Of a stretch of DNA of 64,000 nt, positions 1 through 64,000 are shown one piece after another (within the stretch, counting starts at the first letter, position 1; every line of letters begins with the position of its first letter). The stretch lies in contig CP066686.1 in the NCBI GenBank assembly GCA_016432365.1, positions 1,002,918 through 1,066,917 of the forward strand. Reading direction: 5' to 3'. Position numbers and translations under genes: made by a program. The notes beneath the pieces were generated by a model that made no database searches, was not told where the DNA came from, and was given only the letters and a program-made list of their open reading frames with translations. This DNA comes from Candidatus Woesebacteria bacterium. Its GTDB lineage: Bacteria > Patescibacteriota > Microgenomatia > UBA8517.

Positions 1-1328
1 CTGGAAGTTCGCTGGTTACAATAAGTGGCGCTGTTCCCGATACAACGACAAATCATTTATTCCCCGGCGACGCTGTCTGTTTTACAGATGCCGGTAACAA
101 TGTTTGTAGAGATAACACAACTTATACAGTAGCCAATGTACCATCAACAACCACTTTCAATGTAACCACCCCACTTACAACGGCTTTAACAGCCACAGAC
201 TATGCAGTTGCTTCGCAATCAGGAACTTTAACAATTACAGCAACAACAGTTAACCAGGTTCCCATAGGTGGAAAACTTATCGTCACAATTCCGGCTAACG
301 ATGCAAACTCTACTGCCAAAAACAATGACGGAATGCCTGATAGCGCGGCAAGCGTCGCCTTAAACGGTTTTGATTTAAGCAGTTTTGCGGTAGCAAGAGC
401 AACCGTAACAGGCGCATCCTGTACTGCCGCAAATTGGGGTACATCGGGAACCGCAACAACATTCGCAACCGGCGGCGGCGGAACAACAGATACAACTATT
501 TCCTGGACGAGAGCAACCTCTATATGTTCCGCAGGTAGTGTGCTTACGATCTCTATTACGGGAATTATCAACCCCGCTCCAATTACGGGCCATACTCAAG
601 GAACGGCTGATGTATATGGTATTACTGTAGCTACAACTGACGCTTCTTCTAATACTATCGATTCAGTAGTACCGAGAGTTGCCCCAGTCGAGGCAGTACT
701 TATTTCAGCTACGGTTGATGAAACTTTAACTCTTGTTATTGCTGGGCTTACAGGAGGGGCTCAAACATATTGTGGCAGTCAAACTTATGTAACAAGCACT
801 GCAACTTCAATTCCGTGGAGTTCTCAAGTTGCCGGTGCAGGGTTTAAGTATTCTGCCCAACAGCTAACCGTAAGTACAAATGCGGCTAGTGGCTACGTTG
901 TAACGCTACAAGAAAATGATCAAATGGGTAAAAACGGAAACACATGTACCGGCACTGCACCCTCTTCAGGTGAATTTACCTTTAGCGCAGGAACTTGTAT
1001 AAGAGATACTGTTTGTACGGTTTCAACTTGTAGTGAATCAACCGCAGGAGACTGGACAACTGCAACGAATTACGGCCTTGGTTACTCCCTAGCTTCCCAA
1101 AGTGGATCTGACGCCCCCTTCTATTACAACGAAAAGAACAGAACGTACAGCGCCAAACAGCTGGCTGACGTCACACAAGGTGGAGAAACAGCACAGTCAA
1201 TTATGAGCAACTCTTCTCCGGTGTCCGCGAGTAGTATTTATGTATGCTATACTTTGAGTATTCCCGGTACACAACCGTCAGGTTACTATTACAATGTTGC
1301 CAAATACACAGCAACGGCAACCTTTTAA
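1..1328 (+). CDS. Thr/Ser/Gly-rich secreted or surface protein, 5' partial (frame open from window start)
   Basis: Frame of ORF 333..1328 has no stop back to position 3. Low-complexity T/S/G/A-rich composition with Cys pairs. TAA stop at 1326-1328. Confidence 0.5.
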   Translation, partial: GSSLVTISGAVPDTTTNHLFPGDAVCFTDAGNNVCRDNTTYTVANVPSTTTFNVTTPLTTALTATDYAVASQSGTLTITATTVNQVPIGGKLIVTIPANDANSTAKNNDGMPDSAASVALNGFDLSSFAVARATVTGASCTAANWGTSGTATTFATGGGGTTDTTISWTRATSICSAGSVLTISITGIINPAPITGHTQGTADVYGITVATTDASSNTIDSVVPRVAPVEAVLISATVDETLTLVIAGLTGGAQTYCGSQTYVTSTATSIPWSSQVAGAGFKYSAQQLTVSTNAASGYVVTLQENDQMGKNGNTCTGTAPSSGEFTFSAGTCIRDTVCTVSTCSESTAGDWTTATNYGLGYSLASQSGSDAPFYYNEKNRTYSAKQLADVTQGGETAQSIMSNSSPVSASSIYVCYTLSIPGTQPSGYYYNVAKYTATATF

Positions 1329-1349
1329 TTTAAATAAATAAATCTGCCA

Positions 1350-2444
1350 ATGATAAATCTACAAATAAATTCCAAATTAAAAAACAAATTAGCTGCAGTG
1401 TTTACTTTATTTGCTTATTTAATTATTTGTAGATTTGCTTATTCGAACGTAGTCAAAGCCCAGGACATTCTTCCCCTTACCGTTGTACCCCCTAAGCAGG
1501 AAGTGCTGGTAAATCCTGGTGAGAAGTTTGTCACCACTGTTAAATATCTAAATCAAGGTAGCGTGCCTGTAAGTGGAACTATTAGTGTTCTTGACTTTAT
1601 TGTAGAAGACAATGTCGGGACTCCGTTATTCTTGGATAATCCAACAGTGGTTGGCACAACGACAATCTCCGCAAAATACTCTGCTGCAAAGTGGATCAGC
1701 TTCCCAACGGAAAACGTTACCATTGCAGAAAACGGCAATGTAGCCGTACCTGTTACTATTAATGTTCCAAAAAATGCAGCCGCCGGAGGACGTTACGCCG
1801 CAATTTTATTCCAACCAACTATCAATCAGGTTGAAGATGGCAAAGAAGGAACAGCCATAACTCCTACGGCAATCAGACTAGCCTCTTTAATTTATATCAG
1901 GGTTGCAGGACCAATTGCGGAAAAGGCCCGTATTGTTGATTTTCGTGCACCCGAGTTTTTAGAATACGGACCAATCGAAATTTCAACAACGATTCTAAAC
2001 GAAGGAAATTACCATATTACCCCCAAGGGTGAAATAACATTGAAAGACATGTTCGGACGGGTTGTGAGCAACTCTTCGCTAGATATAAAAAATATTTTCC
2101 CGGGTAGTACTAGAGTATATAACACCAATTTGGGATCAAAATTGATGTTTGGCAAATTTACAGCCACCCTGAACACAACTTACGGCGAGAAAGGACAGCT
2201 GCTTACCTCTACATTGGTTATCTGGCTCTTTCCATGGAGAGTCGCCTTAGCAATCGCTCTTGCCGTTGTCATCATCGTTCTCATAATAAAAATGTGGTTT
2301 AAGAGAGTGACCAAGAAAGAACAAAAGTTGGAAGAAGAACTTAAAGAAGAAACCAGCGAACTTGAAGCACTGAAATCAAAATTCAAAGATCAAATTAGCA
2401 GTAGTGAAAATCCTAAAGATCAATCCCCCCCGAGTACCCAATAA
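1350..2444 (+). CDS. Cell-surface protein with N-terminal signal/TM, beta-sandwich-like ectodomain, C-terminal TM anchor and K/E-rich cytoplasmic tail (DUF916-like architecture)
   Basis: N-terminal hydrophobic segment. C-terminal WLFPWRVALAIALAVVIIVLII helix followed by a charged coiled tail. Architecture resembles DUF916-type surface proteins of WxL loci (inference). Confidence 0.5.
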   Translation: MINLQINSKLKNKLAAVFTLFAYLIICRFAYSNVVKAQDILPLTVVPPKQEVLVNPGEKFVTTVKYLNQGSVPVSGTISVLDFIVEDNVGTPLFLDNPTVVGTTTISAKYSAAKWISFPTENVTIAENGNVAVPVTINVPKNAAAGGRYAAILFQPTINQVEDGKEGTAITPTAIRLASLIYIRVAGPIAEKARIVDFRAPEFLEYGPIEISTTILNEGNYHITPKGEITLKDMFGRVVSNSSLDIKNIFPGSTRVYNTNLGSKLMFGKFTATLNTTYGEKGQLLTSTLVIWLFPWRVALAIALAVVIIVLIIKMWFKRVTKKEQKLEEELKEETSELEALKSKFKDQISSSENPKDQSPPSTQ

Positions 2445-2487
2445 TCTCCTTAAAACATTTAGTCGATATAATATAATAAATGAGTTA

Positions 2488-3399
2488 ATGAAAAAATTTG
2501 TTGTATTCCCCGCGGCCTTGTTTGTTTTAACGCACTTTCTTTTGGTGGACGATGACTTAATCATCTTTGGACAAACACCCCCCGCCCCGACGACTACAGA
2601 GGCCCAAGTTGCGTCTGTCTTACCCCAGATAACAATCTCTGCAACTGTCGGAACTCCAATGTTAAAGCTTTGGGGATATGGTGCCCCCAATTCAAAGATT
2701 GAACTTAATGGTGACAGAGTCAGCGACTTTGCTTACACCAGAGCCGACGGTTATTTTGAATTTCCAAAAATATATCTCCCTACTCCAACCGGTGAGGTAT
2801 ACCCCGAGCTATGCTTGACCGGAATTGATCAAACAGGCCGCTCCACCCCGCCAACATGTATCCCCGACCTCCCGGCAAATGAAAGCAGCTTCGACATCGG
2901 ACCGGTAATAATGCCGCCTACTCTAAGTTTGGAGGAAGGCGTCACAACACAAGCTTTACAAACCGGAGCCAGTGGAATAACCATACCCAATTCAGAAGTA
3001 AAAATCGTTCTGGCCGAAGACAGTTCCACCAACATCGGCAAATTCGACATTGTTAGAGAAGCCCGAGCCTATTACATTCCAAATTATACTGTTAAGTCAG
3101 ACAAACAAGGTTATTTCAGTTTTAATATGCCGGACGCCAGTCCCAAAACTTGGCATGTTTTTGCTATTACAAAATATTCACAAGGTGCATCTTCCCCTAA
3201 AAGCAATACGTTGAAGTTTGTAATAATTTCCCAGGCGGCGAACACCTTTGAAAATATCTGGGCATTTATTCTTTCACTACTTGCCTTGCCTTCACTTATT
3301 ATTCTTGAAATTGTGGTAATTCTTTTGATCCTGACAGCCACCTTTTTGAGCAAAAAGGACAAGAGGAGAATATCTCTAAATACCACTAAACAGATCTGA
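2488..3399 (+). CDS. Surface protein with signal peptide and C-terminal TM anchor
   Basis: MKKFVVFPAALFVL signal-like start (internal Met of ORF 2404..3399; upstream part overlaps the previous gene). C-terminal hydrophobic helix plus KKDKRR tail. Confidence 0.45.
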   Translation: MKKFVVFPAALFVLTHFLLVDDDLIIFGQTPPAPTTTEAQVASVLPQITISATVGTPMLKLWGYGAPNSKIELNGDRVSDFAYTRADGYFEFPKIYLPTPTGEVYPELCLTGIDQTGRSTPPTCIPDLPANESSFDIGPVIMPPTLSLEEGVTTQALQTGASGITIPNSEVKIVLAEDSSTNIGKFDIVREARAYYIPNYTVKSDKQGYFSFNMPDASPKTWHVFAITKYSQGASSPKSNTLKFVIISQAANTFENIWAFILSLLALPSLIILEIVVILLILTATFLSKKDKRRISLNTTKQI

Positions 3400-3425
3400 A
3401 AATATCAGACTATATGAATAGTGCA

Positions 3426-3893
3426 TTAATCAAAAGTAACTGTAGTCTGTTGAATTAAGTTTATCCCGTCGATAGCAGCCTGAATTATGTAAACTCCCGT
3501 AAAAGACGCGGAGGAAATATCAAACGTCGCCCTTCCTTGAGCATCTGTAACGGGCTGGACTTCTGCAACCTGCAATGAATTACCTCCTCCGACAACAACT
3601 TTTTTACCGGATATTCCCAAACCCCGGTTATCTAAAATGAAAACGGTAATTCTAATCTTTTCTCCACCCGTTTTAGCTCTTAGAGGTGAAGCAAATATAT
3701 ACGAATTTTCCAAAGATAGACTCTGAACACCACGGGACTCTGTAACCGTAGACGAAGAAAACGCAGAGCTTCTAAATATAAGAGGACTTCGTATTGAAAA
3801 TAAAATAACAATTAGCGCAATAAGTAAGATAACAATTATGATAAGGGTGTAAACTGCATACCTTGGCCACCTGGGCGATCTGTCTTCGTTCAT
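3426..3893 (-). CDS. Small membrane-anchored protein with Ig-like (Big_1/invasin-like) domain
   Basis: N-terminal TM YTLIIIVILLIALIVILF. C-terminal VVVGGGNSLQVAEVQPVTDAQGRATFDISS...YIIQAAIDG resembles bacterial Ig-like domains. Confidence 0.4.
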   Translation of the reverse strand: MNEDRSPRWPRYAVYTLIIIVILLIALIVILFSIRSPLIFRSSAFSSSTVTESRGVQSLSLENSYIFASPLRAKTGGEKIRITVFILDNRGLGISGKKVVVGGGNSLQVAEVQPVTDAQGRATFDISSASFTGVYIIQAAIDGINLIQQTTVTFD

Positions 3894-4441
3894 GATATAA
3901 TTGATACAATTATAATAAGCTTAACATAAACGCATTTGCAAGCATTAAGAGAGCTTAATTCCACTTCCCTGCCCCCAGTAAATATAATAGCCAAAAGTTC
4001 GGTCTAAAAGAGGGGTAATTTTTCTTAGCACTCATTAACATCGGCTGCCAACTCCTGCTTTGATGATTAATAATTAAATTAAAATCAAATACTATACAGG
4101 CATGGGTTGCATTCATGCATAATTATATAAGTCTACTTCAAAAAAGGCCTCATTTTCCGCAACACAATGCTAAAGCAAAGAATAAACGCAGTTTTCCGCA
4201 AGTTTGCCTTCGTGCCTGAATATTAGGTAAAAAATGGTCAATAATGTGTATTATAAACAGATAAAATCTAAAAAATATAAAATAATTGTGCGTAAATTGC
4301 TTGCGGTAATTATACTACAGACTCTGTGAAAGATATTTTAAATATTCAAAACAAATGATACGGTAAATACCCTTGACAGGCTTGATAAATATTTTAATAA
4401 TAGTCTAATCAGTATAATTTGTATAATCTAGCCTTAATAAT

Positions 4442-4954
4442 ATGTCTGATAATTTAATAGATTCTACCAGAAATAACTTCATAAAATACTTGAGTTCTCT
4501 TGGTCTATCTCCTAAGACCCACAAAAATTACAGAAGTGATCTCGGCCATTTTATAAGCTGGCTAATTTTGAGGGTCAAGTCACTCGGTTCTTACGTCACA
4601 ACTTTGACGGAGGCTGTCCCCTTCATGAATAAAAATATTGTCTCTGAATACAAATCGTATTTGATTGAAAATAATATTCCGGCAAAAACAATTAACAGGC
4701 GTCTCTCTACCCTACGGCACTTAACCAAATATTTGGCTATTTCGAACTTAATTTCCACAGATCTTATGGGTGGAGTGGAAAACATAAGCGACGGGATAAA
4801 AGTGATAAAAAACACATCAGATCCTCTCATTGACGAGTTCCGGGCACATCTTGAGACTGAAAAGGTTTCCAAAAACACAGTTAAAAATTATGTTAGTGAC
4901 GTCCGGCAATTTTTATCTTGGCTTGAAGCTAATCAAAAAAATCTTAACGCTTAG
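4442..4954 (+). CDS. Tyrosine-recombinase N-terminal core-binding (Phage_int_SAM-like) domain protein, no catalytic domain; ends at an in-frame TAG
   Basis: SPKTHKNYRSDLGHFISWL plus PAKTINRRLSTLRHLTKYL match both halves of the XerD core-binding (CB) domain (NTLNAYRRDL..WL / ATSSARLLSAVRRLFQYL). A third repeat, SKNTVKNYVSDVRQFLSWL, is the first half of a second CB domain. No catalytic R-K-H-R-H-Y domain. Confidence 0.55.
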   Translation: MSDNLIDSTRNNFIKYLSSLGLSPKTHKNYRSDLGHFISWLILRVKSLGSYVTTLTEAVPFMNKNIVSEYKSYLIENNIPAKTINRRLSTLRHLTKYLAISNLISTDLMGGVENISDGIKVIKNTSDPLIDEFRAHLETEKVSKNTVKNYVSDVRQFLSWLEANQKNLNA

Positions 4955-4969
4955 TTATTAATTTATCTT

Positions 4970-7900
4970 ATGTCATCCCTACCCACCATCCTGCCAAAAG
5001 TAATTAAGGCATATCAAACTGAGATTGCCAGAAATAGTTCTCCTGCAACAGCCAAAAGAAAAATAGTTTCTTTGAGAAAGTTTCTTGATTGGGCAAAGGG
5101 CAAAGGTCTAATCGATGTTAACTTGGAGGAAACTATCCTGGCTCAGACTAAAAACGAGACAAAAATTCCCGCAAAAAATGCGTTGAATGTCAGGTTACAG
5201 AATATCCGGAACTTATACAAAAGGTATCGAAATATACCTGGGACCTCGTATCTTAATATTGCAATTCTGGTAATTTTATCCTCAGCTTTAGGACTTGGCA
5301 TATACAATCAGTTCTTTAAAAATGCTACCAACCCTTTTGCTGCGACATCGCTAGTTAGACCAAACCGCTATCTTTCTTTTCAGGGAAGGTTGACGAATCA
5401 ATTTTTGAATCCGGTTACGGCAGTTACCAGTGTCGTTTTTACTTTGTATGACGCGGCAAGTTCCGGAACGACCCTTTGGACTGGAACTTGTAATGTAACT
5501 CCTGATACTGACGGGGTATTTTCAACGCTTCTTGGAAGCGACTGCGGCTCTGAAATTTCGAGTAGCGTTTTTTCTGACAATGCAAGCGTTTGGTTGGGAG
5601 TCAAAGTCGCGGCCGATGCAGAGGCTACCCCAAGAATTCAGATTGCAACTGTCGCCTATGCCCTAAATTCCGAAACTCTCCAGGGCTACCCTGCTTCCTC
5701 AAGCGCAACAATTAACACGGTGCCGGTAGTTAATAATTCAGGACAAATTGTTTTAGCGGTTAGCTCTCCCAAGATTCAATCTACAACAGGTACTTTCGCC
5801 ATCGAAGGTCAGGCTATTACAATACAAACTCCAAGTGCATCAAACGGTAATGTTACTATAGCACCGGACGGGACAGGTCAGCTTAATTTAACTTTTACCG
5901 GCGCCTCCCCGGGGTCCGGAACAGGAATGGTAAATGCGACCGATGCAAACTTAACCTCCGGCTCTTTATACTATGGTTCGGTTGCAAGCAATGCCTCCGG
6001 TTACAACCTTCTACAGTTACAATCCGGTTCATCGCTTACAAATAAATTTGTTGTTGATTCGGCAGGAAACGCTTCTGCTTCCGGTGATTTAACTTTGGCA
6101 GGAACAAGTTCAATACAGACAACAACATTCAGTCCCCTGACAATTGGCGGAAATACAACAGGAAATATAGTACTATCCCCTTCAAACGATATTGCAGGAG
6201 GAAACATTTCTCCAAACGTCACCAATGTAACCGACTTGGGTACTTCGTCAAAATTATTTAGAAATATATATGGAACAACCATATATCAAGGCGCAAACCA
6301 GGTGTGCGATGCCGGTGGGTCTGTACCCGGATGCGCAAGCGGTATAAATTACTGGGGACAAGCTCTCGGGGCACTTTACCCGCTCAATAACACAACAGAT
6401 CTTTTGATTGGAGCAACTGCAACAACAAGCGCCAAGTTTGCGTTTAAAAATGTTTTGACTGGAACTCCAACTGCTTCAATATCAGGAACTACAAACATTG
6501 CCACATTCATTGACGGAAACGGAAACATAAGTAGTACAAACCGCAACAATCTAACTCTTGGGAATTCATCGACCTACAACACGACAGGAAATATCCTTTT
6601 GAATCCAAATGGAACTGGAAATGTTGGGATAGGGACTACTGCCCCTAACGTCCCGCTTGAAATAAATAGAGATTCTGCCGCCGCGGTACAAGAAATCGTC
6701 AGACTGTCGAATGGAGGCGCCGGATTCGGCACAGGCAGTAGGATATCTTTCGCAAATGCTGGGACACTAAATCAGGCTTATGTGGAATCAGGTCTTTACA
6801 ATGGTGGTGGTCTAGATGGGTATCTCGCATTCGGCACCGGTAGTTCAGGTTCAGCAGCCGAGGTTGCCCGCTTTGATGCCACGGGTAAGTTTGGGATAGC
6901 CGACACTTCCCCAGTTTCACTCTTTACTGTTGGTAACGGCGATCTTTTCCAAATCGACAGCACCGGAAGAGTGGTAAATATAGACGGAGTCGCCCACTCA
7001 ATAGATGACGTTTCCGGTGACCTGACCCTTACCTCTAATAGTACATCTGTAGCCATAGCCGATGATCTGGCTGTCAACGGGGCAACAAGCGCTGATATTA
7101 CTTCATCTACAACAACTGCGTCACTTTTCAATTCGACAGTTACTACCCTAAATATCGGTGGAGCAGCTACAACTCTAAATCTTCAGGGAGCCAGTGCAGC
7201 TACCCTTAGTATTGGGAATGCAAATACCACAACCGCGCTAAACTTGTCATCGGGCACCGGAGATGTGGCAATCTCATCAACCGATTTAATTACTCTCTTC
7301 CCCACTAACAATGTCAGAATTGGGAACGCAACAGATTACGCCTCATTCGGATCTGCCGGAGATATAACTTTTGTTGATGCGGACGGAGCCGCCAGTATAA
7401 CAGGCCCAGCCGGCGGAGCCTTCAGTGTACTTGCCGGAGCTTCTCAGGCATTAACTTTAACCGGAAATGCGGCATCTGTCTGGAGTACAACAGGAGGTCT
7501 GACGTTGAGAACAACATCAGGGAATGTGCTTGTTGACACAGCCACAGCCGGTGATGTAACTATCGGGCCCGATGTTTCTCTGGGAACGGGAGACGATCTT
7601 TTCCTTCAGGATGGCACACTTACTGCCGCGGTTCCTTTAACTGTAGCGGATACTGCCCTAAATGCCGGACTAACACAGGGAATAATTGATGCTATTAATG
7701 ACGTGTACGACCTAACCAGTGGATCTACAAATTACTGGCAACTTAATACTCTTACCCTTTCCCCAGCCAACAATACTTATGATTTGGCAATCGGTGGGAC
7801 CGCAACTGCCTCCGCCAAATTCCAGGCTTTTGCTTTGGAAAAAGCAGGCGATGCCACAAGCAGGCTCGCCAAACTTAACTCGAGTTTAATTACGACAGGA

Positions 7901-10900
7901 ACATTATTTGAAGCAACAGCCAGCGCAATAACCTCCGGAAACATGATCAAACTCGGTCAAGGTGGAAATTCGGCATTCTCAGGAAACGGGATTTGGATGG
8001 ATTTTGATAATACAGGTGGTGGAGGTGGAACTTTCACCGGAAACTTTTTGAAGTTTGACAACGCAACTACTACCAAATTTATCGTCGATGCCAGTGGAAA
8101 TCTTGGCGGGGCCGGAGTAGGACAATTTGGCAGCACAACCGTGACAACTTATTCCAGATTTGGGTCAGCAACCACCGGACACGCTCTTTCCAGCGCCAGT
8201 GATCTTTTGGTTAGTGGAAAATTGGAACTTAACGACACTCTGTTCCTTGACGGTGGGACTATTGCAAACTCAGCAGGAACAGGAACTATTACTTTTTCTA
8301 CTACCCCCACAACCTCCTCCAATGCCCTTTCAGCCAGCAACTGGCTTATCGAAAACACTGCTAATGTGGGGCAAGCTGCATTAATAGTCAATCAGCAAAA
8401 AGGAGGAGATCTGTTTACCGCTTCGGCGTCCGGCACCCCCAAATTCACTATTTCTAACACAGGAGTTTTAACCCTGGCAAACAACGAAACAATTGACAAC
8501 ACAACAGATGGGACAGTTAATGTTGGAGCAACGACTTTTAAACTAACCGGAGGCACCACTGTAGTATCTGATCAAGCAACTGTAGCACTGTTCAACACTA
8601 CGACCACCTCTCTTTCTTTGGGAGGCGCGGCAACAACTTTAAACATGCTTGGTGCGGGAAGCGCAACTTTTAATATTGGAAATGCTACCGGTACAACCGC
8701 ACTAAATCTAACCAGCGGCACAGGATCACAAACTTTTACATCGTCGGTTGCGACAGGAACAGGTCTCGCCGGAGCATTTGTCTATAAAGATGCTGTCTTA
8801 ACAACCGGAGACATGATTTATGCAACAGCCTCTGCTATCACTTCGGGAAATATTATGAAACTTGGTGAAGCCGGTCCCCAGAACTTTACCGGAAATGGTC
8901 TTTATATGGACTTTGACAATACAGGCGGAGGAAGTTTTACCGGGAACTTTGTAAAACTTGACAATGCCGGAGCAGAAAAATTTAAAATCGATTCAAGCGG
9001 TAATGTTCATATATATGGCAACTTAACCTGTGATGGCAACTGCGCCGATACAAAACTTGAAACATTTGTAAATAGTGGTACCTATACTCTACCCAGTGAC
9101 GCAACCATGATAATCGTTGAGGGTTATGGATCCGGTGGTGGAGGTGGTGGTGGGTCGCAAGGAACAACCGCTCAGTACCGTGGTGGTGGTGGAGGTGGTG
9201 GTGGAGGTGCTTATGTCACCGACACTTTTCCGGCCGCCAGTGTTTCTGCCACCGTTGCCATTACTGTTCCAGCCGGTGGCGCAGGTGGAGGCTCCCTAAC
9301 TGACGGTACTGCCGGTTCCTCTTCTAGTTTTGGGTCCTACCTTACTGCCTACGGCGGTGGAGGTGGAGGAAACAATGGCGCTACCGGTGGAGGTGGCTCA
9401 GGTGGAGGTGGAGGTGGGCGTACCGGTGTCGGAGGCTCTTCGGTTGACGATGTTAATGGCGCAGGTGGTAGCCCCAACGGAGGAGCTCTTGCAGCTGACG
9501 CCATCTATAGCGACGGTGGTGCCGCCGGCGGCGATGCTGCAAGTGGCACCAACGGTTCTACTGGCGGTTCAGCCTATGTTGGTGGTGGTGGAGGTGGAGC
9601 TGCAACTACCACAGGACAAAATCAGTCTGGTCACGGCGGAAGCAGTTTACATGGTGGTGGAGGTGGAGGTGGAGGGGCCACGGCACAAGCAATTACCTGT
9701 TTGCTTAAGGACGGTGGAAACGGAGGTTCAAGTAATAATTATGCAAACCTGGGGGTCGGTGGAGCTGCGGGTGGAACTGGCGCAGGTGGAGCAGGTACAA
9801 ACGGGTCTGCACTAGCCGGATACGGTGGAGGTGGAGGTGGAGGTGGAGCCAATATATGTGCATCAGGTACCGGCGGCGCAGGTGGAAATGGTGGCGCTCC
9901 CGGAGGTGGTGGAGGTGGAGGTGGAGCCGCAGCCGCTGCATCCGGAACAACTGGTGGTACCGGTGGAACAGGAGCACGAGGAGAAATCAGAGTTTGGACA
10001 ATTAGTAGCAATGCAGCAGATTTGGCAGAAATTTATACCTCTAACGATATAAGCCTTGAGGCTGGCGACGTTGTTGCTCTTGACTCAAGCCTAAAAGCCG
10101 GTGTTAAGAAAACAACAAATACTTACGAGGATGAAACTTTAGGCATAGTCTCCACAAGACCAAACCTAGTTATAGGCGACGCCATTAAAGAAGGTAATAA
10201 TGTTGTACCGGTAGCTCTCGCAGGACGCGTTCCGGTTAAGGTAACAGCCGAAAACGGACCAATCGTTGCCGGAGACAAATTGACAAGCTCCTCTATCCCG
10301 GGTGTAGCTATGAAAGCTACAAAAACAGGTATAACGGTAGGAACAGCCATGAGTGACTTTAACGGGGTAGAAGGAGAGATTGGCAGAGTCACAGCCTTTG
10401 TTAATACTTCCTATACTCCAGGAATGCTTCTTCACAACCTACTGTCCGAAAACGGATATGATATTCCGGAAGAAGTTTGGAGATCGAATAATATCGATTA
10501 TTCTTGGATCGTTTTGGCAACGTTGGTAAGTGAAAGCAAGAAGCTTACTTCATCCCAAATTTCGGAAATATATGGTGACCGCGTTGCAGCTACGCTTGAA
10601 GTAATCGCACCGAGAATAGTTGCTAAGTCGATTTATGCCGGCGAAATTAATGCGACCGAAAGTGGCAGTTTAGTCATAAACGCTGTTAACACGATTATTG
10701 ACGGCTTGATAACAGCGAAGAATATTGTTGTAAAAAATATCGTAGCAGGGGCCATTGAAGTCAACGACCTCATTGCCCAAAATATCACTTCTAAGATATT
10801 CAAGGTTCAAATTATTACACCACTCCCCGACCAAACTGATATTGCAGTCAGACTTGGAAGTGAAGCAACCCCGTCAGGGAAATTTGCAATTCAGGATGTT

Positions 10901-11785
10901 ACAGGAGCAGAGATGGCTGCAATTGATTCATTTGGCAATGCCACCTTTTCAGGAACAGTTAACAGTCAACAGTTGGCAGTAAACAGTGAAGCAACAATAT
11001 CAGGAACATTATTTGCAGATAACATAAAATCAAAAAGCCTCGATGAAATTCAAACACTTTTAACAAAAGTGCAGTCTGATCAGAACCTATTAAAGGATTC
11101 TCAAAGCTGGAATACTCATACTGCAACAAACTCAGGTACACTTGCTGGTATTTCCGCCAGTGACCTGTATATAACCAATCAGGCCGCAATTAATTCACTG
11201 TCTGTCTCAAATAGTATTGCAGTAGGTTCCGATCTGATTTTCGGTTCTTCAGTCAATAGTATAAATACTTTATCTTCCCCTCTTGAAATCCAAAATCTTG
11301 CAATGGCACCTGTAGAAATCATGGCCGGCCTGGTTAGAATTGACACTCACGGAAATGTAGATATCGCCGGAAACTTGTTTGTTGCAGGTGAAGTTAGATC
11401 GAAAACAGGGTTCAAAGTTCAAGATTCAAATTCCAATAACGTGGCCTCGATTGATGCAGAAGGAATCGGCAACTTTAATTCAGTTTCCGCTACTCAATTT
11501 GTAATTGCAGCCGGAGTAGACGCAACTAACTCTTCAACAATAAACGGAGTTATAACAACCAATGCAACAGCAGGTTCTGCAACTATTGCATCTGGCATCA
11601 CAGAAATAACTATCAAAAATCCAAAGGTTACCGATTACACACTAATCTATGTAACACCAACCTCTTCGACAAACAACAATGTACTTTATGTCAAAAGTAA
11701 GCAGATAGGAGAATTTGTAGTCGGATTTGCAAACCCGATAGACGTCGATGCAATGTTCAACTGGTGGATCGTACAAATACAATAA
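4970..11785 (+). CDS. Giant (2,271 aa) single-pass surface protein: cytoplasmic CB-domain remnant, TM helix, beta-helix/fibre-like repeats, Gly-rich low-complexity region, C-terminal domain
   Basis: N-terminal SSPATAKRKIVSLRKFLDWA is the second half of a CB domain. TM YLNIAILVILSSALGLGIY. Long T/N/G/S-rich repeats include GNVGIGTTAPNVPLEIN, a tail-fibre-like motif. Gly runs at aa ~1380-1690. Same reading frame as 4442..4954. Confidence 0.7.
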   Translation: MSSLPTILPKVIKAYQTEIARNSSPATAKRKIVSLRKFLDWAKGKGLIDVNLEETILAQTKNETKIPAKNALNVRLQNIRNLYKRYRNIPGTSYLNIAILVILSSALGLGIYNQFFKNATNPFAATSLVRPNRYLSFQGRLTNQFLNPVTAVTSVVFTLYDAASSGTTLWTGTCNVTPDTDGVFSTLLGSDCGSEISSSVFSDNASVWLGVKVAADAEATPRIQIATVAYALNSETLQGYPASSSATINTVPVVNNSGQIVLAVSSPKIQSTTGTFAIEGQAITIQTPSASNGNVTIAPDGTGQLNLTFTGASPGSGTGMVNATDANLTSGSLYYGSVASNASGYNLLQLQSGSSLTNKFVVDSAGNASASGDLTLAGTSSIQTTTFSPLTIGGNTTGNIVLSPSNDIAGGNISPNVTNVTDLGTSSKLFRNIYGTTIYQGANQVCDAGGSVPGCASGINYWGQALGALYPLNNTTDLLIGATATTSAKFAFKNVLTGTPTASISGTTNIATFIDGNGNISSTNRNNLTLGNSSTYNTTGNILLNPNGTGNVGIGTTAPNVPLEINRDSAAAVQEIVRLSNGGAGFGTGSRISFANAGTLNQAYVESGLYNGGGLDGYLAFGTGSSGSAAEVARFDATGKFGIADTSPVSLFTVGNGDLFQIDSTGRVVNIDGVAHSIDDVSGDLTLTSNSTSVAIADDLAVNGATSADITSSTTTASLFNSTVTTLNIGGAATTLNLQGASAATLSIGNANTTTALNLSSGTGDVAISSTDLITLFPTNNVRIGNATDYASFGSAGDITFVDADGAASITGPAGGAFSVLAGASQALTLTGNAASVWSTTGGLTLRTTSGNVLVDTATAGDVTIGPDVSLGTGDDLFLQDGTLTAAVPLTVADTALNAGLTQGIIDAINDVYDLTSGSTNYWQLNTLTLSPANNTYDLAIGGTATASAKFQAFALEKAGDATSRLAKLNSSLITTGTLFEATASAITSGNMIKLGQGGNSAFSGNGIWMDFDNTGGGGGTFTGNFLKFDNATTTKFIVDASGNLGGAGVGQFGSTTVTTYSRFGSATTGHALSSASDLLVSGKLELNDTLFLDGGTIANSAGTGTITFSTTPTTSSNALSASNWLIENTANVGQAALIVNQQKGGDLFTASASGTPKFTISNTGVLTLANNETIDNTTDGTVNVGATTFKLTGGTTVVSDQATVALFNTTTTSLSLGGAATTLNMLGAGSATFNIGNATGTTALNLTSGTGSQTFTSSVATGTGLAGAFVYKDAVLTTGDMIYATASAITSGNIMKLGEAGPQNFTGNGLYMDFDNTGGGSFTGNFVKLDNAGAEKFKIDSSGNVHIYGNLTCDGNCADTKLETFVNSGTYTLPSDATMIIVEGYGSGGGGGGGSQGTTAQYRGGGGGGGGGAYVTDTFPAASVSATVAITVPAGGAGGGSLTDGTAGSSSSFGSYLTAYGGGGGGNNGATGGGGSGGGGGGRTGVGGSSVDDVNGAGGSPNGGALAADAIYSDGGAAGGDAASGTNGSTGGSAYVGGGGGGAATTTGQNQSGHGGSSLHGGGGGGGGATAQAITCLLKDGGNGGSSNNYANLGVGGAAGGTGAGGAGTNGSALAGYGGGGGGGGANICASGTGGAGGNGGAPGGGGGGGGAAAAASGTTGGTGGTGARGEIRVWTISSNAADLAEIYTSNDISLEAGDVVALDSSLKAGVKKTTNTYEDETLGIVSTRPNLVIGDAIKEGNNVVPVALAGRVPVKVTAENGPIVAGDKLTSSSIPGVAMKATKTGITVGTAMSDFNGVEGEIGRVTAFVNTSYTPGMLLHNLLSENGYDIPEEVWRSNNIDYSWIVLATLVSESKKLTSSQISEIYGDRVAATLEVIAPRIVAKSIYAGEINATESGSLVINAVNTIIDGLITAKNIVVKNIVAGAIEVNDLIAQNITSKIFKVQIITPLPDQTDIAVRLGSEATPSGKFAIQDVTGAEMAAIDSFGNATFSGTVNSQQLAVNSEATISGTLFADNIKSKSLDEIQTLLTKVQSDQNLLKDSQSWNTHTATNSGTLAGISASDLYITNQAAINSLSVSNSIAVGSDLIFGSSVNSINTLSSPLEIQNLAMAPVEIMAGLVRIDTHGNVDIAGNLFVAGEVRSKTGFKVQDSNSNNVASIDAEGIGNFNSVSATQFVIAAGVDATNSSTINGVITTNATAGSATIASGITEITIKNPKVTDYTLIYVTPTSSTNNNVLYVKSKQIGEFVVGFANPIDVDAMFNWWIVQIQ
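9120..9990 (+). repeat. GGT/GGA glycine-codon low-complexity tract inside the giant gene
   Basis: Repeated ggtggaggtgg units encode GGGGGGG runs. The antisense strand gives a spurious Pro-rich ORF. Confidence 0.6.
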
Positions 11786-11949
11786 CTGGCATGCCCCACG
11801 AAGCTTTTAGCGAAGTGGGGTGGATCGTACAAGTTAAAAACTAATATCTAGGTATGTCTTTATATATACTTATATATTATTTGAAATACTTTGAACTAAA
11901 AAACTATTGACAGGGTTAATTAAATAATTAATACTAATACCATATATTC

Positions 11950-13872
11950 ATGATAAAAATATTAAAAGAAATTCAAAAATATCTTCTATATATAGTAGTA
12001 GCGACGTTTCCGGTTTTTATACTTTCAAATTCAACTTCACCTGAGGTCCTCTCCAAGTTGGTGCTACTTGTAATCGCTATAACAGCGGTTATTGCAATTT
12101 GGATTTTAAGAATGATTAAAACAGGTAATCTGATTTTCAATATTGGGAAATTCGATCTGGGGGTGCTCCTTTTGGCGTTGGCATATATTCTCTCTGGAAT
12201 AGTGAAGACTGCGAACAAACCGGAGGCTTTCTTTATACCCGGAACGGCTTCGATCGTGGCAGCAATGGCAATAATATATTTCCTGATAAATCAACTTGAT
12301 AAAAAAGCTAAAACAGGGGTTTTGATTTCGTTCTTCGCCTCCGGAATATTTCTTTCCCTATCCATAGTTTTTAGTGAGCTAGGTATATTTACAAAAATTC
12401 CGCAGCTTCCGGCATTTATAAAAGTTGCCTCATTTAACCCTCTCGGTGGGGCTTTGCCTTCAATTATATATTTGGTCCCAATTGTGTTAATAGGAATTTC
12501 ACTGATCATAAAAGACAAAGATTTGGTCAGGAAGATTTTTTGGGCTGTAGCAAACAGTTTGGTAATCATGGCGATAGTGATTTTGATCGGAACATCTCTT
12601 CCGGGAAAAGCCCAATCGCCTAAGTTTCCTAGCATGCAATCCTCCTGGGAGATCGCTGTCGGAACCGTTGCAAAAAGTCCTGTTTTTGGAATTGGTGTAG
12701 GCAACTATCTTACAGCCTTCAATCTTTTTAGACCGGTTACTTATAATCAAACAAGCTTGTGGTCAGTTAAATTCTCAACTGCCAGTAATTATTATCTGTC
12801 TGTCCTCACTGAAGTGGGTTTTTCGGGGATATTTGCTTTAACAATACTCTTTTTGAGCATTTTTAGATTTTTTGGACGGGGTCCGGTTGTTAAAAATACG
12901 AATGAAATGATAATCGACGGATTGGAGAAGCTTTCCTTGGCCGCCATAATCCTAACAATGGCATTTTACCCCGCCTCCCCTGTTGCAATTTTCCCTATTT
13001 TTATTCTTCTGGGGGTGTTTTCAAATTCCGAAGATAAAACTTTCGCCGCCTCAAATACCAGATTTGCAACAATCGTAATAGGGATTATTTTGGGAACAGG
13101 AATCTTTTTTGTTGATTATTTCGGAACCAAGGCACTTATTGCCGAATCTACATTTAAAAAGTCCCTTGAGGCCCTAGGTAAAAACGACGCAAAATCAACT
13201 TTTGACTTAATGCAGAAGGCAGTTCAAGCAAACCCGGGAATCGACAGATACCATGCATCGCTTGCCCAAGTTGATATGGCCCTGGCACAATCAATTGCAA
13301 ACAAAAAAGACCTTACGGATTCTGACAAGAATACAATTACCCAACTGGTTCAGCAAGCAATCATCGAAGGTAAGGCGACTGTCGCCCTAAACCCCGAAAG
13401 ATCCGGCAACTGGGAAATACTGGCCCAGATTTACCGAAGCGTAATGCCATTTGCCAGTGGTGCCGATCAATTTACGATCCAATCGTATTCTCAGGCGGTT
13501 GCACTTGATCCGACAAATCCGAATCTCAGAATTGCACTAGGTGGAGTGTATTATGCACTGGGACGTTACGATGACTCAATAGACACCTTTAAACTGGCTG
13601 TCCTAGCCAAACCGGATCTGGCCAATGCCCATTACAATTTAGCGATAACTTACAAAGCCAAGAAGAATTATGACAGTGCCATAAGCGAGATGAATCTGGT
13701 TTTATCTCTGGTTGCTAAAGATTCGGAAGATTACAAACTGGCCAAAAACGAACTCGATAATTTAATGAAAGATAAACCGGCCACAACCAAAACAACTACA
13801 AGTCAAGGACAGCTAACCACACCACAGTCTGTGAGTCCAAACAATATCGAAGCTCCGATCACTCTTCCCTAG
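11950..13872 (+). CDS. Polytopic membrane protein, O-antigen ligase/polymerase-like, with C-terminal TPR repeats
   Basis: About 10 predicted TM helices in the N-terminal 400 aa. C-terminal ALDPTNPNLRIALGGVYYALGRYDDSIDTFKLAV...AHYNLAITYKAKKNYDSA is TPR-like. TAG stop. Confidence 0.45.
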   Translation: MIKILKEIQKYLLYIVVATFPVFILSNSTSPEVLSKLVLLVIAITAVIAIWILRMIKTGNLIFNIGKFDLGVLLLALAYILSGIVKTANKPEAFFIPGTASIVAAMAIIYFLINQLDKKAKTGVLISFFASGIFLSLSIVFSELGIFTKIPQLPAFIKVASFNPLGGALPSIIYLVPIVLIGISLIIKDKDLVRKIFWAVANSLVIMAIVILIGTSLPGKAQSPKFPSMQSSWEIAVGTVAKSPVFGIGVGNYLTAFNLFRPVTYNQTSLWSVKFSTASNYYLSVLTEVGFSGIFALTILFLSIFRFFGRGPVVKNTNEMIIDGLEKLSLAAIILTMAFYPASPVAIFPIFILLGVFSNSEDKTFAASNTRFATIVIGIILGTGIFFVDYFGTKALIAESTFKKSLEALGKNDAKSTFDLMQKAVQANPGIDRYHASLAQVDMALAQSIANKKDLTDSDKNTITQLVQQAIIEGKATVALNPERSGNWEILAQIYRSVMPFASGADQFTIQSYSQAVALDPTNPNLRIALGGVYYALGRYDDSIDTFKLAVLAKPDLANAHYNLAITYKAKKNYDSAISEMNLVLSLVAKDSEDYKLAKNELDNLMKDKPATTKTTTSQGQLTTPQSVSPNNIEAPITLP

Positions 13873-13882
13873 GTATAATTTA

Positions 13883-14383
13883 TTACGGAGTTGCTATTGG
13901 GGTCTCAACAGGAGTTGTCTCGGGAGTTGACTTAACCTTAGCTGGGGCCGTTGGTGACGGAACAGGACTAGACACGGCTTGATTATTTATGTTTACCGCT
14001 CCAACTTCAACAATCATGTTTGTTGAAGGCCTGTATAAAATTGCCTTTGCGGCCTTTTGATAAATTAATACTTTATCGCCATTTTGAGCTTTGGCAAAAA
14101 ACGGCTGATCTTTGACTTTTGAAGCGTCAGTAACTGTTGCTACGGTAGGTTTCTCATCATCCGGCAACGATATAAGTTTGCCAACCTGAGCAACTAAAGC
14201 ATCGACCTCTGCTTGAACTGCGGCCGACCCTTTAGAAAGTCCAAACCATTCCGGTTTTTGTTGGGCCGTAAAAATTCCCCCAAATACTCCAAGCGCAATA
14301 ATTAAGATATAAGGAATGAGTCTGAAGATTAAAGACCCTAACCCCCCTTTTCCTCCCTGTTCGTTTTCTGTCTTGTCTTCCAT
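13883..14383 (-). CDS. Small membrane-anchored protein with Pro/Thr-rich C-terminus
   Basis: N-terminal TM LIPYILIIALGVFGGIF. C-terminal PVPSPTAPAKVKSTPETTPVETPIATP. Confidence 0.4.
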   Translation of the reverse strand: MEDKTENEQGGKGGLGSLIFRLIPYILIIALGVFGGIFTAQQKPEWFGLSKGSAAVQAEVDALVAQVGKLISLPDDEKPTVATVTDASKVKDQPFFAKAQNGDKVLIYQKAAKAILYRPSTNMIVEVGAVNINNQAVSSPVPSPTAPAKVKSTPETTPVETPIATP

Positions 14384-14437
14384 TCCTATAATTTATATCA
14401 CCAATGACACCTTTATGCAAACCGTGTGGATCTGATG

Positions 14438-15523
14438 TTACGACAACGTTTCAGGTGGGGTTGAACCGGAATGGATTTTGTGCTCTTGAATTGCGCCCTC
14501 TTTATAACCACCGATTTTGGAGATACGAACCGCGATAATTAAGAACCCGACGGCTGCAAGCCCGGCCAAACCCAAATCCCTAAAATAAAACGGGGTAAGC
14601 GACTCCAAAGCATCTGTTGCCGGAGTTGCTACCGCGAGAGTCATGCGTTGACTTCCGACAACTATTGGTGAATAAGCAATCAGATATCTTGTTAATGCCC
14701 CATTTTTATTTTCGTCCGGCAGAGCAATATCGATACTGCCCTCGTCAGTATCCATCAAAACAGCTTTTATTTTTTGTACCAAAACCGCCCCCCCTGCAAA
14801 ACCGGCTTTGTTCAAATAATCTAAATAGTTTACTCCAATAAGCTTTTTAATTGGACCTGCAACGATGACCCCGTTTTGGTCAATTAAATAAACCCTAGTG
14901 TTATTTGTAACCTTTAAAGGATCTAAATAATATGAAATTGCTTCGTCAATAATAAACCCCGTAACCAAAGCCCCGTTAAATTGTCCATTTTTAAATACCG
15001 GGGAAACAGCCGAAACTACATATCTACCTGTTGTAAAGCCGATTTTTGATTGGAAAGGCTCTACAATAAAAACCTCGCCTTCTTTGGCCGTTTTTGCCCA
15101 GTTAAAATATTCCCTCTCGGAAACATCTATTCCTTCCCCGGTTGGCCCGATTCTATCAGCCCCAAACCTTACAATTCCTTGTCTGTCAACCAAAATTAAC
15201 CCCGACACAGGTGTTCCGTTCCAACCGTCCATGAAACCTTTAAATTCCACAGGAACTTCCTTCGGATCAAAGGCGATAATGCGTGAGTGATTGGAATAAC
15301 TGGAGGTTTGATGACTAAGATCGCTTATAAAAAGTTTGTATAATGAGGCCCCGGCCCTTGCAACAGATTTCTGGCGATTAACCATTTGCTGTATTAAAGC
15401 ATCAGATGCTCCTTTGCCAAGCAGAAGATAAATTACGGTCGCGACGCAAATCATCAAAATTCCAAATAGAAGAAAAATATTATTGGAAGTTTTAAACAGT
15501 ATATTTAGAACACCTTTTACCAC
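14438..15523 (-). CDS. Membrane protein with extracytoplasmic sensor-like (Cache-like) domain flanked by two TM helices, no output domain
   Basis: N-terminal and C-terminal TM helices bracket a ~280-aa domain. No kinase, GGDEF or other output domain. Confidence 0.35.
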   Translation of the reverse strand: MVKGVLNILFKTSNNIFLLFGILMICVATVIYLLLGKGASDALIQQMVNRQKSVARAGASLYKLFISDLSHQTSSYSNHSRIIAFDPKEVPVEFKGFMDGWNGTPVSGLILVDRQGIVRFGADRIGPTGEGIDVSEREYFNWAKTAKEGEVFIVEPFQSKIGFTTGRYVVSAVSPVFKNGQFNGALVTGFIIDEAISYYLDPLKVTNNTRVYLIDQNGVIVAGPIKKLIGVNYLDYLNKAGFAGGAVLVQKIKAVLMDTDEGSIDIALPDENKNGALTRYLIAYSPIVVGSQRMTLAVATPATDALESLTPFYFRDLGLAGLAAVGFLIIAVRISKIGGYKEGAIQEHKIHSGSTPPETLS

Positions 15524-15597
15524 AGCACAAATAGTATGCCATATCGACAGTTAACTATGTCAAGTAGATTTTAAACATGGTAATGGTAAACTAAACT

Positions 15598-16260
15598 ATG
15601 CATAAATTTGAAAGGTTTCTATTTTTTTACAGCATTCTTGCCATAACTGTATTTTTTATATCATTCGGAGTTTTCTCTCCTTCCCCCCTTAACTTTATAA
15701 GTGGCATTCTAATGCTCCCCAGCGCCTTTTACTTCTGGATACGGACGACCGACCCGGAACACTCAAGTCCAAACGTATGGTCCGTAAGATTCGTTTTGGT
15801 TTTAGGGCTTTTGTCGACTTTTGGAATCTTCGGATTTTACCTTGCATCAAGGGGTTTGCCGCAAATCCGAGTCCTTGAGGAAAAAATTGATGGTCTCGCT
15901 ATCAAAAACACAGGTTTACAAAACGAGCTGGAAAAAACAAACTCCGAACTGGCTAAGTTTAAACAAAGTATCGCTACTCCTTCGGCTACTGTAAAGGGAA
16001 TTAGTACAAACGATATAACAGTTGCTGATCTGGTTGCCGGATCGCCGACACCGGGTTCAGGACAAAGAATAACGGGTATTTCCGGCCAATCTTCGATTAA
16101 CGTTTACCAATCCACTTCCCTCTCCTCCCCAAAAATCGGCACCGTCGACGGTAGTATCACCTATCCGTATATAACAAAACAAGACGGTTGGTATAAAATA
16201 GTTTTAACTAGTGCCAAGACCGGCTGGGTAAACGAAAATCAGGTGGTCGAAATACAATAA
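15598..16260 (+). CDS. Membrane protein with coiled coil and C-terminal SH3b-like domain
   Basis: Three TM helices in the N-terminus. C-terminal GWYKIVLTSAKTGWVNENQVVEI is SH3b-like. Confidence 0.4.
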   Translation: MHKFERFLFFYSILAITVFFISFGVFSPSPLNFISGILMLPSAFYFWIRTTDPEHSSPNVWSVRFVLVLGLLSTFGIFGFYLASRGLPQIRVLEEKIDGLAIKNTGLQNELEKTNSELAKFKQSIATPSATVKGISTNDITVADLVAGSPTPGSGQRITGISGQSSINVYQSTSLSSPKIGTVDGSITYPYITKQDGWYKIVLTSAKTGWVNENQVVEIQ

Positions 16261-16269
16261 CCTACAAAT

Positions 16270-17073
16270 ATGAAGTCACTGCTTCCAAAATTACTGTTTT
16301 TTTACTCAACAGTTATTGCAATACTGATAACAGTTAGTAGTGGAAGGTTTGTTTTTCTGTTTTTGCCGGTTCTTACTTATTTTCTTTTAGAAACGACGCG
16401 TCGGTTCTTTTTCTCGCAAGATCAAATTCTCTCGGCTGGCATTGAAAAGATATTGATATATTACGGTTTTGTAATAAGTTGTCTTGTAATGGTAATGGGT
16501 TTTGTATCTGCGGGCAGCCTGACTCAGATAATTACCGGAACACTGTTTATCCCATTATTTATATATTTTGCTTCCCAGGTTTTTCCAAGAAGAAACCGAG
16601 CCGTCCGCCTTCCGAAAACTCCAGAAATAATAATCCAGACTACCGAAGATAAAGTTGACGAAAAAACCATGAAACTGAAAAAGGAAGGCGTAGATGTTGA
16701 CCGCAGAGTGTTTCTAAAGCTGATTAGTTCGGCAGGGCTTAGTCTTTTCTTGTTCTCAATATTTACCAAACGGGCAGAGGCAGCATTTTTCGGAAGTGTT
16801 CCGGGACCGGGAACGGTGTCTGTTAAAGATATTGCAGGAAATAAAATCAATCCTGCAGAAAAACAACCAACAGACGGCTATCGAATCAGTAGGCTTGACG
16901 ATGCTTCCCCCGCCTACTACGGATTTACAAACAAAGACGGAGCCTGGTTTGTGATGAAAGAATTGGAAGACGGGTCCTACCTTTACCGAAAAGGAAACTC
17001 CGGTTTTGCCGCGGCGTGGGCAGAAAGAGGAAACCTGGGTATTACATACGATGAATTTGAGAACGTATTTTAA
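16270..17073 (+). CDS. Membrane protein carrying an internal twin-arginine (RRVFLK) signal followed by a ~95-aa exported domain
   Basis: Four N-terminal TM helices. Then MKLKKEGVDVDRRVFLKLISSAGLSLFLFSIFTKRAEA matches Tat signal consensus S/T-RRxFLK plus h-region plus AxA. Confidence 0.4.
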   Translation: MKSLLPKLLFFYSTVIAILITVSSGRFVFLFLPVLTYFLLETTRRFFFSQDQILSAGIEKILIYYGFVISCLVMVMGFVSAGSLTQIITGTLFIPLFIYFASQVFPRRNRAVRLPKTPEIIIQTTEDKVDEKTMKLKKEGVDVDRRVFLKLISSAGLSLFLFSIFTKRAEAAFFGSVPGPGTVSVKDIAGNKINPAEKQPTDGYRISRLDDASPAYYGFTNKDGAWFVMKELEDGSYLYRKGNSGFAAAWAERGNLGITYDEFENVF

Positions 17074-17122
17074 AAAGTCCAGTTTTACACCTCTTGACCT
17101 TTGACCCAAAATCGAGTATTTA

Positions 17123-17620
17123 TTGAGTATGAAACTTTCAAAAGAGATTTGGCTCGTAGTTGCGTTTGTTGCTTTTCTTCTGGCTTGGCTTATCGACAGA
17201 CTGGCTGGACCTGTATCGATCGCTGTCGGAAACCCGATTGCATTTCTTTCCTCCTCAAGACTCCTTAACACCTATCCGTTTACGGCAACGGCAATAATCA
17301 TAAGAACTCTCGCAATTTTTATTTCAGCAATGCTGATTCTTTCACTCTTTAACAGAAAATACTTTACCAAAGCCGTTGTTTTATTCTTCATTTGTGTTCT
17401 GGCTGAATTTTTTTCAATTCAACAACTCGCAACAGGGTTTAGAGTCACAACCATACAGTGGACACTTTCGATTGCCTATGCAAGTCTTATCTTAGGGGTC
17501 GGGATTGTCTGGCTAATCCTAATGGGAATCTGGGCAAGTTTTAATAAAGAAACCACCTCTACCGAAAGCTCCAGCGAGGCGAGAGAAGATTCAGTACTCA
17601 CCCCTCCCGAGTCGGAATAA
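17123..17620 (+). CDS. Polytopic small membrane protein
   Basis: Four to five hydrophobic helices and an acidic C-terminus. Confidence 0.4.
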   Translation: MSMKLSKEIWLVVAFVAFLLAWLIDRLAGPVSIAVGNPIAFLSSSRLLNTYPFTATAIIIRTLAIFISAMLILSLFNRKYFTKAVVLFFICVLAEFFSIQQLATGFRVTTIQWTLSIAYASLILGVGIVWLILMGIWASFNKETTSTESSSEAREDSVLTPPESE

Positions 17621-17701
17621 TCAAATCTACAAATTTCAAATTAAAAGCACTAAATAACCAACGCATTTACACTGAGTCTTCGAGATGCAAGCGTTTGCTC
17701 A

Positions 17702-18118
17702 TTACTTGTTTACAATCAATCTCCAGGCCAATCTCTGCATTATATAAGCCCCAAGTCCGATTGCAAAAGTCCAGAAATAATTAGTGATTCCAAATCCGGC
17801 AACTTGAGAAAATCTGGAAACTATCCAAAACGCAAAAATGTTTGCGCTGAAAAAATAACCGAACGTGACTGCGGCACTATCGAACTTAATTCCTTTGCTC
17901 ATGGCAAAATCCCAAAGAACCCAAATGAAAAAAGTTACCCAAAAACCGGCATATATAGCCGACTCAACGGGATTAAAACGCCAATTACCCAGAACTATTT
18001 CTTGAGAAAACATACTTCCAAAAAAATACAAAACTACGGAGTTAACTAACCAATAAGCAAAATATAATAAGTGGTTATACATAAATCTCACCCCATCTCT
18101 ATTCCATGAATATATCAT
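17702..18118 (-). CDS. Polytopic small membrane protein
   Basis: Hydrophobic W/F-rich helices throughout. Confidence 0.4.
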   Translation of the reverse strand: MIYSWNRDGVRFMYNHLLYFAYWLVNSVVLYFFGSMFSQEIVLGNWRFNPVESAIYAGFWVTFFIWVLWDFAMSKGIKFDSAAVTFGYFFSANIFAFWIVSRFSQVAGFGITNYFWTFAIGLGAYIMQRLAWRLIVNK

Positions 18119-18158
18119 AAATTCGAAAATCTTTCTTTATGATATTATTTACTTACAA

Positions 18159-20576
18159 ATGGCATACATTGTTGACTACGCAATTACCGAAAACGCTGCG
18201 GGTGGAGCTACTTCTGTCAGTGCCAACGTCCCTCCTCATGAAGCCGACGACTACTTGGTTGTGTTTTCGTCAGTCAACGGTACAGCCGGTGGTACCTCGG
18301 GCAACACCAACTCAGGTATAACCGTCTCGGGTTGGACTCAAATTGGCACTTTTTTAACTGCCAACACTGGTATTTCCACTTCGGTTTATTATCTCAAATG
18401 TGCCTCTAGTTCCGAAACGTGCACGGTTGCTATTACAACCGCCGACGACTATACCATCAAAGTGATATGTATTCGAGACGCCGACACCACCAACTTCCTA
18501 GACTCTGGTACCGTAATCTCTACCACAAACACTTCTACTGCATCTAAGTGGTCCTCGCCTACGATGTCGACCAATCAAAACGACTCGCTTGTAATGTACT
18601 GTCATGGTTACGACGGATCCCAACCAGCCCTGCACACAGATCCTGGCACGATGTTCTATATCAGTTCCGACTCAACGGGTACTACCGCACAAACTTCCGC
18701 CGCTGGCGCAGTAGCTTGGTATATCCAGCGTACTGCCGGTACCACTCCTGGGCCTAGTTGGACTTGCAGTGTGGGCGATGATCGTACCAATCATGTTTTT
18801 GCTATCCGCAACAAATCTGGTGGTCGTATACCGGCCTATATCGATGATGCCAACACTACCGCTGCCACAGTGATGATGGGACATCATTTTAGTACTCTCA
18901 ACAACTTAACTTTCGCCGGTGCCCTCACGATCGCCAATATCGGCCCAAGTGGTAGTGGTAAAACTGCCACACTCGACGCAGCCGCAGCTGCCGCTGACTA
19001 TGGTTTGAATCCCTACTCCTCAGCACTCTCCTCGACTCCCGCTGCCACTGCCGCTACAGGCGTTGCGGGATTTGAAGTCACCCTCACCAACACCATCGAT
19101 ATGTCGTCTGGATTTCTAGTCGGTACAATCGTTGCTTTAAACCCTAAGATGGCCAACTACATCCATGGCAATATTACTCAGGGTGGAACTTATATAGTAC
19201 TGGCCAGCGGCACGACGGCCAACACCGATTATGCCAGTTATCAGGTAGCCGCTCGTGACTCTGACCCTAATACAGGTAAACGTATGGTCTTTTCGGTCCA
19301 ACCCTCCCAGACGACCACTGCCTACGGCACCAATGGATCCTTTAGCGCCTCCGCGGTCAAAAGGCTCATGTTCTTGTCCAACAACCCGACAGCCACAATC
19401 ACCCTCTACACGGCCGAATGGTTTCATGTCACTAAAATCGCTTGTGCAGGAGGAGACAGTAGCAACCCGGTCGATACGGAAGGGCTAGCCGCGATCGGCT
19501 CGAGTTTTCGCATCCCCCTTTTTGAGCGCTCCGGTGCCGCCGGAATTTTGTGTTTCGTCCCAATCCAGATTGGTGGCGGTGATGCAATTAACTTCCAGAT
19601 TGATGCTGGTGCGTTACAGTTCCCACGCATCTATAGCACTACCAAAAAACAAATCAACTTCCACGCCAATGGTTCCTCTGCCATCGGTATTTCCTATGCC
19701 GGGAAATCAGGGGATGTAATCAAACACACCAATTCCGTAGTTACGTCTCCATCACCATATTATTGGGAAATAAATTCTGCCGCTACGAGCGCAGCGACAT
19801 GGGATTTTAGCGGTCTGGTTATCGTTGGCGCAGTTGTGACACTGCGTAATGTAATGACTTTTGACGGTATGAGTTTTGTCTCTTGTATATCTATTACGGC
19901 TTCCGGCTGTACCATAATTAATGCAGCAATATCCAACCTACCAGCCGGAAACGATACTTTAACTACCAACGGTTCAACCGTCATCAGCAGCTCTGCTATT
20001 AATGTAACCGGGGTAACCGCCGGTAACAGATGGTGCTCTGTAGCAAATCCCACAATCTTTTCCGGTTGCGTATTTACAGGTTCAGGTTCATCCGGACATG
20101 CCATAAGAATTACGACAGCCGGCACCTACAACCTTTCAGGCAATACTTTTAACAGTTTTGGTGCCGATGGTTCAACAAGCGCGGCAATCTACAATGATTC
20201 GGGTGGATCGGTAACACTTAATATTGTAGGCGGAGGTAATAGTCCAACATATAGAAATGGTGCAGGAGCCTCAACCACGGTTAACCTTAATGTAACTCTG
20301 ACTATAAATATTACCGATTCAGACGGCACAGCAATTTCCCAAAACTGTGAGGTAACAGTTGTGAAGGTAAGTGATGAGTCCGTCCTTTTCCATGAGGATA
20401 ATATTACCGACGGATCAACAGCTTATTCTTTCAATTCCGGCGGAGGAACCGCGGTTTACATTAACGTCCTTAACGTCACCGGTTATCAGAACAAAACTGT
20501 ATATTTAAATTTACCGACCTCAGATACAACAACGATTGTTGCACTGGATACGGATAGGATTTATACCAACCCTTAA
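18159..20576 (+). CDS. Large T/S/G-rich right-handed beta-helix-like protein (tailspike/pectate-lyase-like repeats), no signal peptide
   Basis: Repeats such as TASGCTIINAAISN..SGCVFTGSGSSGHAIRITTAGTYNLSGNTFNSFGADGS. N-terminus MAYIVDY and C-terminus DTDRIYTNP are paralogous to the next gene. Confidence 0.5.
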   Translation: MAYIVDYAITENAAGGATSVSANVPPHEADDYLVVFSSVNGTAGGTSGNTNSGITVSGWTQIGTFLTANTGISTSVYYLKCASSSETCTVAITTADDYTIKVICIRDADTTNFLDSGTVISTTNTSTASKWSSPTMSTNQNDSLVMYCHGYDGSQPALHTDPGTMFYISSDSTGTTAQTSAAGAVAWYIQRTAGTTPGPSWTCSVGDDRTNHVFAIRNKSGGRIPAYIDDANTTAATVMMGHHFSTLNNLTFAGALTIANIGPSGSGKTATLDAAAAAADYGLNPYSSALSSTPAATAATGVAGFEVTLTNTIDMSSGFLVGTIVALNPKMANYIHGNITQGGTYIVLASGTTANTDYASYQVAARDSDPNTGKRMVFSVQPSQTTTAYGTNGSFSASAVKRLMFLSNNPTATITLYTAEWFHVTKIACAGGDSSNPVDTEGLAAIGSSFRIPLFERSGAAGILCFVPIQIGGGDAINFQIDAGALQFPRIYSTTKKQINFHANGSSAIGISYAGKSGDVIKHTNSVVTSPSPYYWEINSAATSAATWDFSGLVIVGAVVTLRNVMTFDGMSFVSCISITASGCTIINAAISNLPAGNDTLTTNGSTVISSSAINVTGVTAGNRWCSVANPTIFSGCVFTGSGSSGHAIRITTAGTYNLSGNTFNSFGADGSTSAAIYNDSGGSVTLNIVGGGNSPTYRNGAGASTTVNLNVTLTINITDSDGTAISQNCEVTVVKVSDESVLFHEDNITDGSTAYSFNSGGGTAVYINVLNVTGYQNKTVYLNLPTSDTTTIVALDTDRIYTNP

Positions 20577-20740
20577 AATTAATATATCAATTCCGTCTTT
20601 AACATATCAATTCCGACGTAAATATAAATCCCCCTTGACAGACCTTGCCACGGTCGCTGTAAACTGTTTGTAATCTCGGTTTCGAACATTTGAATGGTTG
20701 AAGATTTGAAATCAAGACTACATAATAGAAATATAGTTAT

Positions 20741-22312
20741 ATGGCGAAAATTGTTGATCCAGATTCATTAAATCAAGCAACCGAAGTTGTAATCGATACG
20801 ACAGGTAAAACGATCCAACTTTTAGCTACAGGAAACCTTAGTAATGCCTCCCCCGGTTCAACGTCCGGTGTCACCCTCCAGGCTGTTTATTCTTTCTTAA
20901 AAGAGGAGTGGAAAACCGATGCAGCATTAAACAAATTCAAATTTCCCATCAAAATGTTTACAAAAACTGATGGAATTATGATTAACGGTTGGGATTGGGA
21001 AGACGCGACGACAAGAAGTTTAATTAGGGACGGCGGATGGGAAGAAACGGGTGGAGATAAATATGCCAGCATAGTTTCACTTGGAAACTTTGACTCCTCA
21101 AGCGACCAGGCTTATTATCAGCACGTCATCGGATACGACCAAAGTATAGTCAACTTCGGCCATACTGGAAACTTAAACGAGGCCATTCTTATAAGCGGTT
21201 TTACGGGTTACCTCAAACTATTTCTTCGCATTGCCTCGGGTTCTGGAACCGGTAAATTATATTCAGAATATAATCTTTTAACAGAACAAACTATCTCCGC
21301 CCTTGAACCTGTCCTTTATAAGTTGCCTCTAAGTAACTCCACAGACTTGAAAATTAATACAGCTGATGCGGCTTTTGCTTCCGGTATTTATACCGGAATG
21401 GAAATTAATTACCTTAAAGGTGTAGGGTTCACAACTTATGCAAATTCAACCGTTTACCCCGCCGGATCAGTTGTCCAAGAAGCAACTGGGTCACCAAAGC
21501 ATTGGTTTTTTACAGCAGCCGGAGGAACTTCAAATGGAGCCGATGTTCAAACAGATACGGGAGTTACCGACTGGGCAGCTTATGATGGTGAAGTTCAAAT
21601 CGGAACAAATTACTATGCATTTAACAGAATCATAACAGGTAACAACGGAACAGCTCAACAAATATACAACTGGGCGCAATACCAACTTAGGCAAACTACT
21701 GATATCAATGACAACAATTCTACAACTGTAAATCAGAGAAGCGGCATGGTGGTAAAAGGAAATGTTGCCGAACTTCTTTTAGAATTTGTTGGAGATACCC
21801 TTAAAACAAAACCCGGCCTTTATATTGCAGGGTTCCATGCAGATTCCACCAACTCCATTAAGTTCCGTGACATTACAGTTGATGGCGGAGGCGTTGATAC
21901 AAACACCAAGCTCCCAGTCACAACAACGGAACGTAATTATCCGTTCGTCGCGACCGGGACGTTGAACTTCAGCGCCAATCTTGTTACAGAAACTGACAGC
22001 AATACCAAATACACTATGTACTTTACATCCACCCCATCGGGCAACTTCGACACATCAAACGCAGTTATTGTTAAAAACAACGCGGGAACAGACATCACAG
22101 GTCAAATTACGGCCGCCTCGATCGCTTTTGACTTTGATTATGACGGCAATGTCCAAGGAGGCAGAACCGCCGGAACTGACGCCGCTGTATCCATCGTAGC
22201 CCAGGGTTTGCCGGGCGCTACATGGGTTCTCACTACATTTACAATAACAAGAGCAACAGGACAATCTATTACCATAAACGCCGACGACGAAAGGAACTAC
22301 GCTAATCCCTAA
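20741..22312 (+). CDS. Paralogous beta-rich structural protein (no signal peptide), possible fibre or S-layer-like protein
   Basis: N-terminus MAKIVD. Motif EEWKTDAALNKFKFPI is shared with 22841..23353. C-terminus DDERNYANP is similar to the previous gene. Stop overlaps the start of the next gene (TAATGG). Confidence 0.5.
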   Translation: MAKIVDPDSLNQATEVVIDTTGKTIQLLATGNLSNASPGSTSGVTLQAVYSFLKEEWKTDAALNKFKFPIKMFTKTDGIMINGWDWEDATTRSLIRDGGWEETGGDKYASIVSLGNFDSSSDQAYYQHVIGYDQSIVNFGHTGNLNEAILISGFTGYLKLFLRIASGSGTGKLYSEYNLLTEQTISALEPVLYKLPLSNSTDLKINTADAAFASGIYTGMEINYLKGVGFTTYANSTVYPAGSVVQEATGSPKHWFFTAAGGTSNGADVQTDTGVTDWAAYDGEVQIGTNYYAFNRIITGNNGTAQQIYNWAQYQLRQTTDINDNNSTTVNQRSGMVVKGNVAELLLEFVGDTLKTKPGLYIAGFHADSTNSIKFRDITVDGGGVDTNTKLPVTTTERNYPFVATGTLNFSANLVTETDSNTKYTMYFTSTPSGNFDTSNAVIVKNNAGTDITGQITAASIAFDFDYDGNVQGGRTAGTDAAVSIVAQGLPGATWVLTTFTITRATGQSITINADDERNYANP

Positions 22313-22737
22313 TGGATAATCTAACCCGACGAAATATCAGATACATTTGCTTCAGACTCCAAACTGAAGCAGAAGGCGGATCTAAAGCCGAAGCTGAAGA
22401 AACCGGAATAATGAGTTATGTTGATCAAATAAAAGAATTAATGGAATCCCAATCTGAATTTGAAGGTTGGAAAAAATTTGCCAAAACTTGGGATGTAGGA
22501 GAAGAAGATCCTTTAAAGGCTGTGAACAGACTATCGAGTATTCAAAACGACTGGAATAAAGTATTAAAAAAAGAGGCTAAAGAACTTTCTGTCAATCAAC
22601 CAAAAAAAATCGTTCAACGCGGGCCGGGCGGTAGATTTGTAAGTAAAAAGACAAAAACCGAGAATCCCGTGCTCCCTCCTCCTGAAACAGAGGAGTCTCC
22701 GACCCCAAAGAAAAGTATTTGGGACGTCCTTAAGTAG
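22312..22737 (+). CDS. Small charged hypothetical protein, translationally coupled to the upstream gene
   Basis: ATG overlaps the upstream TAA. K/E-rich. TAG stop. Confidence 0.4.
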   Translation: MDNLTRRNIRYICFRLQTEAEGGSKAEAEETGIMSYVDQIKELMESQSEFEGWKKFAKTWDVGEEDPLKAVNRLSSIQNDWNKVLKKEAKELSVNQPKKIVQRGPGGRFVSKKTKTENPVLPPPETEESPTPKKSIWDVLK

Positions 22738-22840
22738 CGTATATACTCCTCTCACTCGAGTTTGCAACTCTCGTTAGAGATTATATACTCGAAATTTTCG
22801 TTTGCGTATGCAAACTCAAGTTTCTTGAGTATAATAAAAC

Positions 22841-23353
22841 ATGGCCGCAAAGATGACTTATGATGCTCCCAATAAGCTGTTCATCCTAAATACCGGAGTT
22901 GTCGACTTTGATGTTGTTGTAGATTTATATTCAGACGCCAAAGAAGATTGGCTAAGCGATCCACTTTTAAATAAATTCAGATTCCCAATTGTCGCAATCG
23001 GTGGACAAGCGATCGGTGGTGGACGTGTTATTTCTCCTTATATAATGTTGAGGTATGGCTGGAAAGTTAGACCACATGAGGCAGATCACACCCTAACTGT
23101 TGCCGGAAACCTGATTACAGATGATGAAACAACTCCTTTTGCAAGCGTCCTCGGCAACTATCAGGTTGTCATCAAATCTATTGTTTCCTCAAATTCCCTA
23201 ACAGCGGCAGGAACGGCGCTCTCCTCTTCCGATTTAACAAGTATAATAAGCGGTGTTTGGGACGAGGCAATTGCCGCGCATCTTTCCCCGGGTTCTGCCG
23301 CAAAAATATTAAAAGATATAAAGACAAAAGCTACTTTGGCCTCACTTAAGTAG
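22841..23353 (+). CDS. Small protein sharing an N-terminal module with 20741..22312
   Basis: LYSDAKEDWLSDPLLNKFRFPIVAIGG versus VYSFLKEEWKTDAALNKFKFPIKMF. TATAAT 12 nt upstream of the ATG. Confidence 0.45.
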   Translation: MAAKMTYDAPNKLFILNTGVVDFDVVVDLYSDAKEDWLSDPLLNKFRFPIVAIGGQAIGGGRVISPYIMLRYGWKVRPHEADHTLTVAGNLITDDETTPFASVLGNYQVVIKSIVSSNSLTAAGTALSSSDLTSIISGVWDEAIAAHLSPGSAAKILKDIKTKATLASLK

Positions 23354-23405
23354 CTACTTTTTGCTACTTGCAAAGTGATATCTAGCGACATATTATGATG
23401 GAGAA

Positions 23406-23612
23406 ATGTTTAGCTTTCTTAAAAATATCGGGCCTACAGAATTAATCATAATCGGGGTCATCTTAATAGTCTTTTTCGGCTCCAAAAAAATTGCCGGACT
23501 TGGTAAAGCAGGTGGAGAAACGGTCAGGGAAGTCAAAAAAATCAAAAAAGAACTTTCGGGTGCAATGGATGAGGTCAAGGAAGACGATACGAAAGAGGAG
23601 GTGGAAAATTAA
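23406..23612 (+). CDS. tatA: Twin-arginine translocase subunit TatA/E
   Basis: LIIIGVILIVFFGSKKIAGLGKAGGETVREVKKIKK matches the TatA TM helix plus amphipathic-helix consensus (FG.KKLP.LG..LG). Confidence 0.7.
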   Translation: MFSFLKNIGPTELIIIGVILIVFFGSKKIAGLGKAGGETVREVKKIKKELSGAMDEVKEDDTKEEVEN

Positions 23613-23759
23613 ATGGCAAATCTTGGTTTAACAGAAATTTTAGTAATTGCTTTAATAATTATTCTACTTTTTGGCGGAAAGAAGATTCCAGAATTTTTTA
23701 AAGGTTTGGGAGAATCGATAAAAGAGTTTAAAAAAGCTTCAAAAGACACCGACAAATAA
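23613..23759 (+). CDS. tatA: TatA paralog (48 aa)
   Basis: [48 protein letters not shown]. Below the 60-aa cutoff of the ORF track. Confidence 0.6.
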
Positions 23760-23804
23760 TCACTTCTTGAATGTGCAAAGGTTTATTTGTAGACTTCATG
23801 TAGC

Positions 23805-24569
23805 GTGGTAAACATTAAACCTCTTGAACCGGGTGAGCTACAGGGCATTATAAACAAATACTCCCCTTTTTTAATGGAAGTAAGGAAAAGAGTCTCTTTT
23901 GTTCTTTCTATTTTTGTAATTGCCATGATCGTTGGCTTCACTTTTTACGAAAAAATAATCAAGTTTCTGGTCGATGCCTTAAGCCTCCAGGGAGTTAACA
24001 TTGTTTTTACCTCGCCTTTTCAGTTTATCAACTTAGCGATTTCTTGTGGAATTGTAATCGGGCTTATTTTTGTTTTCCCGCTCATTATTGCTCAAATACT
24101 TTCGTTTCTTAAGCCTGCTCTGCGCGAAAAAGAATACAGGGCAATTCTTGTTTTTCTACCATTCTCAATATTCCTATTTTTAATCGGTTTTGCCTTCGGC
24201 GCCTTCATAATGAAATGGCAAATACAAATATTTCTTGGAAGGTCCACTGCCCTTGGTATCGGAAACATTTTGGACATCAGCAAACTCCTGACTCAAATAC
24301 TCCTAACTTCCGCGCTTATGGGAATTGGTTTTCAGTTTCCTATTCTCCTTTTGATTTTGATGCGTATGAAAGTGATCAAACATCACCAGCTAAGCAAACA
24401 GCGGCCATGGGTGTATCTTGGTTCTTTTATGTTTGCGCTTCTTCTTCCCCCTGATTCTCTACTGGCTGATTTTGTTCTTACATTGCCCCTTGTAATTCTA
24501 TTCGAAGTTACGCTACTATTAAACAAGATATTCGAGGCCAAAGGAGCCTTAGAGAAAGGAAGTGATTAA
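23805..24569 (+). CDS. tatC: Twin-arginine translocase subunit TatC
   Basis: 254 aa with six predicted TM helices, placed between tatA paralogs. TatC-like loops and length. Confidence 0.75.
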   Translation: MVNIKPLEPGELQGIINKYSPFLMEVRKRVSFVLSIFVIAMIVGFTFYEKIIKFLVDALSLQGVNIVFTSPFQFINLAISCGIVIGLIFVFPLIIAQILSFLKPALREKEYRAILVFLPFSIFLFLIGFAFGAFIMKWQIQIFLGRSTALGIGNILDISKLLTQILLTSALMGIGFQFPILLLILMRMKVIKHHQLSKQRPWVYLGSFMFALLLPPDSLLADFVLTLPLVILFEVTLLLNKIFEAKGALEKGSD

Positions 24570-24571
24570 TT

Positions 24572-24718
24572 ATGTTTAGAGGAATAGGAACAACAGAACT
24601 TGTTATTATCTTTGTCATTCTTTTAGTGCTTTTCGGAGGCAAAAAACTTCCGGAACTTGGACGCGGGATTGGAGATGCTATCCGCGAATTCAAAAAATCT
24701 CTTAAGAGTAAAGATTAA
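24572..24718 (+). CDS. tatA: TatA paralog (48 aa)
   Basis: MFRGIGTTELVIIFVILLVLFGGKKLPELGRGIGDAIREFKKSLKSKD. Starts 3 nt after the tatC stop. Confidence 0.6.
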   Translation: MFRGIGTTELVIIFVILLVLFGGKKLPELGRGIGDAIREFKKSLKSKD

Positions 24719-24729
24719 TTAATCCCAAA

Positions 24730-25113
24730 ATGGACCTAACCATAGTTTTATTTGCTTTGATTGGGCCCTTTTTGGTTTGGCCGGTCGAGTATTTTCTCCC
24801 CTACCCTTCGTTTGTAGAAGAGTTGTTTAAGGCGATTCTTATTTATTTTTTACCACAAAAAAATTATAAAACTGTCGTTATCTCCGGTGTTGCATTTGCT
24901 CTGACCGAAACAGTGCTTTATGCTTTTAATATATTCAACTTTGGGGGCCTTGAGCTTATGCTTACGAGGTTGCTTTCAACCTCAATTCTCCACAGCGCAA
25001 CGTTTTTAACAATTTATATATTCGGAAAGAACGGCGGATGGAGACTAATAATAGGATTAATCATCGCCGTTTTGATACATTACATATACAATACATATAT
25101 TCCGATATATTAA
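24730..25113 (+). CDS. Small polytopic membrane protein
   Basis: Four hydrophobic helices. No recognisable motif. Confidence 0.35.
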   Translation: MDLTIVLFALIGPFLVWPVEYFLPYPSFVEELFKAILIYFLPQKNYKTVVISGVAFALTETVLYAFNIFNFGGLELMLTRLLSTSILHSATFLTIYIFGKNGGWRLIIGLIIAVLIHYIYNTYIPIY

Positions 25114-25143
25114 AATTGCGTGGAGTTCTCAACTAGACAGTAT

Positions 25144-27801
25144 TCATTCTTTCGATGAATACTCTTTGGAAACAAAACCTTCAGTCCCGTCTTCCAATTG
25201 GACTTTGTACCAACTTCCGGCATCTTCCAGAAACGGCAACCTGTCCCCTACACTAACCTTTGCGATCTCCTGACCACCTGGAGTTTTTCTGACTCTTAAA
25301 AAGCCTGTAGGAGTGTCAGAGACAACAACTAAGTACTGACCTCCAACACCCAGATTTTCCTGCTCCAAATATGATTCGGGTTCAGACTTTGATTCCACCA
25401 TCGGTACTGGAGTTGACACCGGCTCAGAAGACTGAACACCAAGTACCGCCATTTTTTGTTCGTAACTATTAGCAACAACTCTGCTTACAACATACCCTGT
25501 TGCGGCCGCACTGACAACACTGCTAAACAACATCACAGCGATAAAACTTGCAGGATGTACCTTACTACCTTTAGACGAGGGCTTCTTAACATCTGTATTG
25601 GATATCTGACTTTCACCGGCAGTAAGCTGTGCTTTAGCCCTGGAAGTAATTGTATTCATATACATTGCCATGAACACAAATCCGGAGGCTATAACTATAA
25701 TAATTCCCCAAACTGCTATTGCCTGACTCCCACCGACAAATCCAAACAAGCTTCCCGCAGCCGAAGCCTGAGCCACAAGCTCTTTCATGGCCGTGAGTTT
25801 GGTTTCTGCCGAAGCTTTGAGGACTTCTGCCTGTCTATAAGCTTTAATCTTATCCTCGGGAGTTGTGGCTCCATCTATAAGAATTGAGATTTGGCTCATA
25901 GAAGCATCGATATCACTTTTTAAAGTTACCCCCTGGGCAAAAAATGCTGTTTTCTCAAGGGGTTTATACAGTGCAGCTGCTTGATCTCTCATACTTTGAA
26001 TTTCAGTAGGAGTTATTTCCCAAATATCTTTTGTCTCAACCGAAAAGGTCCTGGTTTGACCGGCCGCAAGATTAAAAGTTCCCGACACATAAAGCTGGTC
26101 CTTTTCTGAATCATAGTTAACGGTTAATCCCGGATCGGATTTGATAATATCGTCTTTTTTGATTTCCTGAGGCAAATAATATTTGACATCAACCGTCTGA
26201 GATATAAGTGTTGACGGATTTGTGGCCAAAGTTTTAAATACGATACTTCCGATTTCGAGCCAGGTACTAACCAAGGTCTTACCTGACCCAAGGCTCAAAA
26301 GCATTTTATTAGAATTAATAATGCCCCTTAAACCCAATAAAGCATTTTTGACCGAGTTTGTATCGGTCGGATTTACTTTTACCAAGGCTCCTGACGCACC
26401 TGATACTTTATTTAAAGCAATTATTTGGTTTTGAATAATCCCGATTTGTGAAACAGTACCTTCCACATCTTTTGATTTTGTAAATGCTCCTAAAATTTTA
26501 TCTACCTGATTCCCTTTTTCATCAAGTTTCGTGGCTAGATCTTGAGTGGTTTTTATTCTTACAAACAAAGTCTTAGCGGGACTTGAGTCACTAACAGTTC
26601 CTATCGATTTTTCCAAAGCCAAAGAACTTTTAACCAAGAGTTTAGCCTGGGCGTATAAAGCCGGAGATTTTTGATAATCAGCCAAACCTTCTTTAAGATC
26701 GGAGATTATTTTGTCCGTTGTTACAAGTTGATCGTAGACTTTTGATGACTCGTCCCAATTCCAAGAATCGCGAATCCAATTGACCGAGCCAAACATTGTA
26801 TTTGCATCGGAAGAATCGGCAGAACTTCCCAAAATGTTGGAGAGAGCAATTACCCCATCCAGCAAATCTTTTCCGTTGGTTTTATTCCAATTCGAGGTTA
26901 ATGTAGCCGACTGAGCGGTAAGAAATTGATTGTTTACATAAAGCTGATTGGCCATAGAACGGGTACCGCTTAGTTTGTCCGATAGCGGTACTGTCGTATT
27001 TTCCAATACATTTTGGATGACGGGTTTGTTAACTACCTTTTCCAAAAGCAGTCTTGTCTCAGTTGTTACATTTTTAATATCGGTAATACTATTGGTGACA
27101 TTAGTAACATTGGTAACCGCCGTTGTCGTTGAGATATCCCCTACTTTTGATTTGACCGAATCGACATTCGAATTAACATTGTCTAAGTCACTTTTGGTTG
27201 CCAAATCTCCCGATGTAAGCCCCGCTCCTGTGAGAGTTCTTGTCGCGTTTGCCCAAATGTCCGCAATTAGAGTGCCGAAAGACCCGATAGAACTGACTGT
27301 TCTTGTTGAATAGCTCCAAATGTCTGCAGGAAGGGTTCCGAATGAGTCAAGAGTTTTTCCTGAAAATCCCCAAACAGCAGTGGCGATTGAATTTGTATCC
27401 GGAACTGAGGCAGGTACCGGATCTATTTGAAAGCTTTTGTCTATTTTAAGTGTATCTCCGGAAACTACACAAGCGATGGTTGTTGGATACATTCCGGTTG
27501 TTGACGGAGCCGTAAATGAATAGTAGTACCAACCATCAACACCGCCTCCACTTAGTGGCTGCGCCGCAAGAAAAGATGAAAGATTTGGGTATTCGGAAGT
27601 GACTGAACAAGTTGCACCGGCTATCGGGGCAGAATTATCGTCGTATAAAAATTCTCCAACTGTACATGTAGATCCTACTATACAATTTTGAATCCCGCCG
27701 GCTGCAGCCGTTACTTCGCTAGGCGAAAAAACCGCCGCAGTCATTAGCAGGGTTAAAGCCAGAGCGGATGCAAATTTGGTTGACATTCTGGCATTTTTCA
27801 T
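25144..27801 (-). CDS. Large (885 aa) secreted/surface protein with signal peptide, helical/coiled regions, C-proximal TM segments and C-terminal SH3b-like domain
   Basis: MKNARMSTKFASALALTLLMTAAVFSPSEVTAAAGG signal. C-terminal GGQYLVVVSDTPTGFLRVRKTPGGQEIAKVSVGDRLPFLEDAGSWYKVQLEDGTEGFVSKEY is SH3b-like. Confidence 0.5.
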   Translation of the reverse strand: MKNARMSTKFASALALTLLMTAAVFSPSEVTAAAGGIQNCIVGSTCTVGEFLYDDNSAPIAGATCSVTSEYPNLSSFLAAQPLSGGGVDGWYYYSFTAPSTTGMYPTTIACVVSGDTLKIDKSFQIDPVPASVPDTNSIATAVWGFSGKTLDSFGTLPADIWSYSTRTVSSIGSFGTLIADIWANATRTLTGAGLTSGDLATKSDLDNVNSNVDSVKSKVGDISTTTAVTNVTNVTNSITDIKNVTTETRLLLEKVVNKPVIQNVLENTTVPLSDKLSGTRSMANQLYVNNQFLTAQSATLTSNWNKTNGKDLLDGVIALSNILGSSADSSDANTMFGSVNWIRDSWNWDESSKVYDQLVTTDKIISDLKEGLADYQKSPALYAQAKLLVKSSLALEKSIGTVSDSSPAKTLFVRIKTTQDLATKLDEKGNQVDKILGAFTKSKDVEGTVSQIGIIQNQIIALNKVSGASGALVKVNPTDTNSVKNALLGLRGIINSNKMLLSLGSGKTLVSTWLEIGSIVFKTLATNPSTLISQTVDVKYYLPQEIKKDDIIKSDPGLTVNYDSEKDQLYVSGTFNLAAGQTRTFSVETKDIWEITPTEIQSMRDQAAALYKPLEKTAFFAQGVTLKSDIDASMSQISILIDGATTPEDKIKAYRQAEVLKASAETKLTAMKELVAQASAAGSLFGFVGGSQAIAVWGIIIVIASGFVFMAMYMNTITSRAKAQLTAGESQISNTDVKKPSSKGSKVHPASFIAVMLFSSVVSAAATGYVVSRVVANSYEQKMAVLGVQSSEPVSTPVPMVESKSEPESYLEQENLGVGGQYLVVVSDTPTGFLRVRKTPGGQEIAKVSVGDRLPFLEDAGSWYKVQLEDGTEGFVSKEYSSKE

Positions 27802-27803
27802 TT

Positions 27804-27956
27804 CTTATGCTGTCTCTTTTGCAGCCTTTCGAAATTCTTTGATTGAATCTCCTACCCCACGAGCCAACTCGGGAAGTTTTTTGCCGCCAAAAAGGACCAA
27901 TACAATTAACGCTAATACTATTAATTCTGTTGAACCGATATTGTTTAACAAGCTCA
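27804..27956 (-). CDS. tatA: Fourth TatA-like protein (50 aa), directly upstream of and abutting the 885-aa surface protein gene
   Basis: Reverse-strand translation is MSLLNNIGSTELIVLALIVLVLFGGKKLPELARGVGDSIKEFRKAAKETA with a GGAAGG Shine-Dalgarno sequence. Stop lies 3 nt before the ATG of 25144..27801. Confidence 0.55.
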
Positions 27957-28195
27957 TTCACCTTCCTTTCTAAAGAATCTGCTGGAGCCAGATACTGTAA
28001 ACCTTTGAAGTACTGGGCAGTAAATCTATCTTAAGTATCATACTTTAGCAACATTGATGTCAAGGGTCATTTGACATATTGTCTAATCTAGTCGTAATCT
28101 TATCAATATTTAACTAATCAGCTTCAGTTTTGCATAAAATCCCCAAAATTGACACGATGATATGATTATGATACAAATATATAAGATCTCATATT

Positions 28196-28270
28196 TCAAC
28201 TATAGCAAACTCAAAACAAAATGACGGTTTTTGCGAATTTATGTTTTGAGTTCGATATATAGGAATTCAA
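28196..28270. repeat. About 60-bp palindromic element (copy 1) in a divergent promoter region
   Basis: TATAGCAAACTCAAAACAAA...TTTGTTTTGAGTTCGATATATAGGAATTC. A near-identical palindrome occurs at 45585..45645. Confidence 0.4.
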
Positions 28271-28320
28271 CGCTTGCCAAACAAAATGTCAAAACTTACA
28301 TTTTGTTTTAATATGACTAT

Positions 28321-29277
28321 ATGAATATCTCGTACAACATTTCTGATAACCTCAAAACCAATCTATCGAGAATTGAAAAACTCCGAATCGACATTCTGAC
28401 TTACCCACTATCACCTAAAAACGAATTGAGGCTTAGATGGGATAGTCAGCTGGAAAAAATTATATGGTCCCTGTCCCTCACCGACAGCAGTTTAAGTAAA
28501 TCAGATGTTGTTAAACTTCTTTCATCAACCGTCTCAAAGAAAAAAATAAACAGTTATGAAAAAGATGTAATAAATCAAAAAAATGCCTTTAACTATATAA
28601 AAGAAAATTGGACCGTTACAAAAGCACCCGTTGATCTAAATGTTGTCAAAAAACTTTACGACATCTCATGTAAAAGCACTTTGGGGCCTATGAGCGGGCT
28701 TACTGAGTATTCCGAGAAGAGACTGAAAGCATTATTCGACTATCTTGGGAGAGAACAGGATCACCCTGTAATACAAGCAGGCATTGTTCAACCTGAAGTT
28801 ATTGCTATCACACCGTTTGATAACGGAAACGGTAGAATTGCCCGACTTTTAAGTTACTTATATTTATACCGTGGAGGCTTCGACATTCGGGGAATGTTTA
28901 ACTTGGAAGAATATTACAAAAGAGATGTGGTCACATACAAAAGAATGCTCGAGATGAGCAAAATCCAGGGAAACCTGACAGTTTGGCTTGAATATTTTTC
29001 CTATGGAATGGGAATCGGTCTTGAAAAAAGGTTAGATATTATCAAAAATCTAAAGTTCAAAGAGGAGCTTCCAGCCTCATTTTGGAAATTAAACCCGCGC
29101 CAACAGCAGATATTGGAAACGCTTGAGTTTCCTGAAAGGAAAATTACCAATAAAGATGTACAGAAAATGCATGGCGTTTCCCAAATTACCGCCTCACGCG
29201 ATTTGAGCCGCCTCGTTTCGCTTGGACTGCTTCTAACCAACGGCAAAGGACGGAGTGTTTACTATACAAGAGTTTAA
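28321..29277 (+). CDS. Fic/Doc-family protein with degenerate active-site motif and C-terminal winged HTH
   Basis: ITPFDNGNGRIARLL aligns to HPFx(D/E)GNGRxxR with His replaced by Thr and D/E replaced by Asn. C-terminal ...MHGVSQITASRDLSRLVSLGLL is wHTH-like. Confidence 0.6.
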   Translation: MNISYNISDNLKTNLSRIEKLRIDILTYPLSPKNELRLRWDSQLEKIIWSLSLTDSSLSKSDVVKLLSSTVSKKKINSYEKDVINQKNAFNYIKENWTVTKAPVDLNVVKKLYDISCKSTLGPMSGLTEYSEKRLKALFDYLGREQDHPVIQAGIVQPEVIAITPFDNGNGRIARLLSYLYLYRGGFDIRGMFNLEEYYKRDVVTYKRMLEMSKIQGNLTVWLEYFSYGMGIGLEKRLDIIKNLKFKEELPASFWKLNPRQQQILETLEFPERKITNKDVQKMHGVSQITASRDLSRLVSLGLLLTNGKGRSVYYTRV

Positions 29278-29329
29278 ATAATTATCCCCACGGTTTTGAT
29301 ATAATTCATTTGAGGGCCGTTGGAACAAT

Positions 29330-29401
29330 GGGCTGTTAGCTTATCTGGTAGAGCACCGCATTCGCATTGCGGAGAGAGCAGTTCGACTCTGCTACAGTCC
29401 A
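29330..29401 (+). tRNA. tRNA-Ala (anticodon CGC)
   Basis: Acceptor GGGCTGT/ACAGTCC with G3:U70. Anticodon stem CCGCA/TGCGG with loop TTCGCAT. T-arm AGCAG-TTCGACT-CTGCT. Discriminator A. CCA not encoded. Confidence 0.75.
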
Positions 29402-29536
29402 CTAGGTTCGATAGCGCTCCTCGCGACTCGAAAATTCTGTAAGAATTGAGACCAAGCGAGGCAAGATATATGAATCAACGATTCATATTCCGCCCGAGTC
29501 CACCCCAAACACACCCATTGACAAGGTTGCACCCTG

Positions 29537-31636
29537 TCACTCTGATATTGCACTTAGACCACCCCAATTGGTAACCACCCACAAGTTCTTGCCGACAAGA
29601 AAGTCGGCTACGTCTTTACTGAGAAGCCCATCAGACGGTCCATAGAGCTTGTAGGAACCGGTTTGCGGATCGTAGCTGATTAACCCCCTGTTGGATGTAA
29701 TCCAAAGTTTGGAGTGAGCAAATATTAGTTTTCCGAATACCGGATCGCTCACCGAGTCAAAAGGTGAATAATTAGCTTCTAAAACCGGTGGTGTCAGGGT
29801 CTTGGTATTTCCACTTGCTATGTCGGTTTCCACAATCTTATTTTCAACATTTTTCCAACCTAGATTTCCGTTTGTGACAACGCCCGTACAACCGTCATCT
29901 CCGAATTTGTTGCCGTTTGTTTTGTAAGTATAGACGCGGTTACAAAAAGATACTCCGTTGGTAACAAATTTGTCGGCTCCTGTGGGAATGTCAGTAGCAA
30001 GACTCCACCCGCTCGTGTTTATGTCATAAACAATATATTTGTCAGTTCCATTGTCTGTATAGCTAAACCCGATTTTGCCGTTTTTAAAATCGCGCCAGGA
30101 TGGAGATAGCGAATTATAAAAAACTCCTCCCCCAAACCCTTTACTTGTAATTGATGAAACAACCGGAGGAGGTAAAGAAAGTTCTTTTACAGTTCCGTCG
30201 GCGTAATTATAGATATATGAAAAAGGCTTCTCACATCCTTGTCCACAAACCTGACGGAAGATAAATACGTCAGTGGTACCTGGAATCGGTTGAAATAACG
30301 GCATACTAAAATTGCCATTAAAACCGCTTAAATTATATAAAATGGATATAAATTTACCTTGTTCTAAAGAATACTTGTAAATACCTGCGTTTGTATCCAA
30401 AACCGGCTCTTCGTCAATTAGTGCAAGAACTTGTCCAAAGGCCTCCGGCCTGTCTTTTAACTGATAGCTTGAAATCTGTTTTGATGTTAGATCCAAGACG
30501 TTTATAAATTTATCCGCCTTGTTGAAAACACTAAACCATAAAATATTTCCTGTAGATTTATATAAAATATTGGGATTTTCTTTTCCAAAATCGAAAAGGG
30601 TCTCCGTCGTCTCTGTGTCCGGATTAAACTTATAAATTTTACTACCGGAATAAACAAGAATGCCATCCGAGACGGTGTTTTTGAGAAGTCTGACAACACT
30701 AAAATCCGTCGTCAAATCTTTTATAATAAAACTGCGGGGAGGTTCGATCTTTCTCCAGGACGCATCAGCATTCTCATCTATTACAAATAACTCTTTATCG
30801 TCAGAAACAAATACCTGATTACCAAATGCCGAGATTGAATTAAAGTCCGTTCTTGCATATTGATCTGTCCTTCCAAAATCACCCGGCTTAAACGCTTTGA
30901 AAGTTCCACCAAATTTATCGAATCTGATTACTGCCCCGCTACTATAGACACTGGCTACTTCCAAAAAATACACATATTTATCGGTAACCAACATGTTAAC
31001 CACATTCCTTTTTTCGGCTTCAGCGTCAAGTTCTGAAGTGTAATTAGTAAGAGTACCTTTATTCGGATCAAGCAAGCTCACTCCGTCAAAAGTGGCAACC
31101 CAGATTTTATCGCCGTCCGCCGCCAATTCGATATTGGCCCCGTTGACCAGACCTTCCTTAACACCTATTTTTTTTGCCTCCCGGGTTTTAAGATTAAAGA
31201 CACTCACCCCGTCCTGTGTGCCGATATATAAAATGTCCCCTCTTTTGATTATGGAATTGGCTGTCGCATCCCCCATTCCTTCGGCTACACTTATCTGGTC
31301 GCGCACTTCACCTGTCTTTTTATCAAGCACTAATACACCTCCAAGACAACCGACATAAAGCAAGTCTCCTTCTTCAATAACTTGTCTCTTATCTTCGCAG
31401 TTAATCCAATATTTGGGCGTTTTAAAATTAGCTTGACCCGAAGAAGGAACACCGCCAACTGTCTTTATTCCCTTTTTAAAAATCAAAAAATAATAACCTG
31501 CTATCGAAGCTACGATTATAAAAAATATCAATACTATTCCCCAAATAATTTTACTTTTGGAAGGTGGAGGGGTAACGGGCACTTGAACAGGTAGAGTTTC
31601 TTGTAGACCGGGATCAACTATCGGAGCTTGCTCCAT
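29537..31636 (-). CDS. Membrane-anchored beta-propeller repeat protein
   Basis: N-terminal TM. Repeated GD(L/I)LY(V/I)G..GV.V(F/L) blades resemble two-component-regulator-propeller or PQQ-like repeats. Confidence 0.45.
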   Translation of the reverse strand: MEQAPIVDPGLQETLPVQVPVTPPPSKSKIIWGIVLIFFIIVASIAGYYFLIFKKGIKTVGGVPSSGQANFKTPKYWINCEDKRQVIEEGDLLYVGCLGGVLVLDKKTGEVRDQISVAEGMGDATANSIIKRGDILYIGTQDGVSVFNLKTREAKKIGVKEGLVNGANIELAADGDKIWVATFDGVSLLDPNKGTLTNYTSELDAEAEKRNVVNMLVTDKYVYFLEVASVYSSGAVIRFDKFGGTFKAFKPGDFGRTDQYARTDFNSISAFGNQVFVSDDKELFVIDENADASWRKIEPPRSFIIKDLTTDFSVVRLLKNTVSDGILVYSGSKIYKFNPDTETTETLFDFGKENPNILYKSTGNILWFSVFNKADKFINVLDLTSKQISSYQLKDRPEAFGQVLALIDEEPVLDTNAGIYKYSLEQGKFISILYNLSGFNGNFSMPLFQPIPGTTDVFIFRQVCGQGCEKPFSYIYNYADGTVKELSLPPPVVSSITSKGFGGGVFYNSLSPSWRDFKNGKIGFSYTDNGTDKYIVYDINTSGWSLATDIPTGADKFVTNGVSFCNRVYTYKTNGNKFGDDGCTGVVTNGNLGWKNVENKIVETDIASGNTKTLTPPVLEANYSPFDSVSDPVFGKLIFAHSKLWITSNRGLISYDPQTGSYKLYGPSDGLLSKDVADFLVGKNLWVVTNWGGLSAISE

Positions 31637-31682
31637 GATAGCTTAAGTATATATTTAAGCGAAGACAGATACAAGGATTCTA

Positions 31683-32795
31683 CTAACGCAAGTAGTTAAG
31701 GGGATTAACTCGTGTACCATTTAGATAAATTTCAAAATGGGTATGTGGGCCGGTTGAATGCCCGGTAGATCCCATCTTCCCAATTGTGTCTCCTCTTTTA
31801 ACATTCTGCCCACTTATAACCATTATTTGACTCAAGTGTGCGTAGCGGGTCTTAAATCCGTTTCCGTGATCAATCAATACCATGTTTCCATATCCTGTGG
31901 AATCCCATCCTGCATAAACAACATGTCCGGCATCAGCCGCGATATTCAACGGAAGTGCATTGTTGGCAATATCAATCCCAGGGTGGTACCAAGAATGCCT
32001 CTGTGTAATGACTCCCTGCGTTGGCCAGACAAATTGTCCTGAAGCAACAACCGTACCGGCATCGGGTGTAACTTGTCTCGGACGAGGGGTAGAAGCGGTC
32101 GCCACCGGCATTACTCCATCCGGGACAATCACTGTTTGCCCAATAGCCAATTCAAAAGTTTCATCGTTGGAAAAAGAATTAAAAGGAAAGTCGACCACCG
32201 CCTGAGATTCTGAATCATACCGCTTGGCTATCGAGTAAACTGTATCCCCTTTCACAACTTTATGGGCAATACCTGTTACCGGAAGAATTTGAAGGGTCTG
32301 ACCAACTTTTATTTTGTCCTTTGTCAGATTATTTTGCCATCTAATTGTATCTACCGAGACCCCAAACTTCTGAGCAACCGAAGCAACTGTATCCCCGCTC
32401 TGAACTTGATAATCAATAATACTATCCCTTACTTTACTAGATATCTGTGTATCAAGTCCGGGATCGTCGGTTGAGGCGGATAAAACCGCAGGGGCCGCAG
32501 AAACTGCCCAAGGGTTAACACTTCTACCCGGGAACTCTTGGGCAATCATTGGTGCCATCATAACCCCAACAGCAGCGAGAATCGCCATACCGGTGTGGGT
32601 TAACTGGCGCGAACGTTTACCCCGCTCCTTATAAAGTGAGGTTACGAAAAATCCTTTTTTCTCTTCAAATTTAAGAAAACTTATATGAAGTGATCTAAAT
32701 ATAAACTTTGTAAGTTCAAAAAAGAAGAGTTTGATATCTTCCCACAGAGCCAGTAATGTTTCAAAAGTTTCATCCATAAAAAAATCAAAATGCAA
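31683..32795 (-). CDS. Peptidase M23 (LytM-type) with two LysM domains
   Basis: YQVQSGDTVASVAQKFGVSVDTIRWQNNL and HKVVKGDTVYSIAKRY are LysM. HPGIDIA and GSTGHSTGPHTHFEI are M23 HxxxD/HxH motifs. Annotated 5' end overlaps an AT-rich repeat, so the true start is probably an internal Met (MAILAAVGVMM). Confidence 0.75.
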   Translation of the reverse strand: MHFDFFMDETFETLLALWEDIKLFFFELTKFIFRSLHISFLKFEEKKGFFVTSLYKERGKRSRQLTHTGMAILAAVGVMMAPMIAQEFPGRSVNPWAVSAAPAVLSASTDDPGLDTQISSKVRDSIIDYQVQSGDTVASVAQKFGVSVDTIRWQNNLTKDKIKVGQTLQILPVTGIAHKVVKGDTVYSIAKRYDSESQAVVDFPFNSFSNDETFELAIGQTVIVPDGVMPVATASTPRPRQVTPDAGTVVASGQFVWPTQGVITQRHSWYHPGIDIANNALPLNIAADAGHVVYAGWDSTGYGNMVLIDHGNGFKTRYAHLSQIMVISGQNVKRGDTIGKMGSTGHSTGPHTHFEIYLNGTRVNPLNYLR

Positions 32796-32893
32796 AAATC
32801 AAAATGCAAAAGTTCAATTCAAAATTAAAAATTAGAAAACTTTTTATTTTTAACCTGTATTTTTGACTTCTAAATTTTGACTTTTGAATTCCC
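32781..32893. repeat. AT-rich AAATCAAAA...CTTTTGAATTCC element (intergenic copy)
   Basis: Shares start motif AAATCAAAA(T/G), internal GTTTTTATTTTTA and end CTTTTGAATTCC with the insertion inside 23S at 56346..56452. Confidence 0.4.
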
Positions 32894-33010
32894 ATCATAT
32901 CCCATGAAACATTTTGAAGCAAACTTTGGGGATGGGGAAAAAATAAACTCAAAATTTAATTGTTCACTCTTCCCAACCTTGTTAAGAAATGCTATCCTGA
33001 CTGCGCAAAT

Positions 33011-33235
33011 ATGAAATTTGGTGAAAGATTGGCAGCCACTCGAAAAGCGAATAGATTAACTACCCAAACTGTTGCAAAAACTAGCGGGGCGTCGAGGAGC
33101 TATATTACTTTAATAGAGACTGGGAGACGAATGCCGGGAAGAAAATTAATTCCCAAAATTGCAAAATCCCTTGGACTCAAGAGCGAGACAATTATTGACT
33201 GGTACCTCGAAGATATTAGAGAAAAACTTTTATAA
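33011..33235 (+). CDS. XRE-family helix-turn-helix transcriptional regulator
   Basis: MKFGERLAATRKANRLTTQTVAKTSGASRSYITLIETGRRMPGRKL is a classic HTH_3. Internal start chosen within ORF 32960..33235. Confidence 0.6.
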   Translation: MKFGERLAATRKANRLTTQTVAKTSGASRSYITLIETGRRMPGRKLIPKIAKSLGLKSETIIDWYLEDIREKLL

Positions 33236-33448
33236 CCCCCCTCAAAAAAACCAATATCGTAGCTCTTACAAATAGGGTTATTTTAAAACTTACAAATAAA
33301 GCTTGCCCAAAAAAGACATTGCAGTCGTGATATTAAAACACAAAGGGGCAACTTTTTTCTTCTCACCTCCTAAAGTGATAAATGATACTCACCTGATCCA
33401 CTGATTGTTGACAAAAAAAACAGGTGATATATTCTTAAAATCATAACT

Positions 33449-34399
33449 ATGCCTGAAACTGACGGGTCAGAAATAAAAATCTACGCATCTTTATCAGAAA
33501 ATAAAATTCCGGGAAGAGAAGGTAGGCTGCTTCCAGCCGGAGAAAGAGTGAAATTTAGCCCGGATGACTACAAAAATAAAATAAATGTCCATGCCGGGTT
33601 TCCCCCATTTCTTGAAAGAAATATGAAAGCATTGGTAGAAATTACAGACAAAGAAGGTCAACGCCTACCGGAGGCAGCCCACTTGGATTTGGTCGTTACC
33701 CCACTAGAGACCGGAAACGAGAATGCTTTTGTCGTAAAAAACCCACACCCCCAAAAAGAGATGACACTCTGGATCTACGGAAAAGAGAAAAAATTGAGAC
33801 CCGGTGAAGAGGTGGCAGTGCCCGCCCAAAAGCCTGAAGAGTACAAAAATTTGCCGGGAGTTGAAGACGGCGCATTTTATGCCATGGCCGGAGATAATCA
33901 GGCAATCAAGTTCTCCAGAAAACCACTTTCTAACGAGGTGCAACTCAAAAATTTTACGTTTAGTAAACGTGAGTCCGGCCATGAAGATTATCTAAAACCC
34001 AACATCGAAGATCACAAGCAGGACGACGACAATCAAGAGCTCCAATTTGACTTAAGACTCGGGCAACGCGTTGGCGGAGGTGTGTGGGAAACTGCAGATT
34101 TTGGTACGGCCGAATCTTGTGAGGTAAAATTAGATGGAGAAGGAATCCTTCCGCGACATGTACAAATTAAAATCGATTCTTCAATCCCGAACAGAAATGA
34201 GGCAGAGATAACACTATCTGTCGCCGAAGGCGCAAAAGTGTGGTACAAAAGCGAGTCGGAGAAAGCCGGAAGGTATGTTCAAGGAAAAGTAATCTTACAA
34301 CCCAACTCTTTCTTCAGAATCGGTGAGCATCTTTTCTACTATGTCGGCAGAAAAAAGGAAGGTGGTCTAAAAATTATCGAGGTCAAGAAAATGGGCTAA
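33449..34399 (+). CDS. Hypothetical protein with degenerate FHA-like C-terminal domain
   Basis: LRLGQRVGGG...CEVKLDGEGILPRHVQIKID...FFRIGEHLFYYVG follows FHA topology but lacks canonical SR..H and S.NGT residues. Confidence 0.35.
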   Translation: MPETDGSEIKIYASLSENKIPGREGRLLPAGERVKFSPDDYKNKINVHAGFPPFLERNMKALVEITDKEGQRLPEAAHLDLVVTPLETGNENAFVVKNPHPQKEMTLWIYGKEKKLRPGEEVAVPAQKPEEYKNLPGVEDGAFYAMAGDNQAIKFSRKPLSNEVQLKNFTFSKRESGHEDYLKPNIEDHKQDDDNQELQFDLRLGQRVGGGVWETADFGTAESCEVKLDGEGILPRHVQIKIDSSIPNRNEAEITLSVAEGAKVWYKSESEKAGRYVQGKVILQPNSFFRIGEHLFYYVGRKKEGGLKIIEVKKMG

Positions 34400-34408
34400 C
34401 TTCAATAT

Positions 34409-34921
34409 ATGGAACCCGTATTCAGCGAACCAACCGAACAAACTTCCCCCGTCCTTATCTCTCAGGTAGAACTTAAAAACCAGCAAAAAGCAAATCTCTG
34501 TATTGCCAAAAATCTGAGCATGTCTACACCCGAAACACGCAAACAACTGGCAAAGGGCATGGCTAAAGTAAACCCGGACTCGCAGCCAAAGAAAATAGTA
34601 GAACAAATGGCAAACGGCTCATATGATTTGTATTACATAGAACAAGAAGGAAAAATGATCGGCTACGCAACTATTTTTCCCGAAAAAGATACACTAACCA
34701 AAAGGTGCTATTTGAACAAAATCTACACAAGAGAAGACAAAACACAAAACGGCGTCGCAACTAAAATAATCGAACAGGTGATGAATGATTTTGATGAAAT
34801 TTCGTTAATTGATACCATTGACGAGGGTCAGGAATCCAAAGCCGGAATGGTAAATACATATAGCAGATTGGGATTTGTAACAGAGGATGGTGTTGGTTAC
34901 GTGTGGAAAAAGCCAGTGTAA
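34409..34921 (+). CDS. GNAT-family acetyltransferase-like protein
   Basis: Size and motif-A-like QNGVATKIIEQV. Weak. Confidence 0.35.
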   Translation: MEPVFSEPTEQTSPVLISQVELKNQQKANLCIAKNLSMSTPETRKQLAKGMAKVNPDSQPKKIVEQMANGSYDLYYIEQEGKMIGYATIFPEKDTLTKRCYLNKIYTREDKTQNGVATKIIEQVMNDFDEISLIDTIDEGQESKAGMVNTYSRLGFVTEDGVGYVWKKPV

Positions 34922-34924
34922 ATC

Positions 34925-36217
34925 TTAGGCTGTCTTGAGTGAATCTAAAAACTCATCGTTATTCTCCGACTTCTCCAACCGATTAATTAATGTTTCGGTG
35001 CGTTCGTCATCATTCATTAAATCAATCATTCTTCGAAGTGTATTCACTTTCTTGAGCTTTGCCATTCCAAAAAGAAGTTCATCTTGGCGGGTGCCGGATT
35101 TTGCAACATCAATTGCCGGAAAAACTCTGCGTTCTGCAAGTTTACGAGTTAGGTGGAGTTCCATGTTCCCCGTACCTTTAAATTCTTCATAAATAAGATC
35201 GTCCATGCGGCTCCCTGTGTCGACTAAACATGTTCCGATGATTGTAAGTGAACCACCATTTTCAATTTTACGAGCGGCTCCAAAGAATTTTTTAGCAGGG
35301 AAAAGTGCCATCGGGTCAAAACCTCCGGAAAGGGTTCTTCCACTAGTCGGCAATGCCAAATTGTAAGCTCTGGCCATACGTGTAATCGAGTCAAGCACTA
35401 TAACTACGTCGCGACCCCCCTCAACAAGTCTGCGGGCCCTCTCAAGAGCAAGCTCACCCACTCTAGTTTGATCTTGGGGTGCTTCGTCAAAATTACTTGC
35501 GGCAACTTCTCCGGTTTTATCTGTAACCATATCCATGGTACGGATAATATCTGTTACTTCTTCCGGGCGCTCACCAATAAGAACTGCCATCAAGTGAGCT
35601 TTTTTATAATTTGTAGCAATACCTTTAATGATATCTTTTACGAGCCAAGTTTTACCTGCCTTTGGAGGAGAAACAATTAGTGCTCTTTGTCCAAAACCTA
35701 TGGGTGCGACTAAATCTATCATTCTGGTAGTTAATGTATCTTTGTCGGTCGAAAGTTTAATCTGTTCTTCTGGGTAAATTACCGTCAGGTCGTCAAAATT
35801 TGGTCTTTCCCCAAGTTTTTCTACAGGCTCGCCATTTACTTTTTCGACTTTAAGAAGACCCCAGTATCTTTCGTTTTCTTTGGGACGCCTGGCCAAACCC
35901 CCAACCATGTCCCCAACTCTCAAATTAAATCTGCGGATTTGACTGGAAGAAATGTAAATATCGTGATCACTTGGGGCGAATCTGACCGGCCTAAGAAGCC
36001 CGCTTCCCTCGTTGGCAATGTCGAGTACTCCCTCAATGTAGTCTGTAGGCAAACCGGCGTCGGGAATCATGCGGTCGTCAACCACCAAAGGATTAGCCGC
36101 AACGGGTTCTATAGCGACTGGGGCCGGTGATAACTCACCTGCGGGCTCGGGAGCTCCGATTAGATCGGCCACGTCCGAAGCGTTTTTTTCTGATTTAACT
36201 ACTGCTTTTTTTGGCAT
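34925..36217 (-). CDS. rho: Transcription termination factor Rho
   Basis: [17 protein letters not shown] Walker A in Rho context. RNA-binding N-domain, and conserved C-terminal RecA-like core ending ...LNRLEKS-like. Confidence 0.85.
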
Positions 36218-36621
36218 CGAATAAGAATAAATTGATGAAATCGGGCAAAACTCGAAGATTCATTTACTAGTATAGCCTATTTTGGGAGTGTGTCAAGCCC
36301 ACTAACCGGATACAACAGAGGGTTTGGGTAGATAACCGGAGGAAAGTGCACCGTACGGAAGAGAAATTTTAGCTTTTGAAAGCTTTGTTTTCTCAACCGT
36401 ACGGGTCGAACAAGTGAATAATTGCTTAGGGTTTTTTTGGATCATTTTTCGCTCATTTTGAATGAGACAGGTAAACCCTGTAAACCTTATCTTTATTGTT
36501 CCTCTACTGTTGCAGTGACATACCGAAAAAAATCGATATGGAGGGTCTCGAAGCTTTAGGCTTCTCTCCCTTTAATGGTGTTTTGCTGTAGAAGAGACAG
36601 GAGGCTAAAAGATAATAGCCT
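36218..36621 (-). promoter_or_regulatory. About 400-nt ORF-free rho leader region (candidate autoregulatory 5' UTR or structured RNA)
   Basis: No credible ORF. Lies immediately 5' of rho on the minus strand. Long rho leaders with attenuation are established in other bacteria. Confidence 0.3.
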
Positions 36622-37188
36622 CTAACTGATTATTCCCTCCATGAAAGCTTTGCCGACAGCGGCTGCTCCCATGTTATCACGGTGCTCTTTGGCGAATGTG
36701 TAGAACTTCATCCAAAAGAGTTTACCGGGCAATTCGGGAAGATTGCCGTTTCCGGTGAGGACAGAGATGTTCATCTGAATTCCGTCACCGCCAACGATTC
36801 TGGCTGTGTTGCTGTCGCCTCGTCCAAGGTCAAACGTTTCAACCTTGACGCCGGGGTCAAGCGGAAGCTCGGACGGGTTGCTCCAAGACTTGCGGGCAAC
36901 TTCGACTCGGACTCCTGCGTGACGCTCGTTGCGGCTAACTGCAATGTACCAACCACCTTTGTACTTGACCACAAGCGGATTGACGAGACCAATGGTACCG
37001 TCAGCTTTTGCAATCTCGTGGACAAGTGGTTGCCAGGCAGGAAGCGATTCGTGACGTTTCTCACCGGGCTCGATCGAATAGAGATCCTGGACACCGGTCT
37101 CAGGATTGGTATGGTAGAGCTTGAAATATCCGGTTTCCGGATTGACTTCAAGAATCCACCGACCTGGTAGTGCGATTGTACTCAACAT
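36622..37188 (-). CDS. Hypothetical protein in a high-GC island
   Basis: 188-aa ORF. Overlapping plus-strand ORFs judged to be shadows. GC clearly above window average. Confidence 0.4.
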   Translation of the reverse strand: MLSTIALPGRWILEVNPETGYFKLYHTNPETGVQDLYSIEPGEKRHESLPAWQPLVHEIAKADGTIGLVNPLVVKYKGGWYIAVSRNERHAGVRVEVARKSWSNPSELPLDPGVKVETFDLGRGDSNTARIVGGDGIQMNISVLTGNGNLPELPGKLFWMKFYTFAKEHRDNMGAAAVGKAFMEGIIS

Positions 37189-37327
37189 TGGAATTTCTCC
37201 TGTAAATGAGCGCGAATTGATCCGGCGTCATTATACCAGATTGAGGCCAGAAATCAAGCTATGGGTTATTGATTAGAAACACCACGGGGCCGTTTTTAAT
37301 GAAAAAATTTCGGAGTATACTATACCC

Positions 37328-37672
37328 ATGGCAATTGAGCCGGAAAAACAAGAAGAAATCGAATCCCACCCACTCTACCCCATATTGAACGGAGTCCATG
37401 CTATGCGTGCAGAGGCCGAGCAATCAGGCGATACAGACCGAGCAGACACTCTTGACCAACGAATCTCTATGCTTACAGAAAAAATTGCCAGCGATTTAGA
37501 CATCCCCAACCCAATACGGGACAATCCGCAGTTGCAAGAATTGGAGTCTTTGTGGGACGACCTCCGGGAAGCGAGGCGTTCAGGACGAAGTGAAGAAGAA
37601 GAAACTATCTGGACAGAAATTGCCGCACTTAGCGAAAAAATTGATGCGAAAAAGGTGTTCTCAAACAATTAA
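37328..37672 (+). CDS. Small acidic hypothetical protein
   Basis: 114 aa, D/E-rich, helical. Confidence 0.35.
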   Translation: MAIEPEKQEEIESHPLYPILNGVHAMRAEAEQSGDTDRADTLDQRISMLTEKIASDLDIPNPIRDNPQLQELESLWDDLREARRSGRSEEEETIWTEIAALSEKIDAKKVFSNN

Positions 37673-40398
37673 CTTCCCCTGGGTTTTTTCAAAATCCAAA
37701 ACAAAGTTGTTATCCCCAATAATGCCCCACCCCATTCCAATAGTTGAGGCCAGAAAAGAATGTAGATAACAGATCTTTGATCTAAGATTTCTGGGTTCAA
37801 CAACCAACCATTTGACCAGGAATTAACTTTAACATGTTCTAAAACCTTAAATCGCAAATCCTGAATCATAAATCCGATCCACCCCGGATCGAACCCCTGA
37901 TCTAACTGTATCAATCCCCTATCTTGTACATCAACTATGTACATCCAAGTGCCATATTTTTTAACATTTGTTATCTTTAAATCATTATTTGACAAGATGT
38001 CGCCTTGTAAATTTTGCAGATAGTTGAAATCAACCGCATAGAATTCAACTTTTGATAGCAGATTTTCTGAAGAAAGTCGGCCAAAAGATCTTGTTTCAAG
38101 ATTTAAAATATAACCGCTGCCGGTGACATTTTTAGAATAAATAAAATAACTTTCGTCGAACTTTCCGGCAGGAAGAATCTCCTCCAGGTCCGGAACTTGA
38201 GACTTTTCATTGAACAAATAAATTTTAAGACTTCTACCTTGTTTGTTTTCCCCGGCAATTCTCAAAACATAAGCCTGAGAATAATTCAACTCGGGGTAAG
38301 AAAGATAATCGCATGAAGCTCCACCATTCTCAGCCCTAAACAAAATTCCATCGCTTGAATTATTTTTTGATACTTTCCCCGCCTTCTTCAAATCACAATT
38401 AAATGCCGATGGAAATCCCCGGTTAACAGAAAGGTCTTCAAATACCGATGGATATCCTGAAGGCAAATTAGGAACAATTCTGACGGGTTTATCCGGACCG
38501 ACATAATCTCCGTTTGTTATATAAATTGGATCGATCGGTGAATACGAAAAGTCGGAATTCGTTCGGACAAATTGTGAAGGGGTTGAAACTTCACCCCCAA
38601 AACCAGTCTCATAAATTGTCAAAAATCCAAACGATGCAACTTGTTTGATTCCGTTTTCAACAAAAATATTTTTTAGTTCCTGGATTTTTAGAATGTCTTG
38701 ATTCCCACCGGGATTAACTATTGATTCATCGATAAGTAAATACTTAACCTGATATTTTTTAAGGGTGGACAAAAACGCTTCGGAGTCATCCGAATATAGC
38801 GCAAAAGATACTTGATTGAAAAAGTTTTCGTTGCCAACGCTCCACCTGTCAAAATCCCTATATAAAATCGTGTCGCGGGTACCGTATGTCAAAAACCCCG
38901 ATCCTTCATATCCCCAATTCCTGTATTCCCACCCATACTTGGAATTGATTGGGAAAAGGGCAACTCTCCCCTCAGGGTGGGTGTTAAACCAGCTGAACAT
39001 CTGTCGATACTCCGAAGGGAATTCCAGACGTACATTATGTCCAACCAGCCAGCCGTTAAAAGCCGGAAGCATAAAATATATAAGGCCCGTTACCCCCCCT
39101 GCAAAAAACAGAATTTTGATAAATACTACAAAGGCCTTCAAAGGTCGGGCCTTTAAAGTAAGAAAAACGAATGCAAAATAACCAAAATAAAATGAAGCAA
39201 CAACTTCAAACAAAACCGAAAATTTTGTAAAAGGCATTCTGAACCCTTCGGCAAAGACCCTAAAATTGTTATACAAATATGAGTAAAGTCCCCCGATAGG
39301 AGGATTAATGTTTACCAAAAAGAACAAACAAAATAAAAGAAACGGAATAAATGCCAGTGCCACTTTTTGACGTTTGAGTATCCCAGTAATAAAGCCAAGA
39401 ATGGATACTCCGCTCAAAATATAGCCAGTGAAGACAACGGCCGGAATTGATAAATATTTTATCCAAACGTCGAGTAAATCCACGAATTGGTTTTTGGCAA
39501 AATCAAAATTCCGCCAGCCAAAAAGAAAGTTTTTTTGCAACAATATATCTTTAAAATCTCCATAGTCCCGGTTTCTAAGAAATGCTTCGGAGCTAAAAAG
39601 ACGGTTTATATTTGAATTGGAGATTACGCTTGATTGAGTGACGATTGAATAAATATTCGGCAAAATCCAAAATAAATTTAAAAACACAGCGATAGCCCCC
39701 AACTTTATGAGTTTTCCCAATTTAATCTTTTTAGCCGGCGAAACTATCAGGTATGTGGTAAAAAAAATAAATATTCCGGCAAATGTGGCATACCAAAGTG
39801 TGGAAGCATAGGCCATCGGTGAAGATAAAATCACCACAATCGACCAAAATATTAAATTTGGCCTTTTCCCCTCTCTGATATATTTAAGTCCGGAAAATAT
39901 CAACCACGGAGTAAACGCAAAAGCCGCAGGAAACATTTCAAATGGAACAAAAAAGTTTTGCAGAGTCCCAAGATTCAGAAGATAAAAAAGTGCCCCCAAA
40001 AATGCGGCAGGAAAAATCCAAACACTTTCTTTTTCAATTTGAAAAACATATTTAAGAAAAAAATAGACTCCCAACGGGCCTAAAATCAGACAAAGAAAAA
40101 TATAGGAATAACGGAGAAAGGAAACAGGTAAAACAAAAGACTCAAGCCACAAAAAAATTATTCTTGGCAGATCTGCCATATGCGAGTGTGCTGCAACTGC
40201 CCCCACTCCCTGCTCCATACGAAAAACACCGTCTGTGGCGCGCCTAAAGGCCTCAGGGAAGTTGAATTCTGGGTGCAACGAGTCCCAACCAATCAAATAG
40301 GTTCCGGGGGTGTAATTCTTGAAACACAAAAGGATTGTGACTGCAATTATGGTAAGTGGAAATAAATATTGAATGAAGTTCTTTCTAATTTTAAACAT
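37669..40398 (-). CDS. Large (909 aa) polytopic membrane protein with C-terminal extracytoplasmic domain (GT-C/YfhO-like glycosyltransferase candidate)
   Basis: About 14 TM helices in the N-terminal 520 aa, then a ~380-aa soluble domain. Overall GT-C-like topology (inference). Confidence 0.45.
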   Translation of the reverse strand: MFKIRKNFIQYLFPLTIIAVTILLCFKNYTPGTYLIGWDSLHPEFNFPEAFRRATDGVFRMEQGVGAVAAHSHMADLPRIIFLWLESFVLPVSFLRYSYIFLCLILGPLGVYFFLKYVFQIEKESVWIFPAAFLGALFYLLNLGTLQNFFVPFEMFPAAFAFTPWLIFSGLKYIREGKRPNLIFWSIVVILSSPMAYASTLWYATFAGIFIFFTTYLIVSPAKKIKLGKLIKLGAIAVFLNLFWILPNIYSIVTQSSVISNSNINRLFSSEAFLRNRDYGDFKDILLQKNFLFGWRNFDFAKNQFVDLLDVWIKYLSIPAVVFTGYILSGVSILGFITGILKRQKVALAFIPFLLFCLFFLVNINPPIGGLYSYLYNNFRVFAEGFRMPFTKFSVLFEVVASFYFGYFAFVFLTLKARPLKAFVVFIKILFFAGGVTGLIYFMLPAFNGWLVGHNVRLEFPSEYRQMFSWFNTHPEGRVALFPINSKYGWEYRNWGYEGSGFLTYGTRDTILYRDFDRWSVGNENFFNQVSFALYSDDSEAFLSTLKKYQVKYLLIDESIVNPGGNQDILKIQELKNIFVENGIKQVASFGFLTIYETGFGGEVSTPSQFVRTNSDFSYSPIDPIYITNGDYVGPDKPVRIVPNLPSGYPSVFEDLSVNRGFPSAFNCDLKKAGKVSKNNSSDGILFRAENGGASCDYLSYPELNYSQAYVLRIAGENKQGRSLKIYLFNEKSQVPDLEEILPAGKFDESYFIYSKNVTGSGYILNLETRSFGRLSSENLLSKVEFYAVDFNYLQNLQGDILSNNDLKITNVKKYGTWMYIVDVQDRGLIQLDQGFDPGWIGFMIQDLRFKVLEHVKVNSWSNGWLLNPEILDQRSVIYILFWPQLLEWGGALLGITTLFWILKKPRGS

Positions 40399-40494
40399 TT
40401 CGTCTCAATTAATGATACTCAATCATTCGCTGAGACGAAAGGGCAACCTATCTCTTCAAAAGAAGAAAAAGGTTGCCCAAGATCGAGGCTTTTC

Positions 40495-41610
40495 TTAACG
40501 GGTAACCAGAGTGGTCAAATCGAGCAAAAGCTCGTTGCCTGAAACAAAGACCACCTGGATGTGAACACCTTTGCACCCCATAGGTACCGAACAATTGGCA
40601 CCTGCATTCTGCAGATTGGGAGGATTCAACGCGGAATTCAGGTTCATCATGGTGTTGGCACCATGACTGGTTAAGGCCCAAATAGCCATATCCAACGCGT
40701 TCCCGTTGAAATAGCGGGCATGCAGTCTGAATCCTTGTCCAAAGACACCGGTGAAATCGGAGGTTACACCGCCGACGTTCACGATCACGAGCATGCAACC
40801 GATTCGTGTGCCGCTTTCCTTACAGGAACCGATATTCGGAATGTCGTAATCTCCCGAAAAGTAAAAGTAGTGTTCAGCTGCGACCGGTATACGACAAGCT
40901 TCCCCCGCCAATTGCTGGCAGAAGTTGGACTCGTCCATGGCCGATTCCAGCCCGTCCGGAACTTGATTACCGTTAATTACACGGAACTCCGGAACCAACG
41001 GGTTGGGAACATTCGGAAACGTAGGCCAAAGCTCCGGGGCAACTTTCCGCAGGTTCCATTTGCTGGTGCTCTGCCGGAAAGTAGTACCGTCACCGCGGTT
41101 CTTATCTGCCCCAGCAAGCCAGGTGACCTTCCAATCAGCTGATTTAATCTGGCTCGGTACCGCAGTCGCTGTCGGCAAGACAACCGGTGTCGGCGTAGGC
41201 AACACAGGTGTTGCAGTTGGTGGTACAAATGTGGCAGTAGGCAATGCCGCGGGAACATCGTTCACGAGCGGAGGGACTTGGTATTCCACATCATTGTAAA
41301 ATAGACGTGTGATATCCCAGTATTTATCGGCGCCGCAAACCAACACACTGCCAGTAAACGGAGCCTTTTGGGCACTCCACAAACCAATCGCCCCGACGTC
41401 TCCACACTGTGACATCTTTTCGACGGTAACACCCGCCGGCAAGGGCTGTAAAACCGGAGCATCTGCATCCGCGAGTGGTTTGGCCTTTGGTCTGAAAAAC
41501 AAAAAGACCAGAATCAGACCAAGTATAAACGCCGTCCCCACAATAGTCAGCAACAAGTTGCGGACCTGGTTTGGATTGGAGTTTGAATACCAATTCCATA
41601 TACGTGTCAT
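40495..41610 (-). CDS. Secreted/anchored protein with Pro/Thr-rich linker and Cys-containing C-domain (start reassigned to internal Met)
   Basis: AAGGAGGTG Shine-Dalgarno sequence precedes MTRIWNW. The upstream part of ORF 40495..41670 contains a terminator hairpin. TM, then PTATPVLPTPTPVVLPTATAVP linker. Confidence 0.45.
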   Translation of the reverse strand: MTRIWNWYSNSNPNQVRNLLLTIVGTAFILGLILVFLFFRPKAKPLADADAPVLQPLPAGVTVEKMSQCGDVGAIGLWSAQKAPFTGSVLVCGADKYWDITRLFYNDVEYQVPPLVNDVPAALPTATFVPPTATPVLPTPTPVVLPTATAVPSQIKSADWKVTWLAGADKNRGDGTTFRQSTSKWNLRKVAPELWPTFPNVPNPLVPEFRVINGNQVPDGLESAMDESNFCQQLAGEACRIPVAAEHYFYFSGDYDIPNIGSCKESGTRIGCMLVIVNVGGVTSDFTGVFGQGFRLHARYFNGNALDMAIWALTSHGANTMMNLNSALNPPNLQNAGANCSVPMGCKGVHIQVVFVSGNELLLDLTTLVTR

Positions 41611-41641
41611 TTTGCACCTCCTTAGATGCGTAGTTGTAAAT

Positions 41642-41665
41642 ACAAAAAATTCTCTGGCCAGAGAA
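41642..41665 (-). terminator. Rho-independent terminator for the sortase-substrate gene
   Basis: Minus strand reads TTCTCTGGCCAGAGAA (perfect palindrome) followed by TTTTTTGT. Confidence 0.45.
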
Positions 41666-41684
41666 CTCATCTAACGATGAGAGT

Positions 41685-41716
41685 CTAGATACTAGATACT
41701 AGATACTAGATACTAG
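41685..41716. repeat. CTAGATA heptamer tandem repeat, about 4.6 copies
   Basis: ctagatactagatactagatactagatactag read directly. Confidence 0.6.
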
Positions 41717-41827
41717 TCCCCAGAATCTCACCGTCAGGAGTAAAAAGCCAGAATTTTGCCTCGATTTGTTAAAGTACCCTTCGACTACGCTCAGGGTTAT
41801 AACCCTCGCAAAAAAAGAGAGCCACCC

Positions 41828-42079
41828 TTAAACGCGTGAAGCCTTAAATCTTTTAGAAAGTATCACAGTAAAAACTGAAGCACCAAGAAGTCCAAGGCCG
41901 ATCAAACCCCAATTATCACCCAAGCCTGTCTCTACCGGAACATGAGTTTTAACTCCACAAACTACACCTCCCCCGTAAGGTTGGGGGCAAATGACGTTTT
42001 CATCCTCCGCGAGAACTACATTGGCCAATAGCGAAAAGCTAATTGTGAATAATGCAAAAGCCAAAAATAATTTCTTCAT
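41828..42079 (-). CDS. Minimal sortase substrate: signal peptide, short mature region, VPVETG motif, hydrophobic helix, KRFKASRV tail
   Basis: MKKLFLAFALFTISFSLLANVVLA signal. ...HVPVETG-LGDNWGLIGLGLLGASVFTVIL-SKRFKASRV has the classic tripartite sorting-signal layout. Directly downstream of the sortase gene. Confidence 0.5.
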   Translation of the reverse strand: MKKLFLAFALFTISFSLLANVVLAEDENVICPQPYGGGVVCGVKTHVPVETGLGDNWGLIGLGLLGASVFTVILSKRFKASRV

Positions 42080-42127
42080 AATTATCCGGCTATTTTATCT
42101 TATGAAACTTGGGTTGTCAACATTACA

Positions 42128-42154
42128 GGACATGTACCAGTCGGTACATGTTCC
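42128..42154. promoter_or_regulatory. Near-perfect 27-bp palindrome GGACATGTACC-AGTCG-GTACATGTTCC (copy 1), candidate operator
   Basis: Lies between the sortase and its substrate gene. Same half-sites recur at 62033..62061. Confidence 0.35.
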
Positions 42155-42178
42155 ACTTGTCAGGCTGTACATGTTTCG

Positions 42179-42874
42179 CTAAATTTGTATCATCCGTGCA
42201 TATAAGAAGATTCTTTCGGGGCCACTAAGTGTCTCGCAGGTATAAAGTATTAGGTCAGCCGTATAATCGGTGATTTCCCGGGCCTTATCCACTTTATAAA
42301 CTTCGTAAGTATATTTTCTTTGCCTCCAGGTAATTTGGATTGTATCCCCCGTTTTGACCTTTGGTAAATTGTAGAAAGAATTTTTGTGCCTAAAAGAATT
42401 AGTCCAAGCCAGGTAGCCAAACCTGTGTGCAGCGAGAATTACGGGACTCCCGGTTTCGTTTGGCACGCCAAAATCCGACACTCTCCAAACACCTCGCCTC
42501 AAGGCTTCTTCGTAATTATCGTATGTAGCCTCCTGAACGGGTGTATCAACTCCGATTGACGTAATTGTAAGGTGGTTAATAATAGGCAGCTTAGAGTCAA
42601 ATGGGGGCATATACTTCCTTTGACCGGTCTCACCTATTACATTTAGAATTTTGATCTCGCTTTGCGAAAGTTGAAAATTGGCAGTTTGACTGCCCACCTC
42701 AGTCTGAATCCAAAACCAGATGCTCGGCGAGTATGAAATCAGAATCAAAATAATTCCGGCCACAGTAAAAAACCACGCAACGTTGTAGAAACCTGATTTT
42801 GGTGGTTTAGATTTTACCGGAGGGGAATCTTTTTTGGAGCTTACGTATTTATGATATAAGACGACTTCGGGCAT
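42179..42874 (-). CDS. Sortase-family transpeptidase
   Basis: N-terminal TM. His in ILAAHRFGY. Catalytic Cys in LILYTCET (TLxTC-like). Downstream Arg. Confidence 0.65.
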   Translation of the reverse strand: MPEVVLYHKYVSSKKDSPPVKSKPPKSGFYNVAWFFTVAGIILILISYSPSIWFWIQTEVGSQTANFQLSQSEIKILNVIGETGQRKYMPPFDSKLPIINHLTITSIGVDTPVQEATYDNYEEALRRGVWRVSDFGVPNETGSPVILAAHRFGYLAWTNSFRHKNSFYNLPKVKTGDTIQITWRQRKYTYEVYKVDKAREITDYTADLILYTCETLSGPERIFLYARMIQI

Positions 42875-43397
42875 GTAATTAATATTACCTCAATTTCGTT
42901 CTTTAGGAGCGGGTAGATTTCCTGCCCTAAAATCCACCCGTCCCTGAAAAACAAAATTAGTTAGATAGCCCACTCAAAGGCCCTTGACAACTTATGGTAT
43001 CCGATTTAGTCTGATTACGATTTGTCTTTCACCCTGTCCGCAAGACAAATCCCGTGTCCAAACGTTTGACTACGTTTGGTTTAGTTTTTAAAGAGCATCT
43101 CTATTCGTGGCGCGTCCCTTTAATTTTAGAGGAGAACCCAACGATGGCGATGCTCTTTTTTTCTCCGCGTAGCTTCACGCGAAGTGGGGTTAACCCCATT
43201 CATTTCAACGTTCAAAAAGATGTTAATACTTTTGATGTCAGTTGTCAAACCCCATAACATATTTGCTCGGCAAAATAAGCACTCCTATAATCTTTTTAGC
43301 CTAACTTTTGGCCGAATTTTCGGGCAATTTATTTACTCAAAATAAAATGTGGATAACTATCTAATATCTCGTTGTTGTGCGTGAGCTATCAAATATG

Positions 43398-43426
43398 TTT
43401 GCAACTTATGGTGCGCTGTGTATAAT
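43398..43426 (+). promoter_or_regulatory. Sigma70-type promoter TTTGCA-17-TATAAT driving a leaderless transcript
   Basis: -35 at 43398-43403 and -10 at 43421-43426. ATG at 43433 sits about 7 nt downstream of the -10. Confidence 0.45.
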
Positions 43427-43432
43427 ACAGGC

Positions 43433-44062
43433 ATGACAGAACGATTGCACCACGGCGTTATTGCATATGCCACCTCTCCCCGTCCTCCCGATTGGCTGCA
43501 CGACATCAACTGGAAAGCTTACTTGGATCGTTATAATTTGAGAGAAAGCGGAAGTCCGTTTTTTGTAAACGAAACAAGAATCATAGATCATGTAGCAGGA
43601 TCCGTTATAGAAAAAGCTCTCAGTTTTCCTGAAAACACTGGCAAAAAAGGAGTTGTCCTCGCAATCGGCCACCGAGGTGACCTTTACATACCTCCCGTAG
43701 CAGTTAAATATGGCGAGATAAATGCCAGTGATCCGGAATTCATCAACAAACTTAATAAATACACCTATTACGCGCTTTTTAAATCTCATTTTCTTATTCA
43801 ACACACCGAGCTTTTTGCTTCCCAGCAAAACTTGAAGCTTCCCGAGGGTGAGGTATGGAAAATCGACAATAATAACTTGCCGGGTGGAGCAATCGCATTT
43901 AAAAACGGTGTTGTTCTCGGAGTTTCCGGGCTGGCAACAGGAGAACAAGACTCTGCTTTGGTGCTTGCGATCGGGGTTAAAGCCCACTTGGTGCGTCCTC
44001 AGGTCGCTGCCGGTATGGCCAAAGATATTGGGTTCGCACGGGAATACCAAAAATTCATCTGA
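43433..44062 (+). CDS. Protein with C-terminal GlcG/HbpS-like (DUF336) domain
   Basis: GGAIAFKNGVVLGVSGLATGEQDSALVLA matches the GlcG-family core. First Met of the track ORF (43418) lies within the TATAAT box, so the start was moved to 43433. Opposite-strand ORF 43406..44050 rejected. Confidence 0.5.
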   Translation: MTERLHHGVIAYATSPRPPDWLHDINWKAYLDRYNLRESGSPFFVNETRIIDHVAGSVIEKALSFPENTGKKGVVLAIGHRGDLYIPPVAVKYGEINASDPEFINKLNKYTYYALFKSHFLIQHTELFASQQNLKLPEGEVWKIDNNNLPGGAIAFKNGVVLGVSGLATGEQDSALVLAIGVKAHLVRPQVAAGMAKDIGFAREYQKFI

Positions 44063-45497
44063 GAGAAATCTTCTTTATCGCCTGACTTAAAAAGGCTACG
44101 TCTTTTGAGCTTACAGGTATTGTAAACCCCATTCTTTTAGCCTCTTTCAATCTTTTATCCTGGGCTACTACTTCGCGGATTTCTCCAAGAAGTCCAACTT
44201 CCCCCACCGCAATGACTTTAGGAGAGATCGGCTTGTCGTAATATGACGAAGCTACAGCCAAACAAATTGCCAAATCGCTTGCCGGTTCTGTTACTTTTAG
44301 TCCCCCTGCAACATTTACAAAAACATCGTGATCATACATTGGAAGTCCACATCTTCGGGTTAATACCGCGAGTAAAAGTTCCAGACGTCTTGAGTCAATT
44401 CCTTGCGCAACCCTACGAGGAATGGCCAATTTTGTGGGAATAACAAGGGCTTGAATTTCTACCAAAAGAGGGCGTGTTCCCTGCATAACCGAGGTCACAA
44501 CACTACCCGAAACATTCTTAATTCCTTTCTCAAGAAAGGCTTTTTCCAAATCAGCTATTGGCATAAGCCCCGTATCCCGCATCTCAAATACACCTACTTC
44601 ATCCGTGGGACCAAACCTATTTTTAACTGCCCTCAAAACACGTGTAGTTAGGGTCTTGTCACCTTCAAACCATAAAACCGTATCAACTATATGGGCCAGT
44701 ACAGCAGGTCCGGCAACAGTACCTTCTTTGGTAACGTGCCCCACAAGAAACAGTGGAATCTTTTTCTCTTTAGCAGCATGTAGAAGTCGGTTGGCACACT
44801 CACGGACTTGTCCTACACTCCCCGCCATGCCGGAAAGATCGGATGTAGTCATGGTTTGAATTGAATCGACTATAACAGCGGATAGCGAAGAGCTAAGCGT
44901 TAAAAGCGATTCGATAACACTATCTACATCTGTGTCTTCCAGCATTTGAATCCCCTTACTTTTGACTCCCAATCTTTTTGCTCTAATGGCAACCTGATTG
45001 GCAGACTCTTCACCACAGACATACAAAACCGAAGACTGATGCAAGAGATTTGAAGTCTGATTGTGAAGTTTGACATTCGAAGTTTGAAGTCCGATTTCAG
45101 TTTTCTCATTTCCAACTTCATCATCTTGTTTCACTCTTCCATCGTCTGATTTCGACAGATTGTCAGCCAGTTGCGTCAAAAGGGTGGATTTACCTATGCC
45201 AGGTTCACCTGCAATAAGCACAACCTGTCCCGGAACCAGCCCTCCGCCAAGTACACGGTCCAGTTCGGAAATTTTTGTTGAAATGCGTTTTGTATCCGCC
45301 TGTTTTATATCCGAAAGGTTTATTGGCTTTGAGTTTGAGACTTTTGAGCCTTGTTTCGAATTTCGAATTTGAGATTTCGAGCTTTCTGTGACTGTTTCTA
45401 CAAGCGTATTCCACTGGTCACAGTTAGGGCACTTCCCCATCCAACCGGTAGATTCATAGCCACATTGTTGACAAACATATTTTGAATGAAAAGCCAT
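44055..45497 (-). CDS. radA: DNA repair protein RadA/Sms with low-complexity insertions
   Basis: C4 zinc finger CQQCGYESTGWMGKCPNCDQWNT. Walker A GEPGIGKST. KNRFGPTDEVGVFEM motif. Lon-like C-terminus. An extra ~40-aa K/D/Q-rich insert follows Walker A. Confidence 0.85.
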   Translation of the reverse strand: MAFHSKYVCQQCGYESTGWMGKCPNCDQWNTLVETVTESSKSQIRNSKQGSKVSNSKPINLSDIKQADTKRISTKISELDRVLGGGLVPGQVVLIAGEPGIGKSTLLTQLADNLSKSDDGRVKQDDEVGNEKTEIGLQTSNVKLHNQTSNLLHQSSVLYVCGEESANQVAIRAKRLGVKSKGIQMLEDTDVDSVIESLLTLSSSLSAVIVDSIQTMTTSDLSGMAGSVGQVRECANRLLHAAKEKKIPLFLVGHVTKEGTVAGPAVLAHIVDTVLWFEGDKTLTTRVLRAVKNRFGPTDEVGVFEMRDTGLMPIADLEKAFLEKGIKNVSGSVVTSVMQGTRPLLVEIQALVIPTKLAIPRRVAQGIDSRRLELLLAVLTRRCGLPMYDHDVFVNVAGGLKVTEPASDLAICLAVASSYYDKPISPKVIAVGEVGLLGEIREVVAQDKRLKEAKRMGFTIPVSSKDVAFLSQAIKKISLR

Positions 45498-45584
45498 GAG
45501 CCAATAATACCAATACTACGAATTAATACCAGAGCATTATGTCCAATATTGAAAACTACTAAATTATATAGTCATATTAAAACA

Positions 45585-45645
45585 TAGAATTCCTATATAC
45601 CGAACTCAAGACAAAGACGATATTTTGTTTTGAGTTCGCTATAGG
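45585..45645. repeat. About 60-bp palindromic element (copy 2) in the divergent radA/metalloprotease promoter region
   Basis: GAATTCCTATATACCGAACTCAAGACAAAGACGATATTTTGTTTTGAGTTCGCTATAGG. Homologous to 28196..28270. Confidence 0.4.
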
Positions 45646-45700
45646 TTATAATCCCCCTTGCGTGTTTGTTCGTTAACAAAAAATCAAAAAGGAGGCTCTT

Positions 45701-46729
45701 GTGAGCAAAAATCGCAAAATCTTTTGGACAGTTATTATTGTTGTCCAATTAATTACATGGCCCTTTAATATAGTCATGTGGTCTCGAATCTACGAGGCAA
45801 AAAGGGCAGTTGTGCCCGTAGCACCACCCGTCAGTTTACCAACAGCCATCACAAATCAGGGCGGTCTCTATGAATACTGTGTGATCAATGAAAACTCACC
45901 TGATTCAAGCAGACACATGGCCGGAACTGACGTTCCCGATATGCCGGTTCCTATTAATCCAACAGGGACACCCGAGGTGGTTCGGGAAATTGCGACTCTT
46001 CCGGTCCCAACCAAACCGGCAAACAAGATACCGATATCCCGATCTGATATTGAAGTATCTAAACGGTTCTCCCAAAAGAACTTTCATATTGTGATTGTTG
46101 GATTTGGCTTTTCCAAAACCGAAATACCGGTAGTCATGGCGGAGTTGATTGAAAGAATCCAAAAAAACTTCGAGGGAGTTGATGTTGATTTTTCATATCT
46201 AAAAATTCCAATGGAGGCTGAATTCGATCATGTGGGTCCGGAAGTATACTTCAAGAATGAGTCATACAAACAAAATTTGTTTGATTCCATTAGGGCTGTA
46301 TACCCAATGGACAGCATGATTTCAGGAATCAATACAAATCTCGGATTAGGAACGTCTCAAGGTACGTCTGCGATATTTACAATTAACGATATGTATGTGG
46401 CTACCTTTATAATGACCCACGAGATTGGACACCAGTTCGGAATTGGTGACGGTTACCATTATTCATACCCTCCTGGATGGATCCCAAATAGTGAACTTTT
46501 TTATCTAGACCAAATGCCTCCGAATTTGGCCAGGGCCGTCAAAGAACTCGGACACACCCCACCGATGTATCTTATGGGTACCTGCCAAGGCAAACCTGTA
46601 TATCAATTCTATGATACAAAGTTCAACATCTATGGGGACTGGGAACCAACCGGGCCTAATCCTTGGGGTGATTCACCTTTCACTCCTCTACAAATACTGA
46701 TCATGAATGATTACATTCGTGACCGATGA
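45701..46729 (+). CDS. Membrane-anchored putative zinc metallopeptidase (HEXXH)
   Basis: N-terminal TM. MTHEIGHQFGIGDGYHY contains HEIGH with a downstream Gly/Asp. Confidence 0.45.
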   Translation: MSKNRKIFWTVIIVVQLITWPFNIVMWSRIYEAKRAVVPVAPPVSLPTAITNQGGLYEYCVINENSPDSSRHMAGTDVPDMPVPINPTGTPEVVREIATLPVPTKPANKIPISRSDIEVSKRFSQKNFHIVIVGFGFSKTEIPVVMAELIERIQKNFEGVDVDFSYLKIPMEAEFDHVGPEVYFKNESYKQNLFDSIRAVYPMDSMISGINTNLGLGTSQGTSAIFTINDMYVATFIMTHEIGHQFGIGDGYHYSYPPGWIPNSELFYLDQMPPNLARAVKELGHTPPMYLMGTCQGKPVYQFYDTKFNIYGDWEPTGPNPWGDSPFTPLQILIMNDYIRDR

Positions 46730-46793
46730 CAAACACGCAACCGGTGGGACACACAAGAATTAAATTTTTGTGTCCCACCGGAACTACTAAAAA

Positions 46794-47390
46794 TTATTTA
46801 CACTGAAGTTGACCTAGAGTGCTACAAAGCTTATTGGTAAAACACTTGTTATAGACAGCCGAACATTTAAACCCGGCGGCACAAGTGCCATCACTGCTAC
46901 ATTTGGGAGAACGGCTGAGAAAGCTTGCCCAACTACCCCCACTACCTCCACCACCCGTTGCACCAAAGGCTATACATTTAAGATCCTCGGGATCTGAGGT
47001 TGCATTATTATAAGCACAATACCCATTTTGATTATTAGCACAACACGAATCATCCGGTTTACCACCTTTACAATCTCCGGTACTAGTACAACCACCGCCT
47101 CCGCCCCCACCGCCCCCACCACCTGAAGAGTCGCAACTACCGGGTGGAACAAAGCAAGAAGCACCCTGATGGTCTGTATTGATCACACAAGTGCCGAGAC
47201 AACCGTTATTCATACAAGGGAAACCTAGAACATCTACATGACAATATCCTTCGGCTTTCGACCTAAAAATCTGAGGTTGACTTACAAGAACAACAACTGC
47301 GGCAACCACAGCAATCAAAAAAACTACACCGATTATTCGCACCAGGGAAAATTTCTTGTATTTTAACCTCATTTTTTTAGAAGTACGCAT
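46794..47390 (-). CDS. Cys-rich secreted/anchored small protein with poly-Gly tract
   Basis: N-terminal TM. About 20 Cys. GGGGGGGGGG run. High-GC segment. Confidence 0.4.
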   Translation of the reverse strand: MRTSKKMRLKYKKFSLVRIIGVVFLIAVVAAVVVLVSQPQIFRSKAEGYCHVDVLGFPCMNNGCLGTCVINTDHQGASCFVPPGSCDSSGGGGGGGGGGGCTSTGDCKGGKPDDSCCANNQNGYCAYNNATSDPEDLKCIAFGATGGGGSGGSWASFLSRSPKCSSDGTCAAGFKCSAVYNKCFTNKLCSTLGQLQCK

Positions 47391-47652
47391 ACAATTATAT
47401 CATCGCATACACTCTGGCCCAAAATCAAATTACAATATCAACATCCAATCTTGTTATATACCCCATAATCTTGACTTTGGAGACAAAATATGATACTATT
47501 ACACGCATAGCGGATTAAGAATCCGTATGTACTTTAAAAAAAGACGAGAGAGATGAAACACGCTCCTTGCGTACCCACCAGCCATGGGCAGGCACGGAGT
47601 GTGTTTCTTACACACAAAAAATCATTTCACCAAAGAAGAAAAGGAGTCTTCC

Positions 47653-48297
47653 ATGACCAACGCTTTCTCAAGGCCGTTTGTTTTAGTAATTGCAATACCC
47701 ACAGTACTGGTTTCGTTCGTATTGATAACGACAATGTTCTCAGGGGTATTTGTTACCGCAGTCGCACCGTCAGGAGGCGTCGCCCCAGTAGCCGGTGAAG
47801 TCTCGGCGGAATGGGCCGATTTGGTCTCAGCCGAGGTTGACTCGACTGTCAGTGTGGAATGGTCAACCGTTTGGCAACAAGCCTGGCAAGTGAACGTGGG
47901 ACATGTCTTTGAAGGCGATGCCGCGAAGGTTCGTTCCCGAGTTAAAGGGTTTGAGGCGATTGGAAACGATCCCCCCACTCCCAATGGCGGCTGTTTCTAC
48001 CGACCCGCGTCAGATTTTCACTCCGAGGCGGTCGTCGTCCGATGGCTAACTCAGGCTTTCAGACCCGGGAAAACCGTGTATAACGGAGCCATGTTCTTGT
48101 TCAATATGACGGACCCGAGTCGGTCAACTGTGATCCCCAATACAAATGGGATAAGCAGCGTTCCACCGGACTTTCAACAGATTCCGATTGACGACCCTCG
48201 TTGCAGTGCCGCTCAGGCATTCTACCGTGAGGTGGCCCGCGCGGTCGCCGAAATTATGGGGAATGGTCCCTGGCCTGGCATGCCTTTAGTTCCGTAA
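47653..48297 (+). CDS. Hypothetical membrane-anchored protein (high-GC island)
   Basis: Internal start MTNAFSRPFVLVIAIPTVLVSFVLITT (signal/TM) within ORF 47584..48297. Confidence 0.4.
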   Translation: MTNAFSRPFVLVIAIPTVLVSFVLITTMFSGVFVTAVAPSGGVAPVAGEVSAEWADLVSAEVDSTVSVEWSTVWQQAWQVNVGHVFEGDAAKVRSRVKGFEAIGNDPPTPNGGCFYRPASDFHSEAVVVRWLTQAFRPGKTVYNGAMFLFNMTDPSRSTVIPNTNGISSVPPDFQQIPIDDPRCSAAQAFYREVARAVAEIMGNGPWPGMPLVP

Positions 48298-48375
48298 TCA
48301 ACAATCTCTCGTCTCAAAAGGGACAGCAACTTCTTTCAGTTTTGACTGAAGTTGCTGTCCCTGTACCACCTACAA

Positions 48376-49236
48376 TTATTTAACAATCTCTCTTTGAAGC
48401 GCTTCTATAAAAGATTTATTAAGTCCCAAAAGAAACTTTTGAGTATATTTTTCTTTAAGAATATCAGCCGGATTTGTATCCCCTGCATCACCGAAGATTG
48501 GATTTTCCATGATTTTCCGCCCAAGCATTTCAACATCCTCCCAACTTGTAATCTTTCCCTTTTTATCCAAATTAAATTCACCCTCGTCGTATTCCCCTTT
48601 CATCAACATTGTTAAAAGACTTTTTACGGCCATCTGATTTGCCGAATCTAATTCCTCGATCTTAAAAGTGGCATCCCTTATTTGACCGTCCCAAGCGTTA
48701 TTGTGTTCAAAGACTATACCTGTTGAGATTTCTGTATCCTCTCCCCAAGCACTTTTAATAATGAACGGAACCGTAAACATTGTTGCCCCGCCAAAAATAG
48801 AATCGTCAACTACAAAAACCTTATTAATTTTCCCTTCAGGCTTTGCGGACTTGGCGTCGGCTATTGCCCTTGCAACCCTAGATTCCGGCTTCCCGCTCTC
48901 CGAAATTAAATAGGCCAGATATTCCTGCCTGCCCCCCTCTCCCAATAAATCAAATTCTCTATCCTCGCCCAAAAAAGGGTCTGATAGCTCCCTACCAATT
49001 GAAACATCTACTCTGGGAGGAAGATTTTGATTCTCCGTTGATTCAACCGCTGAATAAGTTAAAGCTCCTTTTCGTTTAAGTGCGACCACAACATCCGGGT
49101 TGAATTCTTTAATTTTATCTAAAACTTTGCGGCCGCCTTCTCTGAGTTCCTTGGAAACATTTTCAGGAATCACCCATTCAACCGAAGAAACTTTTTCGCC
49201 GGATCCACCGTCAACTGCCATTAGTTTGTCCTCCAT
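48376..49236 (-). CDS. Phosphoribosyltransferase-domain protein
   Basis: KVFVVDDSIFGGATM matches the PRTase PRPP-binding motif. Confidence 0.4.
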   Translation of the reverse strand: MEDKLMAVDGGSGEKVSSVEWVIPENVSKELREGGRKVLDKIKEFNPDVVVALKRKGALTYSAVESTENQNLPPRVDVSIGRELSDPFLGEDREFDLLGEGGRQEYLAYLISESGKPESRVARAIADAKSAKPEGKINKVFVVDDSIFGGATMFTVPFIIKSAWGEDTEISTGIVFEHNNAWDGQIRDATFKIEELDSANQMAVKSLLTMLMKGEYDEGEFNLDKKGKITSWEDVEMLGRKIMENPIFGDAGDTNPADILKEKYTQKFLLGLNKSFIEALQREIVK

Positions 49237-49266
49237 TTAGAAGATTATACTACTACTTTATTTGTT

Positions 49267-49638
49267 CTATCGTCCGTAAATATCTTTTAAACGACTGCTT
49301 ATTTCTGAATCAGGGTCAAAAACAGACCCCCAACCGGCCGCTTGTGTGTGTCTGTCAAGTTCGCTCATTGAGTCTCGACCCTCAACCTGAAGAATTATCC
49401 TGGCCTGGTCTATAACCTCTCCGATCACGTCAACCTCATGCACCACCTGAGAATTAGAATAATAAACGTTGTTGATAACAACGCCCTCATGTAGGGTTCT
49501 AAGTGCCAGTTTCATCAGTTCAACTTTTGCGTGAACCATCTCCCAAATCAAATCTTCGCCTATTCTTGCCGCATTTCTCGCCGCCTCTGCAATCCCGACT
49601 TTCTCTTCTTCTGAAAATTGTGTCTCTTTTTCCTGCAT
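49267..49638 (-). CDS. Hypothetical protein
   Basis: 123-aa ORF. No motif recognised. Confidence 0.35.
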   Translation of the reverse strand: MQEKETQFSEEEKVGIAEAARNAARIGEDLIWEMVHAKVELMKLALRTLHEGVVINNVYYSNSQVVHEVDVIGEVIDQARIILQVEGRDSMSELDRHTQAAGWGSVFDPDSEISSRLKDIYGR

Positions 49639-49727
49639 ATGAAGATATTACATCTAAAAACACTGAAGTCAATGAAAAAAATAATCCCGTTTAGGCGTAA
49701 TTAACGTTTCTAAACGGGATTTTCTAC

Positions 49728-50111
49728 TTACTTCTCGACCAAAATCGGATATTCACCGGAGCTGTATGAAGCTCCACAATCGACAGCCGCCGTCATTACT
49801 ATCGTCTTGTCTTTCTGTGGCCCCTTGGCAACAATATCGAAAAGGTCGGATGAATCAGTCGTCCAATAATAATCATTAAGGACAATCGAAACTCCGCCAT
49901 TCCCATCGGTCGAAATCTGGGGTTCTGCGTTGGTGTAAACCCAGACACGGATGGATCCATTTTCCGAAATCCCGCGGGAAGCCGTCGAACAGTTCGACAA
50001 ATCCACTCGATAAGTGGTGACCACTTTTTGGTAAGTGGGTGCGGCGCAGCCCACGAGTAAAAGTACCAGAACCGGAATGATCCAGTAACGTGCTACAGCA
50101 GACTTAAACAT
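49728..50111 (-). CDS. Putative lipoprotein
   Basis: Signal peptide with LLVGCAAP lipobox-like Cys. Confidence 0.4.
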   Translation of the reverse strand: MFKSAVARYWIIPVLVLLLVGCAAPTYQKVVTTYRVDLSNCSTASRGISENGSIRVWVYTNAEPQISTDGNGGVSIVLNDYYWTTDSSDLFDIVAKGPQKDKTIVMTAAVDCGASYSSGEYPILVEK

Positions 50112-50205
50112 TGAAATCTCCTCTCAAACAAGATAATTCGAATATGCGAAAGAGCGAAGGCTGATTGTACTCTAAAACCTATAATATGTCAACTGAAGAA
50201 AAGTC

Positions 50206-51321
50206 TTACTTGTACCCCACTGGGGCTGTTGTGAGGACTAGGCCAAGGGCAATGCGTTTGTCTTTAACATTAATCTCTTCAATATTACATTTAACTTCCT
50301 GTCCTAGTGCCAATTTGTGAGTAGGTGGAATTTTGGTGATATGAATTAGGCCTTCTACCCCTGGAGTTAGTTCAACAAATACTCCAAAATCGCTGATACG
50401 GACAACTTTACCAGTAACTTTAGCTTCAGGTTTAAACTTATCTTCTACTTCGCTCCAAGGGTCGCGTCCGGCATGTTTAATGGAAAGGGCAAGTTTGCCT
50501 TCGTGTGCAGCAAGTACCCTGACCTTAACTTTATCGCCTTCTTTAACTACATCGCTAGGTAAATTGACTTTAGAGTAAGAAAGTTCTGAAACGTGGACCA
50601 ATCCTTCGATATATGCTTTCTCTTTTTTGACAGGAACTTCGATTTTTACAAATGCGCCAAAAGAGGCAACTGTGGTAACAACCCCTTCGTAAACTTCCCC
50701 TTCTTTGACCGCTTCCATAGCTTTTTTGGCTAGTGCAATATCCCCTGCTTCTGACACTTCCTTCTCAGAAAGAACAACTTTTTTACTCGCCTTGTTGACT
50801 TCCATTACTTTTGCTTTGAAGTACTTTCCTACAAGTTCTTGGGCATTTTTACTGACTTCTGCCCCCAATTGTGAAGTGGGAATAAAACCTTCAATTCCCA
50901 TAACGTCAACTACAAACCCGGCAGTCCCCACACCTTTACCCAAGACCGGGACTTCCTCACCGCTCTTCTTCATTTCTTCCAATTTATTCCAAGAGACGTC
51001 GTGCATTGCGTCTTTAAGTCCCAAAATTGTTATTCCGTCACGGGTTTCGGGAACCAAAATTGTGACTGAAACGCTGTCCCCGACTTTTAACCCCTCAATG
51101 TATTCTTTTGTGTCTGTATAACCTTTTTCTTTAACTATTCCTTCGCTCTTACCACCAACGTCAAAAATAACGGATTCCGGCGATTTTGAGAGAACGGTAG
51201 CCTTAACCCTTTGTCCCTTTGTGAATTGCTGGACACGATTTTTAGCACCGGCAAGAAGCTCGGCCATAGTAATCTCGCCTTTTGGGGCCTTAATATCAGA
51301 AGTTGATTTTTTTGCAGTCAC
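50206..51321 (-). CDS. rpsA: 30S ribosomal protein S1 (short four-S1-domain form)
   Basis: Four tandem S1 domains, e.g. GQRVKATVLSKSPESVIFDVGGKSEGIV and GEVYEGVVTTVASFGAFVKI. 371 aa. Confidence 0.8.
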   Translation of the reverse strand: MTAKKSTSDIKAPKGEITMAELLAGAKNRVQQFTKGQRVKATVLSKSPESVIFDVGGKSEGIVKEKGYTDTKEYIEGLKVGDSVSVTILVPETRDGITILGLKDAMHDVSWNKLEEMKKSGEEVPVLGKGVGTAGFVVDVMGIEGFIPTSQLGAEVSKNAQELVGKYFKAKVMEVNKASKKVVLSEKEVSEAGDIALAKKAMEAVKEGEVYEGVVTTVASFGAFVKIEVPVKKEKAYIEGLVHVSELSYSKVNLPSDVVKEGDKVKVRVLAAHEGKLALSIKHAGRDPWSEVEDKFKPEAKVTGKVVRISDFGVFVELTPGVEGLIHITKIPPTHKLALGQEVKCNIEEINVKDKRIALGLVLTTAPVGYK

Positions 51322-51416
51322 TTGTCATATCCACCTTTCTTATTGGTATGTGTATTGTACATTTTAGTAGCCTTAAGGTCAACAATTGTTTATTGTTGGG
51401 CCTTAAGGCTATTTAT

Positions 51417-51728
51417 TTAATTTCGCGATTTACGCAAGGCTAAGGTAGTAAACCCTGCCAGGATCGCACTAACAAGAAACAACACCCCCATCTCGGAAAG
51501 GTCGGCTCCGGTAATCCGGTAAAAAGCGTAGGTCGCTCCGCCTGTAATAGCCAACGCTATCAAGGTCGCCACTGCGTACATCAAAATTACCTTCCACAGA
51601 GGCGCCTGTCTTTCTCTCGTGAGCCAGTCACGAATTTTGTTCATACAACCTCCAAAACCATTTGGTCTCAACTTTCCGGTTTCTTGGATTTCCGGAGAAG
51701 TCCGAGAAAATATTCCCAGATTGGCCAA
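51417..51728 (-). CDS. Small membrane protein
   Basis: Two hydrophobic helices. Overlaps the next ORF by 61 nt in a different frame. Confidence 0.3.
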   Translation of the reverse strand: MANLGIFSRTSPEIQETGKLRPNGFGGCMNKIRDWLTRERQAPLWKVILMYAVATLIALAITGGATYAFYRITGADLSEMGVLFLVSAILAGFTTLALRKSRN

Positions 51729-52048
51729 GGGCTGGCAAAAATGGCGATTAACCCGATGGCAATCAGGATCAAACGCATCGGCATTGGAACCAAAATGTAT
51801 GCAATGATGATCAAAGCTAGTCCTCCGTTTACAAATATTAAGACTCTCACTTTTTCATCCATTTTGCCTACAGAGCGTTTCCACATCTCGGTCCAAAGCG
51901 GCCAACCACTGGCGATTGACCCAGCCAGGCCAAAAACGGCAAAATGCGCCGCGAGTCCCCAATTTAGAGGATCGAGCGCCAAACTTACCAATCCGGCCGT
52001 CAGACAAAAAAAGCTAAATCCAAAACCTCGCCATCTATTTCTGGTCAT
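51668..52048 (-). CDS. Small polytopic membrane protein
   Basis: Three to four hydrophobic helices. Confidence 0.3.
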   Translation of the reverse strand: MTRNRWRGFGFSFFCLTAGLVSLALDPLNWGLAAHFAVFGLAGSIASGWPLWTEMWKRSVGKMDEKVRVLIFVNGGLALIIIAYILVPMPMRLILIAIGLIAIFASPWPIWEYFLGLLRKSKKPES

Positions 52049-52353
52049 TTTGACTCCTTAATATATTTGGCAGGGAAAGAAATTTCACCACCAGAAAACC
52101 GACAATCGCAAATATTTCGATTACAATTCTAAGAGTATCCATTCCAACGCTCCTTGTGTAAGTGAAAGAACTACGTATCAGATACGAATACGGCAATTGT
52201 AGCCTTAATCAAAATATTTGTCTAATAGTCCCTTCGACAAAAATCAGCCATGAAAGTGAACCCTATAAGGTTGACCAAAACATTTAATAGTGTTACCATT
52301 TGCGCTGTTCATACATAACTTGACTCGCACATTAGCTTGAAAGGAGTAACACA

Positions 52354-52791
52354 ATGCCCAGAGGATATAGTAGATATGTCTACGCCGTCCATCAGTATAT
52401 AGATAGCCTGCCGGACGAGGAACAGAAGATTGCCCGGGAGTGGCGCGGCTTGGCCATGGAGGTGAATGGTGCCAGAACTGGCGGCCTCACCGCCGGGTAT
52501 GTAGCTGGTAGTGCCATTTTGGGATTCAGCCTCTTGCTGATACTTTTGGCGTTTCCTTCAGCCAGCGATTGGCTATTGGGACTGGTATCTGTTTTGGCTG
52601 TTACGACCGGAATTATATATGGGGTCCGGATTCAGCGGAAAAAGTATGACCCGATGGTCGTAAAAGCCGTTGAGGATGTAAAAGCGAAATTGCTTGATCC
52701 TGCCTACCGACAGTGGTGGGAAGAACACATGGCAAGTTATGACTACGAAGGTCATGCAATAATCGCCAGCATTGCTAACACATCAGAGTAA
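52354..52791 (+). CDS. Small membrane protein
   Basis: Two central TM helices. Followed by a bidirectional terminator. Confidence 0.4.
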   Translation: MPRGYSRYVYAVHQYIDSLPDEEQKIAREWRGLAMEVNGARTGGLTAGYVAGSAILGFSLLLILLAFPSASDWLLGLVSVLAVTTGIIYGVRIQRKKYDPMVVKAVEDVKAKLLDPAYRQWWEEHMASYDYEGHAIIASIANTSE

Positions 52792-52868
52792 GAGTACGTT
52801 CGAGGAGGTATAACTCACTACAAAATGGTGTGTTATACCTCTTTTTTTTGAAAAAAAGTATTTTTCCA

Positions 52869-52897
52869 CAAAAAAACCTCGGTTTTAATCGAGGTTG
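52869..52897 (-). terminator. Bidirectional intrinsic terminator (after 5S on minus strand, after 52354..52791 on plus strand)
   Basis: AAAAAAACCTCGGTTTTAATCGAGGTT hairpin with A-run on one side and T-rich sequence on the other. Confidence 0.45.
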
Positions 52898-52919
52898 TTC
52901 TATTTCAAGGTATTGTTCT

Positions 52920-53035
52920 GGCGATGAGATATTTTCGCGGTAGGTTGCCCCACAACTATCGTCTCCGCTGACCCGTTTCACTTCTGTGTTCGGAAAGGGA
53001 ACAGGTGGTACCAGGTCGCACAAATCACCAGAACA
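52920..53035 (-). rRNA. rrf: 5S ribosomal RNA
   Basis: Reverse complement matches the conserved 5S core: CGTTTCACTTCTGTGTTCGG...AGGTGG...CCAGG. Confidence 0.7.
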
Positions 53036-53289
53036 ATAACTTGAAAACAGAATTTAATTTTCTTGCAAGAAAATTAAACCTGGTTCTCTAATTTTTCAGA
53101 AGAAAAATTAGCAAATATCTTTTTTTAAGAAAAAGGCCGCGTCCCACTTATGTGAGGGATCGCAAGAAATCGACCAATTCGCATTAGTAGCCTTAATCCC
53201 TTACGGGACTTCCAGCGCTAACCGATTAACCCGATATTCTGTCGGGGGTCTAACGATACTTTCGTATCAGGAATCCTAATCTCGGAGGC

Positions 53290-53322
<33 letters not shown>

Positions 53323-53500
53323 GTTGGGAATGTAGCTACCCGGCGTTACTGCTGATGCAATAACCGGCACACCAGGGATTCCCCCAGGGAGGTCCTCTCG
53401 TACTGTCCCCAGCTCTCCTCAAGATTCCAACGCTTCTACAGGATAGAGTCCGACATAATTGTTTTAAACCCTGAACACACTCCTGTGTTTCAGGGACCTA

Positions 53501-53974
53501 CGATCGCTCGTAGGATCCGACTATATCTTTCCCTCATAGCCCTTTAGGGCGACGTGGGATTTGGCGTATAGTCTGTGAGGATTCCATAATAAAATCAAAA
53601 ATTAAAAATCAAATATCAAAAATGCAGATTGGAACTTTTGTCCCAATATTTACTTTTTAATATTTTATATTTGATATCACTATGGTCTTTCCTGCTGATT
53701 GTCCGCAGTTGCGCATTTTTACCACTTTTTAAATGGTAGTGCAACATACACCGGATTTTCCAGCAAATAGTCCCACTTCACTCTTCCGAGTTTCGTGGGA
53801 GCCGCCGTAGCCTTTCAGCGTAGGTGGCCCAAATTTATTTCCTGAACTGGTATCAGGATTCTATAGGTATAACAAAATATACTAAACCTCTACTTTCTAG
53901 TAAAAACTAGAAATGATTCACAACGTTGTATAGAAAGACAGCTTAGATTGTCAGCACAATATGTTAATGTGCTC
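53501..53974 (-). mobile_element. About 470-nt insertion in 23S at the conserved ...GTCGTGAGACAGTT | (T)AGGTCCCT junction: putative ORF-less group I intron
   Basis: Flanking exon sequences are contiguous in E. coli and Bacillus 23S. Upstream exon ends in T, and the insertion ends in G. Contains an AT-rich hairpin-like segment at 53575..53700. No ORF of 60 aa or more. Confidence 0.4.
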
Positions 53975-54009
<35 letters not shown>

Positions 54010-54477
54010 TCACTTTAACGGGCGAACAGACCGACCCTTGGCACCTTCTTCAGCGCCAGGATGTGATGAGCCGACATCGAGGTAGCGAACCGCGCCGTCG
54101 CTATGGACGCTCGGGCGCGACTACTCTGTTATCCCCGGGGTAGCTTTTATCCATTAAGCTCCGTGCACACCCATTGTGCATCGGAGGATCATTAAGACCT
54201 AGTTTCCTACCTGCGCGGGATGTATCCCTTGCAGTCAAGCTGGCTTAAACCTTTGCGCTTTACCCACCGTTTCCATCGGTGGAAAGCCAACCTTTGTGTC
54301 CCTGCGTTACATTTTGGCAGGGTACCGCCCCAGTAAAACTGCCCAGCAAACACGTTTCCCCTCGCCGTCTCCAGGCGAGTAAAGTAAGCTTCACATTTTC
54401 CAACGAGTGGTATTACATATTATGACGAATCTCCCACCTATTCTAGACAATCAAAAAATATGAAAGCAATGTCTACT

Positions 54478-54508
<31 letters not shown>

Positions 54509-55481
54509 ATGTAGAAGTAGGCCGCGTCTTCACAGCCATCGCTATTTCGCCGAGTAAACTCTCAAGACAGTTGCTAGCTCGTTACGCTATTCATGCGGGC
54601 CAGAACTCACCTGGCAAGGAACTTCGCTACCTTAGAACAGTTATAGTTACTGCTGCCGTTCACCGGAGCTTCAATTCAGAGCAATTCATCTTGCGACAAG
54701 CCACCCCTCTTCTTAACTTACCGGCACTGGACAAGCGTCAGCCCGTATACTTCGACTTTCGTCTTTGCACGGACCTGTGTTTTTGGTAAACAGTCGACTA
54801 GCAAACTTTCGGTGCCCCCCTCATAGCCTTACGGCGACGTGGGGAACCCATCTCCCAAAGTTACGGATAGTTTTTTTGCCGAGTTCCTTGAGAATTTGTC
54901 TCTCGATCACCTTAGGGTACTCCCCCAGTTCACCTGTGTCGGTTTGCGGTACGGCTTAGTTTGACTCTCGCTGCGAACCTTTTCCTGCAAACTGAAACGT
55001 TCAGAATCCCCCATCTCGCGACAGAGTTTACATGACTGCTCGATTAAACATACTGCGGGATTTTCCACACAATACTGTCTTGCAGCTTGAACCCAAATTC
55101 AATAATGGGCCCTGATTTTCCAATTTGGTCAATCCCCAGCTTATCCTTGCGGATTTTTCGATTCAAACCAAATAGTAGAATTTTGACTACTCTTCCATCG
55201 ACTACGCCAATATGGCCTCGCCTTAGGTACCGACTAACCCACTGTGAACGAATCTTGCAGTGGAAACCTTGAACATTCGGTGCTACCGATTCTCACGGTA
55301 ATTGTGCGCTACTCAAGCCGACATTCTCACTCCCGACCGCTCCACCATGTCTTACAACACAGCTTCACCGCTGTCGGAACGCTCCCCTACCACTCCGTCA
55401 TAATAAATTATGACAAAATTTCTAGCTTCGGCATACAACTTATCCTCGATAAATCTTGGGCGCACGCGCCCTAATCGACCA

Positions 55482-55538
<57 letters not shown>

Positions 55539-56104
55539 TTTCGGACACGTACTTCCTTTTAAACTTAGTTGTAATTTAGAGGCCTTAGCTGAAAATCTGG
55601 GTTGTTTCCCTTTCGACATATCAGCTTAGCCCGATATGTCTGTCTAGTATGATAATTAACGTTAGTATTCGGAGTTTAATTGAGTTGAATTGCTTGCGCT
55701 CTCCAACCCATCTAGTGCTCTACAGCCAACATAACTTTACATACCACGGTCCCTATAGACCTTTCGGGGAGAACCAGCTATCTCCAGGTTCGTTAGGTAT
55801 ATTGCCACTAACCACAAGTCGTCCCATGTCATTGCAACGACAACGGGTTCGGGCTTCCACAGATATTTCTATCTCCTTCACCCTGCTCATGGTTAGCTCA
55901 CCTGGTTTCGGGTCTGATCTAATTTTCTTTTCGCCTTTTAAGACTTGGTTTCCCTACGCCTCCCCAAATAACTTGGTTAGACTAGAAAATTAAAACAACT
56001 CGCCGGCTCATTCTTCAATAGGCACGATATCATCCTTTTAAGGGGACTCTATCGGATTGTTCGCAAACAGTTTCAGGTTCTATTTCATTGAGTGTTTCAC
56101 TCAG

Positions 56105-56141
<37 letters not shown>

Positions 56142-56330
56142 CTCTCTCATCTTATTTAGTCTTGGAGGATGGTTCCCCCCGTTTCCCACAGAATATGTGT
56201 TCCGTGGTACTTAGGAAATCCCTAGAGGCAAAATTAGTTTAATATACGAGGCTTTCACTCTCTGTGGCCGGCAATTCCATACCGTTCTACTACCAATTTT
56301 ACTCTCACATCGGGCTCCTGCAACCCCCCC

Positions 56331-56467
56331 ATGCACAGCACACGGAAATCAAAAGTTAAAATTTAAAAATCAAAAATACAAGTTAAAATTCAAAAGTTTT
56401 TATTTTTACTTTTGAATTGCACTTTTGCATTATGACTTTTGCTTTTTGAATTCCTTGTGCTGTGCAC
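56331..56467 (-). repeat. AT-rich hairpin insertion/expansion in 23S domain I, bounded by ATGCACAGCACA / TGTGCTGTGCAC inverted repeat
   Basis: The 107-bp A/T-rich core is homologous to the intergenic element at 32781..32893. Confidence 0.45.
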
Positions 56468-56481
56468 AAAGGTTTAGACTG

Positions 56482-56513
<32 letters not shown>

Positions 56514-56861
56514 TCGCTTGATTTATATTCCTCGCCCTACTGAGATGTTTCAGTTCGGGCGGTTCCCACATTAGCCTTTATAACATTCCTTGCGGAACAC
56601 ATTTGGAGGCTAAGTTTCCAGCAAAGCTGGAAGGGTTTCCCCATTCGGACACCGTCGGATCAATGGATCGTGGCTCCTACCCGACGACTATCGTGACCAT
56701 GTACGTCCTTTTTCGGAGATGAGAAGCAAGGCATTCACTGTCTGCGTTTCTTACTCTTGCGATCCCACACATCTCTTGCACATCAAGAGATTGGGACGCG
56801 ACCTTCTTCTTAAAAAAATATTTTCAAATTTTAACGTTCTATTTTCCGCCGCTAGACGGAT

Positions 56862-56910
56862 CAGTGCGGACTTAGTAGGAATCGAACCTACTTGTATAAC
56901 CATAAAATCC
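56862..56910 (-). other. tRNA-like fragment (acceptor plus T-arm only) in the rRNA spacer
   Basis: Reverse complement reads GGATTTT-ATGGTTATACAA-GTAGG-TTCGATT-CCTAC-TAAGTCC. Intact T-arm, no D or anticodon arms. Sits where tRNA-Ile usually lies. Confidence 0.25.
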
Positions 56911-56936
56911 TTTAAATTCCTCTACCAAAAATTTTG

Positions 56937-57010
56937 TGGACCCGGGCGGAGTCGAACCGCCTGCCTCCTCATTGCAAATGAGGTGTTCAAGCCAGGTAAA
57001 CTGCGGGCCC
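56937..57010 (-). tRNA. tRNA-Ala (anticodon UGC), rRNA-operon spacer tRNA
   Basis: Reverse complement reads GGGCCCG...CCTCA-TTTGCAA-TGAGG...GGCGG-TTCGACT-CCGCC-CGGGTCC-A with G3:U70. Confidence 0.8.
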
Positions 57011-57082
57011 GTTACAACAAAATTTTTGTTCAGCCAGTGAGTCGCTTACGCGACCGCCTTCCGGCTAAAACTTTGGGCATTT

Positions 57083-57304
57083 TTATTTTTTAAGTGCAAT
57101 TCTCTTTTTCAAAGCTTCAACTTCGGCCTTTAGGTTTGCCACAATATCCTGCAAAACCTTGAGCTCACTACTGGCCAACTCTCCGGATGCTGATTCGTGG
57201 GCAACTCCCCTGAAATGCTTCATCCGAAAGTCAACTTTAGCCTCATACTCACTTAATTTTTTCAAAAGTGCATCTAATTTTTCTTTATCAGACAGGATTT
57301 TCAT
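57083..57304 (-). CDS. Small coiled-coil hypothetical protein
   Basis: 73 aa, heptad-like K/E/L composition. Confidence 0.35.
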   Translation of the reverse strand: MKILSDKEKLDALLKKLSEYEAKVDFRMKHFRGVAHESASGELASSELKVLQDIVANLKAEVEALKKRIALKK

Positions 57305-57574
57305 TTACTGTTCACTTTGAAGTCGGAAAAGACATTTTGAAGATACGAGCCTAATTCCGCTTAACCACGCAAATTTGCGCTTTTTGTTTTAGAAATTAGT
57401 GTAATTCTCATTAAATGCTCTTTGTTCCGATCAAAGACTAGTGGGATTATACCAAAGATCTTGCCCAAGCGTCAAGGCCCGTCTGACGGCCAGCACCCGC
57501 CGATAAATCTTGGCACGAAATGTGTATGAATAACACTGAAAAGTTGAGTACGAAGATATGGCGGGAAAAGCAGT

Positions 57575-57880
57575 TTAATCTCCTTTATACAAACCACTTT
57601 CCTCAATTCTTTTGTCCATCTCCTCTTCAGTCATATTTGTAAACACACGCCATAGAGATTTTAATTGATCTTTCTCCATCGTCGGCACCACTTCTGCTTC
57701 GGTTCCATCTTCGATGATTTTAGCTAAACAAGGAATCCCTCCTTCTTTTAGATGCTTAATCAGTTCCTCCCCTATAGCCTCTGCCATTACGGCGGCTTCA
57801 AATAAATCGGGTTGATAACCGATCTGATCTTCAACCATCTCTCCCACCTCTTGAGCGGTAACGGGTCGCCATTTTTCCAT
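57575..57880 (-). CDS. Small acidic hypothetical protein
   Basis: 101-aa ORF. Confidence 0.35.
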   Translation of the reverse strand: MEKWRPVTAQEVGEMVEDQIGYQPDLFEAAVMAEAIGEELIKHLKEGGIPCLAKIIEDGTEAEVVPTMEKDQLKSLWRVFTNMTEEEMDKRIEESGLYKGD

Positions 57881-57991
57881 AGAGTGGATTGTAAGTCACA
57901 TTGCACTATGGGTCAAGTTCTAAGGTTCATCCCAACCACCAACGCAAGACACGGTCCTTAAAGGTGTATATAGTTTTTCCGGAAGATGAAG

Positions 57992-58222
57992 CTAATCCAA
58001 AACCAGGTTTTTTTGGATTTTGACCACTTTCTTTTCCAAATCTTCAAATTCTTCAACGGTTGGTGCATCATCTTCAAGTCTCGCTATCTGAAGCCCCAAT
58101 TTGTCAATTCTTTTATCGACTTCGTCAAACCTTAGGCCTACACTCTTAAAACCCTCCCTCAGTTCCTTTTTAATTGAGGTTTGGCCATCTAAAAGCAGTT
58201 GGAGCATTTTTGCATCACTCAT
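57992..58222 (-). CDS. Small coiled-coil hypothetical protein
   Basis: 76 aa. Confidence 0.35.
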   Translation of the reverse strand: MSDAKMLQLLLDGQTSIKKELREGFKSVGLRFDEVDKRIDKLGLQIARLEDDAPTVEEFEDLEKKVVKIQKNLVLD

Positions 58223-58261
58223 ATTTCCATTATTGCATTACAACTTTTAAAGTCAAGCCAA

Positions 58262-58304
58262 CAAAAAAGGCGGGGCCTAATCAAAATGATTTTGGCGCCC
58301 GCCT
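58262..58304 (-). terminator. Conserved intrinsic terminator T1 (family of four)
   Basis: Minus strand reads GGCGGGCGCCAAAATCATTTTGATTAGGCCCCGCC followed by T7-8, directly after the stop of 58343..58864. Confidence 0.6.
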
Positions 58305-58342
58305 GGTTTACTTTAAAACTTTCTTTTTCCTGCAAGACCTTG

Positions 58343-58864
58343 CTACTCATTACAGTCCGGTACTTTAAACCGTGTCTCAAATCCAACTGTTGAATCCGGA
58401 CTCATTAGGGCGCGAAGTGTGTAAACACCCTCGGAAAAGTCCTCAGGAATGCCTGTGATAGCATCTGTCATTCCACCCTTAAGGACAAAGTTGTCCGCTG
58501 TGTCTTTGATGTACGCCAGAAAAGTGACGAACCCATGGGAAGACTCCACCACTAAATAGTAATTTCTCAATTCCGGCGGAAGATTTGTAATTATAACCAG
58601 CGCGATCTGCTGATATGGGTTTACACTGGAATACACACAGGACACCGTAATTTGTGGGCTGGCGACCCGATCAGAGTTTTGAGTAACTGCGGCTTCTGTG
58701 GAATTTCCATTGACAATAACTACGTCATACTCCACATAGGCGGATTCGCTTACAACTTCTTGTCGTGTTGTCTGCCCACCTGCAAACAGGACTATCAAGA
58801 TGGCAGCTAAAAATAACACCGTCAAGATTAACAGTCTATTTAAAATGCTAGAGTTCATGTTCAC
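58343..58864 (-). CDS. Small N-terminally anchored extracytoplasmic protein (array unit A, gene 4)
   Basis: TM LLILTVLFLAAILIVLFAG. Preceded by hairpin/Shine-Dalgarno element H1 and followed by T1. Confidence 0.5.
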   Translation of the reverse strand: MNMNSSILNRLLILTVLFLAAILIVLFAGGQTTRQEVVSESAYVEYDVVIVNGNSTEAAVTQNSDRVASPQITVSCVYSSVNPYQQIALVIITNLPPELRNYYLVVESSHGFVTFLAYIKDTADNFVLKGGMTDAITGIPEDFSEGVYTLRALMSPDSTVGFETRFKVPDCNE

Positions 58865-58942
58865 TCCTTCCGAGAAATTTGATTAGGAGCAGAATCCTTG
58901 CTTGGTAACTTACCAGCAGTCAAGGCCTTGCTCCTGAAAGTG
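58865..58942 (-). repeat. Intercistronic hairpin plus Shine-Dalgarno element H1
   Basis: Fills the whole gap from the stop of 58943..59482 to the next ATG. Terminal inverted repeat GGAGCA..TGCTCC encloses CAAGGCCTTG and TTGGTAAxTTACCAA palindromes. GGAAGGAG lies 7 nt before the ATG. Confidence 0.55.
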
Positions 58943-59482
58943 TTATTGGTACACACACCCCTCAGGCGTTACAGAACTATAGAACTCGTAGATATACACC
59001 GGGCCCACAATTGATGGCAATGCGCTCATCCCGTATGCGAAAAGGCAAAACTTCGCGTTCTGTGGTGCCAGGCGGACCCAAATTTTATCGGGTTTAAGGC
59101 CTGCCGGCGGCTCATAGGCTGTCAGTAAATCTCCGTCTGCGTTGAGGAAATAGATCGTCGAATCTTCAGACGCTCTATACCAATTCGAGTCCGAACGTTG
59201 GTGACTCGTCTGATAACTCACGATCTTTCCGTTGTGGAATTGCAATTCAACATAGACAAAAACCGGCAGATCGTACTCAGCCCCCAATTCGACCAAGGCT
59301 TCGTCTTCGGTCAAGATAAACGCTGCCTCAGGAGGTAATTGTGCCAAGGCACCTTGCCACCTGGCTATCATTTCGAGGTCTTTGATCTGATCAGAGCGGA
59401 CGCTCAAATCAGCAAGAACCAAAATGACCGACAAAAACAATGTTCCAATTGCGATCTTAGTGATAGATACGCCTTTGTTCAT
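58943..59482 (-). CDS. Small N-terminally anchored extracytoplasmic protein, paralog of 61210..61752
   Basis: TM IAIGTLFLSVILVLADL. Similar length and motifs (W..L.Q.P, YL.P) to the unit B first gene. Confidence 0.5.
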   Translation of the reverse strand: MNKGVSITKIAIGTLFLSVILVLADLSVRSDQIKDLEMIARWQGALAQLPPEAAFILTEDEALVELGAEYDLPVFVYVELQFHNGKIVSYQTSHQRSDSNWYRASEDSTIYFLNADGDLLTAYEPPAGLKPDKIWVRLAPQNAKFCLFAYGMSALPSIVGPVYIYEFYSSVTPEGCVYQ

Positions 59483-59573
59483 TTTTCCTCCAGAAAAATT
59501 TAAATATTAGGAGCAGAATCCTTGCTTGGTAACTTACCAACAGTCAAGGCCTTGCCCCTTTGAGTTTATTCGA
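59483..59573 (-). repeat. Intercistronic hairpin plus Shine-Dalgarno element H2 (TTTAAATATTAGGAGCAG variant)
   Basis: Same core TTAGGAGCAGAATCCTTGCTTGGTAACTTACCAACAGTCAAGGCCTTGCCCC. Confidence 0.55.
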
Positions 59574-59795
59574 TCACAACTGCCTCAAAATCTCGGCTAC
59601 TTTGTCATTCAAATCAGGTATTTCCAGAGAACTTGCGCTTTCCAACTTTTTATACAGACTTTTTAGTCTGGATACCAAATACAGTCTGTGCAAGATCAGA
59701 AAGATTATAAAACCACCCACTAAAAGAACCGTGGCCAAAAATGGGGTTGCCATTACTTCCCCAAAATCCGGACGATCCAAGAGATGTGCAAACAT
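59574..59795 (-). CDS. Tiny single-pass membrane protein (73 aa)
   Basis: TM FLATVLLVGGFIIFLIL. GGAAGGAGG Shine-Dalgarno sequence upstream. Plus-strand ORF 59560..59883 rejected. Confidence 0.4.
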   Translation of the reverse strand: MFAHLLDRPDFGEVMATPFLATVLLVGGFIIFLILHRLYLVSRLKSLYKKLESASSLEIPDLNDKVAEILRQL

Positions 59796-59871
59796 GAAAG
59801 CCTCCTTCCAATATCACGAACTTCCCGACACGCCGAGCCTCTCGGAGTTGTTCTTGCAAGGCCTTGCCAGA
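59796..59871 (-). repeat. Divergent intercistronic hairpin element (variant)
   Basis: GGCAAGGCCTTGCAAG palindrome plus GGAAGGAGG, at the same relative position as H elements. Confidence 0.3.
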
Positions 59872-60309
59872 TTAAGGTTTTAGAACCTTTTTCAGAGCTT
59901 CGACTCCTGTGATATATTCTGGATTAATTACCAGATCCGGCAAAATCTTTGAAATTTCAACCAATCGTCGATAGCTTTGGAGATAAACTTTCAAATCAGC
60001 CATCATTTCTCCAACAGACATGCTCTCGACAGTAGCTTTGTCACTACTCTTAGCACGAATCGTTTCCATCCTTCGATTGATTTCGTCCCATTCGCGCTTA
60101 AGCCTGATTTCCCGATCTATGCCTATTTTGAAGGCAAGACGTATAAACAAAGCGCACAGGCCCAGCGCTGTTAAACCCAAACCTGCACAAAATATAGCAA
60201 TGCCAAAATGTTTGGTGGAAAGAAAATTTACAACGTTGACCAAACTACCAATTGCGGTCATGAGGGCGAAAAACGCAGCCCCTAACCAAATATAACCACT
60301 TGGTTTCAT
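59872..60309 (-). CDS. Small two-TM membrane protein (array unit A, gene 1)
   Basis: Two hydrophobic helices, then a charged coiled C-terminus. Confidence 0.45.
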   Translation of the reverse strand: MKPSGYIWLGAAFFALMTAIGSLVNVVNFLSTKHFGIAIFCAGLGLTALGLCALFIRLAFKIGIDREIRLKREWDEINRRMETIRAKSSDKATVESMSVGEMMADLKVYLQSYRRLVEISKILPDLVINPEYITGVEALKKVLKP

Positions 60310-60550
60310 TTTTTCTCCTTGAATTTATGGGGTATACAACAAACAGTCCCACATGGGACTGGAAAATAAAGAAAGTTTTAAACGTTAATGTACAGTCGGC
60401 AGGATACCACATTTGAAGCTAAAAGTCAAATACTATAGGGGCGCAGTCCCGCAGCGTATAAGTCTTTAAAATAGCATGCAGACCCCGTATTCACGCTATT
60501 TCGACGCAAACACGCAGTATTTGGGAACAAGTAAGTTCTATGCTGGGGCC
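60310..60550 (-). promoter_or_regulatory. Repeated promoter-leader module A: TTGACT-17-TATCCT plus conserved 5' UTR hairpin CAGTCCCATGTGGGACTG
   Basis: -35 at 60414-60419 and -10 at 60391-60396 (minus strand). About 200 bp homologous to 61753..62035 and 63469..63685. Confidence 0.5.
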
Positions 60551-60593
60551 AAAAAAAAGGCGGGGCCTAATCAAAATGATTTTGGCGCCCGCC
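60551..60593 (-). terminator. Conserved intrinsic terminator T2
   Basis: Same GGCGGGCGCC...GGCCCCGCC-T8 sequence as T1. Confidence 0.6.
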
Positions 60594-60597
60594 AGTA

Positions 60598-60819
60598 CTA
60601 ACCTAGAAACATAAAAACCAACATCAGGATGCCTGAAACAATCGCCACCACTATCATTGTGGGTATGAATACATTCAGCATCTTGTTTACTTTCGATCTC
60701 AGTTGTCGCAACGGTACGCCAGGCATTAAAAGCCTGTATACCAGTGGGGACATGGCAATTCCCAAAACCAGCACCAAGAGGCTGATCCAAAAGATCCAAG
60801 AAAAGATCGTAAGAGCCAT
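60598..60819 (-). CDS. Tiny two-TM membrane protein (73 aa)
   Basis: Hydrophobic throughout. H3 element immediately upstream. Confidence 0.45.
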   Translation of the reverse strand: MALTIFSWIFWISLLVLVLGIAMSPLVYRLLMPGVPLRQLRSKVNKMLNVFIPTMIVVAIVSGILMLVFMFLG

Positions 60820-60901
60820 TTTTTCTCCTTCCGAGAAATTTGATTAGAAGCAGAATCCTTGTGTGGTATGAAAACCATAGTCAAGGCCTTGCCCCATTGA
60901 G
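60820..60901 (-). repeat. Intercistronic hairpin plus Shine-Dalgarno element H3
   Basis: Conserved ends. Apical part changed to TGTGGTATGAAAACCATAG while still self-complementary. Confidence 0.55.
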
Positions 60902-61120
60902 CTACCAATCACGCCGAGCCTTATCGAGCTCTACTTTCAAGGCTGCTTTCAAGGTCGGATCTTGCTCGGCTTCGTATTTTTTTTGCAATTCGATCTTTTT
61001 GTCGGTCGCCTTTATTTGCCCCCGAATGAGACGGAACATGAAAGCGAAAAACAAAATGCCAAAAAAGATGATCGGGTACAGCGGATCACAAAAATCGATT
61101 GATTGTGGGGAAAAGTTCAT
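60902..61120 (-). CDS. Tiny single-pass membrane protein (72 aa) with K/E-rich tail
   Basis: TM IIFFGILFFAFMF. Family with 62813..63013 and 62140..62307. Confidence 0.45.
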   Translation of the reverse strand: MNFSPQSIDFCDPLYPIIFFGILFFAFMFRLIRGQIKATDKKIELQKKYEAEQDPTLKAALKVELDKARRDW

Positions 61121-61209
61121 TTTCTCTCCTTCCGAGAAATTTGATTAGGAGCAGAATCCTTGTGTGGTATGAAAACCATAGTCAAGGCCTTGCCCCATTG
61201 AATAGTCGT
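61121..61209 (-). repeat. Intercistronic hairpin plus Shine-Dalgarno element H4
   Basis: Near-identical to H3. Confidence 0.55.
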
Positions 61210-61752
61210 CTAGAAGTCACAACCGTAACTAAACGATTCCCCTTTTGTCCAAATCTGAACAAAAGTCAATCCGCTTTCAAGACTGTAAGTCTCGACTTTT
61301 ACCACATTACGATACTCACAGTTGGGTACATCGTCGGGACTGAGATAGACAAAAAGATCGTCTGGTCCACCCGACTCAAACTTGTATGACCCAAGAATGT
61401 TTCCATCTTCATCGGCATACCAAAGTCTGCCGGGGATTTTAGCGATGGGCCAAGCCTCTGCCTCAAGGGCGTAGTGGTGCATCGGACTTAGGACTGCGGT
61501 TCCATTGTCGACCACGATCACTTCGTCCGAGTCATTGATAGGGATTTTGTACTTCTGCCCCAACTCGATACTGTCGAGATTTCGAGTCAGAATCATACCC
61601 GAGCCGGTAGGAACTTGATTCAAAAAACTGTTCCACTTAGCCAACTTGTCTAGCTCATATTGCTTGTGCTCCAAGCGGATAAATCCCAAGGATGCAATAA
61701 ACAAAATTGCCGCGGCCAATATCAATGGTAGACTTCCGTTTCGATATTGCAT
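61210..61752 (-). CDS. Small N-terminally anchored extracytoplasmic protein (array unit B, gene 1); start moved to Met-19 of the track ORF
   Basis: The upstream 18 codons of ORF 61210..61806 overlap the conserved leader. GAGAGGAGAAAAC precedes MQYRNG. TM LILAAAILFIASLGF. Confidence 0.5.
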   Translation of the reverse strand: MQYRNGSLPLILAAAILFIASLGFIRLEHKQYELDKLAKWNSFLNQVPTGSGMILTRNLDSIELGQKYKIPINDSDEVIVVDNGTAVLSPMHHYALEAEAWPIAKIPGRLWYADEDGNILGSYKFESGGPDDLFVYLSPDDVPNCEYRNVVKVETYSLESGLTFVQIWTKGESFSYGCDF

Positions 61753-62035
61753 GTTTTCTCCTCTCGAGAATTTGAATAGATTTGATGGATACAACGACAG
61801 CCCCACATGGGACTGAATAAGAAAGTTTAAAGCGTTAAAGTACGAGTAAAATGCCCTTTTTTAGAGCCTGCCATGATACCACATCTGAAGCTAAAAGTCA
61901 AATACTATGGGTACCAGAGCTAAAGCTCATAAGTCTTTAAAATAGCATGCAGACCCCGTATTCACGCTCTTTCGATGCAAACACGTAGTATTTTGAGAGA
62001 AAGTAAGTGTAATACTGGGGTCAAGACTACAGGAC
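61753..62035 (-). promoter_or_regulatory. Repeated promoter-leader module B: TTGACT-17-TATCAT plus conserved leader hairpin
   Basis: -35 at 61896-61901 and -10 at 61873-61878 (minus strand). Leader contains CAGTCCCATGTGGGGCTG. Upstream about 90 bp are conserved across copies. Confidence 0.55.
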
Positions 62036-62061
62036 ATGTACCAGCCCCGGTACATGTTTCA
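62033..62061. promoter_or_regulatory. Palindrome GGACATGTACC-AGCCCC-GGTACATGTTTC (copy 2) just upstream of promoter module B
   Basis: Same 9-bp half-sites as 42128..42154. Confidence 0.35.
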
Positions 62062-62095
62062 CTCCACCGGCAGGTACAAGCTTCATTCTACCAAA

Positions 62096-62139
62096 AAAAA
62101 GGCGGGGCCTAATCAAAATGATTTTGGCGCCCGCCTGGT
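62096..62139 (-). terminator. Conserved intrinsic terminator T3
   Basis: Identical core to T1 and T2. Abuts the stop codon at 62140. Confidence 0.6.
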
Positions 62140-62307
62140 TTACTTTGAAACTTTCTTTGAATCTGGTTTGTATAACCTGTCCAGGTCAATATGGATTTTT
62201 TCCAGAGTGTCATTAATCACTCTCAACCATGAACATATCATACTGGCACCAACCACGATGCCAAAAAAAATGACCAAACCAGCGATGATTAGACCGACAA
62301 TCTCCAT
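62140..62307 (-). CDS. Tiny single-pass membrane protein (55 aa; below ORF-track cutoff)
   Basis: Minus-strand translation is MEIVGLIIAGLVIFFGIVVGASMICSWLRVINDTLEKIHIDLDRLYKPDSKKVSK. Preceded by H5 and followed by T3. Confidence 0.45.
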   Translation of the reverse strand: MEIVGLIIAGLVIFFGIVVGASMICSWLRVINDTLEKIHIDLDRLYKPDSKKVSK

Positions 62308-62410
62308 TCTTCCTCCTTCGGAAAGAATTTAAATATTAGGAGCAGAATCCTTGCTTGGTAACTTACCAACAGTCAAGGCCTTGCCCATATGAGTCCAGTT
62401 GACAGCCTGA
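62308..62410 (-). repeat. Intercistronic hairpin plus Shine-Dalgarno element H5
   Basis: TTTAAATATTAGGAGCAGAATCCTTGCTTGGTAACTTACCAACAGTCAAGGCCTTGCCC variant. Confidence 0.55.
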
Positions 62411-62734
62411 TCAATCCTGAATTTCGATGTATATCGGCCTGTCAAAATCAAATGGTTTCAACACCGTTTCGATACCAAACAAGGACAGTGTATCAAAAAG
62501 GACAACCTTGTACGGATCGCCTACTTCGATAACCGCAATCAGTTGATTGTTGTCATCTTTGATTGCGACCAGATATGAACCATCGTGACCTGGAATTGAA
62601 AGTGTGTGTCCGGTTTCGGCCACCTCGGCATGCCAATCGAAAGATTTCAGCAGCCTTCCGGCTTGTCTCAGGTAATCGACCAATATAAACCTTTTGGTCA
62701 GGCGACCTATACGTCGAACGTAGAATGTAGCCAT
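62411..62734 (-). CDS. Small soluble protein ending ...IYIEIQD, paralog of 63741..63983
   Basis: Shared VAETG/VAETD and C-terminal (F/Y)IEIQ motifs with the unit D gene. Confidence 0.45.
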   Translation of the reverse strand: MATFYVRRIGRLTKRFILVDYLRQAGRLLKSFDWHAEVAETGHTLSIPGHDGSYLVAIKDDNNQLIAVIEVGDPYKVVLFDTLSLFGIETVLKPFDFDRPIYIEIQD

Positions 62735-62812
62735 TTTTTCTCCTTCCGAGAAATTTGATTAGGAGCAGAATCCTTGCGCTCTAAAGCTTTCAAGGCCTGC
62801 TCCTAAAAAGGT
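62735..62812 (-). repeat. Intercistronic hairpin plus Shine-Dalgarno element H6
   Basis: Perfect terminal inverted repeat TTAGGAGCAG...CTGCTCCTAA. Middle replaced by a GCGCTCTAAAGCTTTCAAGG palindrome. Confidence 0.55.
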
Positions 62813-63013
62813 TTATGTTTTTGCACGAGCCTCATCAAGGCTTTTTTGAATATCTTTCCGCGCCGTCTCTCCAGCTTTCTCAAGCTGTGATTCCAACCGT
62901 GGAATCACAATGAATTTCAAATAAATTTGATAGCCGAAAACCGAAAAGACCAGGAGAGTTCCCAATACAGCCATGATCATAAAGACTGGGGCCATTGCTT
63001 CGTCAAATCCCAT
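62813..63013 (-). CDS. Tiny single-pass membrane protein (66 aa) with K/E-rich tail
   Basis: TM VFMIMAVLGTLLVFSVFGY. Confidence 0.45.
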   Translation of the reverse strand: MGFDEAMAPVFMIMAVLGTLLVFSVFGYQIYLKFIVIPRLESQLEKAGETARKDIQKSLDEARAKT

Positions 63014-63099
63014 TCTTCCTCCTTTGGAAAGAATTGAATGTTAGGAGCAGAGACCTTGCTTGGTTTAAACCAACAGTCAAGGCCTGCTCCTATGATTGT
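63014..63099 (-). repeat. Intercistronic hairpin plus Shine-Dalgarno element H7
   Basis: TAGGAGCAGAGACCTTGCTTGGTTTAAACCAACAGTCAAGGCCTGCTCCTA. Apex GGTTTAAACC keeps the palindrome. Confidence 0.55.
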
Positions 63100-63468
63100 C
63101 TATTTCATGATCTGCCCGTACGGAATGGGGTCAAACCAGTCGAGGCTGTAAAAACCCGTGTGACCATCCATGAACAACACCTTTGCGACATTTTCGTGAA
63201 TCGAAAGAATCACGACCGGTTCGCCCGGGGTGTAGACATACTCGCCCAGATATTCCTGCGTAGGATTCTGGGTTTCAGCCAAGGCTGAACTTACATACAC
63301 AGTTTGGCCAACCACGGGCTCAAAAATCGGTAGGTCAATACCAGACCCGACCTTGAAGCCGATGTTAAGGCTGACGATGCCAACGATGGTCATCACCAAC
63401 CCGGCGAAGACGAACATGACCAACTGATTGCGCAATTTAATGCCTGGATCTTCAAATTGAATTTCCAT
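63100..63468 (-). CDS. Small N-terminally anchored extracytoplasmic protein (array unit C, gene 1)
   Basis: TM LVMFVFAGLVMTIVGIVSL. Preceded by promoter-leader module C. Confidence 0.5.
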   Translation of the reverse strand: MEIQFEDPGIKLRNQLVMFVFAGLVMTIVGIVSLNIGFKVGSGIDLPIFEPVVGQTVYVSSALAETQNPTQEYLGEYVYTPGEPVVILSIHENVAKVLFMDGHTGFYSLDWFDPIPYGQIMK

Positions 63469-63685
63469 TACTTATTCTCCTTTGAATTTTGAATTTGATG
63501 GATACGGTAACAGCCCCACATGGGACTGATAAATAAAGAAAGTTTAAAGCGTTAAAGTACGAGTAAAATGCCCTTTTTTAGAGCCTGCCATAATACCACA
63601 TCTGAAGCTAAAAGTCAAGTTATAGGGTATCCCAGTTCCCCCAAATTGTTTCTTGGAGCCAAAAAATTGGCATATATTTTTTAAA
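63469..63685 (-). promoter_or_regulatory. Repeated promoter-leader module C: TTGACT-17-TATTAT plus conserved leader hairpin
   Basis: -35 at 63613-63618 and -10 at 63590-63595 (minus strand). Leader with CAGTCCCATGTGGGGCTG. Confidence 0.55.
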
Positions 63686-63734
63686 ATAAAAAAGGCAGGC
63701 ACCTAACCACAAAAATGTGATTTTGGCGCCCGCC
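63686..63734 (-). terminator. Conserved intrinsic terminator T4 (variant left arm GGCAGGCACC)
   Basis: Same loop CAAAAATGTGATTTTG-like palindrome and A/T run. Follows the stop of 63741..63983. Confidence 0.5.
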
Positions 63735-63740
63735 TAGTAC

Positions 63741-63983
63741 TTACTGAATCTCAATGAAAACCACCCTATTGGACAACAGTCCCTCGACCATATCCACAAT
63801 GAACCGGTGTGCCGATGTGTCAAACAACAAGATCTTGAATGGCTGATCCTCAGGGATAGCTGCAATCAACTTGCCCTCTTTTGTCTTGATTGTCAACGAC
63901 AACGGTCTATCCGTTTCGGCAACCCGAATGGAATCTCTGAATCCGTCTTTTTGGATCTCATAACCGGGAAACAGCCAGGTCAA
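63741..63983 (-). CDS. Small soluble protein ending ...VFIEIQ (array unit D)
   Basis: Paralog of 62411..62734. Confidence 0.45.
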   Translation of the reverse strand: MTWLFPGYEIQKDGFRDSIRVAETDRPLSLTIKTKEGKLIAAIPEDQPFKILLFDTSAHRFIVDMVEGLLSNRVVFIEIQ

Positions 63984-64000
63984 ACCGAAAATGTGCTCAA

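Follow-up and report, generated by a model that had tools for sequence, protein, structure and literature searches.

The gene pair and its neighbourhood

The window, a 64,000-nt stretch of Candidatus Woesebacteria DNA, carries two consecutive genes, A and B, whose boundary falls inside a tyrosine-recombinase core-binding (CB) domain (Table 1). At NCBI, gene A (QQG41613.1) is annotated as 'site-specific integrase' and gene B (QQG41614.1) as 'hypothetical protein'. The two genes lie in one frame, with five sense codons (LLIYL, 4955-4969) between the TAG of A and the ATG of B; an earlier note on this DNA had described the same arrangement, and its coordinates were reproduced. Next to A/B, or to a fused gene, the upstream neighbours (region 333..3893) recur in 46-62 of the 81 related loci, and the Wzy_C/TPR gene was seen downstream of the giant gene in every locus with a long enough retrieved flank, at least 12 in all. 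By gene order, the family occupies a conserved cluster of surface-protein genes. PADLOC returned no defence-system matches.

Table 1. Features of the A/B locus (positions in the window)
Feature	Position	Strand	Description
Three predicted surface/secreted proteins	333-1328, 1350-2444, 2404-3399	+	Conserved upstream neighbours
Big_1 Ig-like protein	3426-3893	-	Conserved upstream neighbour
Promoter-like site	4373..4401	+	TTGACA-17-AATAAT, 11/12 match, upstream of A; consensus scan only
Gene A	4442..4954	+	170 aa; TAG stop 4952-4954; ORF and Pfam
CB1	4475..4735	+	Complete Phage_int_SAM_1 core-binding domain, A residues 12-98, pI 10.2
CB2a	4823..4936	+	First helical hairpin of CB2, A residues ~128-165, ...KNYVSDVRQFLSWL
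Gene boundary	4952..4969	+	TAG of A and 15-nt A/T-rich spacer, then ATG of B
Gene B	4970..11785	+	2,271 aa; TAA stop; single-pass (N-in) membrane protein, giant ectodomain
CB2b	4991..5101	+	Second helical hairpin of CB2, B residues ~8-44, ...IKAYQTEI...SPATAKRKIVSLRKFLDWA
TM helix	5249..5317	+	B residues 94-116, YLNIAILVILSSALGLGIYNQFF; preceded by basic juxtamembrane stretch
Ectodomain	5318..11782	+	Acidic, pI 4.3; Gly/Thr/Ala/Ser-rich
Gly-rich block	9059..10024	+	B aa 1364-1685; >=40% Gly in 50-aa windows
Wzy_C (O-antigen-ligase-like, below Pfam cut-off) and TPR polytopic protein	11950..13872	+	Downstream neighbour

A core-binding domain divided between two genes

The product of gene A is a basic (pI 9.5) cytoplasmic protein, built of a complete CB domain (CB1) and the first two helices of a second one (CB2). 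CB1 matches the Pfam model Phage_int_SAM_1 with a whole-protein E-value of 4.7e-18 (65.7 bits). The first ~45 residues of B form the last two helices of a four-helix CB (SAM-like) domain; by itself, this N-terminus matches SAM_1 model positions 39-81 of 83 with an E-value of 0.024. When A and B were merged into a single translation, with an X at the stop position, Pfam returned a second SAM_1 match at residues 130-220, covering model positions 1-81 of 83. On its own, the segment that spans the junction reaches 42.6 bits (E 7.4e-11), the gathering score being 22.3, from which we conclude that the bisected CB2 is real and far above chance; an E-value of ~7e-11 is reached only with the halves joined. 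The HMM search proposed in the earlier note thus places both CB1 and the joined CB2 above threshold, and bears out its claims of CB-domain homology and of a second CB domain bisected by the stop codon.

No catalytic domain was detected in A or B, either with Pfam (E<=1) or with the NCBIfam XerC and XerD models. The latter align to A only over their N-terminal ~100 positions (2-96), with 49-52 bits against cut-offs of 330-335.

The location of the boundary can be visualized in an AF2 model of P0002, a fused homologue (pLDDT 78). Helices 128-139 and 144-162 occupy the CB2a region, and the split site corresponds to the loop 163-175, between helices 144-162 and 176-189, where the pLDDT dips to 66. 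Together with the homologue alignment, the model places the A/B boundary in a surface loop between CB2 helices 2 and 3. Further along, helix 271-297 sits at the position equivalent to the TM helix of B, in agreement with a single-pass topology. A Foldseek comparison of the multi-domain model with the PDB gave weak E-values, with integrase N-terminal domains among the matches (3nrw, TM 0.78). The best PDB profile match to the CB region, 9i5v_14, a 401-aa chain labelled RaiA with an XerC-like N-terminus, was judged irrelevant. AF2 applied to the A+B concatenation as a single sequence, without an alignment, gave a poor model (pLDDT 48.6), of which the CB2 region was the best part.

Gene B encodes a giant type-II membrane protein

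B has the topology of a type-II membrane protein (N-in, C-out), and its surface ectodomain spans ~2,150 residues. The TM helix is its single strongest hydrophobic segment, basic on the N-side and acidic on the C-side, and the pI changes from 10.5 in the cytoplasmic part to 4.3 in the ectodomain. Pfam, NCBIfam, hydrophobicity and charge all agree with the architecture first noticed in the earlier note, namely CB modules without a catalytic domain, followed by one TM helix and a giant ectodomain. The membrane-proximal portion of the ectodomain (LSFQGRLT...) is better conserved than any other region in the family, and the homologue model shows it as beta-rich. Within the Gly-rich block, residues 1370-1587 match Gly_rich_2 (PF21722) by a small margin (25.5 bits for the whole protein and 30.3 for the segment; cut-off 24.3), and a PHROG tail-fibre-assembly-like match falls on the same block. 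B has no relatives among PDB sequences, and no known adhesin repeats were detected in its ectodomain.

Split and fused forms across relatives

The seven closest relatives of the window pair (L003, L004, L005, L008, L009, L012 and L018), which are distinct species and ~50-90% identical, are all split in the same loop. In these genomes, A ends in TAA or TAG, the A-B spacer varies from -11 to +18 nt, and B is found in relative frames 0, +1 and +2, being out of frame or overlapping in L005, L008, L009, L012 and L018. B always begins at its own ATG at the boundary, a position at which fused forms lack a Met.

These observations bear on the possibility that a single gene was broken by a recent nonsense mutation or by a mistake in sequencing or assembly, leaving A and/or B as a decaying pseudogene. 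We regard this as highly improbable: many family members are fused, and P0001/L002, 54% identical, runs continuously through the split loop (P0001 covers 100% of the merged A+B query), but an independent Logan assembly (run SRR12113422) reproduces the junction sequence exactly (6,513/6,513 nt), and 7/7 closest relatives, each another species, are split at the same place. B is moreover an intact ORF of 2,271 codons, and both halves keep the Pfam signature. Among split relatives, the dN/dS is 0.065-0.15 for gene A, at a dS above 1.5 or saturated, and 0.04-0.20 for the N-terminal 300 codons of gene B; on these substitution rates, both halves have been kept by purifying selection since the split. 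Assembly errors are possible in metagenome-assembled genomes, yet they cannot explain consistent ATGs, frame changes and inserted genes.

In the wider family, the split in this same loop recurs in about 30 of some 80 related loci. The 81 loci comprise 19 split-adjacent pairs, 11 pairs split with a gap of 140-950 nt, 2-4 pairs split by 5.5-7.2 kb, 30 fused genes with two CB domains and 15 fused genes with one. Between 0.6 and 7.2 kb of other genes separate the halves in some more distant genomes, where the intervening genes include NYN-like and 23S-IVS-protein-like ones and a small ORF. A and B are kilobases apart in L071, L075, L080 and L082; in L080, a TPR gene, a PDDEXK_3 gene, a gene for a 1,547-aa Laminin_G_3 protein and a second PDDEXK_3 gene lie between them. 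With such distances of several kb in some lineages, tight stoichiometric coupling is not universal.

In other Microgenomates the module is a single chain that combines one, two or more CB domains with the TM helix and an ectodomain 1,500-6,300 residues long. The single-chain version envisaged in the earlier note therefore exists, and many relatives encode CB1-CB2-TM-ectodomain as one ORF; fused forms with a single CB domain indicate that CB1 is dispensable for the family. At E<=1e-30 the family amounts to 434 clusters at 50% identity, and in an independent sample of 1.84 billion proteins, 36 of the best 150 representatives begin with a B-type N-terminus. On a rough neighbour-joining tree (170 residues, paralogues included), split and fused states interchange many times at one loop. 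The comparison of orthologous loci that the earlier note had proposed hence found the ORF split in relatives and continuous in other, fused members; orthologues with an intact CB2 in one of two genes were not seen, CB2 being divided between both. Of the origins offered there, conditional read-through, a recent nonsense mutation or a sequencing error, none fits a split that is old, shared by 7/7 closest relatives and marked by mixed stops and frames.

Expression of the two halves

Consensus and terminator scans found neither a promoter-like site nor a plus-strand terminator between A and B, and the two genes, preceded by the site listed in Table 1, are probably co-transcribed. An SD-like motif is present in just 10/43 window genes, so its absence ahead of B is normal. 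B would be translated from its own ATG, either by coupling to A or by ribosomes that re-initiate or start afresh on the unstructured, A/T-rich spacer, the way most window genes are.

Programmed read-through or recoding at the TAG would instead yield one protein of ~2,440 residues, constitutively or conditionally. Low-level bypass is possible at any stop, single-chain fused relatives exist, and a single stop separates ORFs of the same frame in the window, L003, L004, L013, L015 and L070; the in-frame fraction among tightly adjacent pairs, however, is 7/14 by hand count, against a chance expectation of ~1/3. TAG terminates 11/44 long ORFs in the window, including those ending at 13872, 22737 and 23353, which confirms it as the genuine stop that the earlier note took it to be and rules out its reassignment to a sense codon. 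The window holds no suppressor tRNA, its sole tRNA genes being two for tRNA-Ala. A stimulatory RNA structure is also absent, with the region 4925-5045 folding no better than its shuffles (z +0.65). Among relatives, the use of either TAA or TAG, the +1/+2 or overlapping position of B, the invariable ATG at a site where fused forms have no Met, and the whole genes inserted between A and B all speak against a recoding signal, and we consider read-through very unlikely. A hairpin element that lies between A and B in some relatives had no match in Rfam.

Another way to obtain a fused protein would be a phase-variation or recombination switch at the junction, acting through a slipped-strand tract or an invertible segment. 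Such switches are common among surface proteins, and an A7 tract (4935-4941) is found just ahead of the stop; however, the simulated gain or loss of one A creates new stops and never a fusion, a search around the junction found no significant repeats, direct or inverted, and no repeat at the split site is shared across relatives. A switch of this kind can be discounted almost completely.

Proposed re-association of the CB2 halves

Considered together, A and B probably constitute a stable, co-transcribed two-gene system that derives from a gene fission inside a domain, with the halves re-associating and a basic CB protein docked on a giant surface protein. The CB2 hairpins contributed by A and B would pair non-covalently into a complete CB2 bundle, as expected from Rosetta-stone logic; A would thereby dock onto the cytoplasmic tail of B and restore the tandem-CB module. 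We infer this re-association from the existence of fused relatives and from the domain signature kept in both halves. When the tail of A and the head of B are joined, 9/10 diverse split pairs give a full-length SAM_1 match of 42-61 bits, which equals or exceeds the 27-51 bits of the undivided CB2 in 10 fused relatives.

A and B could also be functionally independent, A acting as a free DNA-binding protein and the N-terminal helices of B being a leftover or serving another role, such as membrane targeting, with no re-association. The kilobases between A and B in four loci and the fused forms with one CB domain are in line with independence, yet half of a four-helix bundle would expose its hydrophobic core and be expected to decay, whereas the CB signature in split pairs is preserved at least as well as in undivided CB2. 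The repeated interconversion at exactly this loop points the same way, since a switch between split and fused states comes easily only to a module that can assemble without the covalent link. We consider functional independence unlikely.

If docking restores a tandem-CB module, this basic module might bind nucleic acid, as do the CB domains of XerC/XerD, a suggestion that draws on domain family and charge. The giant and probably glycosylated surface fibre or adhesin could then be connected with DNA or with a partner in the cytoplasm, perhaps through a tether or a ToxR-like outside-in link.

Comparison with known systems

XerC/XerD tyrosine recombinases: Both CB1 and the joined CB2 match CB models and align to the first ~100 positions of XerC/XerD, and the fold of the A/B family, judged by Foldseek on the homologue model, agrees with integrase N-terminal domains. 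In contrast to these enzymes, A/B have no catalytic domain (the Phage_integrase fold that bears the R-K-H-R-H/W-Y active site). Their CB domains stand in tandem, attached to the TM helix and the giant ectodomain, and one CB domain is divided between genes. The label 'site-specific integrase' on A is misleading for these reasons.

ToxR/CadC regulators: These membrane-bound one-component regulators consist of an N-terminal cytoplasmic DNA-binding module, one TM helix and an extracytoplasmic domain. The A/B module has the same single-pass, N-in topology with its C-terminal domain outside, a likeness of predicted topology. Its cytoplasmic fold is CB/SAM-like (the only type found by Pfam) instead of an OmpR-type winged helix, and the outside part is a fibre-like protein of 2,000-6,000 residues instead of a small sensor domain.

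Split genes: The products of naturally split genes re-associate, as in Nanoarchaeum equitans and in fission/fusion 'Rosetta stone' pairs. A/B resemble these cases in that fused and split versions occur in related genomes, the pieces are conserved and the break falls in a surface loop. They differ in that the break lies inside a small four-helix domain and not between domains, the partners are a soluble and a giant membrane protein, and the state has changed often within one family.

Giant surface adhesins and Gly-rich tail-fibre-like proteins: The B ectodomain shares with these proteins its very large size, acidity, low complexity and Gly_rich_2/tail-fibre-assembly-like block, and A/B lie among surface-protein genes. 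The anchor of B differs, being an N-terminal signal-anchor helix that follows folded cytoplasmic domains, where adhesins have a cleaved signal peptide plus a sortase or C-terminal anchor.

Significance for the Patescibacteria

Patescibacteria (CPR) make up a large share of bacterial diversity, and their host attachment and sensing are largely obscure. The family described here is large, conserved and found among the biggest CPR surface proteins, and its cytoplasmic module, an unexpected one, derives from site-specific recombinases; the family is apparently undescribed, as the earlier note had supposed, a literature search having found no account of a CB-TM-giant-ectodomain family. More tentatively, and with a good deal of doubt, a recombinase CB domain may have been re-used in Microgenomates as a split, self-assembling docking module, in which a soluble, nucleic-acid-binding tandem-CB subunit clips to giant surface fibres (1,500-6,300 residues) at their two-helix tail and physically couples contact outside, be it with a host cell or with a substrate, to the DNA or to gene expression inside, the covalent link being repeatedly gained and lost since assembly would have no need of it.

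Hundreds of family members or small partners carry the label 'site-specific integrase', which may inflate mobile-element counts in CPR genomes. An in-frame stop within a domain, as at this locus, is not necessarily a sign of read-through, a pseudogene or an error. The conserved split within a four-helix domain, alternating with fused forms, amounts to a natural protein-complementation experiment and predicts a specific protein-protein interface.

A core-binding domain divided between two genes

In the window, which comes from a 1.08-Mb contig of a Candidatus Woesebacteria MAG, ORF A and ORF B lie in one frame, separated by a TAG and five sense codons (LLIYL). Pfam assigns residues 12–98 of A to a complete core-binding (CB; Phage_int_SAM_1) domain, CB1, and the N-terminus of B alone gives a weak match (E 0.024) to positions 39–81 of the 83-position model, which is its second half. 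Merging A and B, with X in place of the stop, brings out another full-length SAM_1 match at residues 130–220, and the junction-spanning segment by itself scores 42.6 bits (E 7.4e-11). The gene boundary therefore truly divides a CB domain (CB2) between A and B, which confirms what the earlier note had read from the sequence alone. Pfam and NCBIfam detect no catalytic domain in A or B, so the pair is not a tyrosine recombinase; the alignment of A to the NCBIfam XerC/XerD models is confined to their first ~100 positions and scores far under the cut-offs.

B has one dominant hydrophobic segment, with a basic N-terminal side (pI 10.5) and an acidic C-terminal side of 2,155 aa (pI 4.3) rich in Gly, Thr, Ala and Ser; this composition fits a predicted N-in, C-out topology. 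Its Gly-rich block (aa 1364–1685) matches Pfam Gly_rich_2, barely over threshold, as well as a PHROG tail-fibre-assembly family. The module was modelled with AlphaFold2 in P0002, a homologue in which it forms a single chain (mean pLDDT 78), and Foldseek matches to this model include integrase N-terminal domains (3nrw, TM-score 0.78). Separately, the CB2 profile also matches the N-terminus of PDB 9i5v chain 14, a 401-aa chain named 'Ribosome-associated translation inhibitor RaiA' in its entry, in the manner of a XerC/XerD CB domain (E 1.2e-8). The chain may represent a fusion or be mislabelled, and is probably unrelated to the giant-surface-protein family.

Features of the window, of the fused model P0002 and of related loci (L handles)
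Feature	Location	Strand	Description
ORF A	window 4442–4954	+	170 aa, TAG stop; deposited as 'site-specific integrase', QQG41613.1
ORF B	window 4970–11785	+	2,271 aa; deposited as 'hypothetical protein', QQG41614.1
A7 tract	window 4935–4941		
Hydrophobic segment of B	window 5249–5317		aa 94–116
Upstream cluster	window 333–3893		Thr/Ser-rich secreted protein; weak WxLIP_PGBD protein with C-terminal TM anchor; TM-anchored protein; Big_1 protein
Downstream neighbour	window 11950–13872		Wzy_C-like + TPR protein
rRNA locus	window 52916–57010	−	tRNA-Ala(UGC); 23S, 53930–56761; 5S, 52916–53032
P0002 CB1	residues 9–101		helices
P0002 CB2	residues 128–139, 144–162, then 176–189, 192–211		helices
P0002 CB2 loop	residues 163–175		pLDDT drops to 66
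P0002 TM helix	residues 271–297		after amphipathic helices
P0002 ectodomain base	C-terminal of TM helix		beta-rich
A/B boundary	L003		TAA|ATG, abutting
A/B boundary	L004		TAA-ctt-ATG
A/B boundary	L005		TAG, 10-nt spacer, B in +1 frame
A/B boundary	L008, L009		other frames
A/B boundary	L012, L018		B ATG overlaps A end by 11 nt
Small selfish-looking genes exactly between A and B	L022:2058-2887, L039:3937-4673, L064:9239-9946, L053:10496-11182, L069:525-1471		
A/B gap of L080	L080:2819-9958		TPR protein, two PDDEXK_3 nucleases, 1,547-aa Laminin_G_3 protein
(F/C)DPxxxGxPY ORF	L028:10433-10687, L066:10421-10610, L077:10418-10835, L078:5218-5427		
Spacer hairpin	L031:10457-10575, L011:10472-10567, L026:3731-3860, possibly L040:910-1010		
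Giant locus of L002	L002:10001-21911		fused relative

Conservation of the split and of the fused form

Relatives were sampled as 202 loci from one genome per GTDB species, many of them MAGs, and 80 were fetched; these 80 were examined for the split by a tblastn search with the merged query and mapping of stop-to-stop ORFs. The seven closest relatives (L003, L005, L004, L008, L009, L012 and L018), each another species and ~50–90% identical, are all split in exactly this CB2 loop (7/7), with a boundary geometry that varies between genomes (table); none has the continuous ORF for which the earlier note had suggested looking. Gene A always ends right after the helix ...Y.SD.R.FL.W, and gene B always begins at its own ATG, followed by ...Y......S..T..RK..S..KF..WA. 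The identical boundary recurs in distant lineages (e.g. L015, from Shapirobacteria, and L070, L074, L013, L011, L031 and L026). In a classification of 81 loci, A and B are adjacent in 19, separated by 140–950 nt in 11 and by 5.5–7.2 kb in 2–4; the fused form has two CB domains in 30 loci and one in 15. A B-type N-terminus starts 36 of the best 150 proteins in an independent representative set. The split is a conserved feature rather than an accident.

The fused architecture is likewise real and common. The merged 420-aa N-terminal region retrieved 75 proteins, nearly all from Patescibacteria/Microgenomates, many being single chains that cover 93–100% of the query; P0001, from locus L002, does so completely at 54% identity. 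Among 1.84 billion cluster representatives, HMMER with B residues 1–300 as query matched 434 at E<=1e-30 and 2,484 at E<=1e-10. Proteins of the family that are full-length measure ~1,500 to 6,346 aa; the titles 'uncultured Gammaproteobacteria/Pseudomonadales' on some records are apparent placeholders rather than occurrences beyond Patescibacteria. In L002 the giant frame breaks past residue 636 into separate ORFs (1,346 + 1,317 aa), and farther along, beyond an intervening 23S_rRNA_IVP-like gene, lies a Gly_rich_2 ORF; frameshifts in the assembly might explain this, or the giant locus may genuinely comprise several genes.

Maintenance of the two halves

Among split relatives, dN/dS is 0.065–0.15 for gene A and 0.04–0.20 for the first 300 codons of gene B, at saturated dS (>1.5 or undefined). 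Joining the tail of A to the head of B in ten diverse split pairs restored a full-length SAM_1 match in 9/10 (42–61 bits), including pairs whose genes lie 0.7 and 7.2 kb from each other; the rejoined domains match at least as well as CB2 does in ten fused relatives, where it is undivided (27–51 bits). In a rough neighbour-joining tree of the conserved ectodomain base, which is approximate and mixes in paralogues, every member of the window's clade is split, and the sister clade is fused. Parsimony counts ~12 changes versus 25 (minimum 19) with shuffled tips; judged from this tree, the state is heritable, though it has switched on several occasions. Under parsimony the root would tentatively be 'split'.

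The earlier note had proposed read-through, a recent nonsense mutation or a sequencing error. The latter two are excluded by an independent Logan assembly of SRR12113422, identical over 6.5 kb spanning the junction, by the conserved split and by the selection data. Read-through of the TAG, or other recoding, is very unlikely as a designed mechanism: the frame relation of A and B varies among orthologues, B has its own conserved start without counterpart in fused forms, genes may sit between the halves, and the junction RNA is unstructured (fold z +0.65). TAG is moreover a normal stop, ending 11 of the 44 long ORFs in the window, a point on which the note was right. Phase variation at the junction finds no support, since slippage in the A7 tract yields new stops; no flanking repeats surround the junction.

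A promoter-like site precedes A but not B, and no + strand terminator was found in the stretch between the two. Only 10 of 43 window genes have an SD-like motif, which makes an A/T-rich spacer like the one preceding B typical for the genome. In many window genes the leader is A/T-rich, and some (e.g. 4442, 22841) have a TATAAT-like sequence a short way 5' of the ATG; together with the few SD-like motifs, these suggest short or leaderless mRNAs.

Genes between A and B

Relatives have real genes in their A/B gaps, some NYN-like, others 23S-IVS-protein-like, as well as a small ORF bearing an FDPxxEGxPY motif; in L080 the Laminin_G_3 giant gene of the gap is flanked by PDDEXK_3 nucleases. Small selfish-looking genes, NYN-like and 23S-rRNA-IVS-protein-like ones among them, sit exactly between A and B in relatives (table), and the junction seems a favoured landing site. 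A conserved ORF of ~50–60 aa with the motif (F/C)DPxxxGxPY occupies this position in a Roizmanbacteria-like clade. In one subclade the spacer carries a ~75–100-nt long-stem hairpin (cggtggacc...tctcgggg...ggtccaccg; fold z-scores −4.3 to −5.0), which the window lacks. This hairpin has no Rfam match and may be either an inserted mobile palindrome or a stem-loop with a regulatory role.

Proposed assembly and significance

The arrangement is a stable two-gene one, in which one part of a four-helix CB domain belongs to a basic, soluble protein and the other to a giant N-in membrane protein, in its cytoplasmic tail. Given the fused forms, the domain signature kept in both halves and a link easily gained or lost, we infer that the two helical hairpins of CB2 would re-associate, docking A on B and rebuilding the tandem-CB module that relatives produce as one chain. 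More speculatively, the basic module may bind nucleic acid in the way that XerC/XerD CB domains do; a surface fibre or adhesin would then be linked to DNA or to a partner in the cytoplasm.

A surface role is supported by the gene neighbourhood: in 46–62 of 81 loci the upstream side encodes three predicted surface proteins together with a Big_1 protein, and in at least 12 the downstream side encodes a Wzy_C-like TPR membrane protein, a hint of glycosylation. The first gene of the upstream cluster is 94% identical to its L003/L005 counterparts, far more conserved than A or B. Elsewhere in the window, 23S and 5S lie ~900 nt apart in the rRNA locus, and no 16S rRNA was detected within the 64 kb.

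The A/B pair resembles ToxR-type regulators in topology only. It behaves in evolution like naturally split genes and Rosetta-stone pairs, but its break is recurrent and falls inside a small domain. B is similar to giant adhesins in size and composition, but differs in its folded cytoplasmic N-terminal module and its lack of known adhesin repeats; searches for PDB and defence-system relatives of B found none. Full-text searches of one literature library returned no description of the family. These giant surface proteins, whose function and A–B assembly are predicted, form a large and apparently undescribed CPR family that carries recombinase-arm modules on the cytoplasmic side, and a conserved, recurrent gene split falls inside one such module.

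Follow-up and report, generated by a model that had tools for sequence, protein, structure and literature searches.

A probable phage virion-appendage cassette with homologues of cyanophage Syn5 horn proteins stands alone in a Woesebacteria chromosome

Four ORFs, designated O1 to O4, lie on the plus strand at positions 18159-23353 of the 64,000-nucleotide stretch of Candidatus Woesebacteria DNA analyzed here (the window), and all features of this cassette given below are on the same strand. The original prediction had listed proteins of 805, 523, 141, and 170 aa, which is exactly what we found. O1 (18159..20576, 805 aa) is the variable member of the cassette and belongs to the Syn5 gp54 family, O2 (20741..22312, 523 aa) is the conserved core member, of the Syn5 gp53 family, O3 (22312..22737, 141 aa) is a small, charged protein with a basic and proline-rich tail, and O4 (22841..23353, 170 aa) is a small member of the Syn5 gp55 family. 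The overlapping or coupled starts that had also been described hold for O2/O3, where the O3 start overlaps the O2 stop codon by one base (TAATG), but not elsewhere, since O1 and O2 are separated by a 164-nt spacer (20577..20740) and O3 and O4 by one of 103 nt (22738..22840). The former carries a 20-nt tandem direct repeat at 20579-20618 (repeat families D1 and D8), and the latter carries an imperfect 25-nt inverted repeat at 22742-22766 and 22809-22833 (pair I2). The GC3 value of O1 was 0.46 versus ~0.37 in the neighboring genes, and those of O2 to O4 were at background. None of the four proteins had a match in Pfam, NCBIfam, PHROG, PADLOC, or PDB.

The cassette is set among conserved genes of non-phage character. 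Upstream of it are the genes of an SH3_3 membrane protein (15598-16260, plus strand), a 267-aa multi-TM protein with an internal Tat signal, DRRVFLK (16270-17073, plus strand), and two small multi-TM proteins (17123-17620, plus strand, and 17702-18118, minus strand); this group shows the invariant motif DRRxFLK...AEA|AFFGSVPGPGT, and the flank genes also include a Cache protein gene (Pfam). Downstream, all on the plus strand, are two tatA genes (23406-23612 and 23613-23759) and tatC (23805-24569; Pfam TatC, 9.7e-40). The window further carries 23S and 5S rRNA genes and cellular flanking genes. As had been noted before, capsid, terminase, and portal genes are absent from it: no such family turned up when the remaining ORFs of 150 aa or more were scanned with Pfam, and nothing in the window outside 18159-23353 matched the ORFs of cassette-bearing phage-like loci (597 and 631 ORFs compared). 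Likewise, in 10 related chromosomal loci only the four cassette genes matched phage-locus ORFs, with sharp borders, and neither an integrase nor att-like (flanking direct) repeats were found in or beside the cassette.

This neighborhood of envelope and Tat genes is common to eight Microgenomates chromosomal loci, i.e., the window and seven others, among them MAGs with the labels Daviesbacteria and Woesebacteria. The upstream genes (15598..18118) adjoin the cassette in each of the eight chromosomal loci whose flanks are long enough; the Tat genes either adjoin it or lie within 10 kb of it in eight, and none of the eight loci compared has a disrupted O1, O2, O3, or O4. Conversely, 14 of 16 metagenome loci had the upstream genes and lacked the cassette. 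Because most contigs with these flank genes have no cassette, it is accessory and not a trait of the whole lineage. It is also rare, as a pattern-based scan of 185,579 GTDB species representatives returned ~13 CPR-type loci, a number to be read as a lower bound.

Homology searches tied O2 to phage structural proteins. O2 showed 33% identity to Syn5 gp53, annotated as a "structural protein," over its full length (residues 1-523; E 5e-58 by tblastn and 4.6e-67 by BLASTP), and full-length tblastn matches were also obtained in S-TIP28, Maribacter phage Panino, and Rctr197k. Alignment of O2 with its phage homologues revealed 69 invariant columns, and the phage and chromosomal copies are 56-69% identical; in a large protein database there are more than 3,000 O2 homologues, forming 889 clusters at 50% identity. 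The AlphaFold2 model of O2 (pLDDT 91.1) had no significant fold match in PDB, and its top match in the viral fold database BFVD was Syn5 gp54 (E 4e-6). For O4, BLASTP returned Syn5 gp55 (E 6e-15, 37% identity over 119 aa) and Panino CDS097 (4e-7), and in viral contigs an O4-type N-terminal domain heads proteins of 260-670 aa. In viral as in chromosomal loci, O3 homologues of 91-177 aa occupy the position between O2 and O4, and neither Syn5 nor Panino has a counterpart, even by profile search. O3 is probably an assembly helper or linker, and its true start may be an internal Met at about residue 34.

The four proteins had been described as an operon of paralogues with three shared motifs; each motif was found in two of the proteins and none in all four. 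MAxIVD is present in O1 and O2 and absent from O3 and O4, and it is uninformative because the O1 family does not conserve it, other members beginning MAAPxY or MAxxVT. The internal EDW-type motif is real, reading EEWKTDAALNKFKFPI in O2 and EDWLSDPLLNKFRFPI in O4, with 59% identity across 22 aa (E 5e-5, BLAST). By profile-profile alignment (hhalign), O4 residues 3-52 (22847-22996) matched O2 residues 14-72 (20780..20956), a segment that contains YSFLKEEWKTDAALNKFKFPI, with a probability of 95.6% and an E value of 1.3e-8, and the columns of this segment are invariant or nearly so across O2 alignments. The C-terminal motif takes the form D/E-R-x-Y-x-N-P and ends O1 and O2, not all four proteins; almost every family member terminates in it as well, Syn5 gp53 and gp54 and Panino CDS098-100 among them. 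The O1 and O2 profiles aligned over the last 31 residues only (E 0.003, probability 11%), and O3 is helical, charged, and unrelated to O1, O2, and O4. Paralogy was therefore overstated, the N-terminal domain of ~55 residues (O2/O4) and the C-terminal tail motif (O1/O2) being all that is shared. The domain common to O2 and O4 may serve in docking. Docking on a capsid is suggested by a single observation, the tentative assignment of gp55 to the Syn5 capsid knobs (PMC4102127), and if this is how the domain works, a capsid-free cell would give it nothing to dock on.

O1 is 100% identical to HYV90_05720, encoded on a 1.08-Mb contig of a Candidatus Woesebacteria MAG. Its AlphaFold2 model (pLDDT 90.8, pTM 0.85) was compared with known folds using Foldseek and resembled the GH87 alpha-1,3-glucanase 5zru (E 2.5e-5) and the Klebsiella K1 capsule lyase 7w1d (E 9e-3), at low global TM-scores of 0.10-0.16, and it also matched CBM22/30/11 sandwiches and a transthyretin/CnaB2-like C-terminal domain. 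The long beta-helix originally proposed for O1 may thus be present in part: a tailspike-like helix of short-strand repeats is predicted, but it spans residues ~480-710 only, as read off the strand pattern of the model, and O1 had no Pfam Beta_helix or Pectate_lyase match. Judging from the model, the N-terminal part would consist of carbohydrate-binding-like sandwiches and a depolymerase-like beta-helix. Residues ~1-630 (18159..20045), which hold the predicted beta-sandwich domains and most of the predicted beta-helix, are exchangeable. They are missing from the ~525-aa O1 proteins of the closest relatives, and at the L006 locus, where O2 is 96% and TatC 94% identical to those of the window, O1 nevertheless aligns from residue 630 only; meanwhile, the 893-aa O1 of IMG/VR contig L086 has a 42% identical counterpart of residues 1-670. 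The C-terminal domain (residues ~630-805, 20046..20576, last residues DRIYTNP) is the only part that O1-like proteins from both chromosomal and viral loci have kept. Its profile matched Syn5 gp54 (1.4e-13) and Panino CDS099 (4e-18) and CDS098 (2e-12) by hmmsearch, while pairwise BLAST alone between O1 and gp54 was not significant (E 0.26). Halos of the depolymerase type are formed by Panino (PMC11590407), a phage with gp54-like genes, and these halos, together with the fold matches of O1, suggest that O1 binds glycans.

The original reading of the genes as a phage tail-fiber or tailspike module proved largely right, in that O2, the C-terminal domain of O1, and O4 are homologous to Syn5 gp53, gp54, and gp55, and the structural models, with the beta-helix matches of O1 and gp54 as the best viral match of O2, agree with it. 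Profile searches gave neither S-layer nor glycosidase families, no cryptic signal peptides were detected, and phage homologues were found. The order O1-O2-O3-O4 recurs in at least 33 IMG/VR contigs (L054-L086), "viral" as classified by IMG/VR and verified as such in a few, and in phage-like contigs beside portal, capsid, and terminase genes. The 101 ORFs flanking phage-type cassettes included members of the portal, TerL, prohead protease, and major head families; portal and major head genes lie directly upstream of the cassette in L054, sheath and T4 gp13-like genes lie near it in L167, and L169 is a 148-kb phage-like contig that carries it.

In cyanophage Syn5, gp53 and gp54 reportedly build the "horn," as Raytcheva et al. 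2014 are said to have found. The window and Syn5 (Pope 2007, Raytcheva 2014, Gipson 2014) have the gp53, gp54, and gp55 homologues together in one cassette, with DRxYxNP at the extreme C terminus and no signal peptides in either. They differ in gene order (gp53-gp54-gp55 versus O1-O2-O3-O4), Syn5 has no O3 counterpart, identity to the window proteins is 33-37% only, and the window cassette lies outside any phage genome, without a capsid gene for a horn to sit on. The uncultivated phages (IMG/VR L054-L086 and phage-like L167-L169) and Panino have the identical four-gene order, O2 proteins 37-69% identical, and both O1 size classes (~530 aa and ~800-890 aa), but their copies sit amid portal, capsid, protease, terminase, sheath, or tail-fiber genes, whereas the window copy sits amid cellular envelope genes. 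On these sequence comparisons, it is rather likely that O1 to O4 make up a full phage virion-appendage cassette, of the kind that includes the Syn5 horn proteins, standing by itself in the chromosome.

Evolutionary rates indicated that the cassette is maintained. The dN/dS values were 0.026 for O2, 0.063 for O4, and 0.12 for O3, compared with 0.10 for TatC; thus, the cassette is kept intact by purifying selection. Part of the O2 conservation may reflect an intrinsically slow rate, because O2 is highly conserved among phages too. For O4, dS was 0.44, matching the flanks, and this value together with its dN/dS points to purifying selection during vertical chromosomal descent. The "degraded prophage" content suggested earlier finds no support at this locus, where none of the four genes is broken, purifying selection is strong, and no other phage-like genes lie around. 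In a neighbor-joining tree, the only type of tree built for O2, phage copies branched among the chromosomal ones (bootstraps of 99, 98, and 84). O2 and TatC distances correlated poorly (r = 0.57), the same genome pair gave a dS of 1.14 for O2 and 0.35 for TatC, genomes with 96% identical O2 differed in the O1 N terminus, and the GC3 of O1 is raised, all of which fits exchange with phages. Phages of these Microgenomates bacteria were the source of the cassette, which now lies in a fixed chromosomal neighborhood, and, with O2 polyphyletic and O1 swapped between close relatives, it appears from the sequences still to exchange alleles with the phage pool.

As originally predicted, O1 to O4 lack secretion signals: no signal peptide or transmembrane segment was detected (Kyte-Doolittle 19-residue maximum, ≤1.7), and no twin-arginine motif was found in any of them, the N termini reading MAYIVDYAITEN, MAKIVDPDSLNQ, MDNLTRRNIRYI (without a hydrophobic region after it), and MAAKMTYDAPNK. 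Since there are no export signals, the proteins presumably fold and assemble in the cytoplasm. There, much as during phage infection, O1, O2, and O4 would form a glycan-binding fiber or spike, in which O2 would be the slowly evolving core subunit, O4 a small subunit whose O2-type N-terminal domain may dock, and O3 a small helper protein, with ligand specificity set by O1. [quoted passage not shown] By analogy with these, we tentatively propose that the cassette has been exapted as an envelope-associated adhesin or glycan-processing fiber released by a similar non-classical, lysis-like route, a role that we regard as plausible rather than probable. Both systems consist of phage fiber-type proteins without signal peptides, but PblA/PblB belong to a complete inducible prophage and need its holin and lysin, whereas the locus described here has no prophage, holin, or lysin. 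The small membrane proteins adjoining the cassette had no holin PHROG match, the only such match being a weak one (E 9e-4) to the transmembrane region of an 885-aa SH3 protein, and a Pfam scan of the flanking genes found no lysin in or beside the cassette; thus, the export route of the adhesin model is without support at the locus.

Export might instead go through the Tat system or be of an S-layer type, as the original prediction had hinted, with the signal-less proteins folding in the cytoplasm and hitch-hiking on the neighboring 267-aa Tat substrate (DRRVFLK) via TatA/TatC. The cassette does lie between this conserved substrate and the Tat genes, the two blocks remain adjacent where their order is permuted (L003), and among loci with the flank genes, every one that has the cassette has TatC no more than 10 kb away, compared with 0 of 14 without it, although the loci counted lack phylogenetic independence. 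However, besides the missing RR motif, phage copies are never beside Tat genes, three Woesebacteria genomes with ~70% identical TatC have no cassette nearby, L008 has the cassette and no TatC within its 10.7 kb, and no S-layer family was matched. Probably oligomeric, multi-domain proteins of 523-805 aa would also be unusually large Tat cargo, and we consider this route highly unlikely. Alternatively, the cassette could be a selfish or cryptic prophage remnant without host function, kept healthy by gene conversion from infecting phages, which would gain a reservoir of host-range alleles. Its established phage origin, its rarity among species representatives, its polyphyletic alleles with an O2 dS above that of the flanks, and the replacement of O1 between close relatives would all fit, and cryptic lambdoid prophage tail-fiber genes in E. 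coli behave as such allele reservoirs. In the E. coli remnants Rac, Qin, and e14, isolated phage receptor-binding genes likewise persist in the chromosome and recombine with infecting phages, but such remnants usually retain further phage fragments and integrase/att scars, and their distribution is at the level of strains or species. The window cassette, by contrast, has clean borders without integrase, att-like repeats, or other remnants, is under strong purifying selection, and keeps its position across order-level divergence (TatC ~50% identical). The same four genes stand alone and intact in all chromosomal loci examined, O4 shows selection during vertical descent, and genomes streamlined to ~1 Mb would hardly carry 5 kb of useless DNA through such divergence. 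A remnant without function is therefore improbable.

A further explanation is anti-phage interference, in which the host copy of the phages' head-fiber cassette would disturb infection by cassette-bearing phages, either because host O1, O2, and O4 co-assemble onto progeny capsids to yield mis-targeted or sticky virions or because released fiber masks or destroys the receptor that the phages use on kin cells. Endogenous retroviral env genes, which cause receptor interference, offer an analogue of the latter, and to our knowledge there is no precedent for a stand-alone fiber cassette acting in defense. An intracellular role would need no export signal, the alleles track phage alleles, implying shared cells, O1 specificity modules are swapped between near-identical hosts, and the patchy, accessory distribution is typical of defense genes. 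The loci of relatives collect AbiE/toxin-antitoxin genes and an IS200-type transposase as well, but this context is not specific, since toxin-antitoxin and defense genes also lie beside Tat clusters without the cassette (L171). Moreover, O1 to O4 matched no PADLOC model at E values up to 0.01, and interference leaves the stable linkage to envelope genes unexplained; we hold it to be somewhat unlikely, though a serious candidate. Returning to exaptation, it is conceivable, and here proposed with reserve, that CPR bacteria (Woesebacteria and Daviesbacteria) have domesticated a capsid-appendage "horn" cassette as a capsid-free module, be it a glycan-binding fiber of their own or a phage decoy, in continuous allelic exchange. 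If true, ultra-small CPR cells would use a phage-type fiber, or sabotage or block the phages from which the cassette came.

A minor observation concerns insertions at the cassette. The O1-O2 spacer is an insertion site in relatives, with AbiEii toxin-antitoxin pairs in L004 and L005 and two further ORFs between O1 and O2 in L006.

Using tblastn searches of GenBank phages, we found that O2 (20741–22312, + strand, 523 aa), the second of four adjacent ORFs at 18159–23353, matched Syn5 gp53 (33% identity, E 5e-58) and CDS0100 of Maribacter phage Panino (36% identity, E 4e-63) over the full length, and full-length matches were also obtained in S-TIP28 and virus Rctr197k, giving four records in all. 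O4 (22841–23353, + strand, 170 aa) matched Syn5 gp55 and Panino CDS0097, while the profile of the C-terminal domain of O1 (18159–20576, + strand, 805 aa) matched Syn5 gp54 and Panino CDS0098/0099. Raytcheva et al. reportedly described in 2014 that gp53 and gp54 form the Syn5 horn, a structure that to our knowledge has so far been a curiosity of one phage. The gp53 record is annotated as "structural protein," and it is only as Syn5 "structural proteins" that these families have been known. At 50% identity, the O2 family falls into 889 clusters, and it lacks a Pfam, NCBIfam, or functionally annotated PHROG model as well as a solved structure. Scans of O1 to O4 against Pfam, PHROGs, NCBIfam, and PADLOC gave nothing significant, and no PDB sequence was matched by the single sequences or by their profiles. 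Working by elimination in a 4.7-Å map, Gipson et al. (2014, PMC4102127) assigned Syn5 gp55 to the knobs of the capsid. Overall, O1 to O4 constitute a phage appendage cassette. The original prediction of a phage tail-fibre or tailspike module was largely right in that O1, O2, and O4 have homologues among phage appendage proteins.

The four ORFs are co-directional. Overlapping or coupled starts, which had been claimed for the whole operon, were confirmed for O2 and O3 (22312–22737, + strand, 141 aa) via a TAATG overlap, whereas gaps of 164 nt (O1–O2) and 103 nt (O3–O4) separate the remaining ORFs. The stop codon of O1 is directly followed by a 20-nt tandem direct repeat (TTAAYATATCAATTCCG...) at 20579–20618, and the O3–O4 spacer contains an imperfect inverted repeat of 25 nt (22742–22833); both may be regulatory sites. 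As for the motifs said to unite the proteins, each links two of them but none is common to all four, and MAxIVD was dropped as a family motif, since it is not a family feature. The internal motif of O2 and O4 sits inside a genuine common N-terminal domain (O4 residues 3–52 align with O2 residues 14–72; hhalign, 95.6% probability, E 1.3e-8), and DRxYxNP forms the C-terminal end of the O1 and O2 families wherever these were found. The O1 and O2 profiles did not align outside the last 31 residues, and full-length paralogy of the two proteins is without sequence support; the O2 model, however, partly resembles that of gp54.

The AlphaFold2 model of O2 (pLDDT 91.1, pTM 0.83) was nearly all beta, and gp54 was its top viral fold match (E 4e-6); among PDB folds none matched at E ≤0.001, and only low-TM matches to pilin/CnaB-like domains were seen. 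The O1 model (pLDDT 90.8, pTM 0.85) matched several fold types, which were placed on regions by strand pattern: carbohydrate-binding-module-like sandwiches, probably N-terminal; a beta-helix at about residues 480–710, like those of GH87 alpha-1,3-glucanases and a Klebsiella capsule lyase; and a small transthyretin/CnaB2-like domain, probably C-terminal. The long beta-helix proposed earlier is predicted in O1 for that one region. The model supports O1 as a putative distal subunit binding or cleaving glycans. Panino, which carries two gp54-like genes, produces depolymerase-type halos (PMC11590407). Models at pLDDT of ~91 offer a starting point for the function of horns and head fibres.

In virome datasets, where the phage proposal was to be checked, O2 relatives were indeed present: they occurred in 33 IMG/VR contigs, the majority in O1-O2-O3-O4 order, and the genes flanking the cassette in the window were absent from all 33. 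GTDB genomes contributed 48 loci, about 35 of which resemble phage or prophage DNA, in bins from many phyla. PHROG matches among 101 flanking ORFs from 18 phage-like loci were mainly to head and packaging functions (portal, head morphogenesis, prohead protease, TerL, and major head). For instance, portal and major head genes lie directly upstream on the IMG/VR contig L054 (O2 62% identical; major capsid protein at 4178–5080), the 142-kb contig L167 (60%) has sheath and T4 gp13-like genes, and L169 (69%) is a phage-like contig of 148 kb. Both size classes of O1 were present in phages. The four genes form a mobile phage unit that moves among podo-, myo-, and large phages. Two loci of a Candidatus Multivoradales MAG (Acidobacteriota), L013 and L014, carried matching copies with the same ORF coordinates (both O2 54% identical) on two Mb-scale contigs, at 14–28 kb from a contig end, and a terminase large subunit is also encoded on L013; the copies may reflect a repeated prophage breaking the assembly or a circular-permutation artefact.

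The window itself is chromosomal, with genes for 23S rRNA, 5S rRNA, and two copies of tRNA-Ala, and a 1.08-Mb contig of a Candidatus Woesebacteria MAG (HYV90 locus tags) encodes a protein with 100% identity to its O1. One neighbourhood recurs in eight chromosomal loci (the window, L003, L004, L006, and L009–L012), some of them from MAGs with Daviesbacteria or Woesebacteria labels; the "uncultured Gammaproteobacteria"-type labels on the TPA assemblies L006, L009, L011, and L012 were disregarded because they are contradicted by gene content. The order in the window is a Cache sensor, an SH3_3 membrane protein, a 267-aa protein, two small multi-TM proteins, O1 to O4, tatA, tatA, tatC, a PrsW-like protein, and a large SH3_3 protein; in L003 the two blocks of this neighbourhood stand in the opposite order. 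In the window and the related chromosomal loci, O1 to O4 were the sole stretch matching ORFs of phage loci, with sharp borders. No att-type flanking repeats were found at the cassette, and neither its flanking genes nor other window ORFs of ≥150 aa belonged to capsid, portal, or terminase families, in agreement with the first reading of the sequence. The cassette is isolated in the chromosome. One window ORF not adjoining it matched Phage_int_SAM_1, _4, and _5 (SAM-like, core-binding), while the 25 listed families included no catalytic-domain family; this ORF probably belongs to the "CB-domain genes" earlier taken as a hint of prophage.

In relatives, the O1–O2 spacer is an insertion site: L004 and L005 have AbiEii pairs there, and L006 has further ORFs. 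AbiEii toxin-antitoxin pairs (Pfam-confirmed in L004/L005) were located both 5′ of O1 and in the O1–O2 spacer, L006 had additional, similarly sized ORF pairs at corresponding positions, and an IS200-type (Y1_Tnp) transposase adjoined O1 in L003 (inserts at 2564–4019 and 5716–7004 in L004, 1475–4278 and 6574–7854 in L006, and 7649–8299 in L003). The window lacks AbiEii pairs, extra ORF pairs, and the transposase at these sites.

Selection was estimated from one pair, in which the window was compared with L006, the relative closest to it; dN/dS was 0.026 for O2, 0.063 for O4, 0.12 for O3, 0.10 for TatC, and 0.05 for the 267-aa protein. Over the eight loci, mean pairwise identity was 71% for O2, 74.5% for O4, and 61% for TatC. 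The low dN/dS of O2 to O4 and the lack of any other phage-like stretch beside the cassette speak against the degraded prophage suggested before. Distances of O2 correlated poorly with those of TatC (r = 0.57), dS between the window and L006 was 1.14 for O2 versus 0.35–0.78 for flanking genes, and L006 O1 has another N-terminal part despite a 96% identical O2. GC3 was at background for O2 to O4 and raised for O1 (0.46), and in a neighbour-joining tree of O2 (Kimura distances, 300 bootstraps) the phage copies L054, L083, L169, L062, and L167 fell inside the chromosomal group (support 99, 98, and 84). These data therefore indicated repeated allele exchange with phages, which presumably infect these hosts; the interleaved tree and the weak O2–TatC correlation led us to reject one domestication followed by purely vertical descent. 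The cassette is under purifying selection combined with allelic exchange.

Adjacency to Tat genes, which had invited a proposal of Tat or S-layer-type export, is real but lineage-specific. TatC-centred look-ups in three Woesebacteria genomes (TatC ~70% identical) revealed neither the cassette nor the W genes, the conserved non-phage flank upstream of O1 (15598–18118), nearby; 14 of 16 metagenome loci with W genes lacked both cassette and TatC, and Tat genes were never found beside phage copies. A strict functional link was dropped on these grounds. Hydropathy and N-termini bore out that none of O1 to O4 has a secretion signal, as no hydrophobic N-terminus, twin-arginine motif, or transmembrane segment was seen in any, and their export by hitch-hiking through Tat is unlikely. 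The obvious Tat client of the neighbourhood is instead the 267-aa protein (16270–17073, + strand), encoded 6 kb upstream of tatA/tatC, in which about four N-terminal transmembrane helices precede an internal Tat signal that is fully conserved (DVDRRVFLK followed by a hydrophobic stretch and AEA|AFFGSVPGPGT) and a conserved ~95-aa domain. The protein resembles one that is dual Sec/Tat-inserted or Tat-cleaved, and its homologues are widespread in Microgenomates metagenomes (at least 199 confirmed relatives).

We infer that the cassette benefits the cell. A fibre or spike would be built from its products in the cytoplasm: O2 would be the conserved core, O1 the specificity subunit, O4 a small subunit with an O2-type docking domain, and O3 a helper. 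Such a product could be an envelope-associated adhesin or glycan-processing fibre, a reading favoured by its stable linkage with envelope genes and by the precedent of PblA/PblB (PMC2920869), but no export route is visible; holin-like export via the neighbouring small membrane proteins was considered and dropped, as they had no PHROG holin match. Alternatively, it could interfere with phages, and the missing export signals, the alleles exchanged with phages, the patchy distribution, and a locus rich in toxin-antitoxin genes would all suit this role, although there was no PADLOC match. We know of no precedent for such interference. That the cassette is a selfish remnant is weakened by O4, whose dN/dS is low while its dS is flank-like.

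Phage fibre genes kept in a bacterial chromosome are already known in kind. The literature searched, with incomplete coverage, held no account of the wide phage distribution of the cassette or of a stand-alone chromosomal cassette in CPR bacteria. The Syn5 horn genes are now placed in a widespread, unannotated family, and the chromosomal copy, maintained by selection in CPR genomes of ~1 Mb, is a candidate for the exaptation of phage genes in a lineage about whose cell surface and phage defence very little is known. As a marker, the cassette ties uncultivated phage contigs to Microgenomates hosts.

Beside the Tat genes, a small PrsW-like membrane protein (24730–25113) and an 885-aa SH3_3 protein (25144–27801, − strand; signal peptide, long low-complexity/coiled region, and C-terminal transmembrane segments) are kept in the cassette-bearing loci that reach that far; the transmembrane region of the latter gave a weak holin PHROG match (E 9e-4). 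The 23S rRNA, 5S rRNA, and tRNA-Ala(TGC) genes lie at 52916–57010 (− strand), and the rRNA genes are apparently unlinked, because no 16S rRNA gene reached the Rfam gathering score across the 64-kb window. A 2271-aa ORF at 4970–11785 (+ strand), where GC rises locally (0.51 at 8–10 kb), is the possible source of the Big_1 and PQQ_2/DUF5074-type Pfam matches of the window-wide scan and may encode a giant surface protein.

Follow-up and report, generated by a model that had tools for sequence, protein, structure and literature searches.

The 23S rRNA gene on the minus strand of the window (the whole 64-kb stretch of DNA that was analysed) is interrupted by a 522-nt element that is very probably a group I intron lacking an ORF. 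The insertion point follows U2604, within the central loop of the peptidyl-transferase centre. The element is not a chance resemblance, given that the Rfam group I model matches it with an E-value of 7e-7 and that at least 52 homologous introns occupy the identical position. It is an ORF-less addition to a class of insertions published in 2024, and both the site and the class were already known (Tsurumaki et al. 2024, J Bacteriol, PMC11270868). Its points of interest are an unusual insert beside the catalytic core and the wide spread of its family outside the CPR.

The boundaries of the element were determined by aligning the region with the Rfam LSU model. In the segment from 53100 to 54300, the 3' part of the 23S gene matched model positions 2307-2912, and 537 nt of inserted sequence stood against 15 model positions. 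The large insertion in the 23S gene claimed in the original prediction is thus present. Read on the minus strand from 54200 to 53300, the gene runs to ...AACGUCGUGAGACAGUU and is followed by foreign sequence, so that a conserved 23S stretch is split as ...ACGUCGUGAGACAGU | UCGG.... The LSU alignment picks up again with high posterior probability at UCGGACUCUAUCCUGUAGAAGCG, window position 53453, and the covariance-model alignment and the homologous introns both place the restart of the exon at this position (UCGGACUCUAUCC). Under the numbering of E. coli K-12 rrlH, GACAGUUC corresponds to G2599, A2600, C2601, A2602, G2603, U2604, U2605 and C2606, and the insertion point lies between U2604 (53976) and U2605 (53453). 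The element is flanked by three Us where E. coli has two. We chose the boundaries GACAGU | 53975..53454 | UCGGAC because they keep the length of the exon, leave a U before the intron and place a G at the intron end. These boundaries rebuild GACAGU|UCGG, which is the E. coli sequence GACAGUUCGG, and they give the true mature rRNA. The predicted spliced junction is GACAGU-UCGGACUC; the 23S exon motif before the insertion site is GAGACAGU, and the intron-less site reads CGTCGTGAGACAGT/TCGGTCCCTATC.

The insertion had originally been predicted to extend from 53974 to 53501. The 5' end was right to within 1 nt, the ambiguity arising from the UU at the junction, while the 3' end fell 47 nt short according to the LSU alignment, the homologous introns and the pairing of P9. 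The TAGGTCCCT at 53500, which had been taken for the resumed exon, was rejected as such: it belongs to the intron, where it makes up the 3' strand of P9 (UCGUAGG, which pairs with CCUACGA) and the start of P9.1, and it resembles UCGGUCCCU by chance. The two group I hallmarks that had been named at the splice sites are both present, since the 5' exon ends in U 53976 and the insertion ends in G, but the real terminal G is 53454, and G 53501, the proposed omega-G, is internal. The automatic 23S gene call stops within the intron, at 53930.

The insertion site is a universally conserved single-stranded stretch by A2602 in the central loop of domain V, and not the tip of a helix. The interrupted gene is the one 23S gene in the 64-kb window, and its exons are well conserved, with a 5S gene downstream (53032..52916) and a tRNA-Ala(UGC) gene upstream. 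The host appears to be a CPR bacterium of the Microgenomates group. Its 23S exon sequence shares 93% identity with a metagenome contig, 83% (825 nt compared) with a MAG of the Microgenomates group, and 74% with one assigned to Candidatus Amesbacteria. Pfam matches are absent for most of the neighbouring proteins. The coordinates of the gene, the intron and its structural elements are collected in Table 1.

Table 1. Window coordinates of the 23S rRNA gene, the inserted element and its structural parts, the latter in 5' to 3' order.
Feature	Position	Strand	Sequence or character	Basis
23S rRNA gene	53170..56761 (3' end ~53170)	minus		Rfam LSU_rRNA_bacteria, 2045 bits
Exon 1	56761..53976	minus	23S rRNA gene	
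Exon 2	53453..~53170	minus	23S rRNA gene	
Intron	53454..53975	minus	522 nt, ORF-less, very probably group I, site L2604	
P1 5' exon strand	53976..53981	minus	GACAGU (E. coli G2599-U2604)	rrlH numbering, unconstrained MFE fold
P1-loop hairpin	53953..53973	minus	AGCACA...UGUGCU, subfamily-specific	MFE folds
Internal guide, P1 3' strand	53937..53942	minus	GCUGUC, intron positions 34-39	Pairs with GACAGU in MFE fold
P2 with inner hairpins, P2.1	53839..53935	minus	UUCUAUA/UAUAGAA; CCUGA...UCAGG	Folds, z = -2.7
P3 5' strand	53829..53834	minus	AUUUGG, completed by C 53770 after the insert	Family consensus AAAUYYGGC / GCCRRAU
58-nt insertion	53771..53828	minus	P3/J3-4 border	Absent from L056, L126 and the other members retrieved
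J3/4, P4, P5-P5a-P5b arm	53693..53770 (arm 53759..53702)	minus	P4 UGCUGG / UCAGCA	P and Q boxes, folds
P6 with long AT-rich extension	53579..53692	minus	GGA/UCC	MFE -31.7 kcal/mol, z = -5.3
P7 5' strand (R box)	53567..53573	minus	GACUAUA	Covariation
P3 3' strand	53559..53565	minus	GCCAAAU	Covariation; compensatory with L056 UUUAGC/GCUAAA
P8 hairpin	53531..53558	minus	CCCACGUCGCCC-UAAA-GGGCUAUGAGGG	Folds; J8/7 directly after, as in the family
P7 3' strand	53519..53525	minus	UAUAGUC (S box AAGAUAUAGUC)	Rfam alignment, covariation
P9	53497..53514	minus	CCUACGA-GCGA-UCGUAGG, 7-bp stem, GCGA tetraloop	Covariation
P9.1 hairpin	53469..53495	minus	CCCUGAA-ACACA-GGAG-UGUGU-UCAGGG	Folds
3' tail, omega-G at 53454	53454..53468	minus	UUUAAAACAAUUAUG	Exon 2 starts at U 53453 (U2605)

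The original prediction had identified the insertion as a candidate ORF-less group I intron and had proposed an Rfam scan and a P1-P9 folding as checks. An Rfam search of 1.2 kb returned Intron_gpI (RF00028) over the full length of the model at 34.7 bits (E = 7e-7). The window copy falls short of the gathering score for this family, which is 50 bits, and the score is probably lowered by two lineage-specific insertions, one of 58 nt at P3/J3-4 and one of about 85 nt in the AT-rich P6. By eye we recognized the core boxes P (AUUUGCUGGAAAAUCC), Q (ACAAUCAGCAGG), R (CCUCACAGACUAUACG) and S (AAAGAUAUAGUCGGA). When the intron and short stretches of both exons were folded without constraints, the minimum free energy structure had an energy of -175.1 kcal/mol (z = -8.9) and recovered P1, the P1-loop hairpin, P4, P5/5a/5b, P6 with its extension, P7, P8, P9 and P9.1. 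With P3 added from the family comparison, the core that had been asked of the folding, including P3/P7 and the predicted guanosine-binding pair, was recovered. The Rfam alignment itself assigns P3 to GUGGGA/UCCCAC. We rejected this assignment, since comparison across the family gives P3 as AUUUGG-C/GCCAAAU; UCCCAC opens P8, and GUGGGA is the 3' end of the 58-nt insert and pairs inside it. The intron lacks P7.1/P7.2 between P7 and the 3' strand of P3, a criterion that places it outside the IA type. The longest ORF within the intron is 43 aa and none reaches 60 aa, as had been predicted.

Homologous introns were sought by scanning species-representative genomes with CGTCGTGAGACAGTDR, which combines the exon with its abnormal continuation, and at least 120 loci were obtained. 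Among the matches listed, a full insertion lies right after GACAGU and ends ...UG before UCGG at 51 loci, and 17 loci carry a natural C2606A variant without an insertion. Thirteen of the pattern matches that gave no extracted intron were compared with E. coli 23S; 11 of these show no 23S homology and were discarded as chance 16-mer matches (Streptococcus mitis, Bartonella, Kocuria, Halomonas and others). The 51 listed loci, an intron on a metagenome contig (L126) and the window copy make up our set of 53 introns. All 53 have GCUGUC in their first 35 nt, and the ...UG end before UCGG is found in 51, the remaining two being extraction artefacts. The introns in this set are 253-782 nt long, and some of them carry a LAGLIDADG gene in P6 while others do not. 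When ten same-site loci were scanned, eight matched Intron_gpI at 53-84 bits (gathering threshold 50), including the closest relative among the matches listed, an intron from a Microgenomates-group MAG (L056), at 61 bits.

We examined covariation in this set. A plain MAFFT alignment of 23 full introns was dropped because the P1 and P3 of the window copy were misaligned. In its place we aligned four motif-anchored, gap-free core modules per intron, giving 110 columns for the 53 introns; the window's 58-nt insert was removed by hand beforehand. The structure tested comprised P3, P4, P5, P6, P7 (as a pseudoknot) and P9. Pairing was observed in 99.0% of 1716 cells across 52 distinct sequences, a value to be read with the fact that the module patterns were derived from the consensus, which favours in-register alignment. 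Both sides change in 21 of 33 pairs, and each of the six helices contains at least one compensatory pair. In the shuffle control, 0 of 500 replicates matched any of five measures, and when partners were slid by 1-3 columns the fraction paired was 26-41%. P3 is 100% paired with five of six pairs covarying; P4 (100% paired) and P5 (97.6%) both show compensatory changes; P7 is 96.7% paired with two covarying pairs; and P9 is 99.7% paired with six of seven pairs covarying and a GCGA loop in 50 of the 53 introns. Within P7, the pair G53573-C53519 (columns 63/87) is invariant in the 52 distinct sequences. We predict that this is the guanosine-binding pair, by analogy with the R and S boxes of the Tetrahymena intron. 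Taken with the Rfam match, the core, the same-site homologues and the LAGLIDADG genes found in relatives, the covariation supports the proposal that the element is a group I intron without an ORF.

Exon 1 ends with U 53976, which pairs with the internal guide as a U·G wobble at the 5' splice site. The exon strand of P1 is invariant, which makes covariation impossible there. The window intron, L056, L126 and a partial sequence, L125, make up a subfamily whose common traits are the P1-loop hairpin, GACAAUCUAAGCUGUC, GUCGGAUC and the tail AACAAUUAUG. The window intron and L056 are 62% identical, and compensatory changes within the subfamily fall in the P1-loop hairpin, P2, P2.1, P3 and P9. Thus, in the P1-loop hairpin GCACA/UGUGC is replaced by GCAUA/UAUGC in the comparison with L056 and L126. 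By eye, the P2 and P2.1 counterparts are CUUAUA/UAUAAG and CCUAA/UUAGG in L056, and CUAUAUG/CAUAUAG and CUUGUA/UACAAG in L126. No convincing P10 pairing with the 3' exon was found for the window intron, where the host exon has CGGAC instead of CGGUC; in many relatives, (G)ACCG near the intron start pairs with exon CGGU(C).

The window copy differs from its closest relatives by two peripheral modules that they lack, the 58-nt insert at P3/J3-4 and approximately 85 nt in P6. The insert separates AUUUGG from the C needed to complete the 5' strand of P3; with one bulged G, it can equally be placed at the beginning of J3/4. Two hairpins form within it (MFE -26 kcal/mol, z = -4.3), and the second has a GGAA tetraloop and an internal loop that is symmetric (GAA/GAA). 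Should splicing still take place, the P3/J3-4 position would tolerate a 58-nt, two-hairpin module, and this module might be a tetraloop-bearing tertiary clamp. A metagenome scan with GCTGACAATCTAAGCTGTC yielded two true subfamily matches (the partial L125 and L126) and two further matches that are chance occurrences in a radical-SAM-like gene. No relative with the 58-nt insert was found among these metagenome matches or the family members retrieved, and no second copy of it turned up when the window and the fetched loci were searched by blastn. We also considered whether the insert or the P6 arm could be a repeated mobile hairpin. This was rejected: blastn of the window and loci gave one weak match, a low-complexity alignment (28/32) to the other insertion in this 23S gene, which we did not count as evidence.

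The additional P6 sequence corresponds to the AT-rich, hairpin-like module noted in the original prediction. The gain of about 85 nt relative to the nearest relatives produces a 114-nt, nearly continuous AT-rich hairpin with a GC content of about 0.24-0.32. In the family, this is the slot of the endonuclease gene. The spacing between the Q and R boxes, measured across P6, falls into three classes: 36-53 nt in minimal introns (mostly 37-45 nt), 450-503 nt in all introns that are 696-782 nt long, and 105-211 nt in a handful, among them the window copy at 123 nt. The long introns encode proteins of approximately 155-200 aa with a single YxxGFxDGEG motif, and the three that we tested matched Pfam LAGLIDADG_1 at 74-90 bits. 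On the basis of its position, the AT-rich hairpin of the window copy may be the leftover of a lost endonuclease gene; a tblastn search with family-intron ORFs of at least 60 aa, LAGLIDADG genes included, found no endonuclease remnant in the P6 extension. Since the window intron has no endonuclease gene, it would not home by itself and would be inherited passively. The 53 members form a natural series for the gain and loss of homing endonuclease genes, and the family could be mined for compact ribozymes and for new rDNA-specific meganucleases.

The site lies two nucleotides from A2602 in the peptidyl-transferase centre, and removal of the intron would therefore be required. We infer that a functional ribosome needs this removal and that the cell consequently depends on the ribozyme. 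In the pathway we propose from these features, the primary transcript would fold into the P1-P9 ribozyme and free guanosine would dock at the G-C pair of P7 (53573/53519). The bound guanosine would then attack the phosphate after U 53976, held in P1 by GCUGUC through the U·G wobble, and the freed 3'-OH of U2604 would attack after the terminal G 53454, joining GACAGU to UCGGAC in a continuous 23S rRNA. Across the family, cutting of intron-less rDNA by the LAGLIDADG enzyme, followed by repair, presumably spreads the intron.

An improbable alternative is that the element has a group I intron as its ancestor and has lost the ability to self-splice, so that splicing depends on a host or trans-acting protein or the 23S copy is non-functional. 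The window copy scores 34.7 bits with Intron_gpI versus 53-84 bits in relatives, it contains no maturase or endonuclease gene, and its 58-nt insert, seen in no other member retrieved, adjoins the core and could impair folding or, together with the long P6 arm, cripple the ribozyme. However, all core helices are intact, the columns that are invariant across the 53-intron core alignment are by definition kept, and both insertions fold as self-contained hairpins that are able to project away from the core. This alternative is further opposed by the well-conserved exons and by the presence of a sole 23S gene within the 64-kb window; CPR genomes usually have a single rRNA operon (PMC11270868).

It is much less probable still that the insertion is an expansion segment retained in the rRNA, or an RNase III-type intervening sequence cut out without religation to leave a fragmented 23S. 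Insertions that are not introns are numerous in CPR 23S genes (PMC11270868), and the same 23S gene carries a second insertion of the hairpin-tip type, about 131 nt long, at approximately 56472..56326. The present element, in contrast, interrupts the conserved single strand GACAGU|UCGG near A2602 and not the tip of a variable helix, it has a complete group I core with covariation in a multi-helix ribozyme fold and not a single stem, and its homologues carry homing endonuclease genes. The expansion-segment alternative raised in the original prediction is thus not supported. Another intron type, either group II or the archaeal bulge-helix-bulge type, has next to no likelihood: CPR 16S genes do contain group II introns that carry LAGLIDADG genes, but the CPR 23S survey found no group II introns (PMC11270868), no group II Rfam family matched the region even at E-values up to 10, the intron begins with UGAGC and not GUGYG, and the host 23S scores as bacterial.

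Several known systems resemble the proposed group I intron. The Tetrahymena thermophila LSU intron (L1925) has R and S boxes that are near-identical to those of the window intron (CACAGACUA.A.G and AAGAUAUAGUCGGA.C). Both introns end in G, have a U·G wobble where the 5' exon is cut and possess an extended P5 arm, and they differ in host, site and peripheral domains. The bacterial 23S intron sites L1917, L1931 and L1951, with examples in Coxiella and Simkania, lie in domain IV and represent separate lineages, whereas the window intron is in the central loop of domain V. The original prediction had described the site as a classic target of LAGLIDADG endonucleases in organellar and CPR rRNA genes. 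Its organellar part does not hold as stated, because the Chlamydomonas reinhardtii chloroplast intron Cr.LSU with I-CreI is at L2593; the window insertion, at L2604, is 11 nt downstream (U2604 vs U2593). The 22-bp I-CreI target (CAAAACGTCGTGAGACAGTTTG) overlaps the 2604 site. Single-motif LAGLIDADG enzymes of the I-CreI type act as homodimers. Cr.LSU and the archaeal IA3 introns at LSU/2593 resemble the family of the window intron in occupying the same conserved stretch of domain V and in having a single-motif LAGLIDADG enzyme.

An archaeal survey includes LSU/2593, with IA3 introns, and not 2604 (PMC6125680). Bacterial 23S group I introns, those of Thermotoga included, appear in a passage of PMC3984707 that cites Nesbo & Doolittle 2003. 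The CPR part of the earlier description of the site stands. In a survey of 348 CPR 23S genes, Tsurumaki et al. counted position 2604 among the recurrent sites at which the group-I-type insertions predominantly encode LAGLIDADG_1, with ORF-containing, ORF-less and partly deleted forms coexisting at the same sites (PMC11270868). According to the authors, several of their numbered sites, 23IS13 among them, had no earlier report of a group I intron in known bacteria (PMC11270868); judged by the order in which the sites are listed there, 23IS13 would be position 2604. The window intron is like this CPR class in its position, its group-I-like RNA and the occurrence of ORF-containing and ORF-less forms at one site. 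LAGLIDADG_1 is predominant and not obligatory in that class, and the window copy is without an ORF.

In the searchable literature the designation "L2604" is absent and the site is reported for the CPR alone. The same intron family occurs here in many non-CPR phyla, which lie outside the coverage of that survey (PMC11270868). Among the matches listed, the 51 named hosts comprise 6 with a CPR label and 23 with an Actinomycetota label, and the others include Omnitrophota, Acidobacteriota, Chloroflexota, Armatimonadota, Planctomycetota, Elusimicrobiota, Myxococcota and Dormibacterota. The joint proposal that the L2604 lineage is a broad bacterial 23S family and not a CPR speciality, and that the window copy adds a new peripheral domain at P3/J3-4, is one that we advance tentatively and regard as rather doubtful in its entirety. 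Some host labels are perhaps unreliable; two contigs of MAGs labelled "Gammaproteobacteria" (L012 and L013) carry CPR-like 23S genes with multiple introns. Several family introns are located on megabase contigs or complete chromosomes, for example OY969921.1, OZ252240.1 and CP070684.1, which makes mis-binning unlikely for those introns.

Among the matches listed, the family of group I introns inserted after U2604 of 23S rRNA (E. coli numbering; L2604 introns) is present in many MAGs from outside CPR (loci among L007-L122 of those compared, L020 and L079 being two examples). Actinomycetota account for 23 of the 51 named hosts among these matches, and Omnitrophota, Acidobacteriota, Chloroflexota, Armatimonadota and other groups are also represented among them. 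Several of the non-CPR introns are located on megabase contigs or chromosomes, for example OY969921.1 (L107), OZ252240.1 (L065) and CP070684.1 (L105). In the literature searched, we found no report that names site 2604 for hosts outside CPR; the sole paper found that names the site deals with CPR only.

NZ_AP027616.1 (locus L002, positions 1-2911) is labeled 'Escherichia coli plasmid pLR-72_4' in RefSeq, and consists of a 2911-bp circle that holds one 23S rRNA gene and nothing else. The 5' end found in E. coli is missing from this 23S gene, whose sequence also departs from that of K-12 rrlH, so the record is probably a contaminant or a mis-assembly. The 23S genes of L012 and L013, two MAG contigs labeled as uncultured Gammaproteobacteria, align with that of E. 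coli in many pieces, with breaks near positions 2087, 2256/2263, 2450, 2500 and 2604. These breaks correspond to several introns within a single 23S gene. Since multi-intron 23S genes are typical of CPR, the Gammaproteobacteria label may be wrong.

Inspection of the 5' regions by eye revealed a box, CUGUUAUAAAU, directly upstream of P3 in the family members that possess a P2 domain, namely L095, L055, L046, L057, L056 (the closest relative of the window intron, from a Microgenomates-group MAG) and the metagenome contig L126. By the same means, this box resembles the guide-plus-junction box of the minimal members, GCUGUCUAUAAAU, and this likeness suggests an insertion or duplication as the origin of the P2 domain. 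Also by eye, UGUUA is complementary to a conserved UAACA close to the 3' end of the family introns.

The sequence GACAGUUAGGUCCC occurs without an insertion in at least 17 loci, including L009, L023, L029, L047, L058, L063, L068, L075, L078, L081, L084, L093, L096, L099 and L114, most of which are Candidatus Enterousia or Rickettsiales-type alphaproteobacterial MAGs. These loci have an A where E. coli has C2606, and this A is a natural variant in a part of the peptidyl-transferase center whose sequence is almost universally conserved.

Rfam detected no 16S rRNA gene across the whole 64-kb window, the 57011..64000 segment ahead of the tRNA-Ala gene included; therefore, the 16S gene is either unlinked to the 23S gene or more than 7 kb away from it. 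A cmscan search of the whole window called the 23S gene as 56761..53930, which places its 3' end within the intron rather than at 53170. An automatic annotation of the contig would thus let the gene stop at a wrong 3' end, with the final ~280 nt of exon lost.

Features in and around the 23S rRNA gene of the window
Feature	Position	Strand	Remarks
tRNA-Ala(UGC)	57010..56936	minus	sole RNA gene in the Rfam scan ahead of 23S; 5S follows 23S
Second 23S insertion	~56326..56472	minus	~131 nt vs 6 in the Rfam LSU model

The second insertion lies at the tip of a domain I hairpin (model position ~283 in the Rfam LSU alignment) and is very AT-rich, with a GC fraction of 0.19. Folding predicts a single long hairpin (-49.5 kcal/mol, z = -8.8), and the element looks like an intervening sequence or an expansion-type insertion, not an intron. 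It matches the AT-rich P6 arm of the window intron at 28 of 32 positions, a weak, low-complexity similarity.
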